Of a stretch of DNA of 64,000 nucleotides, positions 1 through 64,000 are shown one piece after another; position 1 is the first letter of the stretch, and every line of letters begins with the position of its first letter. The notes below the pieces were generated by a model. The model was not told where the DNA came from and searched no databases. It was given only the letters and a program-made list of their open reading frames with translations. The stretch is from positions 4,124 to 68,123 of the forward strand of contig CAYOCT010000004.1 of the NCBI GenBank assembly GCA_964402555.1, read 5' to 3'. Made by a program: the position numbers and the translations under genes. Source of the DNA: an uncultured Nitrospiraceae bacterium (lineage in GTDB: Bacteria; Hydrogenedentota; Hydrogenedentia; Hydrogenedentales; SLHB01).

Positions 1-193
1 CGCACTCGGCCTCGCCTCGGACAATCGCGTCCGCGACCTTTTGTCCGAAATCGGGATAGTCGACCGAGTCCGCGCTGAAGGTGCCGCAATCGACAACCTC
101 ATGTCCCAAGCCCTCGATATGCTTGACGAGTTCCGGCTTGTACGGATTCGCTCCCTCGTATCCCGCGTGATCGCAACCCACGGCAATGCGCAT
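1..193 (-). CDS. rpiB: ribose-5-phosphate isomerase B, N-terminal part only; the gene runs off the window start
   Basis: Reverse-complement translation of 1..205 gives MEAAMRIAVGCDHAGYEGANPYKPELVKHIEGLGHEVVDCGTFSADSVDYPDFGQKVADAIVRGEAEC, the typical RpiB/LacAB N-terminus (MRIAVGxDHAG ... DxGT.S..SVDYPDF). It is absent from the ORF track because there is no stop codon inside the window. Confidence 0.6.
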   Translation of the reverse strand, partial: MRIAVGCDHAGYEGANPYKPELVKHIEGLGHEVVDCGTFSADSVDYPDFGQKVADAIVRGEAEC

Positions 194-206
194 GGCCGCC
201 TCCATG

Positions 207-833
207 TTACGGCGTGTTCCGCCATTCTGTCCGGTGATCATTGTAGTAATTCAGGACCGCTTCGGCAATCGCCCCCGCGCGCACGACCGTGCCCGACTCG
301 GGATCGAACAGCGTCGAGGGCGCGCTCGGCGGAAGTTCGCCGCCGTCGATCGCGATGGCGACGCCGGGCAAATCGATCTCCGCGACGGATCGCGCGGGAG
401 GCTGTCCCGCGCGATTGGCCGAGGTCGACGTAATCGCCGATCCCGCCGCGACGCAAAGCGCGCGCGCTATAGGATGCGACGTTTCGCGAACGCACACACG
501 GTTTCCGCCTGCCGTGATAGACTCCGGGACGCGCGCCGATTTTGCGAACAGCATCGACAGCGGGCCGGGCCAGAATGCCTTGGCGAGCGCGGCCGCGGAA
601 TCGGGCACTTCGGCGGCGACGCCGCGCAATTGCGCTTCATCAGCCACCACGAGCAAGACGGGATGATGGGTGTCGCGTCCCTTCGCCTCGAAAAGCCGCG
701 CGATAGCTTCTTCGGAAAACGGATCGACGGCAAGCCCATAGACTGTTTCCGTGGGATACGCGATGACCTCGCCGCGGCGCAGGGCCTCGGCGGCGCAACG
801 TATTCCCTCGTCGTCCGGCCTCACGATTTGCAT
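207..833 (-). CDS. tsaC: L-threonylcarbamoyladenylate synthase (Sua5/YrdC/YwlC family)
   Basis: Part of ORF 207..1061. Translation from the internal Met [54 protein letters not shown]...TSANRAGQPP is the canonical YrdC/Sua5 domain. The long Arg-rich N-terminal extension in the track is probably spurious, so the start was set at the internal ATG. Confidence 0.75.
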   Translation of the reverse strand: MQIVRPDDEGIRCAAEALRRGEVIAYPTETVYGLAVDPFSEEAIARLFEAKGRDTHHPVLLVVADEAQLRGVAAEVPDSAAALAKAFWPGPLSMLFAKSARVPESITAGGNRVCVRETSHPIARALCVAAGSAITSTSANRAGQPPARSVAEIDLPGVAIAIDGGELPPSAPSTLFDPESGTVVRAGAIAEAVLNYYNDHRTEWRNTP

Positions 834-1426
834 GACAGGGCTTCCAGGTACGCGCGGAGTTTGCGCAGTGCGCGCCCGCGATGGCTGACACGGATCTTGG
901 CCTCGGGCGAAAGCTCCCCGAAGGTTTCCGTGAAGCCTTCCGGAACGAACACCGGGTCGTAGCCGAAGCCGCGCGCGCCGCGCCCCTCGAATGCAATGCG
1001 TCCTTCGACTTCGCCTCGTTCGAGATGCGCTTCGCAACCGGGCCGGACGAACGCGATGCAACAGACGAACCGGGCCGTGCGCGCGCCCTCAGGCACGTCG
1101 CGCATCGCGCTCAAGAGTTTCGCCGTGCGGTCCGCGTCGGTGCCGTGTTCTCCCGCATACCGCGCCGAGTGAATCCCGGGCGCGCCGTCGAGCGCGTCGA
1201 CGACAAGGCCGGAATCGTCCGCCACACAGCACACAGTGAAACGTTCGCTGAAGTACGAAGCCTTCTTGATCGCGTTGGCCTCGAACGTGTCGCCGTCCTC
1301 GATGGGTTCGGGCACGGAAGGATAATCGGCAAGCGACTTCACGTCCCACGCGAGGTCGTGCAACAGCAGCGCAAGTTCCGCCGCTTTGCCCCGGTTGCCC
1401 GTGCCGATCAGAAGCGGCTCACGCAC
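821..1426 (-). CDS. rdgB: non-canonical purine NTP pyrophosphatase (dITP/XTP pyrophosphatase, Ham1/RdgB family)
   Basis: 201-aa [21 protein letters not shown]...[34 protein letters not shown] shows typical Ham1/RdgB motifs. It overlaps rph by 8 nt, the classic rph-rdgB operon arrangement. Confidence 0.85.
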
Positions 1427-2129
1427 GTTCGAGCGCCTCGTTCTGAATACGCATCAGCGAGCGGATGCCGGCCGCGCCCGCGTCGAGCATTTGATCCAGA
1501 AGCGTTCTCGAAAACGCCGCGCCCTCGGCGCTTCCCTGGATCTCGATGAACGTGCCGTCTTCGCGCATGACCAGATTCATGTCCACGTCCGCGCGGAAAT
1601 CCTCTTCGTAACACAGGTCCAGCCGCGCCTCGCCATCGACCACGCCGACGCTGACGGCGGCGCATTGGCCGATCATCGGCAGCCGCGGCAGGCTCCCGCG
1701 CTTGACCAGCACGCTCAGCGCGTCATGAAGCGCGACGTACGCGCCGGTAATCGACGCGGTGCGCGTGCCGCCATCGGCTTGCAGTACGTCGCAATCGACG
1801 ATGACCTGCCGTTCGCCCAGCGCGGTCAGGTCCATGACGCAACGCAACGACCTGCCAATCAAGCGGCTGATTTCGAGGGCGCGTCCCTTCTTGACGTTGT
1901 CGCGGATCGTGCGCTCCTGCGTCGAGCGCGGCAGCATGCCGTACTCGGCAGTCACCCATCCCTTGCCCGTGTCGCGCAGAAAATACGGCACCTGTTCGCC
2001 AATTGAGGCGGTGCATAGCACCTTCGTATCCCCGAACGCCACGAGCACGGAACCTTCCGCGAACTTGGTGTAATGCCGCGTGATGGATACGGGCCGCAGT
2101 TCGTCGAGAGCTCGGTCGCCGGGACGCAT
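1419..2129 (-). CDS. rph: ribonuclease PH
   Basis: 236-aa [80 protein letters not shown]... matches RNase PH along its length. Confidence 0.9.
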
Positions 2130-2138
2130 CGGGCCGCT

Positions 2139-3617
2139 CTACTTCTCGGGCGCCGGCGCGTCGTCGGGAGGCTCGCTGGCATCGAGCGGCAGCTCTTCCA
2201 CGGATTCCTTCGCGGGGCCTTCCACCAGGACCTTGTCCGGCGGGGCCGCCACTTGCGTCTCGTGCGGATCCTTGTGGTATTTCGCGAGCAGGTTTGCGAA
2301 TACCGAATCCTCGTTGAGGATATCGACCGCGCGTTTCAACTGCGTGTCTTCCACGGTCTTCTCTCCGACTTCGTTGCCGGTGACTCCGCCGTGGTTCTGC
2401 TCGTTGGTGAGTTTGGCGTCGTCCTTTACCGAGTCGAACATCTGCCGCAGCAGTGCAATCTCATCTTTCCGCGACATGTCGACCTCGACGTCCGGCTTGA
2501 TGCCCGCGCCGTCGATCGTGACTTCCGCGGGCGTGTAATACAGCGCCGTCGTCAGACGCAACGCGCTCTCGGCCGGATGCGCCAGCGGGATCACCGTCTG
2601 CACGCTGCCTTTGCCATACGTCTTCTCGCCGACGAAGATGGCCCGCGCCCAGAATTGAAGCGCGCCCGTAGTGATTTCACCGGCGCTTGCCGTGTTGTCG
2701 TTGGCAAGCACGATGATCGGGAACGTCTCCGGGAGCAGTGGCGCTTTGTCCGTAAAGAGCTTCATATTCTCGGTCGCGTTCAGGCGTCCGCCTTTGCGCC
2801 CCTGCGTATACGTGACCAGCGTGTTCTTGGGCAGGAAGAGGTCGCACACGTCTTTAGGCGCGCTCAACAGGCCGCCCGGATTCCAACGCAGATCCAGTAT
2901 CAAGGAGGTCATGCCCTTGTCCAGCAACTCCTTCACATTCTTCTCGAGGTCCTTGGCCGTGTTGTCCTTGAAATCGCTGATCCGGACATACCCGATCGTT
3001 TTGTCGATCAGACGCGCTTCCTTGATGCTCTCCAAAGGAACCGGCGCGCGCTTGATGTCGAATTCGAGCTGCTCGCCCTCGCCCTTGTCGTGCCGGCGCC
3101 AGACCGTGACCTTCACCATCGAATCGCGCGGCCCGCGGATGCGCTTGGCCACCTCGTCGAGCGACATGCCCATGGTCGATACGCCGTCGACTTTGGTAAT
3201 CAGGTCGTTGGCGATGATGCCCACTTTCGCCGCCGGCGAACCGGCGATGGGCTGATAGACCAGGATGTTCTTGTCTTCGTCGAAACGTATCTGGACGCCG
3301 ATACCAAGGAACTCGCCTTTGGTCTCTTCACGCATCCGCTGGTAGGCTTCCGAGGTGATGTAGGAGCTGTGGAGGTCCAGCGAATTCATCATCCCCGTCA
3401 GCGCGCCTTCGACGAGCCGATCGATGTTCGGCTCCTTGACGTACTCGTCCTGGATGATGCTCAGGACCTGCCCGATGGGTTCGATGGCCGTATAGACGTC
3501 GGCCTGCTTGCTCCCGGCGTCGATGCGCGCGGTAAACCCGTTCGTCAGGACAAGAAACACGACCACCAGGAATCCCAACAACGAAAGGAATTCCAGTTTG
3601 CTGTGACGATTTCGCAA
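2139..3617 (-). CDS. S41-family carboxy-terminal processing peptidase (PDZ domain, CtpA/Prc-like)
   Basis: 492-aa ORF with an N-terminal TM/signal (LLGFLVVVFLVL), a PDZ region (GIGVQIRFDEDKNILVYQPIAGSPAAKVGI) and the S41 catalytic region (VLANDNTASAGEI ... KTYGKG). The 569-aa plus-strand ORF at 2073..3782 is Arg-rich antisense noise. Confidence 0.85.
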   Translation of the reverse strand: MRNRHSKLEFLSLLGFLVVVFLVLTNGFTARIDAGSKQADVYTAIEPIGQVLSIIQDEYVKEPNIDRLVEGALTGMMNSLDLHSSYITSEAYQRMREETKGEFLGIGVQIRFDEDKNILVYQPIAGSPAAKVGIIANDLITKVDGVSTMGMSLDEVAKRIRGPRDSMVKVTVWRRHDKGEGEQLEFDIKRAPVPLESIKEARLIDKTIGYVRISDFKDNTAKDLEKNVKELLDKGMTSLILDLRWNPGGLLSAPKDVCDLFLPKNTLVTYTQGRKGGRLNATENMKLFTDKAPLLPETFPIIVLANDNTASAGEITTGALQFWARAIFVGEKTYGKGSVQTVIPLAHPAESALRLTTALYYTPAEVTIDGAGIKPDVEVDMSRKDEIALLRQMFDSVKDDAKLTNEQNHGGVTGNEVGEKTVEDTQLKRAVDILNEDSVFANLLAKYHKDPHETQVAAPPDKVLVEGPAKESVEELPLDASEPPDDAPAPEK

Positions 3618-3735
3618 GCTACACCTCCTGAAAACCTGGTCGATTGGCAGTCCGCCGCGGCCAGGAAAATGACGTGCCCTATCGTTAAAGGACTATACCA
3701 GAAGCGCGCGCGGGATTGCGAACGGTATCGCGCTA

Positions 3736-4656
3736 TTAGAATCCCGCCGAGTGGCTGGCAACTTCCTGCGGGGAACCCTTGAACCACAGGATCTTGCCTC
3801 GGAGGGCGCGCTTGGAGTGGGGGGGGATGCCGCCGATATTGACGATCGCGTGAAGACAATCCGCCGGATGATGGTCGGTGACGTGGCTGGTCGCTTCCCA
3901 GCGGATGCCGCATACCCAAGTCTTGTCTTTGTCCGCGCGTACAATCGTGCCGTCATCGACCGGTTCGAGCATTTTGGCGTGATACGGCCCTACTTCCGGC
4001 ATCGATTCCAGATGCCCGCCGGTGCGTTCCGTATCGATCGCCAGGCCGCGCGGCGTCCGCGCCCCGACGGTTTCTTTCAAGGCGGGCAGCGCCTCCCACG
4101 CGCCCCGTCGCGGGACATAGGTCAGGCTCGTCTTGACGGCGGCCTCCTTTTCGGGGCCTTGCCACAGGTCGAACTCGCTGAACGCGGGCGTCTCCGCGAT
4201 GGCCCGGCGCCACGCCTGGTTTGTCACGCCCCCCATGCGAAAACACTGCTGCACGCCGTAGTAGCGGTTCAGCCCCGTTTCGTTGGTCTCGACGACCCAC
4301 AGCATCTCGACACCGTCCTCGACAGGCACGAGATAGTGCTTCCATTGTTGCTGCGCCCATTCGGCTTCCCGAACGTCGGTCACGTGGACCACGACGCCGG
4401 TGCGGGCGGCAAAGGAGGCCTCGAGCCGCGCCACGGATTCCGGGTCGATCCCTGCGGCAGCGTTGTCAGCGGGCACGTCTCCCCAAACCATCGGCGTGTG
4501 TTCATGGAAGCGATACCCGATGCGGTTGCCGGGATGCAACCGGTTCGTGAAGGTCGCATAGCCGCCTTTTTCGGCGAGATCGACGGTGATGGGAGGCGAT
4601 GGGGCGGCATGAACGAGCACCGGCACGACGAACCAGACGAGGCTAACCATGATCAA
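3736..4656 (-). CDS. hypothetical secreted protein
   Basis: 306-aa ORF with a signal peptide (MIMVSLVWFVVPVLVHAAP) and no recognisable family. It shares an ATGA stop/start overlap with the upstream AAA ATPase gene. Confidence 0.5.
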   Translation of the reverse strand: MIMVSLVWFVVPVLVHAAPSPPITVDLAEKGGYATFTNRLHPGNRIGYRFHEHTPMVWGDVPADNAAAGIDPESVARLEASFAARTGVVVHVTDVREAEWAQQQWKHYLVPVEDGVEMLWVVETNETGLNRYYGVQQCFRMGGVTNQAWRRAIAETPAFSEFDLWQGPEKEAAVKTSLTYVPRRGAWEALPALKETVGARTPRGLAIDTERTGGHLESMPEVGPYHAKMLEPVDDGTIVRADKDKTWVCGIRWEATSHVTDHHPADCLHAIVNIGGIPPHSKRALRGKILWFKGSPQEVASHSAGF

Positions 4657-6467
4657 CGAATGCCTTTCATTTCGAGCCGGCGGATTTCCTCCGCCCAGGC
4701 CTCGCGATCGCTCGCGGTCACATTCGGGTTGGGCAGCAAGCTCTTGCGCGTGCAGTTCACGAGAGCCTGGAGCGTTTGATAGCGCCGGGTCTCGGCGATG
4801 GCCGGCGGAATCTGGTCGCCGATGGTCGCGATAATGGCGGCGAAGTCCAGCGCGCCATGATTGCGTTTCGCGCGCGCCTTGAGTTCCGAACGCAACGCGG
4901 AGAAGCTCGAGGTCGAATAGCCTTGTGTAGCCGCGTCAAGCTGGACGGATTCCTCGGCAGACAGCGCGCGTTGGAGCGCGGGCGCGACAGTCCATTCGAG
5001 AAACGCCTTTCGGTCGTCGCCCTCGGGGTCGAGAATCGGGATGATTAGGTCGCCGGTCCGGCCCGGCCGCCGGATATCCGGAGACAACAAGTGGATTCGC
5101 GCGGTCATCAAGAGCCAGATGACGCGCCCGCGCAGGCGCGTATCCGACATCATCGCCTGGATCTTGCCCGTGAGCCGGCGCTCCGTTTCATGCGAATCCG
5201 GCCCGACGCCGCCGAATTGCGTGTCGGCTTCGTCGACGAAGATCACGACCTTGGACAGCGCTTCAAGCACGCGCTGCAACCGTTCAAGGGTAACATCGGT
5301 CTGGCCGAACCACTGGCTGCGGATGTTCTTCAGCACGAGGACGACCATGTCGAGGTCGGCCGCGAGCGCCTCAAAGATGAACGTCTTGCCCGCGCCGATC
5401 GGACCGCACACCGCCGCGCCTGGAAGGGCGTCGTCGCCGCTGCTGGCAAACCTCGGCACGAGTTCCTCTTTCAGAAACGCCTTGAGCCGCGTGTAGCCGA
5501 TCACGCTGTCCAATCCGTGCTCGGGTTTCTTGAATTCGACAATATCGTCGCCCAACTGGCCCTGGATGAAGTCCTCGACCTTCTCGACGACCTCCGCCTG
5601 CCGCAATTCGCGATCTTCGTGCACCGCGCCCTTCAGCAGTTGCGACAAGGCGTGGATCGACAATCCGGCGGTGAGTTTCGCCAGCGTTTCCGGCGCGCTC
5701 CACAGTTTGAGTTTCTTGCCGTCCTTCTGGCGCTCGTCGAACCACGCGATGAAATGGCCGCGGACCGGTTCGTCGGGCGACGGCACGGGCACTTCGAGGA
5801 TCTCGGGCAGGCGCGCCACGTGCTGATTGATCTGGCTTCTCGATTCGCACAGCAGCACGACGCTGTCGTCGCCGTTGATGAAATCCGGATCCGAGAACCA
5901 GTCGTGGCAGATGCCCACCCGGTGGCGGTCCACGCCGGATAGCGAGGTGACCTCGCCTGGCGGCAGCATCAGGTCGGCCCCTTCGACGATCACGACTAGG
6001 CGTTCGGGAAGCAGTTCGCGTTCGCCGGGACGCAGCCTCGAGCAGAGGCACAACTGGCGGAGGAATTCGAGCGCGAGTGTAGGGTTGCCCGTGGCCGCAT
6101 CGAGATTGGCGTCGAACGCTTCGGCCGTGGCCGTTTGCCGCGCGGCCGTCTTCGCGGCCGACAGCATCCGTTTGATCGCGAGGTCGTCGGCGTCAAGCCC
6201 CGTACGCCATTTGAGCCACGCGTCGCGGACCTTGTCCAAGTCGGCCTTGCTTGCGAAGCGAATCGGGCCGTTGACTTCGTACACGACGAGGATTACACCC
6301 GGCACGGACCACTTGGCGCACAGGAATTCGATCAGCGACAGGTAGTCGCTCTTGGTTTCAAGGTAGAACAGGTCGTAGATGTTCCCCGTAACGAGGATCG
6401 AGCGCGACTGGCCCGAGTTGATGATCCGGCCCAAACGGTTCACAAAGGGGTAGTCTGGCGTTGTCAT
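4653..6467 (-). CDS. AAA+ family ATPase with a long N-terminal region of unknown function
   Basis: 604-aa ORF. The C-terminal half has Walker A (GPIGAGKTF), Walker B (VIFVDEAD) and an arginine-finger region (LLMTARIHLLSPDIRRPGRTGD). The N-terminal ~330 aa resembles a degenerate nucleotide-binding fold (SILVTGNIYD ... LVVIVEGADLM) with no canonical motifs. Confidence 0.7.
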   Translation of the reverse strand: MTTPDYPFVNRLGRIINSGQSRSILVTGNIYDLFYLETKSDYLSLIEFLCAKWSVPGVILVVYEVNGPIRFASKADLDKVRDAWLKWRTGLDADDLAIKRMLSAAKTAARQTATAEAFDANLDAATGNPTLALEFLRQLCLCSRLRPGERELLPERLVVIVEGADLMLPPGEVTSLSGVDRHRVGICHDWFSDPDFINGDDSVVLLCESRSQINQHVARLPEILEVPVPSPDEPVRGHFIAWFDERQKDGKKLKLWSAPETLAKLTAGLSIHALSQLLKGAVHEDRELRQAEVVEKVEDFIQGQLGDDIVEFKKPEHGLDSVIGYTRLKAFLKEELVPRFASSGDDALPGAAVCGPIGAGKTFIFEALAADLDMVVLVLKNIRSQWFGQTDVTLERLQRVLEALSKVVIFVDEADTQFGGVGPDSHETERRLTGKIQAMMSDTRLRGRVIWLLMTARIHLLSPDIRRPGRTGDLIIPILDPEGDDRKAFLEWTVAPALQRALSAEESVQLDAATQGYSTSSFSALRSELKARAKRNHGALDFAAIIATIGDQIPPAIAETRRYQTLQALVNCTRKSLLPNPNVTASDREAWAEEIRRLEMKGIR

Positions 6468-6555
6468 CGAGCTGCTCTCCGGGGTGTTTCACGGCGGCTG
6501 AGACGCGCGGCATGCCGCTCCATTGATCACGTTGGCGCCTCTTTGTCGAGTTGCG

Positions 6556-6638
6556 TGTCATTACGAGCGCAGCGAAGCAATCTCCCAAGCTTTCACACGC
6601 GACCCCCGAGAGATTGCTTCGCTGCGCTCGAAATGACA
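6556..6638. repeat. REP/MITE-like imperfect palindrome, copy 1 of 3 (arms GTGTCATTACGAGCGCAGCGAAGCAATCTC, ~30 bp, ~23-bp spacer)
   Basis: The inverted repeat is read directly from the sequence with one arm mismatch. Its core is shared with the elements at 13306..13411 and 15476..15565. It lies in the intergenic region between the AAA ATPase and pspA. Confidence 0.7.
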
Positions 6639-6685
6639 CGCGTATCACGGTGTTTGACAGCGATCTGTGGTTCGCGATCTCGTCC

Positions 6686-7513
6686 CTACTCGGGCAATCC
6701 CGTCGCCTGTTCTTTCTGTTCTGGCTGCGGCGCGGCCTTCTCGGCGGACGCGGCCAGGCCGATCAGGGCGTCGAATTCCTTGTTGGACTCAGACTTCCGC
6801 GCGAACTCGAGGAACTCCGCCTCCTGCGCGCGCGTGTCCGTGCCCGCCATCTCGCGTGAGATGCGCGCTTCGGCCTTGACTTCCTGCCGCAACTGGCGCA
6901 GGCGCTGCAACTCTTCGGACGTGCCATCCTTGGCGATACCCGTCAACGTGTCGGCGAGGTCCTTCTCTTCTTTCGCGCTGATAACCTCGGCGACCGCATC
7001 GACCTGTTCCGCGCGCAGCTTGTCCAAGTCCCGCAACAGCGACTGCAACTGGACCTTGTGATCGGCGATCCGCGAGCCGTAGTCCTTGATGTCGTTTTCG
7101 AGTTCCTCGATCCGCGACTGCTTTTCGGCCAGCGTGGACGAGAAATCCTTGAACGCCGCCTGGCAGCGCAGATACTCCTCGTCCTTCTGAATATCGTCCG
7201 TCGACTTGCCGGCGGCCTGGAGTGCCTGGACCTTCTGCTTGGCTTTCGCGAGCGCGCCGGACTTGAGGTTCTCCAGTTTCTGGACCTCCTCCGTCAGCGT
7301 CTTGACCTTCTGCATCTTCGTTTCTTGCTGCGCGATCAAGCCCGCGACCGCCTGCTTGTACTGCTGGATGCTGCCCGTCTTCTCGCGCAGGATCTCGTCG
7401 TATTTCGCGCGCATGACATGCGGATTCATGTCCAGCGTTCTACGCGCCGCGTCAAGCTGCCCCGTCAACAAGTAACCGACAGCCTTAATCCATCGCGCCA
7501 ATGCCCCGAACAT
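6686..7513 (-). CDS. pspA: PspA/IM30 (phage shock protein A / Vipp1) family protein
   Basis: 275-aa coiled-coil ORF starting MFGALARWIKAVGYLLTGQLDAARRTLDMNPHVMRAKYDEILRE, the characteristic PspA/IM30 N-terminus. Confidence 0.8.
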   Translation of the reverse strand: MFGALARWIKAVGYLLTGQLDAARRTLDMNPHVMRAKYDEILREKTGSIQQYKQAVAGLIAQQETKMQKVKTLTEEVQKLENLKSGALAKAKQKVQALQAAGKSTDDIQKDEEYLRCQAAFKDFSSTLAEKQSRIEELENDIKDYGSRIADHKVQLQSLLRDLDKLRAEQVDAVAEVISAKEEKDLADTLTGIAKDGTSEELQRLRQLRQEVKAEARISREMAGTDTRAQEAEFLEFARKSESNKEFDALIGLAASAEKAAPQPEQKEQATGLPE

Positions 7514-7558
7514 AGATGCGTTCCTCCTTTCGAGAACGTGTGATCGTCTGAAACATCA

Positions 7559-7750
7559 CTACTCCGAGCCTAAGTTCGGAGTCTCGCCACTATATTGAAA
7601 ATGCTTGAGGTAAAGCGCTGTGGCTTCCTCGATATTGGCAATCGCTTCTTGGACGGTTTTCCCTTGGCTTACGGTGCCCACTTCGGGGCATTCCGCCACA
7701 CACAAGTCGCCTTCCCAATGCAGGACTGTGGAAAACACACGGCCATGCAT
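7559..7750 (-). CDS. HicB-like antitoxin family protein (UPF0150), orphan with no adjacent HicA
   Basis: 63-aa ORF FSTVLHWEGDLCVAECPEVGTVSQGKTVQEAIANIEEATALYLKH matches the HicB/UPF0150 pattern (E.dG.y.A..P.lpG....G.T.eEAl.n..eAl.lyLe). AGGAGG lies 7 nt upstream of the ATG. The flanks (45 nt and 110 nt) leave no room for a HicA partner. Confidence 0.6.
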   Translation of the reverse strand: MHGRVFSTVLHWEGDLCVAECPEVGTVSQGKTVQEAIANIEEATALYLKHFQYSGETPNLGSE

Positions 7751-7800
7751 CCCGACACCTCCTGTAAATGCATGTCTTTCCGTTGTTACCGGGCTGGAGT

Positions 7801-7829
7801 GATTATGCTTGAATCCTGACGGTTCGTCA
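7801..7829 (-). promoter_or_regulatory. sigma70-like promoter for the hicB-like gene (-35 TTGACG, 17-nt spacer, -10 CATAAT)
   Basis: The minus-strand reading aaTTGACGaaccgtcaggattcaagCATAATcactcc lies ~50 nt upstream of the start codon. Confidence 0.4.
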
Positions 7830-7859
7830 ATTGTCGACTTAGCTGCAGGAGATTCCGAG

Positions 7860-8993
7860 TTATCCGAGCTTCATCGAGTCCGCTTCGACTTCGAAGAGCA
7901 GATCGTCGCGGCAGACATCTTGATGCACGCAGAGCACGGGGAGTTGCGCAAGGCCCTGCGACTCGCAGTATCGCCGGAAGGGGGGAGTCTGCGTGCCGTC
8001 TTTGAAGTACGCGATGGCGCGCGTGACGTCGGACCATTCCATGCCGCGTTCCTGGAGGATCGCTTCGACGACTTCCATGGTGCGCGCGATCTGCGCGTCG
8101 ATATCGCCGACATACTGGGTCGCGCCTTCGGGCGCGATGCTTGCGGTGCCCGATACGGTCAACCGGCGCGCGCCATCCGGAGTTGCGACTTCGAGGGCCC
8201 GGCTGAACGCGCTCCCGTACTCGATAGCAGGGCATTGCAGTGGCGAAGGCACGGCGAACGCGCGAACGCCGGCGTGCTTCGGGCGGACGGCGAACGCGTG
8301 CGCGGTGAGCGCGGCGCCGGCCGGGTTGCATCCGCCGATGCCCGTGCTGGCCGGAACGACCGCGTGAAAGAGCTCCAGGCGGTTAAAGAACGCGGTGCGC
8401 GCCTGGTTGAACGGACCGTACCATTCGAGGATTCGGCGGTTGTAGAACCACGTCCGCACCACGTCGCGAAAATCCATATCGAGCGCGTGCAATGTCGATT
8501 GCATGCGGTCGAACACTGCCGCGGCCTGATCGTAGGGCGATGCCTCGGCGTCAGGCGGGACCATGCCCCCGATGACACCGTAACGGGCGAACGCATCTTC
8601 AAAGACGCACCCCACGACATCGCCGCCGCATTCATGCGCTGACACGTCGCAACCGGCCACTGCCCACACCTGCGTTCCGCCGATACCCCCGAGATTTTCC
8701 GCGCCGTCTTCGACCCACGTCACGGGCCAGCGCGGCTCGCCCAAGGAGGCGCGTAACGCGGGGAGGCCCACGACGTCGCGCGGAATGCCGAACACTTCCT
8801 GCGATAGAGGTCGCGCTCCGCGCCGTTCGAGGGTCTTGGCAACGCGGGCAAACATCGCTTCCGGGGCCGCATGGTCTTCACGCGACGCCGTGACGAAGAT
8901 CTCCTCGATGCCGTTTCTGCGCGCGCGGACCTCATGCAGACCGGGAGCGCAACTACGTTCGATTAGGGCTGACGGGGCCAACGCTTCCTTCAT
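7860..8993 (-). CDS. RidA/YjgF-like superfamily protein with two YjgF-like domains (possibly chorismatase-like)
   Basis: Part of ORF 7860..9059. The C-terminal region VSGTASIAPEGATQYVGDIDAQIARTMEVVEAILQERGMEWSDVTRAIAYFKD is a typical RidA signature. The N-terminal half has a similar fold-like pattern. The start was set at the internal Met MKEALAPS. Confidence 0.55.
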   Translation of the reverse strand: MKEALAPSALIERSCAPGLHEVRARRNGIEEIFVTASREDHAAPEAMFARVAKTLERRGARPLSQEVFGIPRDVVGLPALRASLGEPRWPVTWVEDGAENLGGIGGTQVWAVAGCDVSAHECGGDVVGCVFEDAFARYGVIGGMVPPDAEASPYDQAAAVFDRMQSTLHALDMDFRDVVRTWFYNRRILEWYGPFNQARTAFFNRLELFHAVVPASTGIGGCNPAGAALTAHAFAVRPKHAGVRAFAVPSPLQCPAIEYGSAFSRALEVATPDGARRLTVSGTASIAPEGATQYVGDIDAQIARTMEVVEAILQERGMEWSDVTRAIAYFKDGTQTPPFRRYCESQGLAQLPVLCVHQDVCRDDLLFEVEADSMKLG

Positions 8994-9055
8994 ACTTCTA
9001 CATCCGATCGGTTTTGCACTGTCCAGGGATCGTGAATGGCGTGCACTATAGCATT

Positions 9056-11251
9056 TCAAGGCTGCACAATCTCAAACGGAATCGCGGGCAGCGCTCCGAG
9101 AGGAACGCGTTGTTGCCGCCGTGCCGGCTTCGAACCTTTCGATTGCTCAGGAGGCGTCACAAAAGCCTGCACAATCAGATTGTCCGAATAGCCGGGCTTG
9201 AGCGCATCGCCGTCCGCCTTCACGCGGATCGTTACCCCAGGCGGTTCGAGCGCCGTGTCTTCGATCGCAAGGCCCTTCGGCGGATCGCAGAGTTCCCACT
9301 GCACGTCCTGTAGCTTTGGATTGCGCGGCACGCGTACGTACACGTCGGCGGAACCGCCCGCGGGTATCTTTACGGGCGCATCGCTGGCCAGCGTCACGGG
9401 CGGACCGGATCGCCGCGCCCCGCGAACCTCCGCCAGCAGCGCTTGCGACGGTGTCAGGTGCCGGTACGCGAAGGCCTGCATCAAATCCTCGCATGGCACA
9501 ACGTCACGCTGCACCGTCTCTCCCGCGACCTGGAAGCTTCCCACCACATGCAACGCGACAGGCTCCTCGAACGGTTCGCGCGGCGCGGTCAGCGTCATCA
9601 TGACCCGATCGCGGCCCGCGGGGATCGTCCCGCCGTCGAGTTGCCAGCCTTCGGGCGCGTCCTTCAGCGCCACTTCGATATCGCCGTCAAAACCGTCCCG
9701 CCGTATCGCGTAGACCGCAATCGGCGCCGAGCGCCCCGCGAGGACGTTCACGCTTGAAGGCGTCATGCGCAACGCCACGTCTGGCCTCGGCGGGCTGATA
9801 CGAAGCCGATAGGAGTACGCTTCGCCGCCTTGTCCCTGCGCGTCGCTCACGTGAACGAAATACTTGCCCGTCTTCGGCAAGGTCGCACTTACGTACGAGT
9901 CCGCCTGATGCGTCACCAACCCGAACGCCTTGTCGTCGTGGTCATCGTTCCAGGCAATCACCTTGCCGGAATCGTCGAGTAACCGCAGCACCGAATCCAT
10001 GGGCGAACCTATTCGCCGCGCGTAGACCTCGGCGACGATCGGTTCTCCTTCGTTGCCCTTGATCTCGTACACGTCCACGTCGCCCGGCGGATCGATACTG
10101 CCGTCGACGGCCACGGGCAGCTTGACGCCCTGGCTGTATTCGATGCTGTCGTTGTGTTTCTTTTCCGTGGCTGCTTCAAGCCCTTCGAGTTCCGGGACAG
10201 CAGCCGCTTGCGCCGCAGCGGACGGCTGATCCGAAACCGTAACGCGATACACGAAATCGTCGCGGCCGCGATAGATCGAGTCGCGAATTTCCACCGTGTA
10301 CACACCGTCCTCGGGCACGTCATAACACAACGCCGGGTCAGGGTCGCACGCATTGTCGTCGTCGAACGCCGCCTCGTGTCCTTCAGGGTCGTAGACCGTC
10401 AACACGGCTTGGAACCATCCGGGCACGGCGTCCGCAAGGTACGGCACCAGATGGCGCGCCTGCGCCGAGATGTACAACCGTTCGCCGCGTTTGGCTGTGA
10501 ACGTAAGCTCGTCGACATCGCCGGGCGTTACCTGTCCATTCGCCACGAACGGCACGCTGAACGGAGGATCCTCGGGGAGTACGATGGGGAGTTTCGGGTC
10601 GTTGGGTTCCTGTTCGCGCACTTCCGGCAACGTCCCCACTTCGAAACACATCGGATTGCTCAAACCCGCGCGCGTCCTGAGCCGCAGTTCGCGGTCGCCG
10701 GGCGGCGCCGACGGATCAATCGTGATCTCGATCAGCGCCATTTCGCCGATCTGCGGGTTGAGCTGCCGTTTTTTGATCTCGAGGATCTCTTTCACCAGTC
10801 CTGCAATGCCTCGCACGCTCAGGTTATCCAGATTGTCGATCAAGGGATGCGGCGGCAAGGCCACCGAATCGCCTGACGCCTTCTTGAGTTTGCCCGGACC
10901 GACACGCAAGCCGGGCAGCGTTGGCGGGGGAGGACTTCCCGGTAGTTCGGCCCATCGTTTGATCCATGCGTCGCGAATGCGGAGTTGAAGTTCGCGGCGC
11001 TCATCGGCTTTCAAGTTCCTAAGCGGAGGATAATGCTTGAGGACTTCCGCGTGAACGCCTTCGCCGGTGATATAGGCGTCCGAAATGCCGCGCAGGAACT
11101 GTCCGCCGGCCAGGATCTGAAACGTGGTTCCCGCTTGCCCGCCCGCCGGGTACACGTAACCCAAGTGCGGTTCGGTCTGGCCCCACGCGCTTGCGCATGC
11201 GGCCAGCACGGCGCCCATCCACACTCCATGCAGCGTGTGTCGTCGAATCAT
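9056..11251 (-). CDS. secreted protein with two pre-peptidase C-terminal (PPC)-type domains
   Basis: 731-aa ORF with a signal peptide (VWMGAVLAACASAWGQ). Two segments with the PPC pattern (DVDELTFTAKRGERLYISAQ...; DVDVYEIKGNEGEPIVAEVYARRIGSPMDSVLRLLDDSGKVIAWNDD). ATGA overlap with the upstream DUF1501 gene. Confidence 0.6.
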   Translation of the reverse strand: MIRRHTLHGVWMGAVLAACASAWGQTEPHLGYVYPAGGQAGTTFQILAGGQFLRGISDAYITGEGVHAEVLKHYPPLRNLKADERRELQLRIRDAWIKRWAELPGSPPPPTLPGLRVGPGKLKKASGDSVALPPHPLIDNLDNLSVRGIAGLVKEILEIKKRQLNPQIGEMALIEITIDPSAPPGDRELRLRTRAGLSNPMCFEVGTLPEVREQEPNDPKLPIVLPEDPPFSVPFVANGQVTPGDVDELTFTAKRGERLYISAQARHLVPYLADAVPGWFQAVLTVYDPEGHEAAFDDDNACDPDPALCYDVPEDGVYTVEIRDSIYRGRDDFVYRVTVSDQPSAAAQAAAVPELEGLEAATEKKHNDSIEYSQGVKLPVAVDGSIDPPGDVDVYEIKGNEGEPIVAEVYARRIGSPMDSVLRLLDDSGKVIAWNDDHDDKAFGLVTHQADSYVSATLPKTGKYFVHVSDAQGQGGEAYSYRLRISPPRPDVALRMTPSSVNVLAGRSAPIAVYAIRRDGFDGDIEVALKDAPEGWQLDGGTIPAGRDRVMMTLTAPREPFEEPVALHVVGSFQVAGETVQRDVVPCEDLMQAFAYRHLTPSQALLAEVRGARRSGPPVTLASDAPVKIPAGGSADVYVRVPRNPKLQDVQWELCDPPKGLAIEDTALEPPGVTIRVKADGDALKPGYSDNLIVQAFVTPPEQSKGSKPARRQQRVPLGALPAIPFEIVQP

Positions 11252-12585
11252 GTCAGTTCCACCAAGTCGCCGCTTCCCTTGAACGAGTCTTCCGCCTTGG
11301 GCAAGACATTCACGTCCATGCCTTTTCCGTTGGGCAGCGAACCTTCCGGGTCAATACCCAGCAGACCGTACATCGTCCGGATGAGGTCCGCGGGCGACAC
11401 CGGCCGTTCCGCGGGGAATTCGCCCTTTGCATCGGACGCGCCGACGACGCGCCCGCCCTTGAACCCACCGCCCGCGACCACCGAGCAGAAACAGTCGCCG
11501 TAATGGCTGCGCCCGCCATTCCACGGCGCGTTCCACAGTACTTTCGGCGTTCTGCCGAATTCGCCCGTCCACCAGACGATCGCGCTGTCGAGTAGGCCGC
11601 GCTCGCTCAGGTCTTGCAAGAGCGCCGCCATGCCTTTGTCCATTTCCGGCAGCTTGCGGCGCATAATCTCGAAATGCTGCTTGTGCGTGTCCCAGCCTTT
11701 GTAATTGATCGTTATGTACGGCACGCCGGTTTCGACGAGCCGCCGCGCCATCAGGCACGACTGGCCGAACGTATTGCGGCCGTACAGTTCGCGGGTCTCG
11801 TCCGATTCCTGCGTGAGATCGAACAACTTGCGCGCCTCGCCGAACATCGTTGCGTAAGCATGGTCTTCGCACTGGTTCCATTGCGCGAAATGCGGGTTGT
11901 CCGGCATGGCCTTGCCGAGCGTGTCGATCGCGTGGAGCAATTCGCGGCGGCCCATCTGCCGCTCGTCCGAAACGCCCTCCGCAACGATGCCTTCGACGAC
12001 GAACGGCTTCTTGTTCGGATCTCCGCCGGTCGCGAACGGTTTGTACCGCTGGCCGAGGAAGCCCGCTTCCGAGAAGCGCCCTTGCGGCTCGGTCAGCACG
12101 ATGTACGGCGGTACGATCCCTTGGTAGTCGTGGTCATAGCCTTTGAAATCCGCGACCACCGCGCCCACCGAAGGATACACCAGCCGGTCGGGCTTTCGTC
12201 CCGTCTGCACGATGTACGACGCCGTTTCATGCCCGTTCACGCAATGCGTCATGCTGCGGATTATCGAGTATTTGTCTGCCTGTTGCGCAAGCAGCGGCAG
12301 CAACTCGCCGATGCGAATGCCGTCGACGTTGGTGGCGATCGGTTTGTCCAGCGGCCCGCAATAGTCCCGGCCTGCGTCCGGCTTTGGATCGAAGGTGTCG
12401 AGGTGTGACGGCCCGCCCCACATCCAGATTTGGATCACCGACTTCGCCTTCGCGGGCGGCGATGCTACTTCGGCCTCCGCGGCGGCACTCTTCCGGTTCG
12501 CCAAGGCCAATCCCGCCGCGCCCAGCAACGCCCCCTTCAACGCCGTGCGGCGGCTAACTGCTTTCGAGGATACAGGTTCGATCAT
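11248..12585 (-). CDS. DUF1501 domain-containing protein (sulfatase-like fold, Tat signal)
   Basis: 445-aa ORF with a twin-arginine signal (SRRTALKGALLGAAGLALA) and the DUF1501 hallmark IQIWMWGGPSHLDTFDPKP. The family is characteristic of Planctomycetota. Confidence 0.8.
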   Translation of the reverse strand: MIEPVSSKAVSRRTALKGALLGAAGLALANRKSAAAEAEVASPPAKAKSVIQIWMWGGPSHLDTFDPKPDAGRDYCGPLDKPIATNVDGIRIGELLPLLAQQADKYSIIRSMTHCVNGHETASYIVQTGRKPDRLVYPSVGAVVADFKGYDHDYQGIVPPYIVLTEPQGRFSEAGFLGQRYKPFATGGDPNKKPFVVEGIVAEGVSDERQMGRRELLHAIDTLGKAMPDNPHFAQWNQCEDHAYATMFGEARKLFDLTQESDETRELYGRNTFGQSCLMARRLVETGVPYITINYKGWDTHKQHFEIMRRKLPEMDKGMAALLQDLSERGLLDSAIVWWTGEFGRTPKVLWNAPWNGGRSHYGDCFCSVVAGGGFKGGRVVGASDAKGEFPAERPVSPADLIRTMYGLLGIDPEGSLPNGKGMDVNVLPKAEDSFKGSGDLVELT

Positions 12586-12810
12586 AGACAGTCTCCTCGC
12601 GGTGCGCTGTGCTCGTCAAAGCTTGGATACCGCCCAACTCCAGCATCCATTGCAGTATAACCCCGCTACTCGGCGAAGGTTCCCCACGATGGGGACCGAA
12701 ACACCATAGTGTCCACTTCGTCCACTCGATCAAGTCCAGCTCTTTTCGCCGAATTGTGGTAGAATGTCTCTTGTTAGACCGAGCGAGCATTTGGAAAGGA
12801 ACACCCATCA

Positions 12811-12993
12811 TGGCTACACAAGGCGTTGCCGCGGCATCGACAGGCGTCCGGCCCGTCCAGCACGCCCGCCCGGCGCAACGGCCGGTCCAGCCCAAGCGTA
12901 GCGAGACGCAGAACGTCGCACGCACGGAGACCAAGCGTCCCGCCGCACGACTCGAACCGCGGACTGGTACCAGGCTCGACGTTCGCGCCTAAG
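12811..12993 (+). CDS. small Ala/Arg/Pro/Gln-rich hypothetical protein (60 aa)
   Basis: Internal Met of ORF 12609..12992, with ggaaAGGAAcacccatcATG upstream and a possible TAGAAT -10 about 40 nt further up. It sits immediately upstream of the YjfB-like gene. Low complexity, so weakly supported. Confidence 0.25.
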
Positions 12994-13010
12994 GAGAGGG
13001 GAAACCACGC

Positions 13011-13202
13011 ATGTACGGTGACCTGGCGATTTCGGCGGTGCGCGCAGCCCTCGATACGACCGCGATTCAGACCCAATACCAAGTAGCTGCGGCCAAGAAG
13101 AGTCTGGACGCCCAGCGCTTCATGGGCGAAGCCGCGATCCAACTTATCCAAAGCGCCACGATCGACCCCAACGTGGGCGCTAACCTCAACATCTCAGTCT
13201 AG
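13011..13202 (+). CDS. YjfB-family putative motility protein-like small protein
   Basis: 63-aa ORF with a strong SD (AAGGAGAGG 8 nt upstream). QYQVAAAKKSLDAQRFMGEAAIQLIQSA...NVGANLNI resembles the YjfB motility family pattern (VAVLKKALDxQ...G.A.LQMI.S). Confidence 0.5.
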   Translation: MYGDLAISAVRAALDTTAIQTQYQVAAAKKSLDAQRFMGEAAIQLIQSATIDPNVGANLNISV

Positions 13203-13305
13203 CCCCGACGGTTCACACGATGTCCTGAGGAGACCAGGTTAACGTTTGGTTGGATGAACCCTTCTGTCTCGGAACTCGGCGTGAACTCGAAGACAGTTTG
13301 TCCCG

Positions 13306-13411
13306 TGTCATTGCGAGGAGGGCTTCAGCCCGACGAAGCAATCCCCTGATCTTCAGCATACAACAGTTGGGAGATTGCTTCGTCGGGCTGAAGCCCTCCT
13401 CGCAATGACAC
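13306..13411. repeat. REP/MITE-like palindrome, copy 2 of 3 (arms ~42 bp GTGTCATTGCGAGGAGGGCTTCAGCCCGACGAAGCAATCCC, 23-bp spacer)
   Basis: A near-perfect inverted repeat read directly. It shares the GTCATTGCGAG...CGAAGCAATC core with the other two copies and lies between convergent genes. Confidence 0.7.
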
Positions 13412-13430
13412 CACGGGCAAGTCCTGCTTT

Positions 13431-15395
13431 TCAGTCCCCGCCCTTCAAAGTTACCGTGCACGTCGCGTCGTACTCGGACACAACCTCACCCGCTTTCCAT
13501 GCGCGCTTCCCGCCGATGAAATTCAGATACAGTTCGTCGGTGAATCGCGCGCGGTCGGCCTTTGTCGCGCCGCAGTAGAGGGCGCGCATCGGCTTGGGGG
13601 CCTGAATGTGAAGGACGCCGTCGACGTCGATCGAGGAAACGGTTGCTTCGATCTGCGTGCCATCGCCCGAGCGGACGACGTGACTCTCGCCACCCAGGAC
13701 GATTGATCGTTCGCCGCGCTCGTATACCCAGTGCGGGTTGTTGAGGATGCCGATAAGGCCCGTAGCGACTTCCTCCGTCTCGACGTCTTGAAGCGCGACG
13801 ATCTTCTCGCGTACGCGCCACGTGCCATCCGATTCGGAGTGAAGATCGAGCGTCGCGCGAAACATGCCGTCGCCATGATCCAGTTCCAGCGAGGCGTCGA
13901 ATCGATTCGCTTCGTCGATCACACCAACATGCCGGACATATAGAGGCAGATCGTTCTTCGCGCCCGCGAGGCGGATATGTCCGATGCCGCTACGCGCATG
14001 CGGCGAGGTCAGCCGGTCGCGTTGAAAGACGTTGATCTGCGCCATGACCTGCGCGCCCCAACTGAATGTGGCGATCACGACGGGCGTGCGATTCAGAATG
14101 ATGCGCGCGCCGTCGAGCCGCAACACGCCTGGAAGAACGGGCGGCGTGTCTGTCTCCGCTTTTCCTACTTCTGCGATGGGACCGTGGTAACGAAGCGCAA
14201 GCCACGCCATGGCGTCGTAGTAGATCAAGTCCGACAGCGTTGACGGGAAGAAGAACTCGTCGTCGAGGAAGACGGTTCCCGAGGGCGATCGCGCCTGCAT
14301 GCGTTCCTGCGTTTCGAGGCAAGGCAGCATGAGCGCCCAGCCGTCCGGGTCCCCGCCCTGAGTTGCCATGAGCAGGTGCGTGTACAGCCACTCGGGGTCG
14401 CGCAACAGTTCCCAGTCCTGCCCGTTCGGATACACGAGTCCGCCGCTTGGCAGCGAGAAGCGTTTGAGCACAGCGTAGATGCCCGCGCAGTTGTACGTTG
14501 TGGACTGCGGCGCGCGCCGCCCGCTCATCGTGAAATCGAGCAGGCACGACATCGACAACGGGAACGTGGCCATGTAGTCCGGATGCACTCGGCCGTGGTT
14601 TTCGAGCGTGAAGTCGTCGTAGATGTTCGCGCCGGTGAACTGTTCCGCCACGGTCCGCCCGTCGACAATCTCTTGCGAATGTTCGTCCGCGGGACGCAGG
14701 AAGGACGACAGCGCCCATTTCTGGAACGCCGCTTCCCACTCCGCACGCCGCGAGTCATCCGGCATAATCGTTATCGCGACCGAGAGGATCTGGCTGTTCC
14801 ACGCATTCTCTTCCGCCTTCGTATCGTCGACGATTTGGTGCGGCGGTTCGGTATGCGCGATACGGTCCGCCTCGTGGGCGACGACCTTGCGGACGGATGC
14901 ATGCAGATCCTCGGGCAGGTCGTCCCATGTCCACCATGCCGCGCGGCCGAGCATGTGCGCCCAATGCGCCGATTGCCATTGGCTGCCCCAGGATTTCCCG
15001 TCGCTCGTCGGCCGCGACCCCGTGAGATGCACCGCCGCGAGATACCGCATCATCGGGATGATCGTGTCTTGTAGCAGACGTTCCTTGGAAACGCCCACAA
15101 CCGACGCGTCGTACGGTCCGAATCGGTAGAGAAAGGCCAAGCCCGCGACGGTACCGGTGTTGGGCCGTATCCAATGCTCGTTGCTCTTGCTTTCGGTGAT
15201 CAGTTTCAGCGCCGGATCGGCGTCCCACGGGTGGACTTTGGTTAACAGATTGGACGCCTGTTTCTCGACCGACACGTACATGCGCGAGGCGATGTCTGGC
15301 GCGCTGGCCGGCGCTGGCACATCCGCCGACGGCTCAACGATGGGTAACACGTTCGTGGCCGCCGCAACCGTTAGGAGCGCGCAGAAGAGCAGCAT
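13431..15395 (-). CDS. hypothetical secreted protein (possibly polysaccharide lyase/heparinase II/III-like)
   Basis: 654-aa ORF with a signal peptide (MLLFCALLTVAAA) and Trp/His-rich segments (WGSQWQSAHWAHMLGRAAWW) reminiscent of alpha/alpha-toroid lyases. The functional call is speculative. Confidence 0.55.
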   Translation of the reverse strand: MLLFCALLTVAAATNVLPIVEPSADVPAPASAPDIASRMYVSVEKQASNLLTKVHPWDADPALKLITESKSNEHWIRPNTGTVAGLAFLYRFGPYDASVVGVSKERLLQDTIIPMMRYLAAVHLTGSRPTSDGKSWGSQWQSAHWAHMLGRAAWWTWDDLPEDLHASVRKVVAHEADRIAHTEPPHQIVDDTKAEENAWNSQILSVAITIMPDDSRRAEWEAAFQKWALSSFLRPADEHSQEIVDGRTVAEQFTGANIYDDFTLENHGRVHPDYMATFPLSMSCLLDFTMSGRRAPQSTTYNCAGIYAVLKRFSLPSGGLVYPNGQDWELLRDPEWLYTHLLMATQGGDPDGWALMLPCLETQERMQARSPSGTVFLDDEFFFPSTLSDLIYYDAMAWLALRYHGPIAEVGKAETDTPPVLPGVLRLDGARIILNRTPVVIATFSWGAQVMAQINVFQRDRLTSPHARSGIGHIRLAGAKNDLPLYVRHVGVIDEANRFDASLELDHGDGMFRATLDLHSESDGTWRVREKIVALQDVETEEVATGLIGILNNPHWVYERGERSIVLGGESHVVRSGDGTQIEATVSSIDVDGVLHIQAPKPMRALYCGATKADRARFTDELYLNFIGGKRAWKAGEVVSEYDATCTVTLKGGD

Positions 15396-15475
15396 GTTGA
15401 AACCTCCTTGGAGCCGTCCTCGAATTCCCGCAACGAGCTACCGTGATGCAATTCAGCCAACCATTACGAAACACA

Positions 15476-15565
15476 GTGTGTCATTGCGAGCGCAGCGAAG
15501 CAATCCCCTGGTCCGTTGTATGCAGAAGACCAGGGGATTGCTTCGTCGGGCTGAAGCCGCTCCTC
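15476..15565. repeat. REP/MITE-like palindrome, copy 3 of 3 (chimeric arms GTGTGTCATTGCGAGCGCAGCGAAGCAATCCCCTGGTC / GACCAGGGGATTGCTTCGTCGGGCTGAAGCCGCTCC)
   Basis: The left arm matches the copy-1 subtype (GCGAGCGCAGCGAAGCAATC). The right arm matches the copy-2 subtype (GGCTTCAGCCCGACGAAGCAATC). Only the CGAAGCAATCCCCTGGTC part pairs perfectly. Confidence 0.65.
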
Positions 15566-15821
15566 CTAAGAAACAAGCGTACAAGGTCCCTCAGAATTCA
15601 CTTAAATCGCCTTTCGGAACGCTCTTTGCGATCTTTGAGCACTTTGTGGTTGCTCATGTCACTACCAAGCCCAAAACAGCCACAAAGATCTCAAGAGACA
15701 CAAAATGAAAGTTGCCTCCGGTGATGCAATCTTCATGTTTCTTCTCTTGGTGGCCCGGCGAAGCCGGGTCGTTGGCTCGCAATGACACTAGAACTGGGAC
15801 CAGGTTGGATTCCCGCGCAGG

Positions 15822-17570
15822 CTACGCTAGCGATTCCCGGATCCATCCGAGCAGATGTCGCGCGCGAGCCGATGCGGTGTGATGGCGCCTCAAATGCTCG
15901 TGTCCCGCGTGGGCGATGCGCGCCGCTTCGTCGGGATGCGCCAGCAAGTGCTCGAGCTTCTCGCGCAATTCATCGAGGTCTTCGAAGAAGACGGCGGTTT
16001 CGCCGTCGCGGAAGTTGTGCGGGATACGAATGGGCGGCGGCTCCGAAAACAGCAGGCAGCCTTGTGCGGGGAGTTCGTAGTAGCGAACGGTGTCGAACCC
16101 CGCGCCGAAGGCGCTCAAGCCGATGCGCGCATCGCGAATACGCTGGATGTACTCGCCCGGAGGGTACACGTGATCGAAACGTTCGCCAAGAACGCTCTCG
16201 ATCGTTCGGAGGTAAACTTCGCGCAATCCCGGCCAGCGCTGCCCGGCCCAGAAGAACGCGGTGGGGCGTTCGTTCGCGATGTCGGACGCGACGCGCGCGT
16301 CAGGATGGGCGAACGGCAACGGAAATACGCGCGGCCCATAGTCAACGCACGCGAGCATCTCGCGTTTGAAGCATGCTTGCGCGCCGCCGCGCCCCATATA
16401 GGCGAGAGTCTCCCGCGAGTGATCGACACACTCGTCTTGCGCGTCGATCAAGAACAGCGGCGTCGATCCGGCAGCATCGAGGATCGCGCGCGCGGCCTCG
16501 CGTTCGAGCGCCTGTTCCATGTCACCGTAGAGGATGTAATCGAATTGGCCCTGCCGCAGTTCGGCCACGAAAGCGTCGAGGCCGAGCGGCTCGCCCGCGT
16601 GGTCGCATGCGCAGGGATAATGCGCGAGTTCCGGGGGCGGCTGGCCATGGAGCAGCGGCTTCCAGGGGAACTCGACGACGTTGGCGTCGCCAAGCACGCT
16701 GCATAGTCCATCGAACAACGCGTCGAGGCCGAAATGCGGTCGCGGGTGCGTCACCAGTAGCACGCGAGGCATGCGAGCCGGTTCGACCCAGGCGGGCGGA
16801 TCGGGTTCGACCCAAACAGAACGGACAGCCGGGTACGATTCGATCTGCCGCGCAGTGGCCGGGTTTGGCGCAACCTGCTCCGCAATGCGCAACGTCCGCG
16901 CCGCCATCGTTTCATCGCCGATGCGGCGCCAGAATTCGGACTGGCACATGTAGGCCAAATGGAAATCGGGACAGACCTCGGTAATCTGGTAGAACAACAT
17001 GAGCGACCCGCCGAACAGGAGCAGTTGCCTGCGCGGGTCGCCGGGCCGGTCCATATCGAGCAGACACTGCTGCTTCTGTGCCGCGATGGCCACTTGGGTT
17101 TCGAGACTGTCTCGATACGACTCGGGAATCTCGCACAGAATCTGGTGCGCCCATTCGGGATGGCGTTCGCTCAGACAGGACTGCGCGTGCTCGATGGGCG
17201 CGTAATCGTGCCACACCGCGACGTGAACGCCGGCCGTCTCCGGCGCTTGAAACGCCGTGTAGAGCGCAAGCCCTTCTTCGTCCAGTGCCGGTGCAAGGTC
17301 TTCGCGGTCGACGCCGCCGAGGATGAAGAAGTAGCCGTGCCGCGAGAGGAACCGCGCGAGCTTGGCGCGCTGGACTACGTCGGCGGATTCGCCGAGGATG
17401 ACGGCATCGAAATAGGCATCGGGAAATGGGACGGCCGCCGCGTTGCGGTCAAACGCGCTTAGAGTGACGCCGCGCGTTTCGAGCATGCGCGCTAGCGACG
17501 CGGGAAGTTCGCCGATTTGGAGCACGCGCCGGATGAACAACGGGATGCGGCGCGCCCAGCGGTCTTCCAT
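15822..17570 (-). CDS. fusion protein: methyltransferase-like N-terminal region plus CgeB-like/glycosyltransferase-family-1-like C-terminal domain
   Basis: 582-aa ORF. The N-terminus (AAVPFPDAYFDAVILGE...) looks like a class I MTase fragment. The C-terminus (AFFWAGQRWPGLREVY...RYYELPAQGCLLFSEPP...FRDGETAVFFEDLDELREKLEHLLAHPDEAARIAHAGHEHLRRHHT) is typical of the CgeB/DUF3880-type glycosyltransferase C-terminus. It is the last gene of the peptide operon. Confidence 0.55.
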   Translation of the reverse strand: MEDRWARRIPLFIRRVLQIGELPASLARMLETRGVTLSAFDRNAAAVPFPDAYFDAVILGESADVVQRAKLARFLSRHGYFFILGGVDREDLAPALDEEGLALYTAFQAPETAGVHVAVWHDYAPIEHAQSCLSERHPEWAHQILCEIPESYRDSLETQVAIAAQKQQCLLDMDRPGDPRRQLLLFGGSLMLFYQITEVCPDFHLAYMCQSEFWRRIGDETMAARTLRIAEQVAPNPATARQIESYPAVRSVWVEPDPPAWVEPARMPRVLLVTHPRPHFGLDALFDGLCSVLGDANVVEFPWKPLLHGQPPPELAHYPCACDHAGEPLGLDAFVAELRQGQFDYILYGDMEQALEREAARAILDAAGSTPLFLIDAQDECVDHSRETLAYMGRGGAQACFKREMLACVDYGPRVFPLPFAHPDARVASDIANERPTAFFWAGQRWPGLREVYLRTIESVLGERFDHVYPPGEYIQRIRDARIGLSAFGAGFDTVRYYELPAQGCLLFSEPPPIRIPHNFRDGETAVFFEDLDELREKLEHLLAHPDEAARIAHAGHEHLRRHHTASARARHLLGWIRESLA

Positions 17571-17571
17571 G

Positions 17572-19494
17572 TTACAGCACGTCCGTCGCGATGGTGTACA
17601 CCGCGACGTCGTGATACGCGCCGTGCAAGTACAACGCCTCGCGCTGAACGCCTGCCTGGGTGAAGCCGGCCGATTCGAGAAACGCGCGCAGCCCGGCCTC
17701 TTTCGATGACACGGGCGTCATCAACCGCCGGATCGCCTGTTGGCCGCCGGCCTCTTTCAGGATCGCGCGAAAGCCTTTGCGCACCGTGTCGGACGCGTAG
17801 TCAGCCGGGTCGCGCATGAAGATCCACGCGGTGGCCGTGCCGGGCAAGAGTTCGGGGCGCAGGCGCAGCAGGCCGAACGCCTCGCCGTTGCGCCGGGTCA
17901 GGATGAGTTCGGTCTCGATCGGGCGCGGATGCAGCGCGTCCATTTCGCGGTCGTACTTCGTGCCGAGCAAGAGGCCGCTCTCGTGGCATAGGAAATACGC
18001 CGACTCGCTCCAGTTCTCCCATTGGACCAGCATCTCGGCGTCGGCCTCTTCGATGGGCCGCATGCCGACGGTCATCGTGAGCGCCGCGCGCGCGATCGTT
18101 AAGAGCGACGGCTTGCCTCGGTGCCCGAGTTGTTTGTAGACACGCTCGAAGTTGACGCCCGAAGCCGACAGAATCTGGAACGCGGATACCGCGGCTTCCA
18201 TCCACGCGCGCTGCATGCCGCACCACGGCGCATGCGGCGTCCGGAACGAACCTGACAAAGCATGATGTACCGCGGCCGTGCCGCCTCCGCAGAGGTTGCG
18301 CGCCCAGCACGTCATGCACGCCTGCGTCGTCAGGGCGCCCATGTCATCGAATTGGCGGATGCGGCTCTCGTCGCACACGCCCTCCGCCAGCGAGCCGATG
18401 CGGAACGCGTCGATCCCTTTCATGCGAAGCGACGGATAGATGCCGCCCTGTTCGTCCACGGCCAATTCCTGCGTGCCCGCGGGATCGGAGCGGCGCAACG
18501 GCGTGCCCATGTAAATGCGGTAGAACAAGGACGCGATCGGGTCGAGGCGGAAATCGTGACGCCGCAGCAGACATTGCGCGTAATACACGGCGGAACGTTC
18601 GAGTCCCTCGAGCATGCTCTGCGGATCGAGATCGGGATGCGCGGCAAACGCGGAGTCCAGGTCGAGTTCGATAAACCCGAACCCCGCTTCGTCGAGCGCC
18701 TGCACCGCGCCGCCGTAGGAGGGATGGTCCGGGCGCACGATGATCTGCCCGACGACGCCGGGCGCGTCGGGCTGAAGGATCTTCGAGAGCCGCGCCAGCG
18801 TTTCGCCGGACGCTTTTGCGAGCGCGCGCACATGCGGCGCGGCTTCCTGCGCATCCTGAAACGCGAGGCGGACGTCGACCGTATGGCCGTTCAGAGCTTC
18901 CGGCAGCCGCGCTACGTCGAGGCCGGTCACGCGTACCGACACCGTCAGTTGTTTGCCAGCCACCTTCGCGGACTTCAGGGCAAACGCGCACAACTCCGCG
19001 ATTAGGTCGGGGTTCTCGACGCGCTTGTCCTCGACGAATTCGAGGTGCAGTTCCTTCTGCGCCTCGGAACGCGCGAGCAGCAACGCGACGGCGTCGCGCG
19101 CGAGGTCGCGGCTCGCGGGCAACGGCGCGGGAGACGTGCGTCCGAACCATTGGCGGCGCGCCTGCTCGGCCTTGGGTTCCTCGCGCGACAACGACAGCGA
19201 CATCTGTTTCACGCCGCGTTCGATATCGTAGATCTTGAGGATGTCTTCGCGTTTGGGCGTGGCGAGGATCGACTTGGTGGCTCGCAGCCACTCGAGTTCG
19301 CCGACGACTTCCTCGAGTTCCTTGCGACTATGCTTGGATTCCAGCAGACAATAGATGCGATTGACGGACGTCTGCGGATAGAGGTCCAGCACGTCCCACG
19401 AGATGGGATCGCACTCGAAACAGAAACAGCTCTCCGGGTCCATGGCGAACCGTTTGCCGTCCCGTTCGAAACGATGCAGGAACTCGCGCGGCAT
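17572..19494 (-). CDS. SPASM/twitch-type Cys-rich domain protein with a C-terminal GNAT-like domain and no canonical radical-SAM CxxxCxxC triad
   Basis: ORF 17572..20148 was trimmed to the Met at 19494 (MPREFLHRFERDGKRFAMDPESCFCFEC...), whose ATG overlaps the TGA stop of the upstream permease (ATGA). A SPASM-like motif is present: ACMTCWARNLCGGGTAAVHH...PWCGMQRAWMEA (CxxCx5CGGG). The C-terminal ~200 aa (MRPIEEADAEMLVQWENW...EALYLHGAYHDVAVYTIA) is GNAT-like. The N-terminus has only an unusual C-x-C-x2-C (CFCFEC). Confidence 0.6.
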   Translation of the reverse strand: MPREFLHRFERDGKRFAMDPESCFCFECDPISWDVLDLYPQTSVNRIYCLLESKHSRKELEEVVGELEWLRATKSILATPKREDILKIYDIERGVKQMSLSLSREEPKAEQARRQWFGRTSPAPLPASRDLARDAVALLLARSEAQKELHLEFVEDKRVENPDLIAELCAFALKSAKVAGKQLTVSVRVTGLDVARLPEALNGHTVDVRLAFQDAQEAAPHVRALAKASGETLARLSKILQPDAPGVVGQIIVRPDHPSYGGAVQALDEAGFGFIELDLDSAFAAHPDLDPQSMLEGLERSAVYYAQCLLRRHDFRLDPIASLFYRIYMGTPLRRSDPAGTQELAVDEQGGIYPSLRMKGIDAFRIGSLAEGVCDESRIRQFDDMGALTTQACMTCWARNLCGGGTAAVHHALSGSFRTPHAPWCGMQRAWMEAAVSAFQILSASGVNFERVYKQLGHRGKPSLLTIARAALTMTVGMRPIEEADAEMLVQWENWSESAYFLCHESGLLLGTKYDREMDALHPRPIETELILTRRNGEAFGLLRLRPELLPGTATAWIFMRDPADYASDTVRKGFRAILKEAGGQQAIRRLMTPVSSKEAGLRAFLESAGFTQAGVQREALYLHGAYHDVAVYTIATDVL

Positions 19495-20345
19495 CAATAG
19501 GCCCCCAGCGTCCCCTTGCTGCGGCTCCAGTTCTCGAGAATCTTGAAGAGCGAGATGCCCACGAGCGTCCAGAACACACAACTGATCATCAGAAAGTAGA
19601 ACGACGGATGCGCGAACACGGAACCGGCCACGGTTTCGCCCGCGCTGTTCACGTGGGTCTGGCCCTGGATGAGCACATATTTCAGGCAGATGGCCGCGTC
19701 GGTGATCGGCAGCGCGTGCGCCATCAAACGCCACACGATGCGCCAGCTCTCGACTTTGTCGGTCGCGAGGATCGCCAGGAACAACAACACCATCCGTACC
19801 AGAACCGCCACTTGGCCCGCTTGTTTGAACACGAGCACCAGTCCGCCGACCATGAAACCGAATCCGATCAGATTGAAATACGCCAGCCCGAGCAGCACGG
19901 CTGTGGGCACAAAATCGGCGTGGAGCGTGCCCTTGACGCTTTTCGCGATCAGCCAGATCATCAGCGCGGAACTCAGGATGTTCGTGACGGAACTCACGAT
20001 CGAGCGCGCCATAAAGTTCGTGACCAGTCCGTGCGGGCTCATGCAGAGCTGTTCGAGCTGGCCGCTCTGCGCGAGTTCTTGCAGGCCCTGCGTGAACATG
20101 CCGACGATTGCGAATGCGTACATGCCGACGATCAGGCCGAGCGCCCAATTGGTCGCGGCCTGGCCGCTGGACATAAACTTCGACGCCATCTCGTCGACCG
20201 CGGGACCGCTGGACATAACGCCGAACACCAGCAGCAACAACATGCCGTAGCCAATGAACAGGCCCGTGAGCGTGCGGAACCAGTACCGCCGCATGATGAT
20301 CCAGTTGCGGACCATCTCCGCTTTCATGACTAGAAAGAAACCCAT
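19494..20345 (-). CDS. ABC-2 type transporter permease
   Basis: 283-aa polytopic membrane protein with about six hydrophobic segments. It lies directly downstream of the ABC ATPase. Confidence 0.8.
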   Translation of the reverse strand: MGFFLVMKAEMVRNWIIMRRYWFRTLTGLFIGYGMLLLLVFGVMSSGPAVDEMASKFMSSGQAATNWALGLIVGMYAFAIVGMFTQGLQELAQSGQLEQLCMSPHGLVTNFMARSIVSSVTNILSSALMIWLIAKSVKGTLHADFVPTAVLLGLAYFNLIGFGFMVGGLVLVFKQAGQVAVLVRMVLLFLAILATDKVESWRIVWRLMAHALPITDAAICLKYVLIQGQTHVNSAGETVAGSVFAHPSFYFLMISCVFWTLVGISLFKILENWSRSKGTLGAY

Positions 20346-20397
20346 GCGCCTCCGTGTTCGATCGAAGCGCCCATTATCGTCCGCTTCGCATGCTTCA

Positions 20398-21432
20398 TCA
20401 TTCGCCCTTCCCGCTCTTGGTCAGGCGCAGGAAGACGCTTTCCAGCGACTGCTGCCGTTCGTTTATCGAGCGCAGCCCATAGCCGCGCGCGCGCAACCGC
20501 TCGACCGTGCCGTATAGCGCCTCGCTTCGGAGGTCCGTGCCGGGGTCGACCCAAATGGTCAGCACCGGCGTTTCATCCACCGTCGAAACCTGGGCGTTGC
20601 GCACGCCGGGAACATCGTCGAGATCCGATGGCTCGGGCGCGCGATCGAGTTTGAATTCGAAGACCTGGTCCGAGAAAAGTTCGAGGAGTTCCGTTTTGGG
20701 CTTGCACGCCACGAGCACGCCGTGGTTGATGATCGCGATGCGGTCGCAGATCTCCTGGGCCACGTTCATGTCGTGCGTCGTCACGAGCACGCTCTTGCCC
20801 TGCGTGCGCGTCATCTCGATGACCTTGTCCTTGATGTTCCGGCTGCTCTGCACGTCGAGTCCGGTCGTTGGTTCGTCGAGCAGCAGGACCGGCGGATCCG
20901 CGATCAGCGCGATGCAAATCGCGAGCTTCTGCTTTTCGCCGCGCGAAAGCTGGCGCACCTGGATATTCATCTTGTCTTTGAGGCCGATGAACGCGAGCAA
21001 GTCGGCCGCGCGGCCCTTCAGCACGCGCCCGCGCACGTCCTTCAGGTTGCCGTAGTAGATAAGGTTCTCCATCGGCGTGAGCGGCCAGATGCTCGTGCGC
21101 GTGCCTTCGAGCACCACGCCGACGCGTTTCAAGACCTGCAGGCGCTTCCGCTCGACGTCCATGCCGTCCACGTACACCGTGCCGCCATCGGGCTTGACGA
21201 GCCCCGAGATCATCTTCACGGTCGTCGTCTTGCCCGCGCCGTTCGGGCCGAGCAGGCCGAACACTTCTCCGGGACGAATCCCAAAACAGATGTCCTTTGC
21301 GGCGTGGACAACTTGCCGCTTGTAGAAGGAGCGCTGTCCCGTATCGGTGTCGCGCTGGAAAAAGTGATGCGTCGTGAACAGCTTGTCCACGTGGTCGATC
21401 TCAACCAGATACGATGAATCCGTCATGCGCAC
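20398..21432 (-). CDS. ABC transporter ATP-binding protein (DrrA/ABC-2 exporter type)
   Basis: 344-aa ORF with Walker A (GLLGPNGAGKTTT), the ABC signature (LSRGEKQKL), Walker B (VLLLDEPTTGLD) and an H-loop (TTHDM). Confidence 0.9.
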   Translation of the reverse strand: MRMTDSSYLVEIDHVDKLFTTHHFFQRDTDTGQRSFYKRQVVHAAKDICFGIRPGEVFGLLGPNGAGKTTTVKMISGLVKPDGGTVYVDGMDVERKRLQVLKRVGVVLEGTRTSIWPLTPMENLIYYGNLKDVRGRVLKGRAADLLAFIGLKDKMNIQVRQLSRGEKQKLAICIALIADPPVLLLDEPTTGLDVQSSRNIKDKVIEMTRTQGKSVLVTTHDMNVAQEICDRIAIINHGVLVACKPKTELLELFSDQVFEFKLDRAPEPSDLDDVPGVRNAQVSTVDETPVLTIWVDPGTDLRSEALYGTVERLRARGYGLRSINERQQSLESVFLRLTKSGKGE

Positions 21433-22316
21433 TCCACGAAACGATTTGCGGGCGCGGGCGCGGCGTCAGGCCCGCCCACGTACTCCAGGCACGCGATGCT
21501 CATAGGCAGCACGGGCAGCACCAGGAAGACCAGCAGGCGCTCGCCCTGTGTCAGTTCGGCTTCGCGGGCGGCCGCCTCTTCGCTCTCGAGTTCGTCCACC
21601 CGGATCAGGTATTCCAGAAACGCGATCTCGATATTGCGCACCGCGTGGATCACGATCACGAGGATGAGGCTTCCCGTCGCATAATACAGCGCCCCGAGCG
21701 CGATCGCGAATGCGAAGAACTCGCCCGATTGCAGCGCCGAATTCCGGAAGAAGTGCTCGTGCACGAGCGAAAACGCGATAGCCACGATCACGATGCCGAG
21801 CATGGGGCTTCCCGTCGCGGCGATGGCCAGCGGCTGCGCGCCGACGCGGTAGATGAGTTCCTCGGAAACGCTCACCACGATGAACTGCATGAGCACGCGC
21901 GGACTCTCGACGGCGAAATTCCAGAGCGATCCAAAATCGACGAAGTGCACCGCCGCCGCACTCACCGACCGTTGCGTGATCAGCAGGCTGATGCCGAAGA
22001 TGAGGTGCCCCGCGAGCAGCCCGAGGGCAATGTATACCGGGGAGATGAGATGGCGCGAAAACACGCCCATGTGGCTGCCGAAGTAACATGCCAGCGCGAA
22101 TAGCGCGCTCTGCGCGTAGGCTGCGATCACGGCGTGCCGGCGCGCCGCGCGCTGCAATCCGGTACAACACACGACCAGAAACGGCGGGATTGACAGCGTG
22201 AACGTGGCCAGCGAACCCTGGGCCTCTTGGCCGGGCTTGCCGCGCCGTGCCATCGCCATCGCGAACGCGATGTAGACGGCCAGGGCCGCGAGGAATACGG
22301 CGCCGGCGGCGTTCAC
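21423..22316 (-). CDS. CPBP family intramembrane metalloprotease (CAAX protease / Abi type)
   Basis: 297-aa polytopic ORF carrying the three CPBP motifs: EELIYR (EExxxR), FSLVHEH (FxxxH) and HAVRN (HxxxN). It overlaps the start of the ABC ATPase gene by 10 nt. Confidence 0.8.
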   Translation of the reverse strand: MNAAGAVFLAALAVYIAFAMAMARRGKPGQEAQGSLATFTLSIPPFLVVCCTGLQRAARRHAVIAAYAQSALFALACYFGSHMGVFSRHLISPVYIALGLLAGHLIFGISLLITQRSVSAAAVHFVDFGSLWNFAVESPRVLMQFIVVSVSEELIYRVGAQPLAIAATGSPMLGIVIVAIAFSLVHEHFFRNSALQSGEFFAFAIALGALYYATGSLILVIVIHAVRNIEIAFLEYLIRVDELESEEAAAREAELTQGERLLVFLVLPVLPMSIACLEYVGGPDAAPAPANRFVECA

Positions 22317-22966
22317 CGCGAAGGCTCCGGCGCATCGGCGCCCAAGGCGGCCACGGCCTGCCGGTCCTCGACCATCGAACGGAACAAGGTCCCCGTGGCC
22401 GCGGCGTGTTTCTGGCGGAATGCGTCAAACTCCGAACGCAACAGGCCGTATCCGTATACGTCGAACAACTCGCCGTCGCGCGCGACGTGCCGCGGCAGCG
22501 TGAGTTCCCGCGTCGCGCCAACCTTCTCGATGATGCGCCACGAGGCCGTGTTAAACGCATAGATAAACGCGGCGACGCGGTGCAGGTTCAGTTCGTCGAA
22601 GCAGTACTCCATGGCCCGGAAGAACGCGATGCCCGTCACGAGGCGGTTGCGCAATTTCTTGTTGCCGATGTAGAGGTCGATCGAACACGCGCGGTTGCGC
22701 CAGCTCAGGTTCTGCAACGAGAACAGCCCCACCGCGCCGTAGTCGGGCGAATCGATCATGAGATAGATGCCGCCGGGAAGCGTCTGCCCCGTCGAACGGC
22801 CCAGCATCGTGATCACGTGCTCGCGGATTTGCTTAGGCGAGCGCGCCGGGTCGCCGTAGAGAAAGCGCAGGAAATCCTCGTCCTCCATCCACGCGACCAC
22901 TGTGTCCAAGTCGTCGCGTTCGGCGCGGCGCAGATAGGTTCTACTCGTGAGGGGCATGCTCGGCAC
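22313..22966 (-). CDS. GNAT family N-acetyltransferase
   Basis: 217-aa ORF with a GNAT fold pattern (LRRAERDDLDTVVAWMEDEDF... RNRLVTGIAFFRAMEYCFDELNLHRVAAFIYAFNTASWRIIEKVGATRE). ATGA overlap with the CPBP gene. Confidence 0.75.
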   Translation of the reverse strand: MPSMPLTSRTYLRRAERDDLDTVVAWMEDEDFLRFLYGDPARSPKQIREHVITMLGRSTGQTLPGGIYLMIDSPDYGAVGLFSLQNLSWRNRACSIDLYIGNKKLRNRLVTGIAFFRAMEYCFDELNLHRVAAFIYAFNTASWRIIEKVGATRELTLPRHVARDGELFDVYGYGLLRSEFDAFRQKHAAATGTLFRSMVEDRQAVAALGADAPEPSR

Positions 22967-23519
22967 TCCGTGTTCCCGTCCCGGCCTCGGACGCCGCTAC
23001 GGGACGAAACAGCGACAACGTTTCCGCATTATGCCACCGGCCCAGCGTATAGGTCACCTCGCGCTGCACGCCGTTGCTGGCGAACCCGCGCGCGCGAAGG
23101 AACCCAAGCAGGGCCGTCTCGGAATCCATGGCGTGCGCAATAACTTTGTGCAGTTGCTGCTGGGTGAAGGCCTGCCACAGCAAGAACGCAAGCGCCTCTT
23201 CCGCGACCGGACCCTCGTAGTCGGCGGCATCCGATAGCATAATCACGACTTCGCCGTAACGGGCTTCGGTGTTGATGGAGCGAAGCGTGCAGAACCCGCG
23301 AACCATGCCGTCGTGGGTTTCGACCGCGTACATCAACGGGCGTCCCATTTCCTTCTGGGCCAGCACTTCGCGCAGTTCGTCGCACGTGGGAAAGATAGGC
23401 TCGCGGCGATGGTCCATCAGGCAGCAGCGCGGACAGAGCGGATCGTAATAAACATGCATCGCCACGGCGTCGTCAGGTTCCGCGGCGCGGATGATCGTAT
23501 GTTCCCCTCGGATCATGGC
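22941..23519 (-). CDS. GNAT family N-acetyltransferase (RimJ/RimL-like)
   Basis: Part of ORF 22941..23597. The GNAT core (IRAAEPDDAVAMHVYYDP ... GFCTLRSINTEARYGEVVIMLSDAADYEGPVAEEALAFLLWQAFTQQQLHKVIAHAMDSETALLGFLRARGF) is clear. The start is ambiguous: Met 23597 or the internal MIRGEHT at 23519. Confidence 0.7.
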   Translation of the reverse strand, partial: AMIRGEHTIIRAAEPDDAVAMHVYYDPLCPRCCLMDHRREPIFPTCDELREVLAQKEMGRPLMYAVETHDGMVRGFCTLRSINTEARYGEVVIMLSDAADYEGPVAEEALAFLLWQAFTQQQLHKVIAHAMDSETALLGFLRARGFASNGVQREVTYTLGRWHNAETLSLFRPVAASEAGTGTRSAEHAPHE

Positions 23520-23646
23520 GAACGTCCCATACCTCAGGAGTTCCCCCCACCGGCCCAATGGGGGAACGGCCGGACTCGGCTGCCTGAGAAAAAACACGCC
23601 GGGACTTCAAGCTCTGGAGCCCCGGCGCCGAACGTAGTCCTTCGGC

Positions 23647-23826
23647 TTACCCAATACTGAGTTCGTTCTTCTTCTGTACAACGAAGTCCCCGAACGCCTT
23701 CCAGATCGCGTTAAGGAAATCGCTCTTGGCATCGGCAAAGTCAGGTTCCGCACGGAACGCGCCGCCCGCGCGGCGGGTGGCCATTCTGGAACGGACAACC
23801 GAGACTTTTCCTAAATGTTTCATCAT
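23647..23826 (-). CDS. small peptide A (59 aa; MMKHLGKVSVVRSRMATRRAGGAFRAEPDFADAKSDFLNAIWKAFGDFVVQKKNELSIG), divergent member of the tandem MKH[LV]-peptide family
   Basis: Internal Met of ORF 23647..23865. On the coding strand GGAGACAT sits directly 5' of ATGATGAAACATTTA, giving a strong SD. It shares only the MKHL N-terminus with peptides B-D and lacks their hydrophobic Pro-containing C-terminal segment; its C-terminal half instead looks amphipathic and helical. Confidence 0.5.
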   Translation of the reverse strand: MMKHLGKVSVVRSRMATRRAGGAFRAEPDFADAKSDFLNAIWKAFGDFVVQKKNELSIG

Positions 23827-23952
23827 ATGTCTCCGCATGGTTGGGCAATCTACCCGCCTAGCCATTTTCTACTTCATAGCGAATCCCGGTAAGCGCCCAG
23901 CGGCGCCGCCCTTGGAAGTGCGTTCACGAACTCTGCGCTACGGTCCGAACCG

Positions 23953-24102
23953 TCAGGTTACGATGGTCAGCTTCGCCGACAGGATCGGCTTCAGGGCGCT
24001 CAGTACGGCCACAACGAAATCGACGACCAGAGTCCAAGGGAATGAGGTGGTCTCAGTGGTGGCGTGGCTTGGGGTCCGGGTGATACTGCGAACGTGCTTC
24101 AT
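23953..24102 (-). CDS. small peptide B (49 aa; MKHVRSITRTPSHATTETTSFPWTLVVDFVVAVLSALKPILSAKLTIVT)
   Basis: Internal Met of ORF 23953..24174, with AACGGAGGAAACATTGTTATG (SD GGAGGA, 9-nt spacer). It is a paralog of peptides C and D: a hydrophilic N-terminal ~22 aa followed by a ~25-aa hydrophobic segment with a central AL(K/A/V)PI(L/V) motif. Confidence 0.55.
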   Translation of the reverse strand: MKHVRSITRTPSHATTETTSFPWTLVVDFVVAVLSALKPILSAKLTIVT

Positions 24103-24271
24103 AACAATGTTTCCTCCGTTGTTACCCGCGTGGTTGGCTTCCGCGCCTTGGGTCTGCCCCACGCATGAACCCACTCGACCACGGAAGCTATCCTATACTT
24201 TTACGATTTCCAAGTCAAGCCGTGTGCGCACTTTCGAGCGATCGAGACCGGAGACGCGGCGAGCGTCGCAA

Positions 24272-24424
24272 TCAGCTCGCCGTTTCCGAAGGCTTCAGCG
24301 CCACTACCGCGCTCAGAATGGGCGCCAGCGCCGCCAGAATCTGCAGGAACAGCGTGAGTCCGTCCAGCGGGCTCTGCTCGAACCACGTCAACTCGGCCTT
24401 CGATATGGGCTTGAGATGTTTCAT
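24272..24424 (-). CDS. small peptide C (50 aa; MKHLKPISKAELTWFEQSPLDGLTLFLQILAALAPILSAVVALKPSETAS)
   Basis: Internal Met of ORF 24272..24499. A purine-rich GGAAGGA lies ~12 nt upstream. The first ~30 nt of its coding sequence align with those of peptide D (atgaaRcatctSaaRccSatMtcgaaggcSsagt). Confidence 0.55.
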   Translation of the reverse strand: MKHLKPISKAELTWFEQSPLDGLTLFLQILAALAPILSAVVALKPSETAS

Positions 24425-24520
24425 TCGCTTGACGTCCTTCCATCCGCGCACAGACACGCGCACCCCTGCGGCGGAGCCACGCCCCGCGCCGTGCGGCATC
24501 GTATCGCGGCAGGCCTTCCG

Positions 24521-24670
24521 CTACTCGGCCGGCTGCTTCTTCGTGGCCGATGCGTCCAGAATCAGGGTCACGATGGGCACCAGCGCCGTGACCATCGAGG
24601 TAATCAGCGTGATGATATCGGTCGTCGACACGCTCGACTGCGCCTTCGAGATCGGTTTCAGATGCTTCAT
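24521..24670 (-). CDS. small peptide D (49 aa; MKHLKPISKAQSSVSTTDIITLITSMVTALVPIVTLILDASATKKQPAE)
   Basis: Internal Met of ORF 24521..24769, with AAAGGAAATCCAACGAACATG upstream. It is the first gene of the minus-strand operon. A ~320-bp divergent promoter region lies upstream. Confidence 0.55.
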   Translation of the reverse strand: MKHLKPISKAQSSVSTTDIITLITSMVTALVPIVTLILDASATKKQPAE

Positions 24671-24991
24671 GTTCGTTGGATTTCCTTTCGTTTTGGTCCG
24701 CAACGCTCCATAGGCGGACGTAAGCTGCAACAGTGGTCCCAGTGTACTCCACATAATGGCGCGTTGCAAATTCCCGCCTGGTTTCTCTTAGTATACCGGC
24801 CTCGATGCCAAGTGTTTCATCCGCGGGGAAACTCCCGGATCCCACGTCCATGCTACCTGCGACTCTGGCCCCAGAGCATCCGTTGAGCTACAATACCGCC
24901 TGCCGCATGTCATGAGGATAACGCCAACGGTATGCGGAGCGTTGACAGCCGCGCCGGGGTCCGGTTGGCGCCGGCGATTGAGGGATAAGGA

Positions 24992-25897
24992 ATGCGCCCT
25001 GACGATTCGGGATACAGCCGCCGCGATTTCATGCGCGCCGCCGCGGGCGCGGCGTGTGCCGGCGCCGCGGTCGAAAGTCCAAGCACGTATGCCGCGGCCG
25101 TTCTCGAGCCGGCGCCTGCGCGCTCGCGAGTGGTCTTGGCTCGTGATGCCGCCGTGTTCGATGCCGCGGGCCGTGTCAATGCCGCCGTTGTCCAACGCAT
25201 GCTGGATGCCGGAGTCGCGTCGCTGATGGAAACGGACTGCGCCATGGCATGGCGCCGGATCGCCGGCCCGGGCGATATCGTAGGCGTCAAGACGAACCGC
25301 TGGGAGCACCTGCCAACGCCCGCCCCCGTCGAGGACGCGATCGCGCGCCGTATCGCCGAGGCCGGCGTGTCCTCGAATGCGATCGCCGTTGACGACGCCG
25401 GTGTCCGGACGAATCCTGTGTTCCGAAACGCAACCGCGCTCGTCAACGTCCGGCCGATGCGGACTCATCCTTGGGCGGGTGTTGCGACCCTGGTGCAGAA
25501 CTACCTGGCGTTTGCGGAATGTCCGGCGCAGTGGCATCGCGATGACTGCGCCGACGCCGCGGGCGTGTGGGATTTGCCCGAAGTCCGAGGCAAGACGCGG
25601 CTGAATGTCCTTGTGCTGTTCGCGCCTCTGTTTCACGGCACGGCTCCGTATCATTTTGATGCTCGATACACGTGGGCGTACAACGGAATGATTCTAGGCG
25701 TCGATCCGGTGGCCTGCGACATGGTCGGGCTGCGAATTCTCGAAGCGAAACGCCGCGAGTACTTTGGGCGGGACGTGCCCTTTCCCGTGCCTCCCGCACA
25801 CCTCCGCGCCGCGTCCGAGAAGTATCGCCTCGGCGAAGCGGATTTCGCGCGCATCAATCTGGTCCGGATCGGACCGAGTGACGACAGCCTGGTCTAG
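24992..25897 (+). CDS. DUF362 domain-containing protein with a Tat signal
   Basis: 301-aa ORF with a twin-arginine motif (SRRDFMRAAAGAACAGAA) and the conserved DUF362 C-terminal region (YNGMILGVDPVACDMVGLRILEAKRRE). It is divergent from the peptide operon. Confidence 0.6.
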   Translation: MRPDDSGYSRRDFMRAAAGAACAGAAVESPSTYAAAVLEPAPARSRVVLARDAAVFDAAGRVNAAVVQRMLDAGVASLMETDCAMAWRRIAGPGDIVGVKTNRWEHLPTPAPVEDAIARRIAEAGVSSNAIAVDDAGVRTNPVFRNATALVNVRPMRTHPWAGVATLVQNYLAFAECPAQWHRDDCADAAGVWDLPEVRGKTRLNVLVLFAPLFHGTAPYHFDARYTWAYNGMILGVDPVACDMVGLRILEAKRREYFGRDVPFPVPPAHLRAASEKYRLGEADFARINLVRIGPSDDSLV

Positions 25898-26198
25898 CCG
25901 CAACAAATGCCGCCCAACGCATCCGTTTCTCGCAATTAGGGCCACGCGGCTATGGACACGGCGAGGCCTTACGGGTATAATGCGAACAGGAGTCACAGGA
26001 GTCGCGACTTTGCTGTGCAGTTCTGGCGGCGAGGCGCCTTGCCGAAGTACCCACGTACGCATGCAAGTGGTAACGTGGTTCGCAGTGCCAAGGTAGTTCC
26101 CTCCACCTTTATCTCAGCAAATCCTCGCGCGGGGACCGCATGCCCGCGTTCCCCGATGACATGCCGGACGCAACAGTCCGCGCTGAGGAGGTAGTGCC

Positions 26199-27677
26199 AT
26201 GTATCGAACCTTATGCCTGGGAATCGTGTTTGTAGCATGCGTATCGGCGTCCGCCGCACGGGCGGAAGGCCCGCGTCGAATCTTGCTCGCAGGCGACAGT
26301 TGGACGCATTTCATGTTCTTCGACGGGACGTTCCGCGACGTCCTCGACGAACGCGGTTTCACGGACGTCGACTTCATGAATATCGCGCTCGGAGGCACGA
26401 AAGCCTCGCAATGGGCCTCGCCGTTCAAACTCGAGAACACGCGCGGGTATCTTGAAGCCAGCCCGGATATTGACGTGGTATTCATGACGCTCGGCGGCAA
26501 TGACTTGATGTACGGCGAACCGACAAGCTGGTTCGAAAACCACGAGACCCCCGAACAGGAGGATGCGTTCTTCACCTGGATCGCCGACAACGTGGCGGCC
26601 GTCGCGCGCAACATCGTGGAAACGCGTCCCAATATTCACGTCGTTATTTGCGGATACGATTACGTCAACGCCATCAAGAAGGCGGGCAACGACTGCTCGA
26701 CCTCGCCGGAGACGGCGCTCATCATGTGCAATCTGGTCAATGAGGCGATGATCCGCTGCGAGAAAAAGGTCGCGCAGACCGTTAGCGGCATCGAGCGCTG
26801 CCGGTTCGTCAACAATTACGGCGTCTTGCAGCACGAACTCGGATATCCCGGCAGTGTCATTCCCACATGGCTGAGCCCATGGGCCGGCGAGTGCAAGCAT
26901 GCCCCGCATTGGGACCCCACCGGCGTCGACGCGTTCCGCTTCGGCCCCGGCGTCGTGCCGCTGCCCGGCCAACTGGAAGACAATTACACGCCATTCGAAG
27001 GCGGCGATCCGACATTCAAGAAGAGTCCGTGGGAAGCCATGCTGTTCTACGAAAACCAGTGGGCCGATTTGATCCGCGAGTATGGTCTCGATCCGGCGTT
27101 GCTGGGCATCGACAACATGGGTCCGATTGACGACTGGATTCACCTCAGCGCCTTGGGCCACCAAGTCGTGGTACGCCATTGCTTCGACGTGTGCATTGAA
27201 GACTGGATTGCGCAATACGGCTATCCCCGCGTCGCGTCGGTCGAGCGTACGACGATGAGCCCGGTGTGCTCGATCGAGACCTTCAGTCCGATCGGCGCAT
27301 CGCAAGTGCAATTCAAGGTGACGTTCAATCAGCCGGTCACCGGTGTGGATGAGGGCGATTTCGAACCCGTCATGGCGCGCGGCGTGAGCGGCGCATCGAT
27401 CGCAAGCGTTGAGGAACTTAAGGACGGGTCTACGTACATTGTGGCCGTGGATACCGGCAGCGGCGACGGCACGTTGGGCCTCGCGGTGCGCGACAATGAT
27501 ACGATTCAAGGCACGGACGGCCAGCCGTTGTGGGGCATCGGCCACAGCATGAACTGGGCGCCGGGCGAGGCGTACCAGGTAGTGCGCGGTGCGGGCGTTC
27601 CGGTCGTGGGTTGGCCATTGGCGGGGTTCCTGCTGGCCGCGGGCGCCGCGGCACTGCGCCGGCGCAACGCCGCGTAG
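26199..27677 (+). CDS. SGNH/GDSL hydrolase-family secreted protein with a PEP-CTERM-like C-terminal TM anchor and basic tail
   Basis: 492-aa ORF with a signal peptide, a GDSx block (ILLAGDSWTHF) and an LGGND block. The C-terminus VPVVGWPLAGFLLAAGAAALRRRNAA is a hydrophobic helix followed by RRR. The 530-aa antisense ORF 26211..27803 is noise. Confidence 0.8.
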   Translation: MYRTLCLGIVFVACVSASAARAEGPRRILLAGDSWTHFMFFDGTFRDVLDERGFTDVDFMNIALGGTKASQWASPFKLENTRGYLEASPDIDVVFMTLGGNDLMYGEPTSWFENHETPEQEDAFFTWIADNVAAVARNIVETRPNIHVVICGYDYVNAIKKAGNDCSTSPETALIMCNLVNEAMIRCEKKVAQTVSGIERCRFVNNYGVLQHELGYPGSVIPTWLSPWAGECKHAPHWDPTGVDAFRFGPGVVPLPGQLEDNYTPFEGGDPTFKKSPWEAMLFYENQWADLIREYGLDPALLGIDNMGPIDDWIHLSALGHQVVVRHCFDVCIEDWIAQYGYPRVASVERTTMSPVCSIETFSPIGASQVQFKVTFNQPVTGVDEGDFEPVMARGVSGASIASVEELKDGSTYIVAVDTGSGDGTLGLAVRDNDTIQGTDGQPLWGIGHSMNWAPGEAYQVVRGAGVPVVGWPLAGFLLAAGAAALRRRNAA

Positions 27678-27781
27678 TGGTTCGTCAGGAGAGCGTTTGA
27701 ACAACGCGGCACGCCAGAGTCTCGCATCGGCGTGCCGCGTTTGCATGTGACGGCAGTCTATCCGATGCCGCCCCGCGCGCA

Positions 27782-28747
27782 TCAGCCTTCCAGGTACGAG
27801 CACTCCTCACTACTGAGGGATATCTCGAGCGCAGGCATCGCTTCGCCAAGATGTGCGGCGTTGCCGGTGCCGACAATCGCAAACGCGGGAAACGGCTGGT
27901 TCAGCACGTACGCAAGAGCGATCTGGCTGGGCGTGCAATTCTTCTTTGCGGCGGCTTCGATGGTGCGTAGCAGCCGCGCTCGATTCGAAGGCGTATCGTA
28001 TTCGCGCGCCTTGGGCGCTTCGCCTTGAAATCCGTTTGCTGCCCACGCGGCGTTCGCCGCGCCGAAGAAACCTCGCGCTTGCGCCGTATACGCCGCGAGC
28101 GAAAACGCGCGCTCGACATGCCACGCGTGCATTGCGCCGTCGACGTAGCGCATCGGTGAAGGCGCGTTGGGATCCGTCCCGTGGGCGGCCAGCGCCCAGC
28201 CGCATTGATTCGCGGCCAGTCGTGGCAAGCCGTGCGCGTCGGCGTACGCATTCGCGGCGTCCATCCGCTCCGTGGTCCAGTTCGACGCCGCATAGCATCC
28301 GATGCGTCCGTCGCGCATCAACGCCGCGAGCGTTTCGATCATCTCGCCAACGGGCCGATCCGGGTCGTCGCGGTGCAGCCAGTACACATCGACCGAATCG
28401 ACGCCGAGCCGGTCCAGGCTTTCCTCGATGTCCCGTTCGATATCGGCCTTGCCGCCGCGGCCGAGGTGCATGGCATCCAGCGGCGGATGCGCGCCCTTCG
28501 TCGCGAGCACGACTGCGTCCCGCGCGCCGTGGGCGCGAATCCATTCGCCGACCGTCCGCTCGCTCGCGCCCCACCCGTCCTCGATCCAGGCCGCGTAAAT
28601 ATGCGCGGTATCGATGAAGTTGCCGCCAGCGGCGGCATACGCGTCCATCACCGCGAAGCTGGCGGGTCTCGATATTTCGGAACCGAATCCCGCCGTGCCG
28701 AGAACGATGCGCGAGGGAACGATACGTGTGCGGAAAAGAGAATCCAT
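27782..28747 (-). CDS. aldo/keto reductase family oxidoreductase
   Basis: 321-aa ORF with the typical AKR N-terminus (LGTAGFGSEISRPASFAVMDAYAAAGGNFIDTAHIYA) and AKR-like blocks throughout. Confidence 0.85.
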   Translation of the reverse strand: MDSLFRTRIVPSRIVLGTAGFGSEISRPASFAVMDAYAAAGGNFIDTAHIYAAWIEDGWGASERTVGEWIRAHGARDAVVLATKGAHPPLDAMHLGRGGKADIERDIEESLDRLGVDSVDVYWLHRDDPDRPVGEMIETLAALMRDGRIGCYAASNWTTERMDAANAYADAHGLPRLAANQCGWALAAHGTDPNAPSPMRYVDGAMHAWHVERAFSLAAYTAQARGFFGAANAAWAANGFQGEAPKAREYDTPSNRARLLRTIEAAAKKNCTPSQIALAYVLNQPFPAFAIVGTGNAAHLGEAMPALEISLSSEECSYLEG

Positions 28748-28760
28748 GAGGCGCTCCAGG

Positions 28761-30167
28761 TTACCGGATTTGGATGCGGATGGTGTCGGGCGGTGAAGCG
28801 ATCGAGAAACTTCCGCCTCCCTGCAACGCTTCGGGCTTCTCCGGATCGATGTAGTAAAGCGAATACGTGTCGTTGGGGAGATAGACCGTGGCGGCCCGTC
28901 CCGCCGGGATCGTTAAGTCGCGGCCCCGTTTGGCGGCCGTGCGCAACGCTACTTTCAACTCCGAAGTCGTGCCATTCATGAGCACCACGTCATGCGGTCC
29001 TTTGGCGATGCCCTGCGTGTAGCGGGGGAACTTGGCCTTGCGCACGCGTTCGGGCGGCGGATTACTCGAACCCACACGCACTACGGAAGGCTTCTTGGCC
29101 TGCTCGGCATCTGCGTTTTCTACGTCCGGTTCCTCGCCAGCCGCAACCACCGTGGATTCGGCCGCCGCTTCCGAACCGTCTTCCACGGGTTCGTCTTCCG
29201 CCTTGGCCGAGGCCGCCTTCTCCGGTGAAGGCTGGGTTTCGTCCTCGGTCAATTCGGCCATCATTTCCAGCGGAGCGTACGACTTTGGCGGATACGTCAG
29301 ATTCGTCATACGATCGAGCGTGTCCTTGTGAAATCGCGCCACGAACGCCGCCTTGTCCGGGAACTTCCAGCGGACGATCGTGTCGCCCCCGATCACGCCC
29401 GAAAGCAGCGCGCCGTCTTTGCCCACCACCTCGCGGACTTCCTCATAGGTCATACCCAGTTTGAGCTTGCTGTACTTCGTGACGGAATCGTCTTCAGAAG
29501 GAGGCTCTGCCACGCGTGCGGGTTCCTTCACAGGAACAGGCTCTGCGGGTTTCGGCGCCGGGACCGGCTCTTCCGGCGGTTTGACGGGCGCCGGAGGCGG
29601 CGTGGCAACCGCGACTTCGACGGACGGCGACGGAGCGGGTGTCTCGATGGGCGGACGCGTCTGTTCCGGAGCGGAGACGTGCGGGAGCCAGGGGCTCAAC
29701 AGAATCGTCAACACCCCCAACGGGATCATGACGATCAAGAGAGGCCATCCTCCCGCCACGCCCACTTTGGGCCGCGCGGCACGGCCGCCAGTCCGGGCCG
29801 CAGGCCGGATATGCGGGTCTTCTTCGATAAGGATTTCATCGAGGATGGGACCTGACGGGCCTTCGGACTTGGGCCGTTGCAGCAGCACGACTATCGGCCC
29901 CATCACCGGAACTAATCCCCAAAGGGCCGCCAGTGGATTCCGTCCTTTCGCCATGACATACAGGGCAAGCCCGAGTGTGAGAACCGCCGTTCCGGCCACC
30001 GCGATGGCTACCGTCCCTTCAAGAAGCCCGTACAGTTGGACGAGAAATCCCGCGACACCCAACAGCATTCCCGCGATATGCCCATGCTTGACCATAGCTG
30101 CCCTTCGGACCGCCGCGCCCATGAATTCGATCCTGTTGAGTATGATACGATCCACGGGCCTTTTCAA
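28761..30167 (-). CDS. hypothetical membrane protein with a Pro-rich linker
   Basis: 468-aa ORF with several N-terminal TM helices, a PAPxP-rich segment and an acidic low-complexity region. There are no enzyme motifs. The start is uncertain. Confidence 0.5.
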   Translation of the reverse strand: MKRPVDRIILNRIEFMGAAVRRAAMVKHGHIAGMLLGVAGFLVQLYGLLEGTVAIAVAGTAVLTLGLALYVMAKGRNPLAALWGLVPVMGPIVVLLQRPKSEGPSGPILDEILIEEDPHIRPAARTGGRAARPKVGVAGGWPLLIVMIPLGVLTILLSPWLPHVSAPEQTRPPIETPAPSPSVEVAVATPPPAPVKPPEEPVPAPKPAEPVPVKEPARVAEPPSEDDSVTKYSKLKLGMTYEEVREVVGKDGALLSGVIGGDTIVRWKFPDKAAFVARFHKDTLDRMTNLTYPPKSYAPLEMMAELTEDETQPSPEKAASAKAEDEPVEDGSEAAAESTVVAAGEEPDVENADAEQAKKPSVVRVGSSNPPPERVRKAKFPRYTQGIAKGPHDVVLMNGTTSELKVALRTAAKRGRDLTIPAGRAATVYLPNDTYSLYYIDPEKPEALQGGGSFSIASPPDTIRIQIR

Positions 30168-30185
30168 GAGCGAACAGTCCGTGCC

Positions 30186-30971
30186 TCAGGTGCTCAAGGT
30201 GTCGTCGTCCGCCTGATCCTGCCATGCGCCCCACGAAGGACGATGGGTCGCGAACTCGACAAAGCCTGCCTCGCGATAGATGCGCATGGCCGCCGGATCG
30301 GTAGCCCACAGATATAGCGGCGCGAGCGAGATTGACGGATAGTCGAGGACCATGCGGTGAATCAAGGCCCGGCAGTAGCCCCGTTCGCGATGCGCAGGAT
30401 GCGTCATCACGTTATCGACGCGCGCGCAGCTTCCCACAACCTCGAACGAAGCAAGTGTCACGGCCTTCCCCGCGACGCGGCCCACGAACAAGTGGAAGGC
30501 CTCGTGACGCAGGTGCCGGTACAAAACGCGTACGGTGCGGTCGCTACCCTGGACCGAATGCAAGAGTTCGGCGATGGAAGTATCCATGCCGCGGGCCCGC
30601 TCGACGGAAACCTCCGGCGCGGCAACGATTGACGAAGGGCTTGCCCAATGGAAATAGTGGTCCTCGTACTCCTCGCATGTGAAACCGTGGTGCTCTAAGT
30701 GAGGCCTGAGCGTAGGCCACTCGTCCGGCAGAAACGCGGGATACAGACGCGGCGTCAGACACCTTGCCCGATAGAAGTCCGCAATATCCGCGATGGCCCA
30801 GTCAAGATCTCCGTTCAAACGCAGGATCAACGCATGATTGCTGTCGTTCGACAACGGATTGCCCGGGTTGCAGAACAGACGGCCGTACGCCGTCTCGCGC
30901 ACCGGGGTAAAGCGCGACGGGAACTCTCGCTCACAGGCGTACATGGATTCCAGATCGATCATGGCGCACAT
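30186..30971 (-). CDS. GNAT family N-acetyltransferase
   Basis: 261-aa ORF. The C-terminal half (LFVGRVAGKAVTLASFEVVGSCARVDNVMTHPAHRERGYCRALIHRMVLD) carries the GNAT motif A pattern. Confidence 0.6.
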   Translation of the reverse strand: MCAMIDLESMYACEREFPSRFTPVRETAYGRLFCNPGNPLSNDSNHALILRLNGDLDWAIADIADFYRARCLTPRLYPAFLPDEWPTLRPHLEHHGFTCEEYEDHYFHWASPSSIVAAPEVSVERARGMDTSIAELLHSVQGSDRTVRVLYRHLRHEAFHLFVGRVAGKAVTLASFEVVGSCARVDNVMTHPAHRERGYCRALIHRMVLDYPSISLAPLYLWATDPAAMRIYREAGFVEFATHRPSWGAWQDQADDDTLST

Positions 30972-31082
30972 AGTTTCTCGATCCTATAGCGGTGGATTGC
31001 GCAGATCAACGAGACCCGCAAGATGGCTTGCCCGCAGAAGCTCCAAGCCGTCCACGAACAAAGAGTCACGTTTCGGCAAAGG

Positions 31083-31127
31083 CCTTATAGGTCCTATACG
31101 ACCTATACGTCCTATACGTCCCATACC
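31083..31127. repeat. tandem 9-bp repeats (CCTATACGW x4-5) in a divergent promoter region
   Basis: ccttatagg tcctatacg acctatacg tcctatacg tcccatacc, read directly. It lies between the divergent GNAT (minus) and UroD-family (plus) genes. Confidence 0.6.
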
Positions 31128-31196
31128 CTAAGGTTGACGCAGCCCATCCGTTTGAGGAACCATGATGAAAAGCAACGGCCATTCAGGAGGAACTTC

Positions 31197-32255
31197 ATGC
31201 GCAAGGAAACCATGTCGCCGAGAGAACGCTGGCTGGCGGTGCTTCGCCGCGAGAAGCCGGACCGCGTGCCCATGGACATCTGGGCCACCTCGGAAGCCAT
31301 TCAACGTATCGAATCCCACCTCGGCGCCGGATGGGACACCATTCTCAAAGACCTCCACATCGACACGCCGTTTACGGTGAGCGGCAGGTACGTTGGCCCG
31401 CCGCCGAAAAAGGGTGAGGACATCTGGGGCATCCGGCATCGCATTGTCGACTATGGCACGGGCGTTTACGACGAAGCCGCGACCGCGCCCCTGGCCCGGT
31501 TCGACAGCGTCGAGGCGATCGAGGCGGAATACACATGGCCGGACCCCGACCACTGGGATTACAGCCACCTAGCCGAGGCCATCAAGGGACACGAGCGCGA
31601 CATTATCCGGGGGGGCGGATCCGAACCGTTCTATCAGTACAAATTCCTGCGTGGCGACACACAGGCGTTCCTCGACCTGATCGAATACCCCGACATCGCC
31701 CACTACATTCTTGGCAAACTCTTCGAATTGTCCTATCAGAACACGCTGCGCATTTTCGATGCGATCCCAGGCCAAGTTTCGATCACCTACGTGGCTGAGG
31801 ATCTCGGAGCGCAGGACAGCCTCATGTATTCGCCCGAACAGATCCGCGAGTTTCTCCTGCCGGGCATGAAGCGTATGATGGACCTGACGCGCCAAAACGG
31901 CTCGTTCGTCTTCACCCACACGGACGGAGCGTGCCGCGACGCGCTGCCGGATTTGATTGCCACCGGGACGCAAGTGTTGAATCCGATTCAGTGGCGCTGC
32001 AAGGGCATGGAACGCGAGGGGCTCAAACGGGATTTCGGTGACGCCCTCATCTTCCACGGCGGCGTCGACAATCAGTACACACTGCCCTTCGGCAGCGTGG
32101 ACGAAGTCCGGCAGGAAGTCCTCGACAACTACCGCATTCTTGGCGAGGGCGGCGGCTACATTCTCGCGCCGTGCCATAACATCCAATCCGTCACGCCCCC
32201 AGAAAACGTCATAGCCATGTACGAGACGGGTTACGACTACGGCTGGCAGGACTGA
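31197..32255 (+). CDS. uroporphyrinogen decarboxylase (URO-D) family protein
   Basis: ORF 31023..32255 was trimmed to MRKETMSPRERWLAVLRREKPDRVPMDIWA..., the typical URO-D/MtaA-family N-terminus. AGGAGG sits 6 nt upstream of the chosen ATG. Confidence 0.75.
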   Translation: MRKETMSPRERWLAVLRREKPDRVPMDIWATSEAIQRIESHLGAGWDTILKDLHIDTPFTVSGRYVGPPPKKGEDIWGIRHRIVDYGTGVYDEAATAPLARFDSVEAIEAEYTWPDPDHWDYSHLAEAIKGHERDIIRGGGSEPFYQYKFLRGDTQAFLDLIEYPDIAHYILGKLFELSYQNTLRIFDAIPGQVSITYVAEDLGAQDSLMYSPEQIREFLLPGMKRMMDLTRQNGSFVFTHTDGACRDALPDLIATGTQVLNPIQWRCKGMEREGLKRDFGDALIFHGGVDNQYTLPFGSVDEVRQEVLDNYRILGEGGGYILAPCHNIQSVTPPENVIAMYETGYDYGWQD

Positions 32256-32287
32256 CGTCGGCCATTCGGAATACGAGTTGATGCCAA

Positions 32288-32368
32288 ATCGTGATCGTGA
32301 TCGTGGTCGTAATCGTAATCGATCACGAACCTGCCGATTACGACCACGATCACGATCACGATCACGAC
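32288..32368. terminator. long hairpin built from hexamer repeats (CGTGAT/CGTAAT)n, placed between convergent genes; candidate bidirectional terminator
   Basis: atcgtgatcgtgatcgtggtcgtaatcgtaatcg ... cgattacgaccacgatcacgatcacgatcacgac form imperfect ~30-bp arms. It starts 33 nt after the UroD-family stop and lies upstream of the convergent minus-strand gene end. Confidence 0.5.
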
Positions 32369-32500
32369 TAAAATCAAGACAACCTGTTGGTATCTATCTC
32401 CCGTATGATGCGCCGTGCTATTGGCGTTCTGTGCCCCCATGTCGATTCATGGATTCCGCTACGTCTGCGTAGCGTCCTGCTCGCTATTCCGCCGCCCCAT

Positions 32501-32962
32501 TCACACCACGTTGTACTGCCGGAAATGGTGATGGAAATGCACTCCATGGATCTTCGCGAAGTAGCGCAACGGCTGCGCCCCCACGAGCGGGTTGACCTCG
32601 AGCCGGTCGGGGGAGGCGGCGGCTTCGGCCAGAAAGCGGTCCAGCGCCGCAATAAGCTTCTGGCGTTCCTCGTTGAGATCTCCTTCGGGGGGCGGCGTGA
32701 GTTCCGCGGGCGCTTTCACCCGCTTCGGCCACGTCGTGAACCTTTCGAAAAACAGCCACTTCAGCAACGTCCGTACCAGCGGTACGCTCCGGTCCTTCGG
32801 TTTCGGTCCGCCCTCAAGGGTCGACTCGACCGAGTAACGCAGATGCCGCATCAGCCCGGCAGGCGTCAGCTTGCCCCACCGCCGCTGCTGTTCCGATTCG
32901 ATGCGCCCGAGACGCTCGACAAAGTACGGCAAGTTCGCGCTGGTCAATTCCGGTATCGGCAT
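32501..32962 (-). CDS. DinB/YfiT-like (DUF1569-type) metal-dependent family protein
   Basis: 153-aa ORF. The His-rich C-terminus (FAKIHGVHFHHHFRQ) and overall length fit the DinB_2 superfamily. This is a weak call. Confidence 0.4.
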   Translation of the reverse strand: MPIPELTSANLPYFVERLGRIESEQQRRWGKLTPAGLMRHLRYSVESTLEGGPKPKDRSVPLVRTLLKWLFFERFTTWPKRVKAPAELTPPPEGDLNEERQKLIAALDRFLAEAAASPDRLEVNPLVGAQPLRYFAKIHGVHFHHHFRQYNVV

Positions 32963-33023
32963 GGTTCAGCCCTTCCTCAAGTGAGGGGGCGCATCGCGTT
33001 GCCCGCGCCCCGCGGAAACGCGA

Positions 33024-33767
33024 CTAAGCTGCGCTGGACTGAGCGGCGGGACGTTCAAGATCGAAGCCGCGCGTCTCGCAACGCTGCACGAGCGGTTCGA
33101 TTTCGGAGTAGATCGGGAGCAGCCACGCGCTCGAATGCGGCTCGAACTCGAGGCGCGGATCGGGCCGGTCCTGCGACGCCAGCGCCGCGTTACGCCGGTA
33201 TTGCTGCAACACGAACCGGCGCGCGCCGCGAATGCGCTTCGCGATCGCGTGAACGTCGGCGTGCGTCAATTGCGGCACCACCGTCGTGCGGAACTCGTAG
33301 TCGGTCGCGCCGGACAGCAGCAGGTCGATGCTTTCATTGATGGCGCGGTGGTCTACCGCGAACCCGCAGATCGCCTCGTACTTGCCGAGCGGCGCTTTGA
33401 TGTCCATGGCCACATAGTCGGGCAGGCCCTCCTCGATCAACTCGCGCAAGACCTCCGGATGGGACCCGTTGGTGTCGAGCTTGACGAGGAATCCGCGCGC
33501 GCGGACTTCGCGGATGAATTCGGCCAATCCCTTCTGGAGGGTCGGTTCGCCGCCGCTGACCACCGCCGCTTCGAGGAACCCCCTGCGCTCGTCCAGCCAG
33601 GAAAGAGCCGTTTCCGGCGTCAACCATGAAGACGGTTCAGGATTTCCCAGCAAAAGCCGGTTGTGGCAGAAATAACAATCCCAATTACATCCTGGCGTGA
33701 AGAATACTGCGGCCAGGCGGCCCGGATAGTCGACGAAGGAGCACTTCTCGATACCGGCGATTTTCAT
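33024..33767 (-). CDS. nrdG: anaerobic ribonucleoside-triphosphate reductase activating protein (radical SAM)
   Basis: 247-aa ORF with CNWDCYFCHN (CxxxCxxC) and GGEP (VVSGGEPTLQ). It is directly downstream of and overlapping nrdD. Confidence 0.85.
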   Translation of the reverse strand: MKIAGIEKCSFVDYPGRLAAVFFTPGCNWDCYFCHNRLLLGNPEPSSWLTPETALSWLDERRGFLEAAVVSGGEPTLQKGLAEFIREVRARGFLVKLDTNGSHPEVLRELIEEGLPDYVAMDIKAPLGKYEAICGFAVDHRAINESIDLLLSGATDYEFRTTVVPQLTHADVHAIAKRIRGARRFVLQQYRRNAALASQDRPDPRLEFEPHSSAWLLPIYSEIEPLVQRCETRGFDLERPAAQSSAA

Positions 33768-35914
33768 GCCAGGACTTCCGCCACATCGAGTTCCGCGGCG
33801 CCCGTCGGGTCCGCTTCGGTCTCGAACGCGAAGGCCGGCACCGTGAACTTCTTCCGGTCCTGGTACTCCTGGCGTTTGCCGTCATTGTAGTTCGCCAGTG
33901 GCCGCAGGTACCCCGTGACGCGCGACCAGACCTCGGTCACGCCGCCGCACTGCGGACAGGCGAAATGCTCGCCCTTGAGATAGCCGTGCGAGTTGCAGAC
34001 GCTGAACGTCGGCGTGATCGACAAGTACGGAAGTTTGAACTGGCGGAATACCTGCTGGATGAAACGCTTGCACACTTCGGGGTCTTCAATGCTCTCGCCG
34101 ATGTACGCATGCAGGACCGTGCCGCCCGTGTACATCGACTGCAATTCGTCCTGCAACCGCAGGACCTCGAACACGTCGTCCGAGTAGCCCACGGGCAATT
34201 GCGTCGAGTTGGTGTAATACGGCGTGCCGTTGCCAGCCGCGATGATATCGGGATAGCGGCTCTTATCGAGCCGCGCGAGTCGATACGACGTGCCCTCGGC
34301 CGGCGTCGCCTCGAGGTTGTACACGTGCCCGGTCTCGGCCTGGATCTCGCGCAGGAGATCGCGGAGAAAATCCATGATCTCCATCGCGAACACCTGGCCC
34401 TCTTGCGTGGTCAGGTCCTGCCCCGAGAAATTCATCAGCGCCTCGTTCATGCCTACGATGCCGATGGTGCTGAAATGATTGTGCCAATACTCGCCCGTGC
34501 GTTCCTTCACGTGCCGCAGGTAATGCGTCGAGTACGGATACAGCCCGCGGTCGCTCTGCTGCTCGATGACTTTGCGTTTGAGTTCGAGCGACGCGCGCCC
34601 CACTTGCACCAGCCGCCACAGGCGCGCCTTGAACTCGCGTACCGACGACGACAGATACGCGATGCGCGGCAAGTTGATCGTGAACACGCCGACGGACCCC
34701 GTCAGCGGATTGCTGCCGAACAGGCCGCCGCCGCGTTTGCGTAATTCCTTTGTATCCAGCCGCAGCCGGCAGCACATCGACACCGCGTCTTCCGGCGACA
34801 GATCCGAGTTGACGTAGTTCGCGAAATACGGGATGCCGTACTTGCAGGTGATCCGCATAAAGGCATTGACCGATCGCGAATTCCAATCGAAATCCTTCGT
34901 GACGTTGATCGTGGGGATCGGGAACGTGAACACGCGGCCCTTCGCGTCGCCCTGGATCATAACTTCGCAGAACGCCTCGTTGAACAGGTCCATCTCGGCC
35001 TGGAAGTCGCCGTACGTGTCCTCCATCAATTCGCCGCCGCAAATCACGGCCTGGTCGCGCAACGTCGAAGGCACGGTCAGGTCGAAGGTCAGGTTCGAGA
35101 ATGGGCATTGGAACCCGACGCGCGTCGGCACGTTGATGTTGAAGATGAACTCTTGCAGGCATTGCTTGATCTGCTCGAACGTCAACTTGTCGTACCGCAC
35201 AAACGGGGCGCAGTACGTATCGAAGCTCGACCACGCTTGCGCGCCCGCGGTCTCGCCCTGCGTTGTGAACGTCGAGTTCGTGATCTGCCCGAGGAACGAC
35301 CGCAGATGCTTCGCCGGAGAACTCTCGACCTTGCCCGGCACGCCGCCGAACCCTTCCATAAGAAGCTGGCGCAGATCCCAGCCCGCGCAATACGGCCCGA
35401 GGAATCCGAGGTCGTGGATGTGTGCGTCGCCGTTGTCGTGTGCCTCGCGGATCTCCGCCGAATACACTTCGTGAAGCCAGTAGTTCTTCGTGAAGAATTC
35501 GCGCACGTAATTGTTCAGCCCGTTCACGCTCTTCTGCGTGTTCGCATTTTCCTTGATGCGCCAGTCCTGGTCGGTCAAATAGCCCGAGAACATCTCAATG
35601 GTTGCGCCAATCAGCGCGTTCAGATTGCGGGCGCTGGTTCGCTTCTCGCGATAGAGGATGTAGGCCTTCGCGGTTTTCGCGTGGCCGTTCTTGATCAAGA
35701 CCCGCTCGACGATATCCTGGATGCCTTCGACGTCCGGCGTCCGGCTGTCGTCGAATTCCGCCGCGATCGATTCGACGACCTGCCTGCACAATCGATCGGC
35801 CAGTTCGTAGTCTTCCCCGCCGCACGCGCGCGCCGCCTTGAGGATCGCCTGGGTGATCTTCTCCGCGCAGAATGCTTCGACCGCGCCGTCCCGTTTACGA
35901 ATGCACTGCACCAT
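33764..35914 (-). CDS. nrdD: anaerobic ribonucleoside-triphosphate reductase
   Basis: ORF 33764..36088 was trimmed to MVQCIRKRDGAVEAFCAEKITQAILKAAR (ATP-cone start) with GGAAGGAGAAACGGGG upstream. The glycyl-radical C-terminus and Zn ribbon are present (CPQCGG ... RVTGYLRP). Confidence 0.9.
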   Translation of the reverse strand: MVQCIRKRDGAVEAFCAEKITQAILKAARACGGEDYELADRLCRQVVESIAAEFDDSRTPDVEGIQDIVERVLIKNGHAKTAKAYILYREKRTSARNLNALIGATIEMFSGYLTDQDWRIKENANTQKSVNGLNNYVREFFTKNYWLHEVYSAEIREAHDNGDAHIHDLGFLGPYCAGWDLRQLLMEGFGGVPGKVESSPAKHLRSFLGQITNSTFTTQGETAGAQAWSSFDTYCAPFVRYDKLTFEQIKQCLQEFIFNINVPTRVGFQCPFSNLTFDLTVPSTLRDQAVICGGELMEDTYGDFQAEMDLFNEAFCEVMIQGDAKGRVFTFPIPTINVTKDFDWNSRSVNAFMRITCKYGIPYFANYVNSDLSPEDAVSMCCRLRLDTKELRKRGGGLFGSNPLTGSVGVFTINLPRIAYLSSSVREFKARLWRLVQVGRASLELKRKVIEQQSDRGLYPYSTHYLRHVKERTGEYWHNHFSTIGIVGMNEALMNFSGQDLTTQEGQVFAMEIMDFLRDLLREIQAETGHVYNLEATPAEGTSYRLARLDKSRYPDIIAAGNGTPYYTNSTQLPVGYSDDVFEVLRLQDELQSMYTGGTVLHAYIGESIEDPEVCKRFIQQVFRQFKLPYLSITPTFSVCNSHGYLKGEHFACPQCGGVTEVWSRVTGYLRPLANYNDGKRQEYQDRKKFTVPAFAFETEADPTGAAELDVAEVLA

Positions 35915-36156
35915 CCCCGTTTCTCCTTCCAGCGTCCCATACCGTCGTTCACACGAACGCGGCCCATTTCCCATTCGCAATCGCAACCGCCAAGGTTCCG
36001 CCGCGCGGCACTCGCCGCGCGCCCTGGCGAACGATCTCCCTCGTGACGATTCAACTCCTTCGATAGGCAACGACAAAGCCGCGAACAACCTGTGATTTCG
36101 CGAAGTCTTCTACTCTCCCTTGCCCCACCATCTCCGTGCGCTCTTTCGAGCACGAA

Positions 36157-36204
36157 CCCCATTATATAGTGGTTTCGCCGTTCTGTCAACACTAAATATT
36201 GCGC
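36157..36204. promoter_or_regulatory. candidate tandem NrdR boxes upstream of nrdDG
   Basis: Near-palindromic CCATTATATAGTGG (36159..36172) and CACTAAATATTG (36190..36201) have centres ~30 bp apart. NrdR boxes are AT-rich 16-bp palindromes usually found in pairs about three helical turns apart. They lie ~250-290 nt upstream of the nrdD start. Confidence 0.35.
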
Positions 36205-36689
36205 TCGCTAACCATTCGCTAACCTTAATTCCAGCAAGGATCTATGCCTGCACTAGCAGCGATTTCGCGGCGCGAAGATGCGAGAGGGCTGCCCCAAGGA
36301 ATGGAGCGCCGAGCCCCTTCTTCAATCGTGCGACGTGGATAGGCGAGATAAGAGATCGCGAAAAAGCCCGAAAATAGGGCCGTTTTCTGGTGTTTCCGCA
36401 TGGATATTGATAAGTATATTTCTATAATACATGCATATTACTAAATCGTATTTTGGCCCGGTCACGGAAGAAAAAGACGCATGGGACGCTCGCCGAAGGA
36501 ACTACGTTTCGCAGTCAGGACAGTCACTCGATAAATCTACGATATATGTGCTTTGTAGAAAGGTATTTTCTTGACGAATAATAAGGAATCAGCAATTTCA
36601 TTATCAGCAATATACGCATTTTGGCGCGGCCATCTTGCTTATTTCGGCGAGATCGAGTATGGTACGTCACCTTCATTGAGGATGTTGAC

Positions 36690-37646
36690 ATGCGAAATCG
36701 TGGATTTACACTCATCGAACTGCTCGTTGTAATCGCGATCATCGCCATTCTCGCGGCGGTATTACTGCCTGCGCTCGGCCGGGCGCGTGAAGCGGCCCGC
36801 CGTTCGAGTTGCGCCAACAACCTCAAACAGTGGGGCCTCATTTTCAAGATGTACTCGGGCGAGGCGGCCGGGCAGAAGTTCCCGCCACTGCAGTTCGAGG
36901 CGCTCAACATTCTTCAGGTCAATCTGGCTGCTGGACCGCTCATCATGGCGTTGTATCCGGAATACTTGACCGATCCCGCAATCTTGGTCTGTCCGTCGGA
37001 CGCAAAGGAAACCGTGGATTCGCTCAAGGACAGCCAAGGTGATTGGAAATTCGCGAAGAACTTCGGCGACCGCGAGGATGTGGACGTCAGCTATGCGTAC
37101 GTAGGGTGGATTCTTGACCGTTGCGGCGACACCGACCGCCAGGACGCGGCGGGCGCCCGCAGTATCGCGTCGCTACTGAGGGGGTTTGGCGCCGACGTGC
37201 CTCCATTGCGGCCCGATTTCACGGCGCCGGCGCAGTTTGTTGGTATATTAATGAATCTTCTCAACCAGGCGGTCCAGCACATTCTGGATCCGCAATACTT
37301 GCTTTACAAAGCCAGCCGCAACATCGCCGACTCGGATGTGGCCATGCCGTACGCCTACGCGCGGGACGGCAACGGCGGCGGCCCGACCGTGTATCGCATT
37401 CGCGAAGGAGCCGAGCGCTTCCTCATCACGGATCCGAATAACCCCGCCGCCGGCGCCAAGGCCCAGAGCGACATCTACGTCATGTTCGATATCTTCTCGA
37501 CCGACACCGAGCTCTTCAACCACGTCCCCGGCGGCAGCAACGTGCTCTATATGGATGGCCACGTCGAGTTTGTGCGATATCCCGTAAAGCAGCCCCTCGC
37601 AAAGGGGATGGCCGTTTTGATCGGACTCCTCACCGGAAAAAGCTGA
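36690..37646 (+). CDS. DUF1559 domain-containing protein (prepilin-type N-terminal cleavage/methylation domain, H-X9-DG protein)
   Basis: Internal Met of ORF 36621..37646. It has the type IV pilin-like N-terminus ([29 protein letters not shown]), the DUF1559 block ([20 protein letters not shown]) and the C-terminal [17 protein letters not shown] motif. The family is abundant in Planctomycetota. Confidence 0.8.
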
Positions 37647-37895
37647 CCGCTCGATGGCCCGCGCTGCTATCCGCCGTCTCCCTTCAACTTTGCGAAGAAA
37701 CGGTGTGTAAGCTCGCGGCCACAAGTATTACTACCGGACTGCGGACGAATAGATCCATCCTTCATCCTTCCACTGAAACTTTTTCCTAAGTCTGAGGTAT
37801 AATATAGGTAAGAGCGCCGATCCTGGGGCAAGGGAACGCGCTGAAAGGCTGCGTGAGCGCGGGCTGCTCCATTAGCCGAGGGAAGGAGTGTTTCC

Positions 37896-37949
37896 ATGAA
37901 GCTGTTGATGCTTGTCTTATTTGGGTTTCTGATCGTAATCAGCCGGTAA
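37896..37949 (+). CDS. tiny hydrophobic ORF (17 aa, MKLLMLVLFGFLIVISR); possible leader peptide or small membrane peptide
   Basis: Strong SD (GGGAAGGAG 7 nt upstream). A TATAAT-like element (gaggTATAATatagg) lies ~95 nt upstream inside an AT-rich island. Not in the ORF track because it is shorter than 60 aa. Confidence 0.3.
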   Translation: MKLLMLVLFGFLIVISR

Positions 37950-37982
37950 GATATTGTAGTTGAACCACTTGGAAGGTTCGTT

Positions 37983-39485
37983 CTACGTTCCGTCTTCTGC
38001 AGCGGCAGCTTGATCGACCCGCATCCCGTCGAAGATCCCCGCGAGGCATGCCACCACATCCTGGCGCCGGTATAGATCCGGCGCTGACTCGAACTCGAAC
38101 CGGATCCGAACATCCTGTCCGTCGGCCGTCTTGACCATTACGTGATCGCCCTGGGCTTCCTTCGAGGCCTCGGCAGTGGCCATCAACAGGCCGCCCTCTT
38201 TCATGCCGATCGCGATCCAACGCAGGCCCAATTCCTGACGGCACAGTTCCAACAACGCCCGCGAAGCTGGCGAGGCCAGGCCCGCGTTGACGCGGAGCGC
38301 CCCATAGCGAGCCAGGGCCTGGAAGACCTTGTTGCGTTCGCGGCGTTTGAGGACCGCCTTGAATGTGGTGGTCCTCAAGTATCCCGCGAGCCATGCCACA
38401 AAGAGCAACGTCCCCAGGTAGAGGGCATAGGGGCACGCCATCCACAACGAACCTTCGGGTATCAGCGCCGACATCACGGCGGCCACGGCAAGCGCCAGGG
38501 CCACACCGTACAGCGTGAGCGCGACGCGCGGCTGCGAATAGCCCTTGCCGAGCAGGCGATGATGCGTGTGGCGGTTGTCGCCGACAAACACCGGCACGCC
38601 GCCGACGTAGCGCCGAAGAATCGAGATGAGGGTTTCAAAGATCGGGAATCCGAGCGCGAACATCGGCGCGAGGAGAATCGCCGCCGTCTCGGACTTCTGG
38701 GTGCCCATCAGCAGCAGGACCGACAGCGCGTAGCCAAGCAGCATGCTGCCGGTATCGCCGAGGAAGATCCGCGCGGGAGGGAAGTTGAACGGCAGGAACG
38801 CCAGCAGGCTTCCCGTCAGCGCAGCGCCCGCGAACGTGATGAACACATTCTTCTGAATCACGCTCAGAGCAACTAGCGCTATCGCGCCGATCAGCGCGAT
38901 GCCCGTGGCAAGCCCATCGACGCCGTCAATCAAGTTGAATGCGTTGATCAGGCCCACGATCCAGAACACCGTCAGGACGCCGCCCACGCCTGCGCCCAGG
39001 TCTACCACGCCCACGAAAGGTAGCGAGACCGTTTGTAGCGCGTAGCCCGACGCGCACACGAACACCGCCACGACAAGTTGCCCGAGCAGCTTCCAGCGAG
39101 GGCGCATCCCGCGGGTATCGTCGACCACACCCAGCACGGCGATCGCGATGCCGCCCACGGCCAGCGTCATGCATTCATTGCGCCGTCCCGCAAACGAGAA
39201 CAGGAGGTCGAACCAAGGTTTGTAGTGGAGCCACACCCACTGCCAGTGGCGAACGATGAGAAGGCCCGCGGCCCACGATGCAAGGCCGAGCGCGGCCAGC
39301 GGCAGGACGATGCCCAGCCCGCCGAGCAACGGAATATCGCCGCGAAACACCTTGCGGTAGCCGCCCCGATCCACGGCGCCGACCCGGTGCGCGAACCGCA
39401 TCACGAGCGGCGTAAGCGCCGCCGTGGCGATTAGGCACCCGGCCAGCCCTGCGCCGGCCCATGCGGTCAACGCGAACGTAGCCAA
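37983..39485 (-). CDS. undecaprenyl-phosphate N-acetylhexosamine-1-phosphate transferase (glycosyltransferase family 4, WecA/MraY-like) with a C-terminal extension
   Basis: 500-aa polytopic ORF with GT4 motifs (NAFNLIDGVDGLATG; FLGDTGSMLLGY). Confidence 0.8.
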   Translation of the reverse strand: MATFALTAWAGAGLAGCLIATAALTPLVMRFAHRVGAVDRGGYRKVFRGDIPLLGGLGIVLPLAALGLASWAAGLLIVRHWQWVWLHYKPWFDLLFSFAGRRNECMTLAVGGIAIAVLGVVDDTRGMRPRWKLLGQLVVAVFVCASGYALQTVSLPFVGVVDLGAGVGGVLTVFWIVGLINAFNLIDGVDGLATGIALIGAIALVALSVIQKNVFITFAGAALTGSLLAFLPFNFPPARIFLGDTGSMLLGYALSVLLLMGTQKSETAAILLAPMFALGFPIFETLISILRRYVGGVPVFVGDNRHTHHRLLGKGYSQPRVALTLYGVALALAVAAVMSALIPEGSLWMACPYALYLGTLLFVAWLAGYLRTTTFKAVLKRRERNKVFQALARYGALRVNAGLASPASRALLELCRQELGLRWIAIGMKEGGLLMATAEASKEAQGDHVMVKTADGQDVRIRFEFESAPDLYRRQDVVACLAGIFDGMRVDQAAAAEDGT

Positions 39486-39550
39486 TCTGCGGCCTTTCCC
39501 TCAGTTGCCGATTCGGCCCCGCCGCGTGGCGGCAGCCGGACTCGAAACGA

Positions 39551-40741
39551 TCACGACGCCGGTTTTGCCGGGACCAATCCCCCGTCGAAATGCCCTTCCG
39601 GAATGGCGAGCATCGCCACGTCGTCCACCAAGACGCGGCCTTCAACGCCCGCGGGCCGCGTGAACAGAAGCACGTGGAACGGCGGCACATCGGGCGAGTC
39701 TTCGCTGCTGTAATCGGGCAAGGTTGCGGTCAGGGTGGCCTCTCGCCACTCCCCCGAACCCGGGCACGAAGCGGACACTTCCGAACGCGTGCCGTCGGCC
39801 GCCGACAAGCGCAGCGTCATCGTGACCTCGGGGGGCGCGCTCTTTTCCGCGCCTTTGCTTCGGATCATCGCGCTAACCCACACGGCGCGCCCCTTAATCG
39901 CGGCACGCGTGGGAATCAGGCACGCCAGCGTAGAATCGCCATCGCGCGGCGCGGGGATCTCCATTGCATGATCGCCTTGATAGCCTTCGTCCGCGAGCGG
40001 CGCGCTCTTGCCCTGCGCGTACCATTCCGGCATGGCGCCGTCTTCCGGCAACGCTTCCATCGTGCCGCTGGGCAGGAAATTCTCGGTAGGCAGCGTGCGC
40101 AACTCGCACCGGTCAATCAAGACCGGCGCATTGCCCGATGCGCCCGCCACGAGAACCCCAAGTTTCATCTCGCCGCTCGCGTTACCGGATACGAACATGA
40201 GTGCCAGCGGCGCCCATGCGGACATCGGCCCCTTGACCGGCTCGCCCTTCATCAACACGTTGCCCGCGGCGTCATGTACTTCAAGCGTTGCCTCGCCCGC
40301 GTCCGGCGCCGTGACCAGCGCGCTGAGTGCATAGAACGAGCGGGGTTTGAGCGTCTTCGCTTGCGCGACAAAGACGTCGCCCGAGGCCGCCGGAAGCACT
40401 TGAAGCGAGGTCTGGCCTTCCGCGCTCAGCGCGCGCGACACAAGACAACGGTCCTTGTCGCCGGCCACATCCCAATACTCCTGGCCTGTTTCAAAACCGG
40501 GATTGGCAAACAGGTTCTGGGTACCGGCCTGTTTCGGAGCAGGCGCGATCGGCACCGGGGGAAATGCGGTCACCGTCCGAGGTTCGGGCTTTGTGGTGTA
40601 ACGGTCGGCCCAGGAGTGTTCCACGGCCGTGGCGGCGCGCTCCTCCTTCGGGTGCTTGCACCCGGCCGACAAGGCTAGCACCAGCATTGTCGAGACCAGC
40701 GCCGTGCCCGTTTTCAAAAACAATCTCATTACCGTCGCCAC
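39551..40741 (-). CDS. hypothetical lipoprotein
   Basis: 396-aa ORF with a signal peptide and lipobox (LVLALSAGC). The remainder has no recognisable family. Confidence 0.55.
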   Translation of the reverse strand: MATVMRLFLKTGTALVSTMLVLALSAGCKHPKEERAATAVEHSWADRYTTKPEPRTVTAFPPVPIAPAPKQAGTQNLFANPGFETGQEYWDVAGDKDRCLVSRALSAEGQTSLQVLPAASGDVFVAQAKTLKPRSFYALSALVTAPDAGEATLEVHDAAGNVLMKGEPVKGPMSAWAPLALMFVSGNASGEMKLGVLVAGASGNAPVLIDRCELRTLPTENFLPSGTMEALPEDGAMPEWYAQGKSAPLADEGYQGDHAMEIPAPRDGDSTLACLIPTRAAIKGRAVWVSAMIRSKGAEKSAPPEVTMTLRLSAADGTRSEVSASCPGSGEWREATLTATLPDYSSEDSPDVPPFHVLLFTRPAGVEGRVLVDDVAMLAIPEGHFDGGLVPAKPAS

Positions 40742-40902
40742 CCGTTCAGAACCATATGCAACGTACGAAGAGAGCGTAACAAATGCCGCAAAAGGGGATC
40801 AACCGCTGGGACGAACTATGTTGCACGGCGGAATCGGCTCGCGTATCGTTCTCTCGGTTCAGAATAGAGTCAACACCTCTTGGCGGGAACGGGGAGAACG
40901 CG

Positions 40903-41763
40903 ATGTTCGAGCAACGAATCGGATTCTTGGCGTCCTTGGGCTTTGCCGCGATGCCCGCGGCGAAGGTCGTGGCGGAACTCAAGGCGCTGGGGTACGGCGC
41001 GGTGGAATGGACCGGCGCCCACTTCAATCCGCGCGCGAAATCCGAGTCCGAATTGAAGGACCTGGTCGCGTTGACGCGCGAGGGCGGGCTGGCCGTGAGC
41101 GAAGTCGTAGTCCAGCAGGATTACGTTTGCCTCGACGACGGTGCACGCGAGGACCGCATCGCGTTCACGATCGAGTCCATCGAAGCGTGCGCCGCGGCAG
41201 GCGTCGACACGGTGAACCTGTTCACGGGGCCCGCGCCTTGGGACCCGAACGCGCCGCGCATCCCGGATCATCTTTCGGAAGGCGCCGCGTGGGAGATGAC
41301 GCTGGACGCGTTCGGGCGCATCGTACAAGCGCTCGAACGCTGCCGCGTCCACGGCGCGGTCGAGGGCGTGTTCGGCCATCTTTGTAACGATTACTACACG
41401 ACGCGCGTGCTGATCGATCATTTCGATTCGGACTATCTCGGGGTCAATTTCGATCCGTCGCACGACGTGTTGAAAGGCAACTTCGATACGGGCTGGCTCG
41501 TTCGGCAATGGGGCCGCCGCATCAAACACGTCCATCTCAAGGATGCGATCGGCCTGCCTGAGATGGGGAAGTTCCTGTTTCCAATGCTCGGCGAAGGCCG
41601 CGTCGATTGGCCGGGCATGTTCGCGGCGCTCGAAGCCATCGGCTACGCCGGCTACCTGTCCGTCGAGTTCGAGTCGTTCGCGTATTACGAGCGCGTGTTG
41701 AAAGGCAACACGGTCGAAGCGGCGCGTCTGAGCATCGAGCAGGCCCGCGCGTTGATGGACTAA
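40903..41763 (+). CDS. sugar phosphate isomerase/epimerase (xylose isomerase-like TIM barrel)
   Basis: Internal Met of ORF 40783..41763 (GGGGAGAAcgcgATG). The pattern ...VEWTGAHF...GVNFDPSHDVLKG...HVHLKD...GYLSVEFESF is typical of AP endonuclease 2/xylose isomerase-like TIM proteins. Confidence 0.8.
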   Translation: MFEQRIGFLASLGFAAMPAAKVVAELKALGYGAVEWTGAHFNPRAKSESELKDLVALTREGGLAVSEVVVQQDYVCLDDGAREDRIAFTIESIEACAAAGVDTVNLFTGPAPWDPNAPRIPDHLSEGAAWEMTLDAFGRIVQALERCRVHGAVEGVFGHLCNDYYTTRVLIDHFDSDYLGVNFDPSHDVLKGNFDTGWLVRQWGRRIKHVHLKDAIGLPEMGKFLFPMLGEGRVDWPGMFAALEAIGYAGYLSVEFESFAYYERVLKGNTVEAARLSIEQARALMD

Positions 41764-41780
41764 GAACGGGCCAGGAACTG

Positions 41781-41885
41781 GTTCCCAAGCTGTGCTTGGG
41801 AACCCACGTGAACGGGAAGCTCTGCTTCGAGGGTCGCGAAGTACAACTTCGCGAACAAGTGCGTTCCCAAGCACAGCTTGGGAAC
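41781..41885. repeat. nested palindromic element (GTTCCCAAGCTGTGCTTGGGAAC ... CGCGAAGTACAACTTCGCG ... GTTCCCAAGCACAGCTTGGGAAC)
   Basis: The 23-bp self-palindromic arms are exact reverse complements of each other, with an internal second palindrome. It lies 18 nt after the isomerase stop and is a candidate terminator or REP-like element. Confidence 0.6.
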
Positions 41886-41969
41886 GAGTGAGGGTTGTGC
41901 TTTGGAGCTAGAGGTACGTGTAGGTAGCGCGAAGGCGTGCATGGACGGGTTTATAGGAGGAGCGAGGGT

Positions 41970-42980
41970 ATGCTGAACATCGGGATCATCGGCGCGGGCG
42001 CGGTCGTGCAGGGCGCGCACGTGAAGGCGTTTGAAGAGCGCGGCGACGTGAAGGTGGCCGCCATCGCGGATCCCTCCGAGGCGTATCGCGAAGCCGTGGG
42101 CGCGCGCCTCGGTTGCGCGCGTCTGTACGACGATTATCGAAAGGTACTCGACGATCCCGAGGTGCAGGCGCTCGACGTGTGCCTGCCGCATTACCTCCAC
42201 GAACAGGTCGTCCTCGACGCCTTCGCGGCAGGAAAGCATGTCCTGCTCGAAAAGCCCATCGCGATGACTGTCGAGCAGGCCGACCGGATGATCGAGGCGG
42301 CGCGCGCCGCGCGTCTCCAGTTCTACTGCGCCCTCAACCAGCGCTTCTACCCGGCCCACCGCCGCCTCAAGACCATCGTCGACTCGGGCGAATACGGCAA
42401 GCCCTTCCTTGCGCTATGCCAACTGGTCGGCGACGAGCTGGACCGCATGAACCAGCCCGCCAACTGGAAGGGCACATGGGATCGCGCCGGCGGCGGGGCG
42501 TTGATCGACACGGGCACGCATATCGTCGACCTCGTGGTGTGGTGGTTCGGACGCCCGAAGACGGTAAGCTGCCAATGGGGCCGTTTCGTCGTCCAACCCG
42601 AGAACAAGGCCGACGACAATGTCGCCGTCACGTTCGGATACGACGGGATGCTCGTGCAGTTGTGCGTCTGTTATTCGTGCAGGACCGACGCGTGGCGCGA
42701 GACGAAACAGGTGTATTTCCCAGACGCCTCCATTCACATCACGATGGACGCCGACGTCCCGATACTTGTAGGCCAAGACCGGCAGCCGCTCGTGCCCGTC
42801 GAAGTCGAATCGATGCGGTCCTGGTGGGACGGAAGCGTCACCGCGGGCATCCACCATTGGCTGGATTGCTTCCTCGGCAAGGTCCGACCCGCCTACGGTC
42901 CGGAAGCCGCGCGCGACACGCTCGAAGTCATACTTGCCGCGTACCGTTCAGCGCGAGAACAACGCACAATCGTCCTGTGA
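41970..42980 (+). CDS. Gfo/Idh/MocA family NAD(P)-dependent oxidoreductase
   Basis: Internal Met of ORF 41937..42980 with SD GGAGGAGCGAGGGT. It carries the Rossmann N-terminus MLNIGIIGAGAVVQGAHVKAF and the HVLLEKP motif. Confidence 0.85.
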   Translation: MLNIGIIGAGAVVQGAHVKAFEERGDVKVAAIADPSEAYREAVGARLGCARLYDDYRKVLDDPEVQALDVCLPHYLHEQVVLDAFAAGKHVLLEKPIAMTVEQADRMIEAARAARLQFYCALNQRFYPAHRRLKTIVDSGEYGKPFLALCQLVGDELDRMNQPANWKGTWDRAGGGALIDTGTHIVDLVVWWFGRPKTVSCQWGRFVVQPENKADDNVAVTFGYDGMLVQLCVCYSCRTDAWRETKQVYFPDASIHITMDADVPILVGQDRQPLVPVEVESMRSWWDGSVTAGIHHWLDCFLGKVRPAYGPEAARDTLEVILAAYRSAREQRTIVL

Positions 42981-43095
42981 CCGAATGCAACCGCGAATGG
43001 CAGTATTCGAGTTGAAATCACGGGAGACATCTGCAATTCTTGCCGCGCACTAACCTGGGCTCGCAATGCGGAAGACCAAAGGAGGAGATCGCGCC

Positions 43096-44574
43096 ATGGC
43101 TACGTGTCGATTCATGTTCGTTATGTTCTTCGTCGTCGCATCCGTCTCGTTGGGGGCGCATGCCCAATCGGGAGATCCTCTCGATGGGCTGGCCGCACTC
43201 AAAGACGGATCGTCCGAGCGGGCCTCGTCATCGGACCCGAACTGGCAGGATGGAAACGGCGACGCGCGGCCCATCGCGCCGGGCGGCACGCTGACGATTG
43301 CCGACCTCGAGGGGCCGGGGATGATCACGCATTTCTGGAATACGATTGCGGCGAACGAACGTTGTTACTCGCGCCTGTTGGTGCTGCGCGCGTACTGGGA
43401 CGGCGAGGAACATCCGTCGATCGAATGTCCCATCGGCGACTTCTTCGTCATCGGCCATGGTAAGGACGTGCCGTTCTCGTCGCTGCCGGTCACGGTGACC
43501 TCCGACGGACGCGGCCGCAACTGTTATTGGCCGATGCCGTTTCGCAAGTCCGCGAAGATCACGGTGACGAATGAAGGCCGCGCGCCGATCGGCGCATTCT
43601 ATTACTATATCGACTGGCGGAAGCTGCCGAAGCTCGCCGAGGATACGGCCTATTTCCACGCGATGTACCGCCAGGAGTTCCCGACGGTCATGGGCCGGAA
43701 CTACACGCTGGCCGACATCGAAGGACGCGGGCATTACGTGGGCACGGTGTTGAGCGTGCGCCAGCACCTCGCGAGCTGGTGGGGCGAGGGCGACGATTTC
43801 TTCTTCATCGACGGCGCGAAAGAACCGCAACTGCGCGGCACCGGCAGCGAGGATTACTTCTGCGACGGTTGGGGATTCCGCAAGATGGCGACGTTGTATT
43901 ACGGCGCGCCGCTCATGGAAGGCAACAACCCGTTTGACTGCACGACCGTCTACCGCTGGCATATCCCGGATCCGGTGCTGTTCACGAAATCGCTTCACGT
44001 CGAGATCGAACACAAGGGCGTGACGTTCAATCCTGACGGATCGGTCAAGTCCGGATTCGAAGAGCGCGCCGACGATTTCTCCTCCGTCGCGTTCTGGTAC
44101 CAGACCGAACCGCACAAGACGTACCCGGAAATGCCCAAGGGCTACGCGCGCCTCTACTACGACTACTCGACCATGATCGAGGGCGAGTCCCTGTTGTCCA
44201 ATGCGAAGGCTTCGGCGGGGCCGCTCTCGACGCAGGACGGCGCGTGGAGCGGTGGCAAACAACTCTTCTGGACTCCCGGCGAAGCGAATCAAACGCTGAC
44301 CGTGCCCTTCGATGTCAAAGAGGCCGGCACGTACAGTATCCTGCTCGTCATGACGTTTTCGTTCGACTACGGCATTTTCGAAATCCAGCTTGATGGCAAG
44401 CCGTTAGGCGCGCCCCTCGATCTGTTCAGCGCGACGGTCGTGACCAACGAGCGGAGTTTCGGTCCGACCGAATTGACCGCGGGACCGCATACGCTCGCCT
44501 TCGTGAACAAGGGCAAGAACGCGGAATCCAAGGGCTACTTCTTCGGACTGGACGGCATCCTTTTGGGCAAATGA
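43096..44574 (+). CDS. secreted DUF2961-like (GH172-like) protein
   Basis: Internal Met of ORF 43066..44574 (AAAGGAGGAGATCGCGCCATG). It has a signal peptide (MATCRFMFVMFFVVASVSLGAHA). The assignment to DUF2961 is from memory of the family and is only moderately secure. Confidence 0.55.
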   Translation: MATCRFMFVMFFVVASVSLGAHAQSGDPLDGLAALKDGSSERASSSDPNWQDGNGDARPIAPGGTLTIADLEGPGMITHFWNTIAANERCYSRLLVLRAYWDGEEHPSIECPIGDFFVIGHGKDVPFSSLPVTVTSDGRGRNCYWPMPFRKSAKITVTNEGRAPIGAFYYYIDWRKLPKLAEDTAYFHAMYRQEFPTVMGRNYTLADIEGRGHYVGTVLSVRQHLASWWGEGDDFFFIDGAKEPQLRGTGSEDYFCDGWGFRKMATLYYGAPLMEGNNPFDCTTVYRWHIPDPVLFTKSLHVEIEHKGVTFNPDGSVKSGFEERADDFSSVAFWYQTEPHKTYPEMPKGYARLYYDYSTMIEGESLLSNAKASAGPLSTQDGAWSGGKQLFWTPGEANQTLTVPFDVKEAGTYSILLVMTFSFDYGIFEIQLDGKPLGAPLDLFSATVVTNERSFGPTELTAGPHTLAFVNKGKNAESKGYFFGLDGILLGK

Positions 44575-44661
44575 CGGCGCTGTGAGGGCCATTGCATCCC
44601 CGCTCGCTTCGGTATATGCTCATGGCGTTGCGCATGGACTGATGTGCGGAAAGGAGGCGTT

Positions 44662-45258
44662 ATGAAAGGCGTAGCTCTGAGAACCGTTCTCGCGTGCATG
44701 CTCGCCGGAGTCCTGTGGTCCGGTATGGCCGTTGGCGACCTGTCCGTTTCCGTGACAATCACCGGACCCCTCGACGAAATGGTCCCGCTGCTCCAACATC
44801 TCAAGGACCTCGGCGTCGGCGCGCCGCATGGTAGCGCGCCGAAGATCGAGATCCAGAGCGTCGGCACGCCGGTCACGCCTGCGCCGCCTGAGCCTCCGCC
44901 GAAACCGCCCCTGGCGTTGTCCGATGCGAAATCCGATCCGGCCATCGGCAAACCTGGCGCCAACATGCTGCTCCAAGTCGCCGTAAGCGATCCGGACCAC
45001 GTGGTCGACACACTCGCCGCGACCGTCGAAGGCGTCCCGAGCGCGGTCGAGATGTACGACAACGGTTCGCATGGCGACGCGGCGGCAGGCGATGGCGTGT
45101 GGACGGGCACGCTCACGCTCGCGCCCGAAGTGACGCCTGGCGATCACGCGGTCGAGATCAAAGCGTTCGGCGCGAACGGAACTCCCGTCATGAAGAAGGA
45201 TGAGGCCGGCGCCGAAGCTCCGCTCGCGTGTCCCTTCAAAATCACGGTTCAGCCGTAG
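44662..45258 (+). CDS. hypothetical secreted protein
   Basis: Internal Met of ORF 44644..45258 (GGAAAGGAGGCGTTATG), with a signal peptide, a Pro-rich linker and a beta-rich C-terminus. Confidence 0.5.
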   Translation: MKGVALRTVLACMLAGVLWSGMAVGDLSVSVTITGPLDEMVPLLQHLKDLGVGAPHGSAPKIEIQSVGTPVTPAPPEPPPKPPLALSDAKSDPAIGKPGANMLLQVAVSDPDHVVDTLAATVEGVPSAVEMYDNGSHGDAAAGDGVWTGTLTLAPEVTPGDHAVEIKAFGANGTPVMKKDEAGAEAPLACPFKITVQP

Positions 45259-45284
45259 CGGTCTCCATTTCAGAAACATCCGGC

Positions 45285-45328
45285 AACGTCCATGGCGCGC
45301 TAAGCGCGCCATGGACGTTGTGTTTTTG
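45285..45328 (+). terminator. rho-independent terminator (perfect 16-bp GC-rich stem, TAA loop, T-tract)
   Basis: AACGTCCATGGCGCGC-TAA-GCGCGCCATGGACGTT followed by GTGTTTTTG, 27 nt after the stop at 45258. Confidence 0.7.
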
Positions 45329-46202
45329 ATGCGCTTGCGGCGTGACGCGCCAGTCAGCGATTCGCAAGACGCGGCCTCCTTATCATTCAGCATCGCTTTG
45401 TCTGTCGATCTGAGCGACGCGAAGATCGGCGGCCACACAGAATCGTGTGCGCGCATGTTGCGATCGCAGATCGCGACAAATCGATCGCGCGAACGCGCGC
45501 GAATCGATCGAACGCGCACACTCCAAGAAAACGTTCACGAAAAAAAAGCTTGCCTTTTTTGCCGATGTTTGCTAAGGAGAGTCGCGACGTTGGAAGACAG
45601 TTGAAGAACGGTGGGCATGCGATGCGCGCGAACGCGCGCCACGCGATCGCATATTGACCCCGTAAACACAGGGTGAAATGACGATCGCGTCAGCGGCGCC
45701 GCGCATGGCGCAACGCATGGCGGCACGCTCGCGAACGAGTGCGCACGTTCATCCTCTTGCGTTTTATCGATTGAATGCCTTCGATACGCGGCACAAATCG
45801 AAAGCGGCGCGGAGCGACGATCGGAGCACAACACGCGAGTGAGATCGCAACGCGCATCGCGCGTGCAAGCGAGGCAATCTCTTGCGGCGGAGAGGATACG
45901 AAGGGAGCGCATTTCACTTCACCTCTAGTACACCATACAAATGGTCGATTGCCAAACTAAGAGACACGGCGATACAGCGCACGACATGCCACCGCGACGC
46001 AAGCGTCTTCCGCATCTGGCGGCCTGAAGTTCCAAGGCTCTCCTGCCAGGCGCGCAGTCTCGGGCGCTTGCCCCGGCCAGCAGTTTCCCGCGCCGTGCGG
46101 CGCGTGAAGCGGATACCGTCGAGCCACGGCCTGTTGCCGTGGGGGTACTCGGCGGGCTTTAGGGTAGTAAGGTCTAAGAGGAAAAGGTAAGGAGAGCTGA
46201 CA

Positions 46203-46304
46203 ATGGCCGCAAAGAAGAAAGCCGCCGCGAAGAAGCCGGTGAAGAAAGCCGCCGCGAAGAAGGTCGTGAAGAAAGCCGCGAAGAAAGTCGCGAAGAAGAA
46301 ATAA
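46203..46304 (+). CDS. Lys/Ala-rich basic small protein (33 aa, MAAKKKAAAKKPVKKAAAKKVVKKAAKKVAKKK), histone H1-like / nucleoid-associated-like
   Basis: Not in the ORF track because it is shorter than 60 aa. A very strong SD (AAGGAGAGctgacaATG) is present. The AKKA/KKVA repeats resemble histone H1-like C-terminal tails (AlgP/Hc1-type). Confidence 0.55.
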   Translation: MAAKKKAAAKKPVKKAAAKKVVKKAAKKVAKKK

Positions 46305-46687
46305 CACGGCCCAGTAGTACAATTGCGTTGTTGGTGAAGGCCCGCGCGCCTCGGATTCGTTCCACCGCGGGCAGTAGAATAGGCGGGCCGGGGCCTTATC
46401 GCTCCGGTTCAAAAGGCGGGGGAATGTTCCCGCGGTACGCGGGCCTTCCATTCCACAACGACGCAGGGGGTGGCGCGTTTCGATACGCTGGGGGGTAAGC
46501 TCTCAAAGCGACTCGAGGGTGCTCGGTGTTGTCGCGGTGTGAGCGCTAGGGTGGCGCCTTGATCGGGCAAACGCTGGTTTCCTTGGCGTGTGCAGGGATG
46601 TTGCCGCGCGCCACGGCAAGTCCACTTCGTCCAAAACATCCACCTCGGCCACGAGCTAATCGCCGTCCGCGGCTTAATCGGCGTCGC

Positions 46688-47797
46688 TTACCGAGGCGCT
46701 CCCTTTTCGATGGGAACACGCACCTCGAAGTACGCGCCGCCTTCCTCGCGGTTCCCGTAGACGATAGTTCCCGTATGCGCGGTGACAATGCGGTGGCAGA
46801 TCGCCAGGCCGAGGCCCGTGCCGCTTTCCTTCTTCGAGAAGAACGGTTTGAACAAGTCCTCGCCGGGAGCGAGATGGATGCCCGGTCCGTCGTCCGTTAT
46901 CTCGAACAGGATGTCGGCGTCATCGCGGCGCGCGCGCAACTCGACATGCCCTCCGGATGCGACTGCGTCGATCGCGTTGCTCACGATGTTGACGAGCGCC
47001 TGGGCCAGCCTCGGAGCGTCGGCGGTCATGCTCGGCAAGCCGCTGTCGATCCGCGAGGACAGCGAGACGCCCTTAGTTTCGGCGCGCGGTTCGCATAACG
47101 CGATGGTTCGTTCGACGATGCCGCTGGCATGGCACGGACTCGCTTCGAGCGCGAACGGTTTGGCAAACCCGAGGAACTGCGCAATCAACCGTTCGAGCTG
47201 CCGGGTTTCGTTCAAGATGGTCGTGACGAACTTATGCGTCTTCTCCTGCGGGTCGAACCTGCGTTGAAGGAGTTCCGCCATCCCGGCGATAACGCTGAGC
47301 GGGTTGCGGAGTTCGTGGACAACTCCCGCGGTCAGTTCACCGATCTTTGCCAATTGCAGGTTTAGTTCCGCAGCGCGTTCGAGCGTCCGCCGCTCCGTCA
47401 TATCCACGAACAAGAAGACCGCCCCGTTGAACCGGTGCGGGCCGTGCAGCAACGACGCGGAAAACCCGATCTCCTTCTTGCATCCGTCGGGCATCGGGAT
47501 GAGAATCTCGCGGCGCGAAAGCGGTGCGTGCGTATCGAGCACGCTCCGCAGCACGTCGGCGAACGGCGAACCGGGCAGCAGGTCGCTGAGGCGCATCCCG
47601 AGGCAAAGGTCTTGCTCACCCACGCCGAGGTGCTCGCGCGCGGCGCGATTCACCGTCATAATCACACCGTGTTCGTCGAACGCGATCACGCCGCTCGCAA
47701 GGCTGTCCACGATTTGCTCGTAGTAGCTGGCCACGCGGTCTTCGTTCCGTCCCTTTGCTTCACCGCGCCCCCGCGTCTTCTTGCTCGATTCGGTCAT
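46688..47797 (-). CDS. PAS domain-containing sensor histidine kinase
   Basis: 369-aa ORF with a PAS-like N-terminus, an H-box (LTAGVVHELRNPLSVIAGMAELL) and HATPase blocks (N: VNIVSNAIDA; G1: DDGPGI; G2: GTGLGLAI). Confidence 0.85.
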   Translation of the reverse strand: MTESSKKTRGRGEAKGRNEDRVASYYEQIVDSLASGVIAFDEHGVIMTVNRAAREHLGVGEQDLCLGMRLSDLLPGSPFADVLRSVLDTHAPLSRREILIPMPDGCKKEIGFSASLLHGPHRFNGAVFLFVDMTERRTLERAAELNLQLAKIGELTAGVVHELRNPLSVIAGMAELLQRRFDPQEKTHKFVTTILNETRQLERLIAQFLGFAKPFALEASPCHASGIVERTIALCEPRAETKGVSLSSRIDSGLPSMTADAPRLAQALVNIVSNAIDAVASGGHVELRARRDDADILFEITDDGPGIHLAPGEDLFKPFFSKKESGTGLGLAICHRIVTAHTGTIVYGNREEGGAYFEVRVPIEKGAPR

Positions 47798-47815
47798 GGC
47801 AAGTCTCCCGGCGCG

Positions 47816-48691
47816 TTACGATTCCTGGTTTCTAAGGCGTGTCCTGACGGCGCGTGCGAGGGCGGCGAACTCGTCGAGGCTCAATGTCTGAGGCCGCCGC
47901 CCGGGATCGATGCCCGTCTCGTCGAACGCGGCCAGCACGATCTCCTGCGGAGCGCCGAAGTTGCCCGACTTGGTCAAGGCGTTGCGCAACGTCTTCCGGC
48001 GTTGCAGAAAGGCCGCGTGCACGAGCGCCATGAAGAACGGCGCGTCCACTTCGGGGAACAACGGTTTCTCGCGCATGCGGAACCGCACGATGCAACTGTC
48101 GACTTTCGGCTGCGGCACGAAACATGTCCGCGGCACACGATGCACGATGTCGACGGCCGCATGGTACTGCGCGGCGATCGAAAGCACGCCGTAATCCGAT
48201 GCGCCCACGGAGGACACGAGCCGCAGTCCGACCTCCTCCTGCACCATGACGACCAGCCGCGAGAAACGCACCGGCGATCCGAAGAAATGGAACAGGATGG
48301 GCGTCGTGATGTAGTAGGGAAGGTTTGACACCATCTTGTACGTGGCGCCGCCGGGCAGGAATTCCTCGAGCAGCTTCGGGACCGAGTGATTGAGAATATC
48401 GCCCCGGAACAGCTTCACGTTGGCCGCGTCGCGGAACTGGTCTTCGAGACACGGCATGAATGCGCGATCGATCTCGACGGCCAGCACGCGCCCTGCGCAT
48501 TGGCACAGCCGCCGCGTCAGCGCGCCAAGGCCGGCGCCCACTTCGACCACGTCTTCTTCCGGAGTCAGACCGGCCGCTTCGACCATGATCCGGTTGATGT
48601 TGTCGTCCAGCAAGAGATTCTGGCCGAGGCCCTTGTTGAACCGGATCTGATATTTCCGGCAGAGGTCGCGCAGATTCGTTGAAGTAGTCAT
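47816..48691 (-). CDS. rsmA: 16S rRNA (adenine1518-N6/adenine1519-N6)-dimethyltransferase
   Basis: ORF 47816..48730 was trimmed to the internal Met MTTSTNLRDLCRKYQIRFNKGLGQNLLLD. VVEVGAGLGALT (SAM motif I) and NLPY are present, the KsgA hallmarks. Confidence 0.85.
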   Translation of the reverse strand: MTTSTNLRDLCRKYQIRFNKGLGQNLLLDDNINRIMVEAAGLTPEEDVVEVGAGLGALTRRLCQCAGRVLAVEIDRAFMPCLEDQFRDAANVKLFRGDILNHSVPKLLEEFLPGGATYKMVSNLPYYITTPILFHFFGSPVRFSRLVVMVQEEVGLRLVSSVGASDYGVLSIAAQYHAAVDIVHRVPRTCFVPQPKVDSCIVRFRMREKPLFPEVDAPFFMALVHAAFLQRRKTLRNALTKSGNFGAPQEIVLAAFDETGIDPGRRPQTLSLDEFAALARAVRTRLRNQES

Positions 48692-48763
48692 GACGTTGCT
48701 GAGCTTAGAGCGGGCGTGCGCCAAGATCAAGTCGCGCCGCGCGAATCCATGGCGCGAGGCGCA

Positions 48764-49846
48764 TCAGAACGCGGGAATCTCTTTGACTTTGTCTTCCGCC
48801 GGCCGCATCGGATCGTCTTCTTCGACGAGCCATTTCAGGGCGTCAAGCAGCACCTGCTTGGTCTGCGCGACATCGAATCCCACGTGATCCGAGTCGTACC
48901 ACGTGATCTTCCTGTTGACATCCTTTGAGGCTTCCTGCAACGCCTTCCCCGCAGCGGGTGGCACAAGGATGTCGTGCGTGCCGTTCTGGAAATAGACCGG
49001 CGTCGGCGCGATCTGGCCGACGTAATGGATCGGATCCGATACGCCCATGAAGTACCGCAGCAGCACCGTTGCGGTCTTGACGAGGAGGTGCGCGCGCCAA
49101 TACTGCGAGCGGGTCAGTGTGGGCAGCGGTTCCTTTTCGATATTGATGCGTTTCGCGTCGATCAGCCCCAGCACCGTGGCCGCGCCCAGATGCATCGCGG
49201 GCGAATCGAGCAGCTTGCCCAGATCGCCGCCGCCATACACGAGGATGCCCGCGCGGATGCGTTTGTCTTTCGCCAGGACCGTGCTGCCCGTAATCGCGCC
49301 GTAGCTCGCGCCGACCAGGTAGATTCGCTGCGGGTCAATGTCCGAATTGGCTGCCAGGTAATCGATCATCCGCCGCGCCTCGTTGATCGTCTTGCCAGGA
49401 CGCGCTAGGAACGCCTTGGCGCGGTCAAGCCCTGAGGCGCCATCCGGAACCTTGCGCTCGCCCTGCATGTACTGATCGAACGACACGAACACGAAGCCGC
49501 ATTCGTTGAACGGCGCCGTGATTTCCTTGAGGAAGTTCTTGTTTTGTCCGATGCCGTGCAAGAACAGGATGGCCGGGAATTTGCCGTTCGGCCGTTTCAC
49601 CGGCACCGACATCAACGCGGGGACCTTCTCCCCATGATACCCGTCGATCGTGAACTTCGTGATCGTGTAGGCCTTATCCGGTGTGTCCTTGTTGACGTCC
49701 TGGGTCTCGAGCACCGTGACGTTGAGCGGGGCTTTCGGGTCGTAGTTGTCAAAATAGTGCGCGTCGCGATACGCTTTCACCACGAACAGCACCACGATCA
49801 ACGCTACAATAATGCCCCCGGCGATCTTCAGAATCTTCTTGAACAT
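48764..49846 (-). CDS. alpha/beta hydrolase (dienelactone hydrolase / S9 peptidase-like)
   Basis: 360-aa ORF with an N-terminal TM anchor and a nucleophile elbow GASYG in YLVGASYGAITG. Confidence 0.7.
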   Translation of the reverse strand: MFKKILKIAGGIIVALIVVLFVVKAYRDAHYFDNYDPKAPLNVTVLETQDVNKDTPDKAYTITKFTIDGYHGEKVPALMSVPVKRPNGKFPAILFLHGIGQNKNFLKEITAPFNECGFVFVSFDQYMQGERKVPDGASGLDRAKAFLARPGKTINEARRMIDYLAANSDIDPQRIYLVGASYGAITGSTVLAKDKRIRAGILVYGGGDLGKLLDSPAMHLGAATVLGLIDAKRINIEKEPLPTLTRSQYWRAHLLVKTATVLLRYFMGVSDPIHYVGQIAPTPVYFQNGTHDILVPPAAGKALQEASKDVNRKITWYDSDHVGFDVAQTKQVLLDALKWLVEEDDPMRPAEDKVKEIPAF

Positions 49847-49999
49847 GGCTTTCCCTTTGCTTCAGTGCCATCTCGGCGGGATGTCCCGGCGGAGTATAGC
49901 ACATGCGCGCCGCGGATCCATGCGTTTGGTTGTGCGCCGCGAGTTTCAGTAAGATAGCCGTAGATCGAGGGTTGGATTACGCGGAAAGGAGTGCGGGCG

Positions 50000-51676
50000 A
50001 TGGGCCGGAAATACGTCTTGGGTTTGGATTACGGCACGGAGTCGGGGCGTGCGTTGCTGGTTGCGGTGGACAACGGCGAAGAGGTCGCGATGGCGGTCAC
50101 GCCGTATCCTGATGGCGTGATCGATGTCGCGCTGCCCGGATCGGGGAAGCGTCTCGAACCCGACTGGGCGCTCCAGAATCCTCGAGACTACCTGCACGTG
50201 ATCGAAACGACCATTCCCAAGGTTCTCGAAGAGAGCGGCGTCAGCGGCGACGATGTCATTGGGATCGGCACGGACTTTACCGCATGCACGATGCTGCCGA
50301 CGGACGCACAGGGCACGCCGCTGTGCATGAAGCCCGAGTTCGCCGACAATCCGCACGCGTGGGTCAAACTCTGGAAACACCACGCCGCCCAGCCAGAGGC
50401 CGATCTGATCAACGAAACGGCACGAGAACGCGGCGAGGAGTTCCTCGCGCGGTACGGTGGCAAAATATCGAGCGAGTGGTTCTTTCCGAAGGCGCTCCAG
50501 ATCCTCAACGAAGCGCCCGAAGTGTACAAGGCCGCGAGCCGCATGATGGAGGCGGGCGACTGGATCGTGCTGCAATTGTGCGGCGAGGAAAAGCGCAACG
50601 CCTGCGCCGCGGGATACAAAGCCATCTGGGACGAAGGCTATCCGTCGAAAGATTTCTTCAAGGCCCTGCATCCCGATTTCGAGAACGTCGTTGCCGACAA
50701 GCTCAGCGAAGCGATCTATCCCGCGGGCGTGAAGGCCGGCGGCCTCTTGCCCGAGATCGCGAAGAAAGTCGGGCTTAAGCCTGGCACCGCAGTGGCCACC
50801 GGCGGCGTCGACGCGCATGTCGCCGTGCCCGCCGCCACGGTGACCGAACCCGGCAAGATGGTCATGATCATGGGCACGAGCGTGTGCCACATGGTCTGCG
50901 GCCTCGACAAGCAAGTGGTCGACGGCCAGTGCGGCGTCGTGAAGGAAGGCATCCTTCCCGGCATGTACGGATTCGAAGCCGGACAGACCGCGGTGGGTGA
51001 CATCTTCGCGTGGTTCGTCGACAACTGTGTGCCGGATTGGGTCGCGCAGAAAGCGAAGAAGGAAGGCACGAACGTCCACGGCTATCTGAGCAAACACGCC
51101 GGCGAATTGAAAGTGGGCGAATCGGGCGTGCTGTGTTTGGACTGGTGGAACGGCAACCGCTCGATCCTGGTCAACGCGGACCTGATGGGCCTCATGGTCG
51201 GCATGACCCTGACGACCACGCCCGCCGAGATGTACCGCGCCGTGCTCGAAAGCACCGCGTTCGGCACCTACAAGATCGTCAAGCAGTTCGAGGAAAGCGG
51301 TGTTCCCATCCACGAACTGTATGCGTGCGGCGGACTGCCCGGCAAGAACCCGCTCCTCATGCAGATCTTCGCCGACGTGACGAACCGCGAGATCCGCGTC
51401 AGCGCGAGCGACCAGACTGTCGCGCTCGGCGCGGCGATGTGGGGCGCGGTCGCGGCCGGCGCTGCGGCGGGCGGATACGACGACGTCACGCAGGCCGCCG
51501 CGAAAATGGCGCGCTTGCGCCCCGAGCGCTTCAGTCCGAACGCGGCGAACCATGCGATGTACGCGAAGCTCTTCGCGGAATACGAACGCCTGCACGACTT
51601 GTTCGGACGGGGAGGCGATCCCGTCATGAAGAACCTCAAAGAGATCAAATTATCCGTTCGCGGATCGGGAGTGTAA
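50000..51676 (+). CDS. araB: ribulokinase (FGGY carbohydrate kinase family)
   Basis: Internal Met of ORF 49991..51676. MGRKYVLGLDYGTESGRALLV and the overall length (~558 aa) match AraB-type ribulokinases. Confidence 0.8.
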   Translation: MGRKYVLGLDYGTESGRALLVAVDNGEEVAMAVTPYPDGVIDVALPGSGKRLEPDWALQNPRDYLHVIETTIPKVLEESGVSGDDVIGIGTDFTACTMLPTDAQGTPLCMKPEFADNPHAWVKLWKHHAAQPEADLINETARERGEEFLARYGGKISSEWFFPKALQILNEAPEVYKAASRMMEAGDWIVLQLCGEEKRNACAAGYKAIWDEGYPSKDFFKALHPDFENVVADKLSEAIYPAGVKAGGLLPEIAKKVGLKPGTAVATGGVDAHVAVPAATVTEPGKMVMIMGTSVCHMVCGLDKQVVDGQCGVVKEGILPGMYGFEAGQTAVGDIFAWFVDNCVPDWVAQKAKKEGTNVHGYLSKHAGELKVGESGVLCLDWWNGNRSILVNADLMGLMVGMTLTTTPAEMYRAVLESTAFGTYKIVKQFEESGVPIHELYACGGLPGKNPLLMQIFADVTNREIRVSASDQTVALGAAMWGAVAAGAAAGGYDDVTQAAAKMARLRPERFSPNAANHAMYAKLFAEYERLHDLFGRGGDPVMKNLKEIKLSVRGSGV

Positions 51677-51679
51677 TCC

Positions 51680-52738
51680 ATGCGCAATGAATCGCTGGCG
51701 TTCTTGAAACGCCTGGTCACGACGCCCAGCCCTTCGGGGTTCGAAGAAGAGATCCAGAAAGTCTGCAAGGCGTACGTCGCGCCGTTCGCGGACAAGGTCT
51801 ACAAAGACGTGCACGGCAACCAATACGCCGTGAAGAATCCCGACGGCAAGCTGCGCGTCATGCTTGCGGGACATGTCGACGAGATCGGCCTGATGGTGAA
51901 CAACATCGACGACAAGGGTTTTCTGACCTTTGTTGCGGTTGGCGGTATCGACGCCACGGTGCTCGCGGGCCAGCGTGTGACGATTCAAGGCGCGAAGGGA
52001 CCCGTCGCCGGCATCATCGGCCGCACCGCGATTCATCTCACCGAACAAGAAGATCGCGGCAAACCGCTCAAGATGCATCAGATGTGGGTCGACATCGGCG
52101 CGAAGGACAAGAAGGACGCGCAGAAGGCCGTGGCGGTCGGCGATCCGATCACAACGGACGCGGGATTCCTCGAACTACGCGACGACAAAGCCGTCGCGCG
52201 CGGATTCGATGACCGCATTGGCGCGTTCGTGATCATCGAGGCGTTGCGCCTGCTCGAAAAGAAGAAGCTCGATTGCGCCGTGTACTGCGTGACGACGGTC
52301 CAGGAAGAGATCGGCCTGCGCGGCGCGACGACCAGCAGCTACGGCTGCAATCCGCACGTAGGCATCGCCGTCGATGTCGGCCACGCGACCGACTATCCGA
52401 GCGCCGACCCCAAACGCCACGGCGACAGCAAGATTCATGGCGGACCCGATATCGCGCGGGGGCCGAACGTCAATCCGGTGGTATTCCGCCAACTTGTCGA
52501 AGTGGCCAAGGCCAAGAAGATCCCGTATCAAGTCAGCGCCGAGCCGCGCGCGACCGGCACCGACGCCAACGCGATCCAGCTCAGCCGCGGCGGTGTCGCG
52601 GCCGGCCTGGTCAGCATTCCCAATCGCTACATGCACTCGCCCGTGGAACTCATCTCGCTGCGCGACGCCGAGAACGCCGCAAAGCTCCTCGCGGAATGGA
52701 TCTGCACGTTGCGGCACGATATGAGTTTCATCCCGTGA
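51680..52738 (+). CDS. M42 family metallopeptidase (glutamyl aminopeptidase / FrvX-like)
   Basis: 352-aa ORF with GHVDEIGLMV and the M42 pattern throughout (DDRIGAFVIIEAL). Confidence 0.8.
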   Translation: MRNESLAFLKRLVTTPSPSGFEEEIQKVCKAYVAPFADKVYKDVHGNQYAVKNPDGKLRVMLAGHVDEIGLMVNNIDDKGFLTFVAVGGIDATVLAGQRVTIQGAKGPVAGIIGRTAIHLTEQEDRGKPLKMHQMWVDIGAKDKKDAQKAVAVGDPITTDAGFLELRDDKAVARGFDDRIGAFVIIEALRLLEKKKLDCAVYCVTTVQEEIGLRGATTSSYGCNPHVGIAVDVGHATDYPSADPKRHGDSKIHGGPDIARGPNVNPVVFRQLVEVAKAKKIPYQVSAEPRATGTDANAIQLSRGGVAAGLVSIPNRYMHSPVELISLRDAENAAKLLAEWICTLRHDMSFIP

Positions 52739-52775
52739 GGGAACGGGCGTGATATAATCGCTTGTGAGCGTGGCC

Positions 52776-53027
52776 ATGGCTTCGCGTGGCCATCTCGAAG
52801 CGATCAAAGAGGATATTGCTGTGGCCTTAAAGGCGCCGAAACCACGATATCTCGTCGATGAATCCGGGAAGAAGTCCGCTGTTGTGCTCAGCGTCGACGA
52901 TTACTCCAGATTGTTGGAGGCCTGGGAAGAAGTTGCGGACGCAGAGGATTTCGACGCGGCACGGAAGTCCGCAAAAGACTTCGTTCCGGCGCATTCGCTT
53001 CGTGGACAGGTTTTTCGCGGGCGATGA
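52776..53027 (+). CDS. Phd/YefM family antitoxin
   Basis: The Phd/YefM fold pattern ESGKKSAVVLSVDDYSRLLE ... EDFDAARK is present. The stop overlaps the start of the downstream RelE-like gene (ATGA). Confidence 0.6.
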   Translation: MASRGHLEAIKEDIAVALKAPKPRYLVDESGKKSAVVLSVDDYSRLLEAWEEVADAEDFDAARKSAKDFVPAHSLRGQVFRGR

Positions 53028-53284
53028 CATCCCCCTACACGGTCCATGTGGACAAGCGCGTGGTCCGAGAGTTGCGTCGGCTGCCGGAGGAAGATGCCGA
53101 GCGTCTTATCGTGGCGATCGAGCGGCTCGCGAAAGACCCTCGGCCCCGAGGCGCCAAGAAACTCGTTGACAAGCCGGGATGGCGAATACGTATCGGCGCC
53201 TATCGCATTCTCTACGCAATCGACGACACTAAGCATGAAGTGTACGTCTACAGAGCGGGCCATAGACGTTTCATCTACAACTGA
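53024..53284 (+). CDS. relE: RelE/ParE (RelE/StbE) family type II toxin
   Basis: 86-aa ORF with GWRIRIGAYRILYAIDDTKHEVYVYRAGHR, the canonical RelE/StbE C-terminal block. Confidence 0.75.
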   Translation: MTSPYTVHVDKRVVRELRRLPEEDAERLIVAIERLAKDPRPRGAKKLVDKPGWRIRIGAYRILYAIDDTKHEVYVYRAGHRRFIYN

Positions 53285-54199
53285 ATGAGGCGAAGCATGG
53301 GACGGCACTACGGTGGCGTAGCGGCTGGCCACCGCGTTTGTTGGGGTCTGCAGCCCTTGCGCTGGGCTTTGAAGGGATTGTTCGGCGCGCGGCGCGAGAT
53401 CGTGGTGGAACTGCGCTGGCGTCTGGGCGACGAAATCATGGCGTTGCCCATCTATGAAGCGCTGCGCAAACAGCATCCCGGCGCGCGCATCACGGCGTGG
53501 TGCAACTATCCCGACCTGCTGATCGACCATCCTCATGTCGATGCGATCAACGACACGGCGGTTTGTCCGGATCGTTACCTGTTGCTGCGTAGCGGGCCGC
53601 GCGCGGTCTATCGCATCGAGCATTATGCGCGTTGCGCTCGCGTGCCGGTTCCCGCGAACCGGCCTCGCTTGCACTACACGGATTGGCACGTTTCGTCGAT
53701 CGATGCGTTGAAGCAACCGTTTGTCGCGGTATCGCCCGGCGCGTCGTGGGAGACCAAACGCTGGCCCATGGATCGCTGGCGCGAGACTTGCGCTCGGATC
53801 GAGGCCATGGGCTACGCCATCGTCGAGCTCGGTTACGATGACGAACCGATCGGCGTGGGCACGTCATTGATGAACAAGACGACTGTGCGCGAGGCGGCGT
53901 GCGTGCTGCATGCCGCCGCGCTGTTTCTCGGATGCGATTCCGGCCTCATGCATCTCGCGCTGGCCGCGGGAACGCCCACGGTCGCGCTCTTCGGTCCGAC
54001 AGACCCCGCCATCTTGGTTCGCGACGAACCTAATCTCACGGCCATCCGGAGCACAAACCCCTGTATCGGATGCTGGAACACGTCGCCCGACGATATTCAG
54101 CCGGGGACGTGCCCATTGAAGCGCGCGAGCTGTCTCGATACTATCTCCGTGGCGAACGTGCTGAACGAGGTGCGCAGCCGTTTGACCGTGAGAGGGTGA
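53285..54199 (+). CDS. glycosyltransferase family 9 (heptosyltransferase-like)
   Basis: 304-aa ORF with the GT9 C-terminal pattern (LFLGCDSGLMHLALAAGTPTVALFGPTDP). Confidence 0.75.
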   Translation: MRRSMGRHYGGVAAGHRVCWGLQPLRWALKGLFGARREIVVELRWRLGDEIMALPIYEALRKQHPGARITAWCNYPDLLIDHPHVDAINDTAVCPDRYLLLRSGPRAVYRIEHYARCARVPVPANRPRLHYTDWHVSSIDALKQPFVAVSPGASWETKRWPMDRWRETCARIEAMGYAIVELGYDDEPIGVGTSLMNKTTVREAACVLHAAALFLGCDSGLMHLALAAGTPTVALFGPTDPAILVRDEPNLTAIRSTNPCIGCWNTSPDDIQPGTCPLKRASCLDTISVANVLNEVRSRLTVRG

Positions 54200-54203
54200 T
54201 TCG

Positions 54204-55262
54204 TTGCGCGTACTGTTTCTGACATTGTATCCCGATGTGGCGGCAAGCCCGCGTTATCGCGTGAGCCAGTTCCTGCCGTATCTGCGCGCGCAAGGCGTCG
54301 AATGTACCGTGGCATGTCCGTTGACGCCAGACGCGCTGGCGAAGCTGACCGGGCCAGGCCGGGCGCATCGTCCCTTCTGGTACCACGCGCGCGAGACGTT
54401 GAATCGAGTGCGCCAAATCTTGTCCGCACGCCGTTACGACATCGTGTTCGTGCAGAAAGCGGTGATGACGGCGTACGTGCGCGGCCTGGACGACTTGCTC
54501 CGCAAACGCGCGCGCCGGCTCGTATACGACATCGACGACGCGGTGCATCTCGCGCCGCCGCATCCGCTTCAATTCCCGTGGACCGTGATCGAAGACCGCG
54601 ACCAGATCATGCGCGTCTTCGAAGTGGCTGATCTCGTGCTTGCCGGCAATGCCTGGCTCGAAACCGCCGCGCGCGAGGCGGGCGCGGCGCGCGTCGAGAC
54701 GTTTCCGACCGTGGTCGACACCACGCGTTTCGTCCCCTCGTCGCGCGACCCCGGCGCGTTTCGCGTCGGCTGGATCGGCAATCCGAGCACCACGATTTGT
54801 CTCGAGCCGGTCGCCGAGGCGATCAACACACTGCGAGATACCGCCGTCAAGACGTGCCTGATCGGCGCCGACCCCCGGCGCGTTCCGTTTGTGCCTTCGG
54901 AAATCAGGCCCTGGTCGATCGAAACCGAGGTGGCGGAATTGCACCGGTTCACGACGGGCATCATGCCGCAGCCCGCGACCGCATGGATGCGCGGCAAGTG
55001 TGCGTTGAAGGCGCTGCAATACATGGCCTGCGGCGTGCCGTGCGTCGCGACGCCGTTCGGCGCGGCGATGGAATTCATGCGGCACGGCGAGAACGGATTG
55101 TTCGCCGATGCGACCTCAAGCTGGATCAAAGCCTTTCTGCAACTACGCGATCCCGCGGAACGCCGCCGCATTGGTCTTGCGGGGCGAGCCACGGTCGAAC
55201 AGCGCTACTCGCTGCATCGCGCGGCCCCGCGGCTGCTCGAACTCCTGCAATCCGTGCTATGA
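54204..55262 (+). CDS. glycosyltransferase family 4 (group 1)
   Basis: 352-aa ORF with a TTG start 5 nt after the upstream stop and the GT4 C-terminal pattern (PCVATPFGAAMEFMRHGENGL). Confidence 0.8.
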   Translation: MRVLFLTLYPDVAASPRYRVSQFLPYLRAQGVECTVACPLTPDALAKLTGPGRAHRPFWYHARETLNRVRQILSARRYDIVFVQKAVMTAYVRGLDDLLRKRARRLVYDIDDAVHLAPPHPLQFPWTVIEDRDQIMRVFEVADLVLAGNAWLETAAREAGAARVETFPTVVDTTRFVPSSRDPGAFRVGWIGNPSTTICLEPVAEAINTLRDTAVKTCLIGADPRRVPFVPSEIRPWSIETEVAELHRFTTGIMPQPATAWMRGKCALKALQYMACGVPCVATPFGAAMEFMRHGENGLFADATSSWIKAFLQLRDPAERRRIGLAGRATVEQRYSLHRAAPRLLELLQSVL

Positions 55263-56389
55263 TGCGCCGCGCCATGACCCGTATCTGCTACGTAATACCT
55301 TCGCTAAGCATCGGCGGCACCGAACGCCAGCTCGTGTATCTGCTGCGCGGCCTCGCGCCCGATCACGAACTCACCGTGCTGTGCACGCGCCAGGACGGCG
55401 CGCTGGTGGGCGAGGCGCGGCGTTGCGGCGCGCGGGTCGACGTCCTCGGCGCACGCGGCGGATGGGACCTGACGCTTCGATGGAAACTTCGCAACGTCTT
55501 CAAACGGAACCGCCCCGATGTTCTTCACACGTTTCTGTTCGGGTTTGACCTCGCGGCCAACCTCGCGGCGAGCGACGCGGGCGTGCCCGTTGTCATATCG
55601 AGCCGCCGCGAACTTGCCACGTGGCAAAAGCCGAGGCACCTGTTCATGCAGCGCCGCGCGAATCGCCACGTGCACGCGATTGTCGCCAACAGTCACGCTG
55701 TCGCCGACTTTGCGGCGCGGCGCGAAGGAGCGGATCCTGCGCTGTTCCGCGTGATTCCCAACGGCATCCACGCGGACGCCTTCGTCAGCAACGCCGATCC
55801 GCATCAACTGCGCCTGCGCTACCGAATTCCGTTTCACACTCATATCGTCGGCATGGTGGCCAACTTCAGTCCCGTCAAAGACCACGCGTTGTTCGTCGAC
55901 ACTGCGGCGGAACTCCTGCGCCGCCGCGCCGATGTGCATTTCCTGATGGTGGGGACGGGGCCGCTCGTGCGGAACGTCGAACGCGCCATCGAGGCGCGCG
56001 GGATCGCCTCATGCTTCACGCGCGTCAGCACGATGGCCGAGATTGCCGATCTCTACGCATTGATGGACGTGTCCGTGCTCTGCTCGAAGGCCGAAGGGTT
56101 TCCCAATGCCCTGATCGAGTCGATGGCGGCGGGGCGTCCCGTCGCCGCCGCCTCGGTAGGCGGCATTCCCGAACTGGTGCGCGACGGAGAGACCGGCCGG
56201 CTCATCGCGTCCCGCGACCCACGCGCGTTTGCGGTCGCAATCGCGTGGATGCTCGACCATCCCGGCGAGGCCGGCGCCATGGCCGGCAACGCGGCGCGTT
56301 TCGTTCGCGACGAATTCGGCATGGACAAGATGGTGGATAGCTACCGCGCGCTGTACGCCGAACTGCTCGCAACGCGGCGGGGAGCGTAG
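55259..56389 (+). CDS. glycosyltransferase family 4 (group 1)
   Basis: ORF 54797..56389 was trimmed to ATGATG overlapping the upstream stop (MMRRAMTRICYVIPSLSIGGTERQ...). The EX7E-like region SKAEGFPNALIESMAAGRPVAAASVGGIPELV is present. Confidence 0.8.
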   Translation: MMRRAMTRICYVIPSLSIGGTERQLVYLLRGLAPDHELTVLCTRQDGALVGEARRCGARVDVLGARGGWDLTLRWKLRNVFKRNRPDVLHTFLFGFDLAANLAASDAGVPVVISSRRELATWQKPRHLFMQRRANRHVHAIVANSHAVADFAARREGADPALFRVIPNGIHADAFVSNADPHQLRLRYRIPFHTHIVGMVANFSPVKDHALFVDTAAELLRRRADVHFLMVGTGPLVRNVERAIEARGIASCFTRVSTMAEIADLYALMDVSVLCSKAEGFPNALIESMAAGRPVAAASVGGIPELVRDGETGRLIASRDPRAFAVAIAWMLDHPGEAGAMAGNAARFVRDEFGMDKMVDSYRALYAELLATRRGA

Positions 56390-56392
56390 GCC

Positions 56393-58264
56393 ATGTGCGG
56401 CATCTGCGGCATGGTTCGAGGCGGCTCCGGCAAAGACCTCGATCTTGACGTCCTCGCGAGGATGAATGCCGCGCTGATCCACCGAGGACCTGATGACGCC
56501 GGCGAGTGGCACGATCGGCATGCCGCGCTCGCCATGCGCCGCCTCAGCATTCTCGATCTGCCCGGCGGCCATCAGCCCATGGCGAACGAAGACGGTTCGG
56601 TAGTCGTCGTGTTCAACGGTGAGATCTACAACTTCGAGGAACTTCGGGAGTCCCTTGAGAAACAAGGCCATACGTTTCGCACGCGGAGCGACACCGAAGT
56701 CATCGTTCACGCCTACGAACAATACGACGACGCGGCGCTCGACCGACTCAACGGGATGTTCGCATTTGCGCTGTGGGACGCGCGGCGCGAGCGACTGCTG
56801 CTTGCGCGCGATCGGCTTGGCATCAAACCGTTGTTTTACGCGGAGTGGGGGGGAGGGCTGGTCTTCGCGTCCGAACTTGGCGCGCTCATGCGATCGTCGC
56901 TCGTGTCCGATGTGTTGAATCCCGCCGCCGTCGACGCGTATTTCACTTTTCTCTACGTGCCCGCGCCCGATACCATCGTTCGCGGCGTGAAGAAACTCTG
57001 TCCCGGCGAAAAACTCGTCTTCGAGAAAGGGCGGACGAGCGTCGAGCGCTACTGGCGGCTTGCCTTCGAACGCGACGCGTCGTGGACGCTCGATACCGCC
57101 GCCGCGCGTTATCTCGAACTCGCGCGCGACGCGATACGCCTCCAGCGCATCAGCGACGTGCCGCTCGGCGCGTTCTTGAGCGGCGGTATCGACTCGAGCA
57201 CGGTCGTCGGTCTGCTGAGCGAAGCGAGTTCGAGGCCGGTCAAGACCTTCACCATCGGCTTTGACGATCCCCAAGCCGACGAGACGCCCTACGCGCGGAT
57301 CGCCGCCTCTCATTTTCACACAGACCACACCGAGTTGATCGTGAAGCCCGACATGGCATCCGTGCTGCCCCGAATCGCGCAACACTTCGGCGAGTCGTTT
57401 GCGGATTCGTCCGCGTTGCCCATGTGGTTCGTGTCGGAATTGGCGCGCGGTCAAGTGACGGTCGCTCTGTCCGGCGATGGCGGCGACGAGGCGTTCGCCG
57501 GCTACACGTGGCTGCACATGAATCGCAAGGTGGCCGCGTACCGTAGTGTCCCGCGCGCCCTGCGGGCGCTCGTCGATGGGGCGTTGCACATCGCGCCGAT
57601 GTCGCCAGGCATTGCGAAACTGCGGCGATTCAGCCACGATGCGTGGCTCGATCCTCGGTCGAGTTTCCGCAGGCGTGAGACCTGCTTTCTGGATTCCGAA
57701 CGTGCCGCGCTGTACCGGCCCGAGTTTGCCTCGCGCGTTGCGGACGAGGCCCTCGACCGCTTCGAGGAACACGCCGGTCTAGGACCCTCCGACCCGGACG
57801 ATTGGATGTTGCATCAGGACACGGCGATGTACTTGCCGGACGACATCCTGACAAAGGTCGACCGCATGAGCATGGCCCATTCGCTCGAAGCGCGCGTGCC
57901 GTTGCTCGATCACCGGATTGTCGAGTTCGCCGCCACGCTGCCGTTTCACTTGAAATATGAACGCGGCATTTCCAAGCGCGTCGCAAAACACGCCGTACGC
58001 GATCTGCTTCCCCCGGGTCTCATCGCGCAGCGCAAACAAGGGTTCGCGATCCCGGTTCAACGGTGGTTCCGAGAAGGCCTCGCCGGCCTCTTTCACGCGA
58101 CGGTCTTAGCCAACGACGCGCGCTGCGGCGAGTATCTGGACCTGTCCTGTATCCGGTCCCTGCTGGCGAAACATCAGACCGGCAAGGAGCACTACGGCCA
58201 TCACCTGTGGGCGCTGCTCATGTTCGAGCAATGGCTGCGTAGTAGCGACACAGCCGAATTGTGA
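56393..58264 (+). CDS. asnB: asparagine synthase (glutamine-hydrolysing)
   Basis: 623-aa ORF with the MCGICG N-terminal nucleophile and SGGIDSS PP-loop. The 587-aa antisense ORF 56009..57772 is noise. Confidence 0.9.
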   Translation: MCGICGMVRGGSGKDLDLDVLARMNAALIHRGPDDAGEWHDRHAALAMRRLSILDLPGGHQPMANEDGSVVVVFNGEIYNFEELRESLEKQGHTFRTRSDTEVIVHAYEQYDDAALDRLNGMFAFALWDARRERLLLARDRLGIKPLFYAEWGGGLVFASELGALMRSSLVSDVLNPAAVDAYFTFLYVPAPDTIVRGVKKLCPGEKLVFEKGRTSVERYWRLAFERDASWTLDTAAARYLELARDAIRLQRISDVPLGAFLSGGIDSSTVVGLLSEASSRPVKTFTIGFDDPQADETPYARIAASHFHTDHTELIVKPDMASVLPRIAQHFGESFADSSALPMWFVSELARGQVTVALSGDGGDEAFAGYTWLHMNRKVAAYRSVPRALRALVDGALHIAPMSPGIAKLRRFSHDAWLDPRSSFRRRETCFLDSERAALYRPEFASRVADEALDRFEEHAGLGPSDPDDWMLHQDTAMYLPDDILTKVDRMSMAHSLEARVPLLDHRIVEFAATLPFHLKYERGISKRVAKHAVRDLLPPGLIAQRKQGFAIPVQRWFREGLAGLFHATVLANDARCGEYLDLSCIRSLLAKHQTGKEHYGHHLWALLMFEQWLRSSDTAEL

Positions 58265-58270
58265 CCCCGT

Positions 58271-59599
58271 CTATTCGGCGAGATTCAATCCCGCCTGAAG
58301 CCGATCCTTGCCCGCATGGTTGGCGATCTTCGCGCCGCCCCGGAGCCGGCAGCCGATCACGGTCATGCCCTGGACCTCTTTGCCAATATCGATCTGCGGT
58401 TTCTTCGGGTCGAAGAAGTCGCAGTTGCTCATGAGCACGGTTCCGCCTTCGACGCGAACGCACGGTGCGTCTTTATCCGCGTTGCCCCACCCCGCGAAAT
58501 GGCAGGCCGTCAACGTCAGCGTGCCCTGCCCTTGGGCGATAATCTGTTCGTTGGTCTTCTTGATCGGCCAGAAACCGCAGTTGGACAGCTTGACAGGTCC
58601 GCGATTCTCCGGACCGACGATGAAGGTGCCCATGAACTGGCCGTTCTCGAACGCGATGCCCGCGTGCGGCTGCGAGGCGTCGACACGGACCGCGTTCGCG
58701 CAGATGTCCGCGCCGCATTGCGTCAGCACGACATTCGGCACGCCGCGCTCGGTGCGGACAAAGTGAAATCCGATCTTCGGGAAGATGCAGAAACAATCCC
58801 GCATATATTCCCAATCCGTCTGGCCCAGCACGAATCCGGTGAAGTGCTCTTCGAGATACTGCTGGAGTTTCTCCCACGGAGCGCCGCCCGAAGGCGCGTT
58901 GGGAAACGCAGCGCGCGCCCAACTGTGCGGATTGAAATGGACGTTCTCGATGCGGCCGATATCCGTGGTCTTGTCCACGAAGATGCCGGTATTCAAAGGC
59001 TGGCCGAACACGTTGCTGATGTAGTGGAGTTCGTTCGGATACGTCCCGAAATCGATGCCCTTATAGGGATTCACGAGCGTGACGTCGATCACGGCGCCAT
59101 GCATCCCCGTGCCTTGAATGCACCACGGGTAAGGCTGGATATCGTCGATACTCTGTTCGGGATAGAAGATGGTCAGCCCGACTACGGCGCTGCTTTGGTG
59201 AAGCATGATCAGCGGCGGGCCGTCCTCGCTGCCCTTGCCGCCCGTCGCATACAGGATGCTGCCTTTGCCGATATCGGCGTGATGTGGGCTTTCCCAAACA
59301 CCCTTGAGCGTCACGCCCTGCGGGACCGAAAGCGCGCCCGCGATGCGATACGTACCCACGGGCACGAACACCGCGCCGCCCTGCGCGGCTGTTGCATCGA
59401 GCGCCGCCTGGAACGCAGCCGTGTCGTCCGTAGCGCCGTCGCCTTTCGCGCCATGCGCCGCGACCGTCGTAGCGTAGGTCGTGATCACGGGGCGCGGATC
59501 GGCGCTTGGCGGGGGCGGCGCCTCTTGGGCGAAGCCGCATACGCAGAATGACATGAGCAGCACAAACGCGAGCGCAATGCCATGTGGGCGGGTCTTCAT
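58271..59599 (-). CDS. secreted right-handed beta-helix protein (pectate lyase superfamily / GH28-like)
   Basis: ORF 58271..59650 was trimmed to MKTRPHGIALAFVLL (GGGAGAA SD). AHGAKGDGATDDTAAFQAALDA is the hallmark N-terminus of the pectate-lyase-3/GH28-type superfamily. Confidence 0.6.
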   Translation of the reverse strand: MKTRPHGIALAFVLLMSFCVCGFAQEAPPPPSADPRPVITTYATTVAAHGAKGDGATDDTAAFQAALDATAAQGGAVFVPVGTYRIAGALSVPQGVTLKGVWESPHHADIGKGSILYATGGKGSEDGPPLIMLHQSSAVVGLTIFYPEQSIDDIQPYPWCIQGTGMHGAVIDVTLVNPYKGIDFGTYPNELHYISNVFGQPLNTGIFVDKTTDIGRIENVHFNPHSWARAAFPNAPSGGAPWEKLQQYLEEHFTGFVLGQTDWEYMRDCFCIFPKIGFHFVRTERGVPNVVLTQCGADICANAVRVDASQPHAGIAFENGQFMGTFIVGPENRGPVKLSNCGFWPIKKTNEQIIAQGQGTLTLTACHFAGWGNADKDAPCVRVEGGTVLMSNCDFFDPKKPQIDIGKEVQGMTVIGCRLRGGAKIANHAGKDRLQAGLNLAE

Positions 59600-59802
59600 G
59601 GTTCGTTCTCCCTGAGTCTCGGCAGATCCAAAAGGCCAGATCGTTCGCATGCCATCTTATCGACATTTTGAAGAACGAGCAATTTCACTTTGCAACAGCT
59701 CTTAGCGAAACAATGCCAGGCTCATTTCACCAGGCCCTGCCCAGAAACATGAAGCCCCGCCGGTGCGTAACACCGGCGGGGCCATACAGGCTCCTACCCC
59801 AT

Positions 59803-61731
59803 CTACATCATGCGCGTGCCGCGGGCGGAAGGAGCGGCCTTCCTTCCGCTCACGGCCAGGAGCGCGAGGATCGCAGAAGCCAGAAGGATAAGGTCGCCGG
59901 CCATGCCCGTGGTGACCGTCATGTTGAGGCTGCCCCCAACGCACCCGGACGGCACGGCGCTATCTCCAGTCTTTTCGTACGGGGCGAAGACCGACAGCGA
60001 AGTCAGGTCCGCGCTCAGCGTGTCGGATTCGACCGCAAGGTTCTCGACGTGTGTGTCGCTCCACTCGCCATCCTGGGCAATGACCGTCACGCCCGTCGTG
60101 CTATCGCTCTCGACGTACATCGGGTGTTTCTGCAGCGACACGCTGCTGCCCTCGGCGGTCTGGACGCCCTGCATCGTGACCGACACCGGGTTCAATGCGA
60201 TTGTGGACTCGCTGACCTCGCCGAAGGTCACACCATTGTCAGTGGTGGTCAGGACATTGACTTCCACGTAGAACCCGCCGTTGGCGAGCGCATAGTCTTT
60301 CGGTTCCGGCATCAGCAGCGCAGCCTGGTCCGTGCCGAACAGCGTATCGAGATCGGCGGCGACGCTCACGAGGACGATGCCCGTCTCGTTGCCGGCAAGC
60401 ACTTCGCGCGGGACCATCACGGTCGCCGAACGCGATGCATCGCCGGGCAGATCGACAACCATCGTCACAGGCGCGCTCGACGTTTCGTCATCGGAAAGGC
60501 CCTCGAAGCGCATCATGCTTACGGCCTTCTGCTTGCCCGTCTCCGCGACCGTGACCGTGTGCATCCACATGTCGCCTTCGAGCGGCAGCGTGGCGAACGG
60601 ATTGTCTGGGATTCCGTTCCCATTGGCGTCTTCACCGGCGGCTACCGGGGCCAGCGTGAAGACCGATTCCGCGGACACGGTTTCCTCGGTGGTCGTGAAC
60701 TTCGCGACGGCCGCGACGTGATGTTCGCCCCAGCCGAACGAGGCAAGGTCCATGTCGACCGTGACGGCGAACGGGGCGTCGGTGGCCGAACCCACGGGCG
60801 TGCCGTCCACGGCATACTCGACCGACGCGGCGCCCGACGGAGCAACGGCGGTCAAGGTCAGCGGCGCGCTGGAGGCGTTCGAGGAAACGAAGTAGGTCGC
60901 GCGATCCACCGGCGAAGCGATAGCGAGTTCGGAATCGTCATCGGTCTTGAAGAACGTCACCTTGACGATGCGCGTGACCGGATCCGCCGCGTTGCCCGCC
61001 GCATCGCTGACGTTATAGGTGACCTTGTAGGTGCCAGGCCACCAATTGTTGACCGAACTATTGGTAACGATGTTGGCGGTGATGTTGCCGTCCACGTTGT
61101 CGGTCGCGGTCGCGCCGGCATCCGTGTAGGTCGTGCCGATCCTTATCTTCACATTATTGCTGCCGATCAGAGTAATGACGGGCTTCGTTGTGTCCGTGCT
61201 TCCCTTGACAACGACCGTGCGCGCGACCTGCGCGGCGGCATTGCCGGACGTGTCGCTCACGTTAAACGTAACGGTGTACGTGCCCTCGACCGACGTGTTC
61301 ACGGAGTTCGAGGTCACGATCTTCGAAGTGATATCGCCATCGTAATTGTCGGTCGCGGTCGCGCCTGCATCGGTGTAGGACGCGCCCTTGGTTACCGTCA
61401 CGTTCGCGCTGCCGTTCAGCGCAATGACCGGGGCCGTCGTATCGACGACTTTGACCGTGCGGACGACCGGCGCCGCCGTGTTGCCTGACGAATCGCTGAC
61501 CGTATACGTAACCGAATAGGTTCCGACACGCGCCGTGTTTACCGTGTTCGCGGTAACGACGCGTGTCGAGATGTCGCCATCATAGTTATCTTGCGCGGAA
61601 GCCCCCGCATCCACATAGGTCGTGCCGACTTGGACGACCGTCTCGAGCGCGCTGGCGCTGAACGCCATCAACAACCCTACGCCGAGCAAAACCGCCGCTC
61701 CTGTCGTCGAAATCACCGTGTGCTTACTCAT
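59803..61731 (-). CDS. secreted protein with three or more tandem Ig-like (DUF5011-type) repeats and a C-terminal TM anchor plus basic tail
   Basis: 642-aa ORF with a signal peptide. A repeated motif (TYVDAGASAQDNYDGDISTRVV / SYTDAGATATDNYDGDITSKIV / TYTDAGATATDNVDGNITANIV) is present. The C-terminus is GDLILLASAILALLAVSGRKAAPSARGTRMM. The 634-aa antisense ORF is noise. Confidence 0.65.
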   Translation of the reverse strand: MSKHTVISTTGAAVLLGVGLLMAFSASALETVVQVGTTYVDAGASAQDNYDGDISTRVVTANTVNTARVGTYSVTYTVSDSSGNTAAPVVRTVKVVDTTAPVIALNGSANVTVTKGASYTDAGATATDNYDGDITSKIVTSNSVNTSVEGTYTVTFNVSDTSGNAAAQVARTVVVKGSTDTTKPVITLIGSNNVKIRIGTTYTDAGATATDNVDGNITANIVTNSSVNNWWPGTYKVTYNVSDAAGNAADPVTRIVKVTFFKTDDDSELAIASPVDRATYFVSSNASSAPLTLTAVAPSGAASVEYAVDGTPVGSATDAPFAVTVDMDLASFGWGEHHVAAVAKFTTTEETVSAESVFTLAPVAAGEDANGNGIPDNPFATLPLEGDMWMHTVTVAETGKQKAVSMMRFEGLSDDETSSAPVTMVVDLPGDASRSATVMVPREVLAGNETGIVLVSVAADLDTLFGTDQAALLMPEPKDYALANGGFYVEVNVLTTTDNGVTFGEVSESTIALNPVSVTMQGVQTAEGSSVSLQKHPMYVESDSTTGVTVIAQDGEWSDTHVENLAVESDTLSADLTSLSVFAPYEKTGDSAVPSGCVGGSLNMTVTTGMAGDLILLASAILALLAVSGRKAAPSARGTRMM

Positions 61732-62085
61732 AGGCCGCTACCTCATCGCTTGTGTTTCAAGTGTCAGAACCGATGAGGTTGAGCAACCCATATGCCCGGA
61801 GGGAGCGCGCGGACAGGCGGCCTTCTTAACGCATTGTCAGAAAATGCGTTAATGCGGGAAACGCAGTCATGTCAATGGGGGTTGGTCTCTATTCTGGCCC
61901 GTCCGACTGCCGAATTTCTGTCAGCTCGACAAACTGCGAATCAGGCGATTCGTCGCTTCCATCGCTTTGCGCGAAGCGTTTGCGGATGCCGGATTCGCGG
62001 CCAAGAGTTGCGCCATGGTTTGTGATCAGACCATACTGGCGTTCGACTCGAAGCAGCCGCTTCGCAACAGAAGGATGAAGAGACC

Positions 62086-62964
62086 ATGAATCGATCGGAT
62101 GGATGGACCTTGTCGCGCAGAGAAGCCCTCGCCCTGATGGGCGCGGCCGCCGTAGCCACGCAGACCTCGAGCTGGGCAGCCGAAATGGAATCCAAAGCGA
62201 AGGCCGGCATCGCGCTTCAACTGTATACCGTGCGCGACGCCGCGAAGGCGGACCTCGAAGGGACGCTCAAGAAGGCGCGCGAAATCGGATGGGAGTATGT
62301 GCAGTGGAGCGGCATGCCCGATTTGCCCGCGGAGAAGATTCGTGAAGCCCTCGATAAGGCCGGCCTGAAAGCCATCGCCGCGCACACCAGCGTCGAGTCG
62401 TTCGAGAAGGACTTCGACACCGCGGTCGCGTTCTGGAAGACGGTGGGCTGCAAGGATGTCGCGCCGGGCGGCATGATGGACGACTGCCGCAAGACCCTGA
62501 AGGATTGGATTGCCGGATGCAAACGGCTCGATGCCGTCGGCGCCAAACTTCGCGAGGCCGGGATGCGGCTCTCGTATCACAACCACAACATGGAATTCAC
62601 CAAATATCCCGACGACCCGCGCTGCAAGCTCGACATCCTGCTCGACGAAACCAAGCCCGAGAACGTCTGCGCCGAACTCGACCTCGCGTGGGTGCATGTC
62701 GGCGGCGCCGATCCCGCGGCCTACATCCGCAAATGCAAGAACCGCTGCCCCGTCATTCACGCGAAAGACCTTGCGCGAGAGAAAGGCCTCGGCAAGAGCA
62801 TGTTCGCCCCGCTAGGCGAAGGCATCCTGAACTGGCCGGATATCTTCGTGGCCGGCCGCGAATCCGGCATCGAATGGTACGTCTACGAGCAGGACAAGTG
62901 CGATGGCGACGTGTTTGAAGCCGTAAAGATCAGCTACGAGTTCCTTAAGAAGAACGTAGGGTAA
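62086..62964 (+). CDS. sugar phosphate isomerase/epimerase (xylose isomerase-like TIM barrel) with a Tat signal
   Basis: 292-aa ORF with a twin-arginine motif (SRREALALMGAAAVA) and HNHNMEF / ELDLAW blocks. Confidence 0.75.
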   Translation: MNRSDGWTLSRREALALMGAAAVATQTSSWAAEMESKAKAGIALQLYTVRDAAKADLEGTLKKAREIGWEYVQWSGMPDLPAEKIREALDKAGLKAIAAHTSVESFEKDFDTAVAFWKTVGCKDVAPGGMMDDCRKTLKDWIAGCKRLDAVGAKLREAGMRLSYHNHNMEFTKYPDDPRCKLDILLDETKPENVCAELDLAWVHVGGADPAAYIRKCKNRCPVIHAKDLAREKGLGKSMFAPLGEGILNWPDIFVAGRESGIEWYVYEQDKCDGDVFEAVKISYEFLKKNVG

Positions 62965-63109
62965 ATTCCGAGATTGAGGAGCGATCAAAGGCCCAATGTA
63001 GGCGTTGCCCACAATCCGGAACAACGAAACAGCGTCTATCGATAGCTGGTCATTCTCATGAACCGTCGATGAACAGTGACGAACAGCGCCATTGGACTTG
63101 ATTCAAGGC

Positions 63110-63181
63110 ATCTGTGTTTATCGGTGTGCATCGCTGGTTAATCTCTTCTTGAACCACCGATGCACACCGATAAACACAGAT
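63110..63181. repeat. perfect 24-bp inverted repeat (ATCTGTGTTTATCGGTGTGCATCG) with a 24-bp spacer
   Basis: Read directly. It is AT-richer than its surroundings and lies between the isomerase gene and the HAF-repeat gene. Confidence 0.6.
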
Positions 63182-63366
63182 ATAGGAAATTGGGGACATC
63201 CAACTGTTCTTGCCCGCCGGGGCTTAGGAGGGATGGCGCGGTCGGAATACCGCGCCGGGACTCGCGGTTTAGACGATTGCGGTGAGTACGGCGGCTATTT
63301 TGGGGCAGGGCAGTGGGCGGTTCGCACGGGGTGGGAGGTGAACGTATGCGGTACGGGCCTTTGTAG

Positions 63367-64000
63367 ATGTGGCGCTTCGGCGGTTTTCAACTCCTTCTGC
63401 TCTTACTACTTGCGCTCCCGGGATGCCCGAAGCCTCCCCCGAGCAGTTTGACGTACTCGATTATCGTCCTGGATACGCGCTTTGGCGAAGCGGTCGCTCT
63501 CAACAACAACACGGAAATCGTAGGAAAGGTTTTCGAGGGGGACACGTCGCACGCGATGCTGTGGCGGCCTTACGGATCGGAGAAATCTTTGGACCTGGGC
63601 GATCTGGGGGGCGGCGACGCCGAGGCCTTCGACATCAACGATTTCACCGAGGTGACCGGCTCGTCGAATCTGGCCAACGTCACCTATGAATACAACGCGT
63701 TCTTGTGGAAAGCGTCCACCGGCATGGTATCGCTGGGCGGGAGGTTAAGTTCCGGCTACGCCATCAACTACAAGGGGGCGGTGGTGGGCCAGTCGCACGA
63801 TGCGAGCGGGAAGCAATATGCATTTCTGTGGGATGATGTTGATGGCTTCCGCCTCGTGCCCGGCGCGGCGGCCGGGAGTAAAGCGTACGGCATCAACAAC
63901 ACGGGGACGGTGGTGGGGGCTTCCAACACGGAGCTTCTCTATTCCTACGCCGGACAGGCGCGCCGATGGACCGCCGACGGAAAGTCTTTGCTCATTAAGA
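63367..64000 (+). CDS. HAF-repeat family lipoprotein (partial; continues beyond the window end)
   Basis: Frame 1 is open from ATG 63367 to the window end. It gives MWRFGGFQLLLLLLLALPGC (lipobox), then repeated G.S.AYGINN.G.VVG units (KAYGINNTGTVVGAS; SGYAINYKGAVVGQS). It is not in the ORF track, presumably because there is no stop codon. A 6-codon uORF (MRYGPL) with a GGAGGTG SD ends in TAG immediately before this ATG. Confidence 0.5.
   Translation, partial: MWRFGGFQLLLLLLLALPGCPKPPPSSLTYSIIVLDTRFGEAVALNNNTEIVGKVFEGDTSHAMLWRPYGSEKSLDLGDLGGGDAEAFDINDFTEVTGSSNLANVTYEYNAFLWKASTGMVSLGGRLSSGYAINYKGAVVGQSHDASGKQYAFLWDDVDGFRLVPGAAAGSKAYGINNTGTVVGASNTELLYSYAGQARRWTADGKSLLIK

Follow-up and report, generated by a model that had tools for sequence, protein, structure and literature searches.

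A peptide-gene array and acetyltransferase cassette of Hydrogenedentota: a putative ribosomal peptide pathway of an undescribed type

Do four short genes that precede genes for acetyltransferases, a membrane protease and an ABC transporter, in the 64-kb stretch of DNA analyzed here (the window), encode precursors of a modified and exported peptide? An earlier note on this DNA had described four minus-strand peptide genes, each with its own Shine-Dalgarno (SD) site, at positions 23647–24670, and we confirmed them: all four (A to D) are annotated as genes in the public assembly, and a motif of the GGAG/GGA type lies 6–12 nt 5′ of each. Peptide A (24521–24670, minus strand; 49 aa, beginning MKHLKPISKAQSS) consists of an MKH leader, a membrane-like hydrophobic helix (mean hydrophobicity 0.72 over 18 residues) and a TKKQPAE tail. 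Peptides B (24272–24424, minus strand; 50 aa) and C (23953–24102, minus strand; 49 aa) are, like A, class II precursors, whereas peptide D (23647–23823, minus strand; 58 aa) is a class I precursor with a leader, a lineage-specific insert and a conserved ADAKSDFLNAIWKAFGDFVVQKKNE amphipathic core. The length of D is counted from its second ATG (MKHLGKV), which we take as the start because it is used both in the public annotation and in the consensus of the family. In profile searches, a class II HMM matched A–C (E=1.5e-13 to 6e-10) and a class I HMM matched D (E=6.8e-19), which can be aligned with 28 orthologues. The description of the four peptides as paralogous held insofar as the two classes are homologous, aligning over their full length (hhalign, 95%, E=1.7e-8), but D belongs to a conserved class separate from that of A–C. 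Nor are C and D the pair whose DNA still aligns, as had been claimed; they are identical at 14 of their first 30 nt, whereas A and B are identical at 24 of the first 30 and at 28 of the first 36.

Both classes share the leader MKH[ILV][KR]x[ILV][ST], which continues as [RK]xPx[RK]A in class II and as xx[RK]ADA in class I, and which is followed by a membrane-like helix in class II (median maximal hydrophobicity of the cores, 0.65) and by an aromatic amphipathic helix in class I (median hydrophobic moment, 0.54). The cores end in a nearly invariant lysine ahead of a short polar tail, and the precursors of both classes are free of cysteine. Such short ORFs might be chance ORFs or remnants beside a mere transporter/acetyltransferase operon; the window is 60% G+C and contains many spurious ORFs, and in family model searches no Pfam or NCBIfam family covered the peptides. 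Against this, approximately 130 homologous peptide genes occur across 46 loci with reading frame, start, leader and core conserved and with strand and position fixed, and an SD-type motif precedes 116 of 118 homologous peptide genes in related loci, compared with 20% of random positions. Moreover, the class I profile retrieved 131 database clusters, every one of peptide size (38–73 aa), and the small ORFs are thus not fragments of a larger gene. The comparative data effectively refute the chance-ORF or remnant reading, to which we give almost no credence.

A relative is encoded in 227 species-representative genomes, and the best 80 of these 227 are almost all labelled Hydrogenedentota, not Planctomycetota; the organism from which the window derives most likely belongs to Hydrogenedentota too. 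Almost all of the 80 species-level loci compared keep the gene order GNAT1–GNAT2–CPBP–ATPase–permease–fusion, as does essentially every one with sufficient flanking sequence, and the outer flanks of this cassette vary from locus to locus. Among the 49 related loci that have enough upstream sequence for a peptide count, 42 carry one to six homologous peptide genes directly upstream of the enzymes and on the same strand, which bears out the proposed association of the two. In these arrays zero to five class II genes are followed by a class I gene that lies ~100–200 nt ahead of GNAT1 and is in every case the peptide gene closest to it. Nor are peptide homologues scattered away from the enzymes: all three look-ups begun from peptides (3/3) arrived at the same cassette, and within ~1 Mb of fetched flanks the peptide profile HMMs gave no matches other than at the array position and strand. 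Neighborhoods with enzymes alone do exist, however, and make up the remaining 7 of the 49 loci; in three of these (L077, L081 and L083) the end of MnmE lies 72 nt ahead of GNAT1, and in the other four (L033, L041, L042 and L045) both the peptides and GNAT1 are missing. Near the divergent cassette of L090 we also found no peptide genes. The enzymes are therefore able to exist without neighboring precursors. Overall, the comparative data support the view that the peptides and the enzyme cassette form a functional unit.

Between peptide D and GNAT1, RNA folding placed a strong GC-rich hairpin, CGCCGGGGCUCC...GAAGUCCCGGCG, then UGUUUUUU (23588–23626, minus strand), which with its U-run resembles a terminator or attenuator. 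Of 45 related loci, 40 have a similar hairpin and U-run no more than 200 nt 3′ of the class I stop codon, in most cases ~55–65 nt past it and often with the same stem (CCGGGRC...GTCCCGG). The start of GNAT1 is most likely the ATG at 23516 and not, as had been assumed, the GTG at 23597. Upstream of the array, the intergenic region at 24671–24991 is a putative array promoter on the minus strand, in which we found no σ70 consensus and no Rfam match; a divergent gene begins at 24992.

The central enzyme of the cassette is a 640-aa fusion protein (17572–19494, minus strand), the ATG of which overlaps the permease stop, as the earlier note had observed; the overlap is a single base. Its parts are, in order, an RRE-like N-terminal domain (CFCFEC), a radical-SAM barrel, a SPASM remnant (four cysteines), a linker and a RimL-like GNAT domain. 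Residues 4–435 match CteB (PDB 5WGG) in a profile comparison (E=6e-38), Foldseek likewise aligned the protein with CteB (E=2.5e-18, TM 0.68–0.72), and the AF2 model has a pLDDT of 84. The CNLRCKYC segment of CteB, however, falls opposite a cysteine-free loop of low confidence, and the CxxxCxxC radical-SAM site is present in 0 of 73 family members. The first auxiliary cluster and the GGE SAM-binding motif are also lost, only the four SPASM cysteines being retained; the cysteines conserved in the family are 23, 25, 28, 393, 396, 402 and 425, and the RRE-like N-terminal region is the most conserved stretch of the protein. Judged by these motifs, the fusion is a catalytically dead homologue of the SCIFF/ranthipeptide maturase (CteB/ScfB) joined to a RimL-like GNAT. 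Members of the family score at least 246 bits and outgroup proteins at most 178 bits; the nearest of the latter are ordinary maturases of 450–490 aa with every motif intact, and two divergent GNAT-fused members, which lack CxxxCxxC and keep the full set of SPASM cysteines, look like intermediates.

The likeness to the SCIFF/ranthipeptide system (precursor PF13165/TIGR03973; maturase TIGR03974) extends over the RRE, barrel and SPASM domain of CteB and also to the precursors, since both leaders open with MKH[IV]K-x-[IL]-[NST] (MKHIKILN... in the CteA leader of 5WGG; MKHIKTLN in the SCIFF consensus). Aligned by hhalign, class II and SCIFF gave 77.5% (E=1.9e-5) over 12 leader columns; with the Pfam and NCBIfam SCIFF models the leader likeness, which spans only 9–12 residues, was below significance, and there was no PF13165 match. 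CteA is bound to the RRE of CteB through extension of the RRE β-sheet (PMC6231123). Both systems are spread through an entire lineage and are not sporadic, a distribution that, for SCIFF, has been read as favoring signalling over an antimicrobial function (PMC8326336). Unlike SCIFF, the Hydrogenedentota system has cysteine-free cores, a maturase relative stripped of its radical-SAM and GGE motifs, a fused GNAT domain with two further GNATs, a CPBP protease and an ABC-2 pump always attached, and a host phylum other than Clostridia.

All remaining cassette genes lie on the minus strand. GNAT1 (22941–23516; Pfam Acetyltransf_3/4) and the C-terminal GNAT domain of the fusion are paralogues, which BLASTP aligned with E=7e-11. 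Both lack the canonical CoA pyrophosphate loop Q/RxxGxG/A and have ADY... in its place (ADYEGP in GNAT1), so that they might either have no activity or depend on a different donor. GNAT2 (22313–22957; Acetyltransf_3, E=1.8e-18) is the best-conserved cassette protein (54–72% identity between loci), matches PDB 6ERD (E=2.5e-10) and is nearest to small-molecule N-acetyltransferases, namely AAC(6′), SpeG and, weakly, PseH. The 26-nt overlap reported between the two genes presupposed a GTG start for GNAT2; with the family-consistent ATG at 22957 it is 17 nt. The CPBP/Rce1-like glutamic intramembrane protease (21423–22316, start codon tentative; PF02517, E=1.5e-12) does carry the EExxxR, FxxxH and HxxxN motifs ascribed to it, and these are conserved across its family. 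A DrrA-like ABC ATPase (20398–21426; PF00005; TIGR01188, 231 bits) is followed by an ABC-2-type permease (19494–20345) that is syntenic in all loci; the window copy has no Pfam match, and its orthologues match ABC2_membrane_3 weakly. Beyond the fusion lies a gene for a CgeB-like glycosyltransferase (15822–17570, minus strand; PF13524, E=1.3e-20) that had been counted in the same chain as a methyltransferase-like/CgeB-like fusion. Its C-terminal Glyco_trans_1_2 domain stands, but the N-terminal similarity to Methyltransf_11/25 is a weak, degenerate remnant below threshold, and tblastn found a homologue 3′ of the cassette in L007 alone among 80 loci, besides the window; the gene is an accessory neighbor outside the conserved core cassette.

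These enzymes could instead act on a non-peptide substrate (an amino-sugar polymer, a polyamine or a lipid, for example, that would be N-acetylated and exported by the ABC-2 pump), with the peptides as membrane-embedded accessory or regulatory subunits. The relatives of GNAT2 would suit this, as would the loci without adjacent peptides and the glycosyltransferases downstream of the cassette in the window, L007 and L092; glycan export is common for ABC-2 pumps. We nevertheless regard it as improbable, because glycosyltransferase neighbors are sporadic, the array is precursor-like in position and orientation with a terminator ahead of the enzymes, and the central protein is homologous to a peptide maturase over its whole length, its peptide-binding domain being best conserved and the peptides bearing a matching SCIFF-type leader.

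Several known systems come close to the locus. Class II bacteriocin loci encode CPBP/Abi proteins, which frequently serve as immunity proteins, together with ABC exporters, and staphylococcal phenol-soluble modulins (PSMs) are exported by Pmt; among antimicrobials, conservation over a whole phylum is unusual. The CPBP protease MroQ functions in processing of the AgrD pheromone, which indicates that such a protease can mature a peptide signal. In common with these systems, the locus encodes small helical peptides of hydrophobic or amphipathic character and, beside them, a membrane protein of the CPBP family and a dedicated ABC pump. The peptides might accordingly be unmodified and membrane-active (PSM-like, or like leaderless or class II bacteriocins) and be secreted by the pump, with the CPBP protein and GNATs only protecting the producer, for instance by acetylating stray intracellular peptide, and with the dead maturase as a chaperone or secretion adaptor. 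The membrane-like class II and amphipathic class I cores, the DrrA/ABC-2 exporter type of the pump and the absence of the canonical CoA loop from two of three GNAT modules would fit. This reading is unlikely, though less so than a non-peptide substrate: three or four GNAT modules and the RRE scaffold are under strong purifying selection across the phylum, the leader is conserved and SCIFF-like, the class I cores evolve much more slowly than those of usual bacteriocins, and we found neither a double-glycine leader in the peptides nor a C39 peptidase domain, whether or not fused to the ABC protein, in the cassette. The Bacillus subtilis epipeptide operon (yydFGHIJ/epeXEPAB) follows the same operon logic, a small-peptide gene being accompanied by genes for a radical-SAM/SPASM enzyme, a membrane protease and a transporter of the ABC-2 type, but has an active radical-SAM epimerase, another protease family and no GNATs. 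N-terminal acetylation occurs in goadsporin and microviridin. In selidamides and related lipopeptides, the ribosomal precursors of which are likewise encoded beside GNAT-superfamily maturases, GNATs acylate Lys/Orn side chains to give amphiphilic products (PMC8784127), and the nearly invariant lysine of the Hydrogenedentota cores would fit acylation of this type. The Hydrogenedentota peptides, however, have neither the Nif11/NHLP-type leaders nor the cyclic cores of selidamides, and their GNATs belong to Acetyltransf_3 (RimL/AAC(6′)-like), with recognition that would use a dead radical-SAM scaffold.

We therefore favor, with a probability of roughly 0.55, the reading that the cassette matures and exports peptides in a leader-guided manner and is specific to, and widespread in, Hydrogenedentota. 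The fusion would have descended from a SCIFF-type radical-SAM/SPASM maturase, keeping the RRE, the scaffold of the barrel and a single four-cysteine site while gaining a C-terminal GNAT. Without radical chemistry, its RRE would dock the leader by β-strand addition, as CteB does with CteA, and thus offer the core to GNAT1, GNAT2 and the GNAT domain of the fusion itself. These would transfer an acetyl or other acyl group to an amine, for which the conserved lysine or a new N-terminal alanine is the most plausible candidate. The CPBP protease may then cut off the leader, the tail or both, and the ABC-2 transporter may export the product or protect the producer; the terminator hairpin after the last peptide gene would yield a high ratio of peptide to enzyme transcripts. 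The data show gene content, synteny, co-occurrence, homologies and motif losses; from homology and gene context we infer leader binding, acylation, cleavage sites and a biological role (signal, surfactant or antagonist), and the acyl group, acceptor residue and cleavage sites named are guesses.

In the literature searched, we found no published description of a peptide/dead-maturase/GNAT cassette, and sequence comparison supports the earlier proposal that the locus, with its precursor array, tailoring enzymes, CPBP protease and ABC exporter, does not match a described RiPP class. The presence of the locus throughout the uncultured phylum Hydrogenedentota argues against an ordinary strain-specific bacteriocin, and the peptides, together with a conserved cassette containing a dead maturase–GNAT fusion, look like a ribosomal peptide pathway of a type not yet described.

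The minus strand of the window carries, from 24670 down to 15822, an array of four short genes and then seven larger ones. The first six of the larger genes (GNAT1, GNAT2, a CPBP protease, an ABC ATPase, an ABC-2 permease and a 640-aa fusion protein) we refer to as the cassette. The short genes encode peptide A (MKHLKPISKAQSSVSTTDIITLITSMVTALVPIVTLILDASATKKQPAE; 24521-24670), peptide B (MKHLKPISKAELTWFEQSPLDGLTLFLQILAALAPILSAVVALKPSETAS; 24272-24424), peptide C (MKHVRSITRTPSHATTETTSFPWTLVVDFVVAVLSALKPILSAKLTIVT; 23953-24102) and peptide D (MKHLGKVSVVRSRMATRRAGGAFRAEPDFADAKSDFLNAIWKAFGDFVVQKKNELSIG; 23647-23823), and all four are annotated as genes in the public assembly, which calls a 58-aa form of peptide D. 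The earlier note had assigned each small gene its own Shine-Dalgarno (SD) site, and a GGAG/GGA-type ribosome-binding motif can indeed be seen for all four; the overlaps and near-overlaps that it described along the gene chain also exist, although those of its details that hinge on the choice of start codon did not stand. Among 118 peptide genes from related loci whose start codon could be recognised (87 ATG, 24 GTG and 7 TTG), an SD-like motif lies at -20 to -4 in 116, as against 20% of random positions.

The peptides fall into two classes that are homologous end to end (hhalign 95%, E=1.7e-8). Class I, to which peptide D belongs, has the consensus MKHI[RK]x[IV][ST]xx[RK]-ADAFxDFxNAxWRAWxDFxYxKKNE and is ~39-41 aa long; in the window and in the related loci L004, L007 and L044, a lineage-specific insert separates the leader from the core. 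Class II, to which peptides A-C belong, starts with [M/V/L]KH[LVI][RKT]x[IVL][ST][RK]xPx[RK]Ax[D/S/T] and continues after the leader with a helix of ~20-24 hydrophobic residues, a nearly invariant Lys, E/N/D next after it, and a polar tail of ~7 residues; subtypes that recur across loci include a two-Cys type and an 'NKDPQNP' type. As in RiPP loci generally, precursor genes with a conserved leader and a variable core adjoin enzymes. Searches with the peptides found no Pfam or NCBIfam family covering them, and a search of the PDB with the class II profile gave no match. The cores of class II resemble membrane segments (median maximal mean hydrophobicity 0.65), and those of class I are amphipathic (median maximal hydrophobic moment 0.54). 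A rival to any reading that involves peptide modification is that the peptides are unmodified and membrane-active, with functions in export and immunity alongside. In one clade (L010, L013, L016-L018, L026, L027 and L032) the loci carry an extra GNAT2-like gene, a distinct long class II peptide (~65 aa, '...TDLSFxLSIL...VKNP') and, as a variant of class I, ADALADLYNAxWQAWLDYVYTKKN; GNAT number and peptide type may vary together.

More than 120 proteins are related to the fusion protein over its full length, with identities of 50-66%. The named ones all come from Candidatus Hydrogenedentes/Hydrogenedentota, on which ground we rejected an origin of the window in the Planctomycetota; the entries for Hydrogenedentota in the collections searched are nearly all metagenome-assembled genomes. 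With one genome scanned per species, a relative of the fusion turned up in 227 species, and among the best 80 of these 227 loci the label is Hydrogenedentota nearly throughout, the exceptions being labelled otherwise or generically, for instance as 'uncultured Nitrospiraceae'. When the window proteins were compared with the loci by tblastn, the order GNAT1, GNAT2, CPBP protease, ATPase, permease, fusion was kept in essentially every sufficiently flanked locus, with a second GNAT2-like gene sometimes present in the cassette and the genes beyond it varying from locus to locus. The seventh large gene of the window, which encodes a 582-aa CgeB-like protein with a Glyco_trans_1_2 domain (15822-17570, minus strand), follows the cassette only in the window and L007 among 80 loci (tblastn), and we rejected it as a core component because it is not syntenic. 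The divergently transcribed gene at 24992-25897 (plus strand), whose product carries a Tat signal and weakly matches DUF362, is not kept beside the cassette in other loci.

To locate the peptide genes, we ran profile HMMs of both peptide types on all ORFs of all loci in place of a simple ATGAARCAY scan, which undercounted the peptides because many of them start with GTG or TTG or carry MRH or VKH variants. In 49 loci the sequence ahead of the first GNAT extends for at least 900 nt, and 42 of these have peptide genes, always directly upstream and on the cassette strand. The peptide genes thus co-occur with the enzyme set, which the earlier note had proposed as a test; the HMMs found no matches elsewhere in the loci. 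The arrays comprise zero to five class II genes and then class I, ~100-200 nt before GNAT1, and the window order (II, II, II, I) is typical. The class I profile, when searched against a collection of 5.8 billion proteins, retrieved 131 clusters, all of 38-73 aa and all unnamed or 'hypothetical', and three of these clusters, with long contigs, all sit directly upstream of the same cassette. These locus, SD and cluster data show that the small ORFs are real genes coupled to the enzyme set, and the comparative data effectively exclude the alternative that the ORFs are spurious.

Adjacent peptide genes are absent from seven of the 49 loci. In L077, L081 and L083, MnmE ends 72 nt ahead of GNAT1, and in L033, L041, L042 and L045 both GNAT1 and the peptides are missing (GNAT2 of L041 directly adjoins a gene for an RND pump), a joint absence which hints that GNAT1 and the peptides form a sub-unit. 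Where checked, peptide-less loci retain the CFCFEC N-terminus of the fusion, and these lineages may encode peptides elsewhere in the genome. No MKH peptide gene was found near the divergent cassette of L090.

Between peptide D and GNAT1, RNA folding places a strong hairpin followed by UGUUUUUU (23588-23626, minus strand), and in 40 of 45 loci a GC-rich hairpin with a U-run, whose stem sequence is often identical, comes after the class I gene. A hairpin and U-run ahead of the enzymes is the usual design by which the precursor transcript comes to exceed the enzyme transcript. The stem CCGGGRCYYC...GAAGTCCCGG with its U-run is kept in sequence and position across many species, and the loci that share it include the window, L004, L009, L010, L016, L017, L019, L026, L030 and L032. 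Because this conservation exceeds what a generic terminator needs, the hairpin may also act as a regulatory RNA or bind a protein. A search of 23300-25300 against Rfam was negative, folding after peptides A-C gave hairpins no better than those of shuffles, and a consensus promoter/terminator scan yielded counts not above shuffles and missed the long-loop hairpin.

The enzymes of the cassette are likewise encoded on the minus strand. The catalytic motifs EExxxR, FxxxH and HxxxN of the CPBP/Rce1-like protease (21423-22316; PF02517, E=1.5e-12) are present and conserved in the family, the DrrA-like ABC ATPase (20398-21426) has ABC_tran as its single domain type, and the permease (19494-20345) is a separate ABC-2 type protein. 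(We also considered a defence system and rejected it, as PADLOC gave no matches beyond generic ABC ATPase similarity.) GNAT1 (22941-23516; Acetyltransf_3/4) is paralogous to the GNAT domain of the fusion (E=7e-11), and both have a '[DE]xADY' stretch at the usual position of the Q/RxxGxG/A CoA loop. GNAT2 (22313-22957; Acetyltransf_3, E=1.8e-18), the best-conserved cassette protein, is unrelated to either at the BLAST level, and its nearest relatives are AAC(6')/SpeG-type amine acetyltransferases. The small-molecule type of these relatives, together with glycosyltransferase neighbours that occur sporadically (in the window, L007 and L092), favours a rival explanation in which the substrate of the cassette is not a peptide and the peptides are accessory subunits.

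Elsewhere in the window, a gene for a 654-aa protein (13431-15395) is flanked by near-perfect palindromic repeats at 13305-13411 (42-nt arms, 98% complementary, with a 23-nt loop) and at 15489-15558 (95% complementary to the first copy over 44 nt), and these repeats give rise to spurious 'GLLRRAEALLAMT'-type ORFs. The gene at 26199-27677 (plus strand) encodes a GDSL-lipase-like secreted protein, without a match in NCBIfam, that ends in a hydrophobic helix and RRRNAA (…GWPLAGFLLAAGAAALRRRNAA); this C-terminus resembles a sorting signal removed by exosortase or by CPBP-type sorting proteases.

The 640-aa fusion protein (17572-19494, minus strand) bears SPASM and GNAT signatures, and in sources it goes by no name other than 'SPASM domain-containing protein' or 'GNAT family N-acetyltransferase'. 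When 15 family members were combined into a profile, residues 4-435 matched CteB (PDB 5WGG), which is the SCIFF/ranthipeptide maturase in Clostridium thermocellum, at E=6e-38. This stretch takes in the barrel of the radical-SAM domain as well as the N-terminal RRE and the SPASM domain, and residues 522-635 match RimL-type GNATs. In an AlphaFold2 model of the fusion (pLDDT 84, pTM 0.69), residues 7-72 form three strands plus helices, and the top Foldseek matches are CteB 5WGG/5WHY (E=2.5e-18, target-normalised TM 0.68-0.72), followed for the C-terminal domain by SpeG and RimL. The fusion thus shares with CteB the N-terminal RRE and the overall fold.

The CteB segment 'HISHDCNLRCKYC' aligns to a Cys-free stretch of the fusion, residues 107-124, which form the lowest-confidence loop of the model; CxxxCxxC occurs in none of 73 family members, anywhere in the protein, and the position of 'FFGGEP' in CteB is occupied by 'LEFxExG'. 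The SPASM domain does not have all the cysteines that two auxiliary clusters require: both CX9-15GX4C cysteines and the fourth Cys of CX2CX5CX3C are replaced, and the only conserved SPASM cysteines are C393, C396, C402 and C425 (a CxxCx5C...C set). By comparison with the anSME and CteB structures, these four would correspond to the ligands of the second auxiliary cluster. The most conserved stretch of the fusion is its RRE-like N-terminus. An invariant CFCFEC (CxCxxC; C23, C25 and C28; about 19411-19428, minus strand) lies inside the RRE-like beta-strands, is found neither in CteB nor in the outgroup maturases inspected, and may provide the peptide-binding domain with one more metal site.

The fusion scores 79.9 bits with TIGR03974, against a cut-off of 425. 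When 1.84 billion representatives were searched exhaustively with a profile, ~45 family clusters scored 246 bits or more, below which scores fell sharply to ordinary maturases of 450-490 aa (178 bits or less); in the outgroup maturases inspected, CNLRCxYC, GGEP and the full SPASM motifs are all intact. Two divergent GNAT-fused relatives, P0402 (L090, 8001-9923) and P0406 (L092, 1394-3247), are devoid of CxxxCxxC and have a complete SPASM cysteine set. Judged by sequence they look like evolutionary intermediates, and because of their cysteine pattern the loss of the radical-SAM motif and the fusion to a GNAT appear to have come before the loss of the first auxiliary cluster. In L090 a TolC-like OEP gene comes after the cassette, and in L092 three family-2 glycosyltransferases and two methyltransferases come after the fusion gene.

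The SCIFF peptide set has the consensus MKHIKTLNxxTLKxSxKKGGCGECQ..., and the fragment of the precursor CteA that was co-crystallised with CteB, which was retrieved from the PDB only when a SCIFF sequence served as query, is MKHIKILNGSTLKDSLKKGGC. The Hydrogenedentota peptides start with MKH[ILV][KR]x[ILV][ST] and share the SCIFF pattern over their first eight positions; hhalign aligned class II with SCIFF at 77.5% probability (E=1.9e-5) over just 12 leader columns and class I at 54% (E=1.2e-4) over just nine. A likeness this short would not be decisive by itself; it coincides with the finding that the nearest solved relative of the fusion is a SCIFF maturase. Leader binding by CteB takes place at the RRE, whose beta-sheet the leader extends (PMC6231123), and the RRE-like domain of the fusion, homologous to that RRE, is a candidate leader-recognition element.

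The cassette clearly descends from a SCIFF/ranthipeptide system, yet it fails the tests that define one. SCIFF precursors have six Cys in the C-terminal region (PF13165/TIGR03973), whereas the cassette encodes no Cys-rich core: peptides A-D contain no cysteine and gave no match to either model even at E<=1-10, and any Cys is present in just 13 of 132 family cores. The radical-SAM site is missing as well, and the SPASM domain is incomplete. With selidamide loci the cassette shares a GNAT maturase, of which it has three modules; nevertheless, it is not a selidamide-type locus, because its leader, only ~12-16 residues long, is not of the Nif11/NHLP (proteusin) type. Nor is it a class II bacteriocin locus, because it lacks both a double-glycine leader (the leader logo shows no GG/GA site) and a C39-peptidase ABC exporter. 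The view in the earlier note that the locus fits no described RiPP class was supported. Literature searches on Hydrogenedentes RiPPs, on SPASM/GNAT proteins with a precursor, and on radical-SAM proteins without CxxxCxxC together with an acetyltransferase turned up no description of the cassette, and MKHIK-type strings in paper texts gave unrelated matches only. We classify the cassette as a RiPP-like locus for peptide maturation whose enzyme architecture is without precedent and which is distributed across the phylum.

From the observed gene content, homology, motif loss, synteny and co-occurrence, we infer that the cassette is most likely a leader-guided maturation pathway. The dead CteB-like scaffold would dock the MKH leader via its RRE and offer the helical core to the fused GNAT, GNAT1 and GNAT2, which would acetylate or acylate an amine; the two obvious acceptors would be the nearly invariant Lys near the helix end and the new N-terminal Ala after the [RK]-A junction. 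A precedent is known from the selidamides, ribosomal peptides whose side chains are acylated by GNATs (PMC8784127). The CPBP protease would then cut off the leader and/or the tail, and the ABC-2 pump would send the product out. More speculatively, trimming of the short tail after an acylated Lys by the CPBP protease might correspond, in bacteria, to the CAAX processing that follows lipidation. We put at little better than one in three the probability of the full reading, namely a new class of ribosomal peptide pathway, present nearly throughout an uncultured phylum, in which a dead radical-SAM maturase is the docking scaffold for GNATs and the products are linear helical peptides acylated at Lys or the N-terminus. 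The lineage-wide occurrence of SCIFF in Clostridia has been taken as evidence against an antimicrobial role and for signalling (PMC8326336). The same reasoning extends to the cassette, which is likewise lineage-wide, and above all to the slowly evolving class I peptide.

If it is correct, this reading describes a new evolutionary route for peptide natural-product pathways, in which a radical-SAM/SPASM enzyme gives up its own chemistry while the part that recognises the leader, along with the scaffold, is put to new use in feeding a different enzyme class. Genome mining tools that depend on a complete radical-SAM motif, on a leader family already described or on known precursor models will miss the cassette, and the short leader and the GNATs could find use in leader-guided peptide acylation. 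Since the cassette is present in at least 227 species-level genomes and the class I peptide evolves slowly, a role in signalling or at the envelope/surface is more likely than one as a weapon. The question of this role parallels the open one on SCIFF peptides in Clostridia, and the cassette offers a specific, testable handle on the Hydrogenedentota.

Follow-up and report, generated by a model that had tools for sequence, protein, structure and literature searches.

The gene at 17572..19494 (this and all further coordinates refer to the minus strand of the window, i.e. the whole 64-kb stretch of DNA that was analysed) encodes a 640 aa protein in which an RRE, a (beta/alpha) barrel devoid of the radical-SAM cluster, one half of a SPASM domain and a GNAT domain follow one another. 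Profile and fold searches make it a full-length homologue of the SCIFF thioether maturase CteB, and the best explanation of its sequence is that it descends from a CteB-like maturase (of the SCIFF/ranthipeptide type) and is itself incapable of radical chemistry. The alignments show that a predicted [4Fe-4S] site, that of auxiliary cluster 2, was kept after the radical-SAM cluster and auxiliary cluster 1 had been lost. We lean towards the view that this fossil maturase is reused as a substrate-docking scaffold, which would hand peptides on to the GNAT domain of the same protein. Searches of the literature for an earlier account of the system found none.

The protein is a member of a conserved family and no product of chance: 316 homologues were recovered at E <= 1e-3, the best 120 of which were nearly all ~640 aa long (50-66 % identity). 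The reading frame runs from an ATG at 19494 to a TAA stop at 17574..17572, and the ORF lister offered an alternative 5' extension to an upstream TTG at 20148; since more than 100 homologues of ~640 aa share the start MP(R)E.LHRF, we place the start at the ATG. An exhaustive search gave 3651 matches in 1.84 billion representatives, and among the best 150 of these the family divides by architecture, as all GNAT-fused members (~600-680 aa) are without CxxxCxxC, and the nearest relatives (~450-530 aa) carry this motif near residue 100 in every case except P0252. Pfam alone leaves the protein unexplained, because it returns neither a Radical_SAM nor a SPASM match; it took NCBIfam and a profile search of the PDB to place it.

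The profile built from 21 family members matched CteB (PDB 5WGG/5WHY) over residues 4-435 with an E value of 1.9e-38, and the same structures (5why/5wgg) were the top Foldseek matches of the AlphaFold model (E 5e-18), the alignment spanning the RRE, the barrel and the SPASM domain. The score against the SCIFF equivalog TIGR03974 was 79.9 bits, far below its cut-off of 425. Where CteB carries its cluster loop ('HISHDCNLRCKYCFA'), the protein has a Cys-free linker (residues 91-130, 19105..19224, placed by the CteB alignment), in which C104, C108 and C111 of CteB are all replaced by residues other than Cys. This former cluster loop is the least conserved part of the protein, with 2 of 40 columns invariant and a mean identity of 33 % between 20 aligned homologues and the target, and the model has pLDDT < 50 at residues 107-125. 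The barrel that follows (residues 131-335, 18490..19104, from alignment and model) is mostly modelled with pLDDT > 90, and has lost the motifs for binding SAM: the GGE motif (FFGGEP in CteB) reads EFVEDK, the ribose motif (TLTTNG) reads SVRVTG and the SIDG motif (LSIDG) reads RLAFQ. The earlier note had suspected a degenerate TIM barrel here, and the string VSVRVTG indeed aligns exactly with the ribose motif region of CteB, FTLTTNG. Its remark that CxxxCxxC is absent holds for the entire protein, and Pfam Radical_SAM (PF04055) gave no match even at E <= 10. Measured against the radical SAM superfamily, the protein thus has the fold of the partial (beta/alpha)6 TIM barrel and is without both the Cys triad and the SAM-binding motifs.

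The SPASM domain (residues 336-445, 18160..18489) was recovered by the NCBIfam model TIGR04085 (31.6 bits against a cut-off of 27, residues 339-423), whereas Pfam SPASM (PF13186) found nothing in the protein even at E <= 10; with the NCBIfam match above threshold, the assignment made in the earlier note stands. The cysteines on which it had been based are present in ACMTCWARNLCGGG (C393, C396 and C402) and, downstream, in PWCGMQRAWMEA (C425). With the cluster ligands of CteB assigned after PMC10177961, these four correspond to C400, C403, C409 and C432, the ligands of auxiliary cluster 2, and the ligands of auxiliary cluster 1 (C344, C362 and C413) are replaced by a gap, S355 and T406, respectively; four of the seven cysteines that serve two auxiliary [4Fe-4S] clusters are hence present. 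The retained ones, encoded by the codons 18318-18316, 18309-18307, 18291-18289 and 18222-18220, are invariant in 21 of 21 sequences, and three divergent family members (P0157, P0159 and P0163) still possess all seven. The term twitch, also used in the earlier note, does not apply: a twitch domain is a truncated SPASM domain with the first auxiliary cluster only, and the ligands kept here are the opposite set.

The N-terminal domain (residues 1-90, 19225..19494) is a PqqD-like winged helix of the RRE type, as indicated by the CteB alignment, by conservation and by DSSP on the model, which gives three strands followed by three helices (E7-11, E14-18, E25-28, H30-38, H44-51, H57-72). It is the most conserved domain of the protein (26 of 90 columns invariant) and aligns to CteB residues 5-~95; the co-encoded peptides begin with MKH[ILV][KR], and the domain may recognise such leaders as the RRE of a SCIFF maturase does. 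The odd ESCFCFEC of this region, correctly read in the earlier note, comprises C23, C25 and C28 on RRE strand beta3, homologous to 'GAVHVV' of CteB. The main clade has C23 and C25 without exception and C28 at ~95 % conservation; among the divergent GNAT-fused members P0157 has none of these cysteines and P0159 and P0163 have one. We rejected the CxCxxC as a substitute SAM cluster because it lies on this strand and is not conserved in the divergent members.

At the C-terminus (residues 473-640, 17575..18078) stands a GNAT domain of the RimL/RimJ/SpeG type, recognised through Pfam, PDB profile and Foldseek. The claim of a GNAT-like C-terminus is borne out by a complete GNAT fold in the model (Foldseek E ~1e-8, target TM 0.64-0.79 to SpeG, RimL, RimJ and related GNATs over ~170 residues, the three named ones at 0.7-0.76) and by HMM matches to RimL and YdaF (E 3e-4), at a borderline Pfam score (Acetyltransf_4, 23.0 bits, just under the cut-off of 24.3); the orthologues P0159 and P0157 score 39.7 and 30.2, both above threshold. 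In this domain 29 columns are invariant, many with a polar residue; examples are E482, E483, D485, E493, Y514, R516, E517, H522, Y566, R572 and R618. What is missing is the acetyl-CoA pyrophosphate loop Q/R-x-x-G-x-G/A (motif A), as FQGQGI of RimL is replaced by ADYASD; the domain could therefore depend on a different acyl donor or be inactive as an enzyme. We nevertheless infer catalysis, and we note that the ADY motif is common to the fused domain and to the orthologues of the stand-alone acetyltransferase GNAT_A, which are likewise without a textbook motif A. GNAT_A matches the fused domain at 27-36 % identity (tblastn), and by this similarity the fused domain is its paralogue.

The gene is the last of a seven-part peptide operon, not recognised in the earlier note, in which tandem Cys-poor precursors come first, then GNAT_A and GNAT_B as stand-alone acetyltransferases, a CPBP protease, the ATPase and the permease of an ABC transporter, and finally the gene itself. 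GNAT_A (22941..23516, PF13302, 35 bits) probably starts with MIRGEH at 23516, as its orthologues begin with MI.G.H (the ORF lister preferred a GTG at 23597), and GNAT_B (22313..22966) is a clear Acetyltransf_3 protein (PF13302, E 1.9e-18, 67.9 bits) with 6erd as its best PDB match. The CPBP/Rce1-like intramembrane protease (21423..22316, start codon uncertain) scores 48 bits against PF02517 (cut-off 22.4) and shows the motifs EELIYR, FSLVHE and HAVRN; the DrrA-like ABC transporter ATPase (20398..21432) matches PF00005 (E 4e-29) and TIGR01188 (E 1e-68). The ABC-2-type permease (19494..20345, 283 aa; orthologues match ABC2_membrane_3 or ABC2_membrane) ends within the start of the target gene, stop and ATG overlapping as TGATG, and the translational coupling proposed in the earlier note is thereby upheld. 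The same one-base overlap was found in five of the six related loci with gene calls (a 19-nt gap separates the genes in the sixth, L007), and the permease was detected in all 47 loci with enough upstream DNA. In 41 of these 47, nearly all from Hydrogenedentota, the five upstream genes occur in the same order. Two downstream genes were discarded as parts of the system, a glycosyltransferase-like gene of 582 aa that is present in one related locus (L013) and a 654-aa ORF that is present in none. The cluster is near-universal in Hydrogenedentota, and several genomes carry it at a comparable position; a distribution of this kind is easier to reconcile with a housekeeping role than with a bacteriocin of the usual, fast-evolving sort.

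Four precursor peptides are encoded at the head of the operon: MKHLKPISKAQSSVSTTDIITLITSMVTALVPIVTLILDASATKKQPAE (49 aa, 24521..24670), MKHLKPISKAELTWFEQSPLDGLTLFLQILAALAPILSAVVALKPSETAS (50 aa, 24272..24424), MKHVRSITRTPSHATTETTSFPWTLVVDFVVAVLSALKPILSAKLTIVT (49 aa, 23953..24102) and the 'KKNE' type MKHLGKVSVVRSRMATRRAGGAFRAEPDFADAKSDFLNAIWKAFGDFVVQKKNELSIG (58 aa, 23647..23823), which has orthologues in most loci. A scan of all six frames of the 64-kb window for small ORFs beginning with M[KR]H[ILVM] retrieved these four only. Across the loci, the strict MKH leader occurs on 88 distinct precursors, 72 of which are free of Cys, and many of the inspected ORFs are preceded by a GGAG-type ribosome-binding site. 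The leaders follow the consensus M-K/R-H-I/L/V-R/K-x-I/V/L-S/T ... A-x-A, and a conserved Lys lies 5-9 residues from the C-terminus. The start MKHIK is shared with the SCIFF precursor CteA (MKHIKILN); eight precursors searched against NCBIfam at E <= 10 hit no family, the SCIFF model TIGR03973 included, so that the likeness to the CteA leader is confined to the first 5-8 residues, and one precursor searched against the PDB with phmmer had no match. The peptides resemble amphipathic, membrane-active helices in their sequences, and those of type B are highly conserved across Hydrogenedentota.

The best match outside the family among those listed (170 bits) was P0169, from locus L009. Maturases of this type are, on these matches, the closest active relatives of the target family: they neighbour the same cassette of CPBP protease, ABC ATPase and ABC-2 permease, and the precursors of L009 begin with MKHIKLLN, matching the leader of the operon described here. 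Unlike the target, they are radical SAM/SPASM proteins with intact CxxxCxxC, GGE and full SPASM Cys set, they have neither a GNAT domain nor stand-alone GNAT genes, and their precursor cores are rich in Cys. A separate cluster-less RRE/SPASM protein (P0201) is fused to an S24 peptidase domain, apparently a second, independent case of this scaffold principle with a different catalytic partner.

For how the peptide is bound and acylated, from which donor, on which residue and in which order, we infer the following. The N-terminal RRE would bind the conserved leader of the Cys-poor operon peptides, which by analogy with CteA and CteB may lie as a beta strand along beta3 of the RRE, and the dead barrel and the SPASM domain, the latter still stabilised by auxiliary cluster 2 as a [4Fe-4S] cluster whose ligands are all Cys, would hold the peptide. 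The fused GNAT, probably with the two paralogous stand-alone GNATs, would then acylate it at an amine, either the N-terminus or the conserved Lys near the C-terminus, after which the CPBP protease and the translationally coupled ABC-2 exporter would process and export the product. The suggestion that the protein is a scaffold and no active radical-SAM enzyme, already voiced in the earlier note, is supported at the level of sequence by the homology to CteB, the replaced triad and SAM motifs, and the best-conserved RRE, and a scaffold is thus its proposed function. As a possible, if doubtful, extension, the whole could amount to a new, phylum-wide class of ribosomal peptides in Hydrogenedentota, in which the fossil maturase would bind leaders at the core of an acylation machine made up of three GNATs. 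The C-proximal Lys or a new N-terminus of the Cys-free amphipathic peptides would then be decorated, the atypical motif A of the fused GNAT and of GNAT_A may point to a non-CoA acyl donor, and the single auxiliary cluster 2 would be a structural or a redox/O2-sensing element.

The protein could also be a chaperone or export adaptor, whose RRE captures leaders for the CPBP protease and the ABC-2 exporter and whose GNAT domain is a pseudo-enzyme, i.e. a binding/oligomerisation module for the stand-alone GNATs. The departure of motif A from the canonical form (ADYA where RimL has QGQG) and the translational coupling to the permease, in the window as in five of the six related loci for which genes were called, agree with this, as does the much stronger Acetyltransf_3 match of GNAT_B (67.9 bits), which could be the real catalyst since its motif region is like that of the crystallised acetyltransferase 6erd. 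We consider the adaptor rather unlikely, given that 29 invariant GNAT columns, many of them polar, are more than a docking module should need and that the ADY motif, being common to GNAT_A, looks like a family trait and not like decay. That three GNAT paralogues stand in fixed order beside the precursors fits biosynthesis better than self-immunity, in which the RRE-guided GNAT would acetylate the intracellular peptide to protect the producer and not to build the product; the phylum-wide conservation of the type B peptides is equally at odds with a toxin-immunity arms race. Self-immunity, which we judge improbable, takes its arguments from the RimL/RimJ/SpeG affinity of the fused GNAT (GNATs of the RimL family, MccE among them, render microcin C harmless), from the peptides' likeness to amphipathic, membrane-active helices, and from the CPBP protease and ABC-2 exporter in the operon, as CPBP proteins and ABC-2 exporters are classic components of bacteriocin immunity.

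Far less probable still is a remaining radical or redox activity, whether through C23, C25 and C28 (in a Dph2-type or other atypical manner) or by electron transfer via auxiliary cluster 2. It would account for the conservation of these three cysteines in the main clade and for the strictly retained cluster ligands, but not for their position on RRE strand beta3 and their absence or reduction in P0157, P0159 and P0163, for the loss of all three SAM-binding motifs (GGE, ribose and SIDG), or for substrates that now go without the cysteines required by thioether chemistry. We give equally little credence to a role apart from peptides, with the protein as a small-molecule acetyltransferase that has an Fe-S module for sensing, and with small ORFs that are spurious: the fold search does rank SpeG-type polyamine acetyltransferases among the top matches of the GNAT domain, yet there are 88 distinct small ORFs with a strict leader, many inspected ones with a GGAG-type ribosome-binding site and none of the kind elsewhere in the 64-kb window, conservation is highest in the RRE, and in L009 the cassette recurs beside an active relative whose Cys-rich precursors are plainly those of a RiPP.

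What SPASM auxiliary clusters do is a matter of continuing debate (PMC10177961). Considering that the auxiliary cluster 2 ligands are strictly kept after the loss of the radical-SAM cluster and of auxiliary cluster 1, we argue for a role, structural or sensing, that is independent of radical chemistry. If true, this would be the first natural case of a SPASM auxiliary cluster kept after radical chemistry was abandoned; the part played by auxiliary cluster 2 could then be told apart, and the family would offer a tractable protein for its study. A whole maturase fold would prove recyclable as a leader-binding scaffold for a different, fused enzyme, and the genome-mining rule that equates 'SPASM protein' with 'radical chemistry' would mis-predict such clusters. 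The system also points to what may be a conserved set of modified amphipathic peptides in the uncultured phylum Hydrogenedentota.

Among known systems, the SCIFF maturases CteB and Tte1186 (TIGR03974) come closest in build, as they share the RRE, the (beta/alpha) barrel and the SPASM domain, can be aligned end to end with the target and, in CteB, have the same four auxiliary cluster 2 cysteines. In contrast to CteB, the target is without the radical-SAM triad, the GGE, ribose and SIDG motifs and the auxiliary cluster 1 ligands, has an additional C-terminal GNAT, and is accompanied by Cys-poor substrates where those of CteB are six-Cys peptides. Inactive RRE-bearing partners are familiar from other RiPP pathways, namely the E1-like and Ocin-ThiF-like proteins that work with YcaO cyclodehydratases, and PqqD that works with PqqE. 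By analogy with the proposed role, a degenerate fold or small domain there binds the leader and presents the core to a separate catalytic module; the target differs from the E1-like partners in its radical-SAM barrel, its Fe-S cluster site and its covalently fused catalytic partner. The stand-alone SPASM proteins of the 'grasp-with-spasm' type (TIGR04193) co-occur with graspetides (PMC8939145, PMC13097080). They are not known to carry a radical-SAM domain, and they resemble the target in a SPASM-type Cys-rich domain, a RiPP context and the want of a working radical-SAM site. The target departs from them by its entire fossil barrel, auxiliary cluster 2 alone and the GNAT fusion, and TIGR04193 did not match it in the NCBIfam scan.

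To our knowledge, Elp3 is the sole well-known protein that joins a radical-SAM fold to a C-terminal GNAT. It modifies wobble uridines of tRNA with its radical SAM and KAT/GNAT domains, and, unlike the target, has an intact cluster, a tRNA substrate and neither RRE nor SPASM domain. No Elp3 structure occurred among the 25 PDB sequence matches and the best 50 fold matches listed for the target, and in the absence of sequence or fold similarity among these we dismissed an Elp3-like origin; the resemblance is a convergent pairing of domains. GNATs that N-acylate ribosomal peptides are known from microviridin (MdnD), goadsporin (GodH) and goadvionin (GdvG) biosynthesis, and we know of no RiPP-tailoring GNAT that is fused to a radical-SAM/SPASM fossil. 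The lipidating GNATs of selidamides are further RiPP-tailoring GNATs (PMC8784127). Compared with such enzymes, the GNATs of the operon described here stand apart by their atypical motif A.

The target gene (minus strand, ATG at 19494, TAA at 17574-17572) encodes a 640-residue protein, in which an earlier note had read a series of motifs that we recovered in the product: ESCFCFEC at the N-terminus (C23, C25, C28), VSVRVTGLDVARLPEALNGH, the cysteine string ACMTCWARNLCGGG (C393, C396, C402) and, downstream, PWCGMQRAWMEA (C425). CxxxCxxC, said to be missing, occurs nowhere in the 640 residues, and the supposed translational coupling to the permease gene is visible as a stop/start overlap (TGATG). 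The proposed SPASM domain was recognised by NCBIfam TIGR04085 (31.6 bits against a cut-off of 27, residues 339-423) but not by Pfam, where neither SPASM nor Radical_SAM matched the target at E <= 10 and the sole match was a sub-threshold GNAT (Acetyltransf_4, 23.0 bits against a cut-off of 24.3). Partial NCBIfam matches (E 1e-18 to 1e-22, residues ~128-449) were obtained to the SCIFF maturase, QhpD, PapB and nif11 maturase models, each starting downstream of the position of those enzymes' cluster-binding loop. Taking motif strings, HMM results and TGATG overlap together, the original observation was therefore right in every particular. Database labels of the family are limited to 'SPASM domain-containing protein', 'GNAT family N-acetyltransferase' and 'radical SAM protein with 4Fe4S-binding SPASM domain'.

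A family profile (alignment of 21 members) strongly matched one solved radical-SAM structure, the SCIFF thioether maturase CteB of Clostridium thermocellum (5WGG/5WHY, E 1.9e-38), over query residues 4 to 435 and CteB residues 5 to 445. Homology to CteB extends through the peptide-recognition domain at the N-terminus (RRE), the barrel (already suspected to be degenerate) and the SPASM domain. In the AlphaFold model (mean pLDDT 78, barrel mostly >90) the first 72 residues form three strands and three helices, the RRE topology, and the top three PDB matches (Foldseek) are CteB (E 5e-18). The C-terminal ~170 residues, described earlier as GNAT-like, match the complete GNAT folds of SpeG, RimL, RimJ and YdaF (E about 1e-8, target TM up to 0.76-0.79). 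The target belongs to the radical-SAM/SPASM structural lineage, with SCIFF maturases nearest.

In CteB, the radical-SAM cluster (RS) is ligated by C104, C108 and C111, auxiliary cluster 1 (AC1) by C344, C362 and C413, and auxiliary cluster 2 (AC2) by C400, C403, C409 and C432 (PMC10177961). Alignment with CteB and active relatives placed the RS positions, whose possible substitution the note had wished to see checked, in a Cys-free, length-variable linker (residues ~100-125, pLDDT <50), where conservation across the protein reaches its lowest point: 2 of 40 columns are invariant, and mean identity to the window protein among the 20 aligned homologues is 33 %. AC1 is replaced by a gap, S355 and T406, and AC2 corresponds to C393, C396, C402 and C425, invariant in all 21 sequences. 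The SAM motifs FFGGEP, TLTTNG and LSIDG read EFVEDK, SVRVTG and RLAFQ, respectively. Judged by sequence, canonical SAM binding or cleavage would be impossible, and the one metal site kept is precisely the auxiliary site whose ligands are all cysteines. A twitch domain keeps the first auxiliary cluster; the window protein is the opposite case, having kept the wrong one (AC2). With neither triad nor SAM motifs, four of seven SPASM cysteines and 79.9 bits against the 425 of the SCIFF equivalog, it falls outside the radical SAM enzymes, the complete SPASM domains and the SCIFF equivalog alike.

Strand beta3 of the RRE, which reads GAVHVV in CteB, carries the N-terminal CxCxxC. One of the motif's cysteines is already present in active relatives (SICFEAD in P0169, the closest of them), and divergent GNAT-fused members carry none or one (SFVFELD in P0157); a family-wide substitute cluster was therefore rejected.

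We searched 1.84 billion representatives exhaustively by HMM and obtained 3651 matches at E <= 1e-3 (73 at E <= 1e-30), the best 150 of which were inspected for cysteine motifs. Among the matches listed, all ~600-680-aa members (about 40 clusters at 50 % identity) lack CxxxCxxC. Within the best 150 of 3651, the next-nearest relatives (~450-530 aa, E 1e-45 to 1e-23) carry it near residue 100, with the exception of P0252, and almost all of them also show the complete CxxCx5Cx3C. The NCBIfam model that they match best is that of the SCIFF maturase. Three GNAT-fused proteins (P0157, P0159, P0163) without RS triad or GGE keep all three AC1 cysteines, and as intermediates they make it likely that GNAT fusion and RS loss came first and AC1 loss later, in the main clade. 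P0252 itself (484 aa), one of two independent degenerate relatives, has no GNAT, no CxxxCxxC and no AC1 cysteines, and retains GGEP and the AC2 cysteines; more than one loss of the radical-SAM cluster seems to have occurred in the lineage. The other, P0201 (656 aa), combines a weak PqqD match (RRE), a barrel without CxxxCxxC and the full SPASM cysteine set with a Peptidase_S24-like domain, possibly a leader peptidase, in place of the GNAT, and looks like a second dead radical-SAM scaffold with a different catalytic partner.

The operon (minus strand) runs from four tandem small ORFs (49-58 aa, MKH[LV] start) through two stand-alone acetyltransferases (GNAT_A, GNAT_B), a CPBP/Rce1-like intramembrane protease, a DrrA-like ABC ATPase and the permease to the target gene. 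Gene order is identical in all related loci with gene calls, divergent AC1-keeping members included. Scanning the GTDB species representatives yielded 79 loci, nearly all from Candidatus Hydrogenedentota MAGs. Upstream DNA of at least 5.2 kb was present in 47 loci, and in 41 of these all five upstream genes occur in the same order and strand. Some loci are titled 'uncultured Nitrospiraceae/Nitrospirales', 'Bathyarchaeia archaeon' or 'Robiginitomaculum sp.', yet their orthologues are 50-64 % identical and their synteny is the same; they are probably mis-binned or mislabelled Hydrogenedentota contigs. In three loci (L002, L004, L005) the genes for the large and small subunits of glutamate synthase stand immediately upstream of the operon, and this conserved position suggests vertical inheritance in the phylum rather than the behaviour of a mobile bacteriocin island. 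L004 (3694-5387) has three stand-alone GNAT genes instead of two, the extra copy being GNAT_A-like, so that GNAT copy number varies inside an otherwise fixed operon. One nucleotide past the target stop starts a 582-aa glycosyltransferase-like ORF (15822-17570, minus strand; C-terminal Glyco_trans_1_2, weak methyltransferase-like signal at the N-terminus), which was rejected as a part of the system: it is shared with only one other locus (L013) and so appears to have been appended at the 3' end of the operon in a lineage-specific manner. A 654-aa ORF (13431-15395) and a 731-aa ORF (9056-11251), both on the minus strand and without Pfam or NCBIfam match, adjoin a DUF1501 gene (11248-12585).

Across loci we gathered 88 distinct small ORFs, many of those inspected being preceded within a few bases by a ribosome-binding site of the GGAG type. 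They share a strict leader (M, K/R, H, I/L/V, R/K, x, I/V/L, S/T, with P/R/K-A-x-A at positions 11-14), followed by cores that are hydrophobic or amphipathic helices; 72 are Cys-free, and in 66 the final lysine is 5-9 residues short of the C-terminal end (types AKE, KKNE and SK(T/N)P). Peptides of the 'KKNE' type are strongly conserved phylum-wide (e.g., MKHIKPITTTKADAFTNFMNAVWRAWQDFRYEKKNELAK). In six frames of the whole 64-kb window, the only ORFs with the leader pattern are the operon's four tandem ones. The fragment of the SCIFF precursor CteA co-crystallised with CteB reads MKHIKILNGSTLKDSLKKGGC, and the precursors adjoining P0169, with Cys-rich cores, read MKHIKLLNKKKENLPEEACWWVDYC...; the P0169 locus also shares the CPBP, ABC ATPase and ABC-2 permease cassette with the target operon. 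The leader links the system to SCIFF chemistry, and together with the shared cassette it marks the Hydrogenedentota operon as derived from a ranthipeptide-type cluster; along the way the peptides lost their cysteines and the maturase its radical machinery, and GNATs were added. As AC1 contacts a substrate cysteine in CteB (PMC10177961), its loss here fits Cys-free substrates, with the caveat that AC1-keeping members also have Cys-free precursors. A third precursor type (MRH..(L/V)SKRPERAQ start), absent from the window, lies upstream of GNAT genes in L051, L052, L062, L064, L070, L087 and L008; a C-x(5-7)-SD(Y/F/L)Q-x(2)-LCF motif contains its two conserved cysteines, which may form a disulfide.

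GNAT_A matches the target's C-terminal domain at 27-36 % identity (tblastn across loci), and the fused GNAT is therefore a paralogue of it. In both, the acyl-CoA pyrophosphate loop (RimL FQGQGI) is replaced by an ADY(A/E) motif; the GNAT_B motif LRNRLVTG resembles MRGRSIGK of the crystallised Bacillus cereus acetyltransferase 6ERD. Many polar residues of the fused domain are invariant in the 21-sequence alignment, so it is under functional constraint, and it may catalyse with acetyl-CoA, catalyse with another donor, or only bind.

From what was observed (homology, the loss of some ligands and the retention of others, fold, synteny, identity of the leaders) we infer peptide binding and acyl transfer, with an acyl donor and an acceptor residue. 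In the most likely scheme, the RRE would dock the MKH leader, the fossil barrel and AC2-stabilised SPASM domain would hold the core peptide, the fused GNAT would acylate it together with GNAT_A and GNAT_B, and the CPBP protease and ABC-2 exporter would afterwards take over its processing and export. Among the domains, conservation is highest in the RRE (26 of 90 columns invariant; mean majority-residue frequency 0.73), as expected if the ability to bind leaders is what the protein has kept.

A non-catalytic chaperone or export adaptor, which we consider unlikely but the strongest of the competitors, would suit the unusual motif of the GNAT and the permease coupling. Less probable again is a self-immunity acetylation of the MccE kind: three fixed GNAT paralogues and peptides conserved phylum-wide accord less well with it, even though a RimL-type GNAT and a CPBP/ABC cassette are what it would call for. 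The loss of every SAM motif and the poor conservation of the N-terminal cysteines leave a residual radical or redox enzyme very improbable, and we give just as little credence to a small-molecule acetyltransferase beside spurious small ORFs, which is contradicted by the conservation of the 88 leaders and of the RRE.

The window protein is a well-supported, unusual pseudo-enzyme with a putative peptide-acylating chemistry. It is relevant to the debated function of SPASM auxiliary clusters, and it flags an unstudied peptide system; in our full-text literature search, neither a SPASM-GNAT fusion lacking the cluster nor the operon was described. The other known pairing of radical SAM and GNAT is Elp3, to which the window protein showed no similarity among the PDB sequence and Foldseek fold matches listed. 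Its nearest functional analogues are the inactive RRE-bearing partners of RiPP enzymes (the E1-like and Ocin-ThiF-like YcaO partners, and PqqD), and it also resembles the RiPP-tailoring GNATs.
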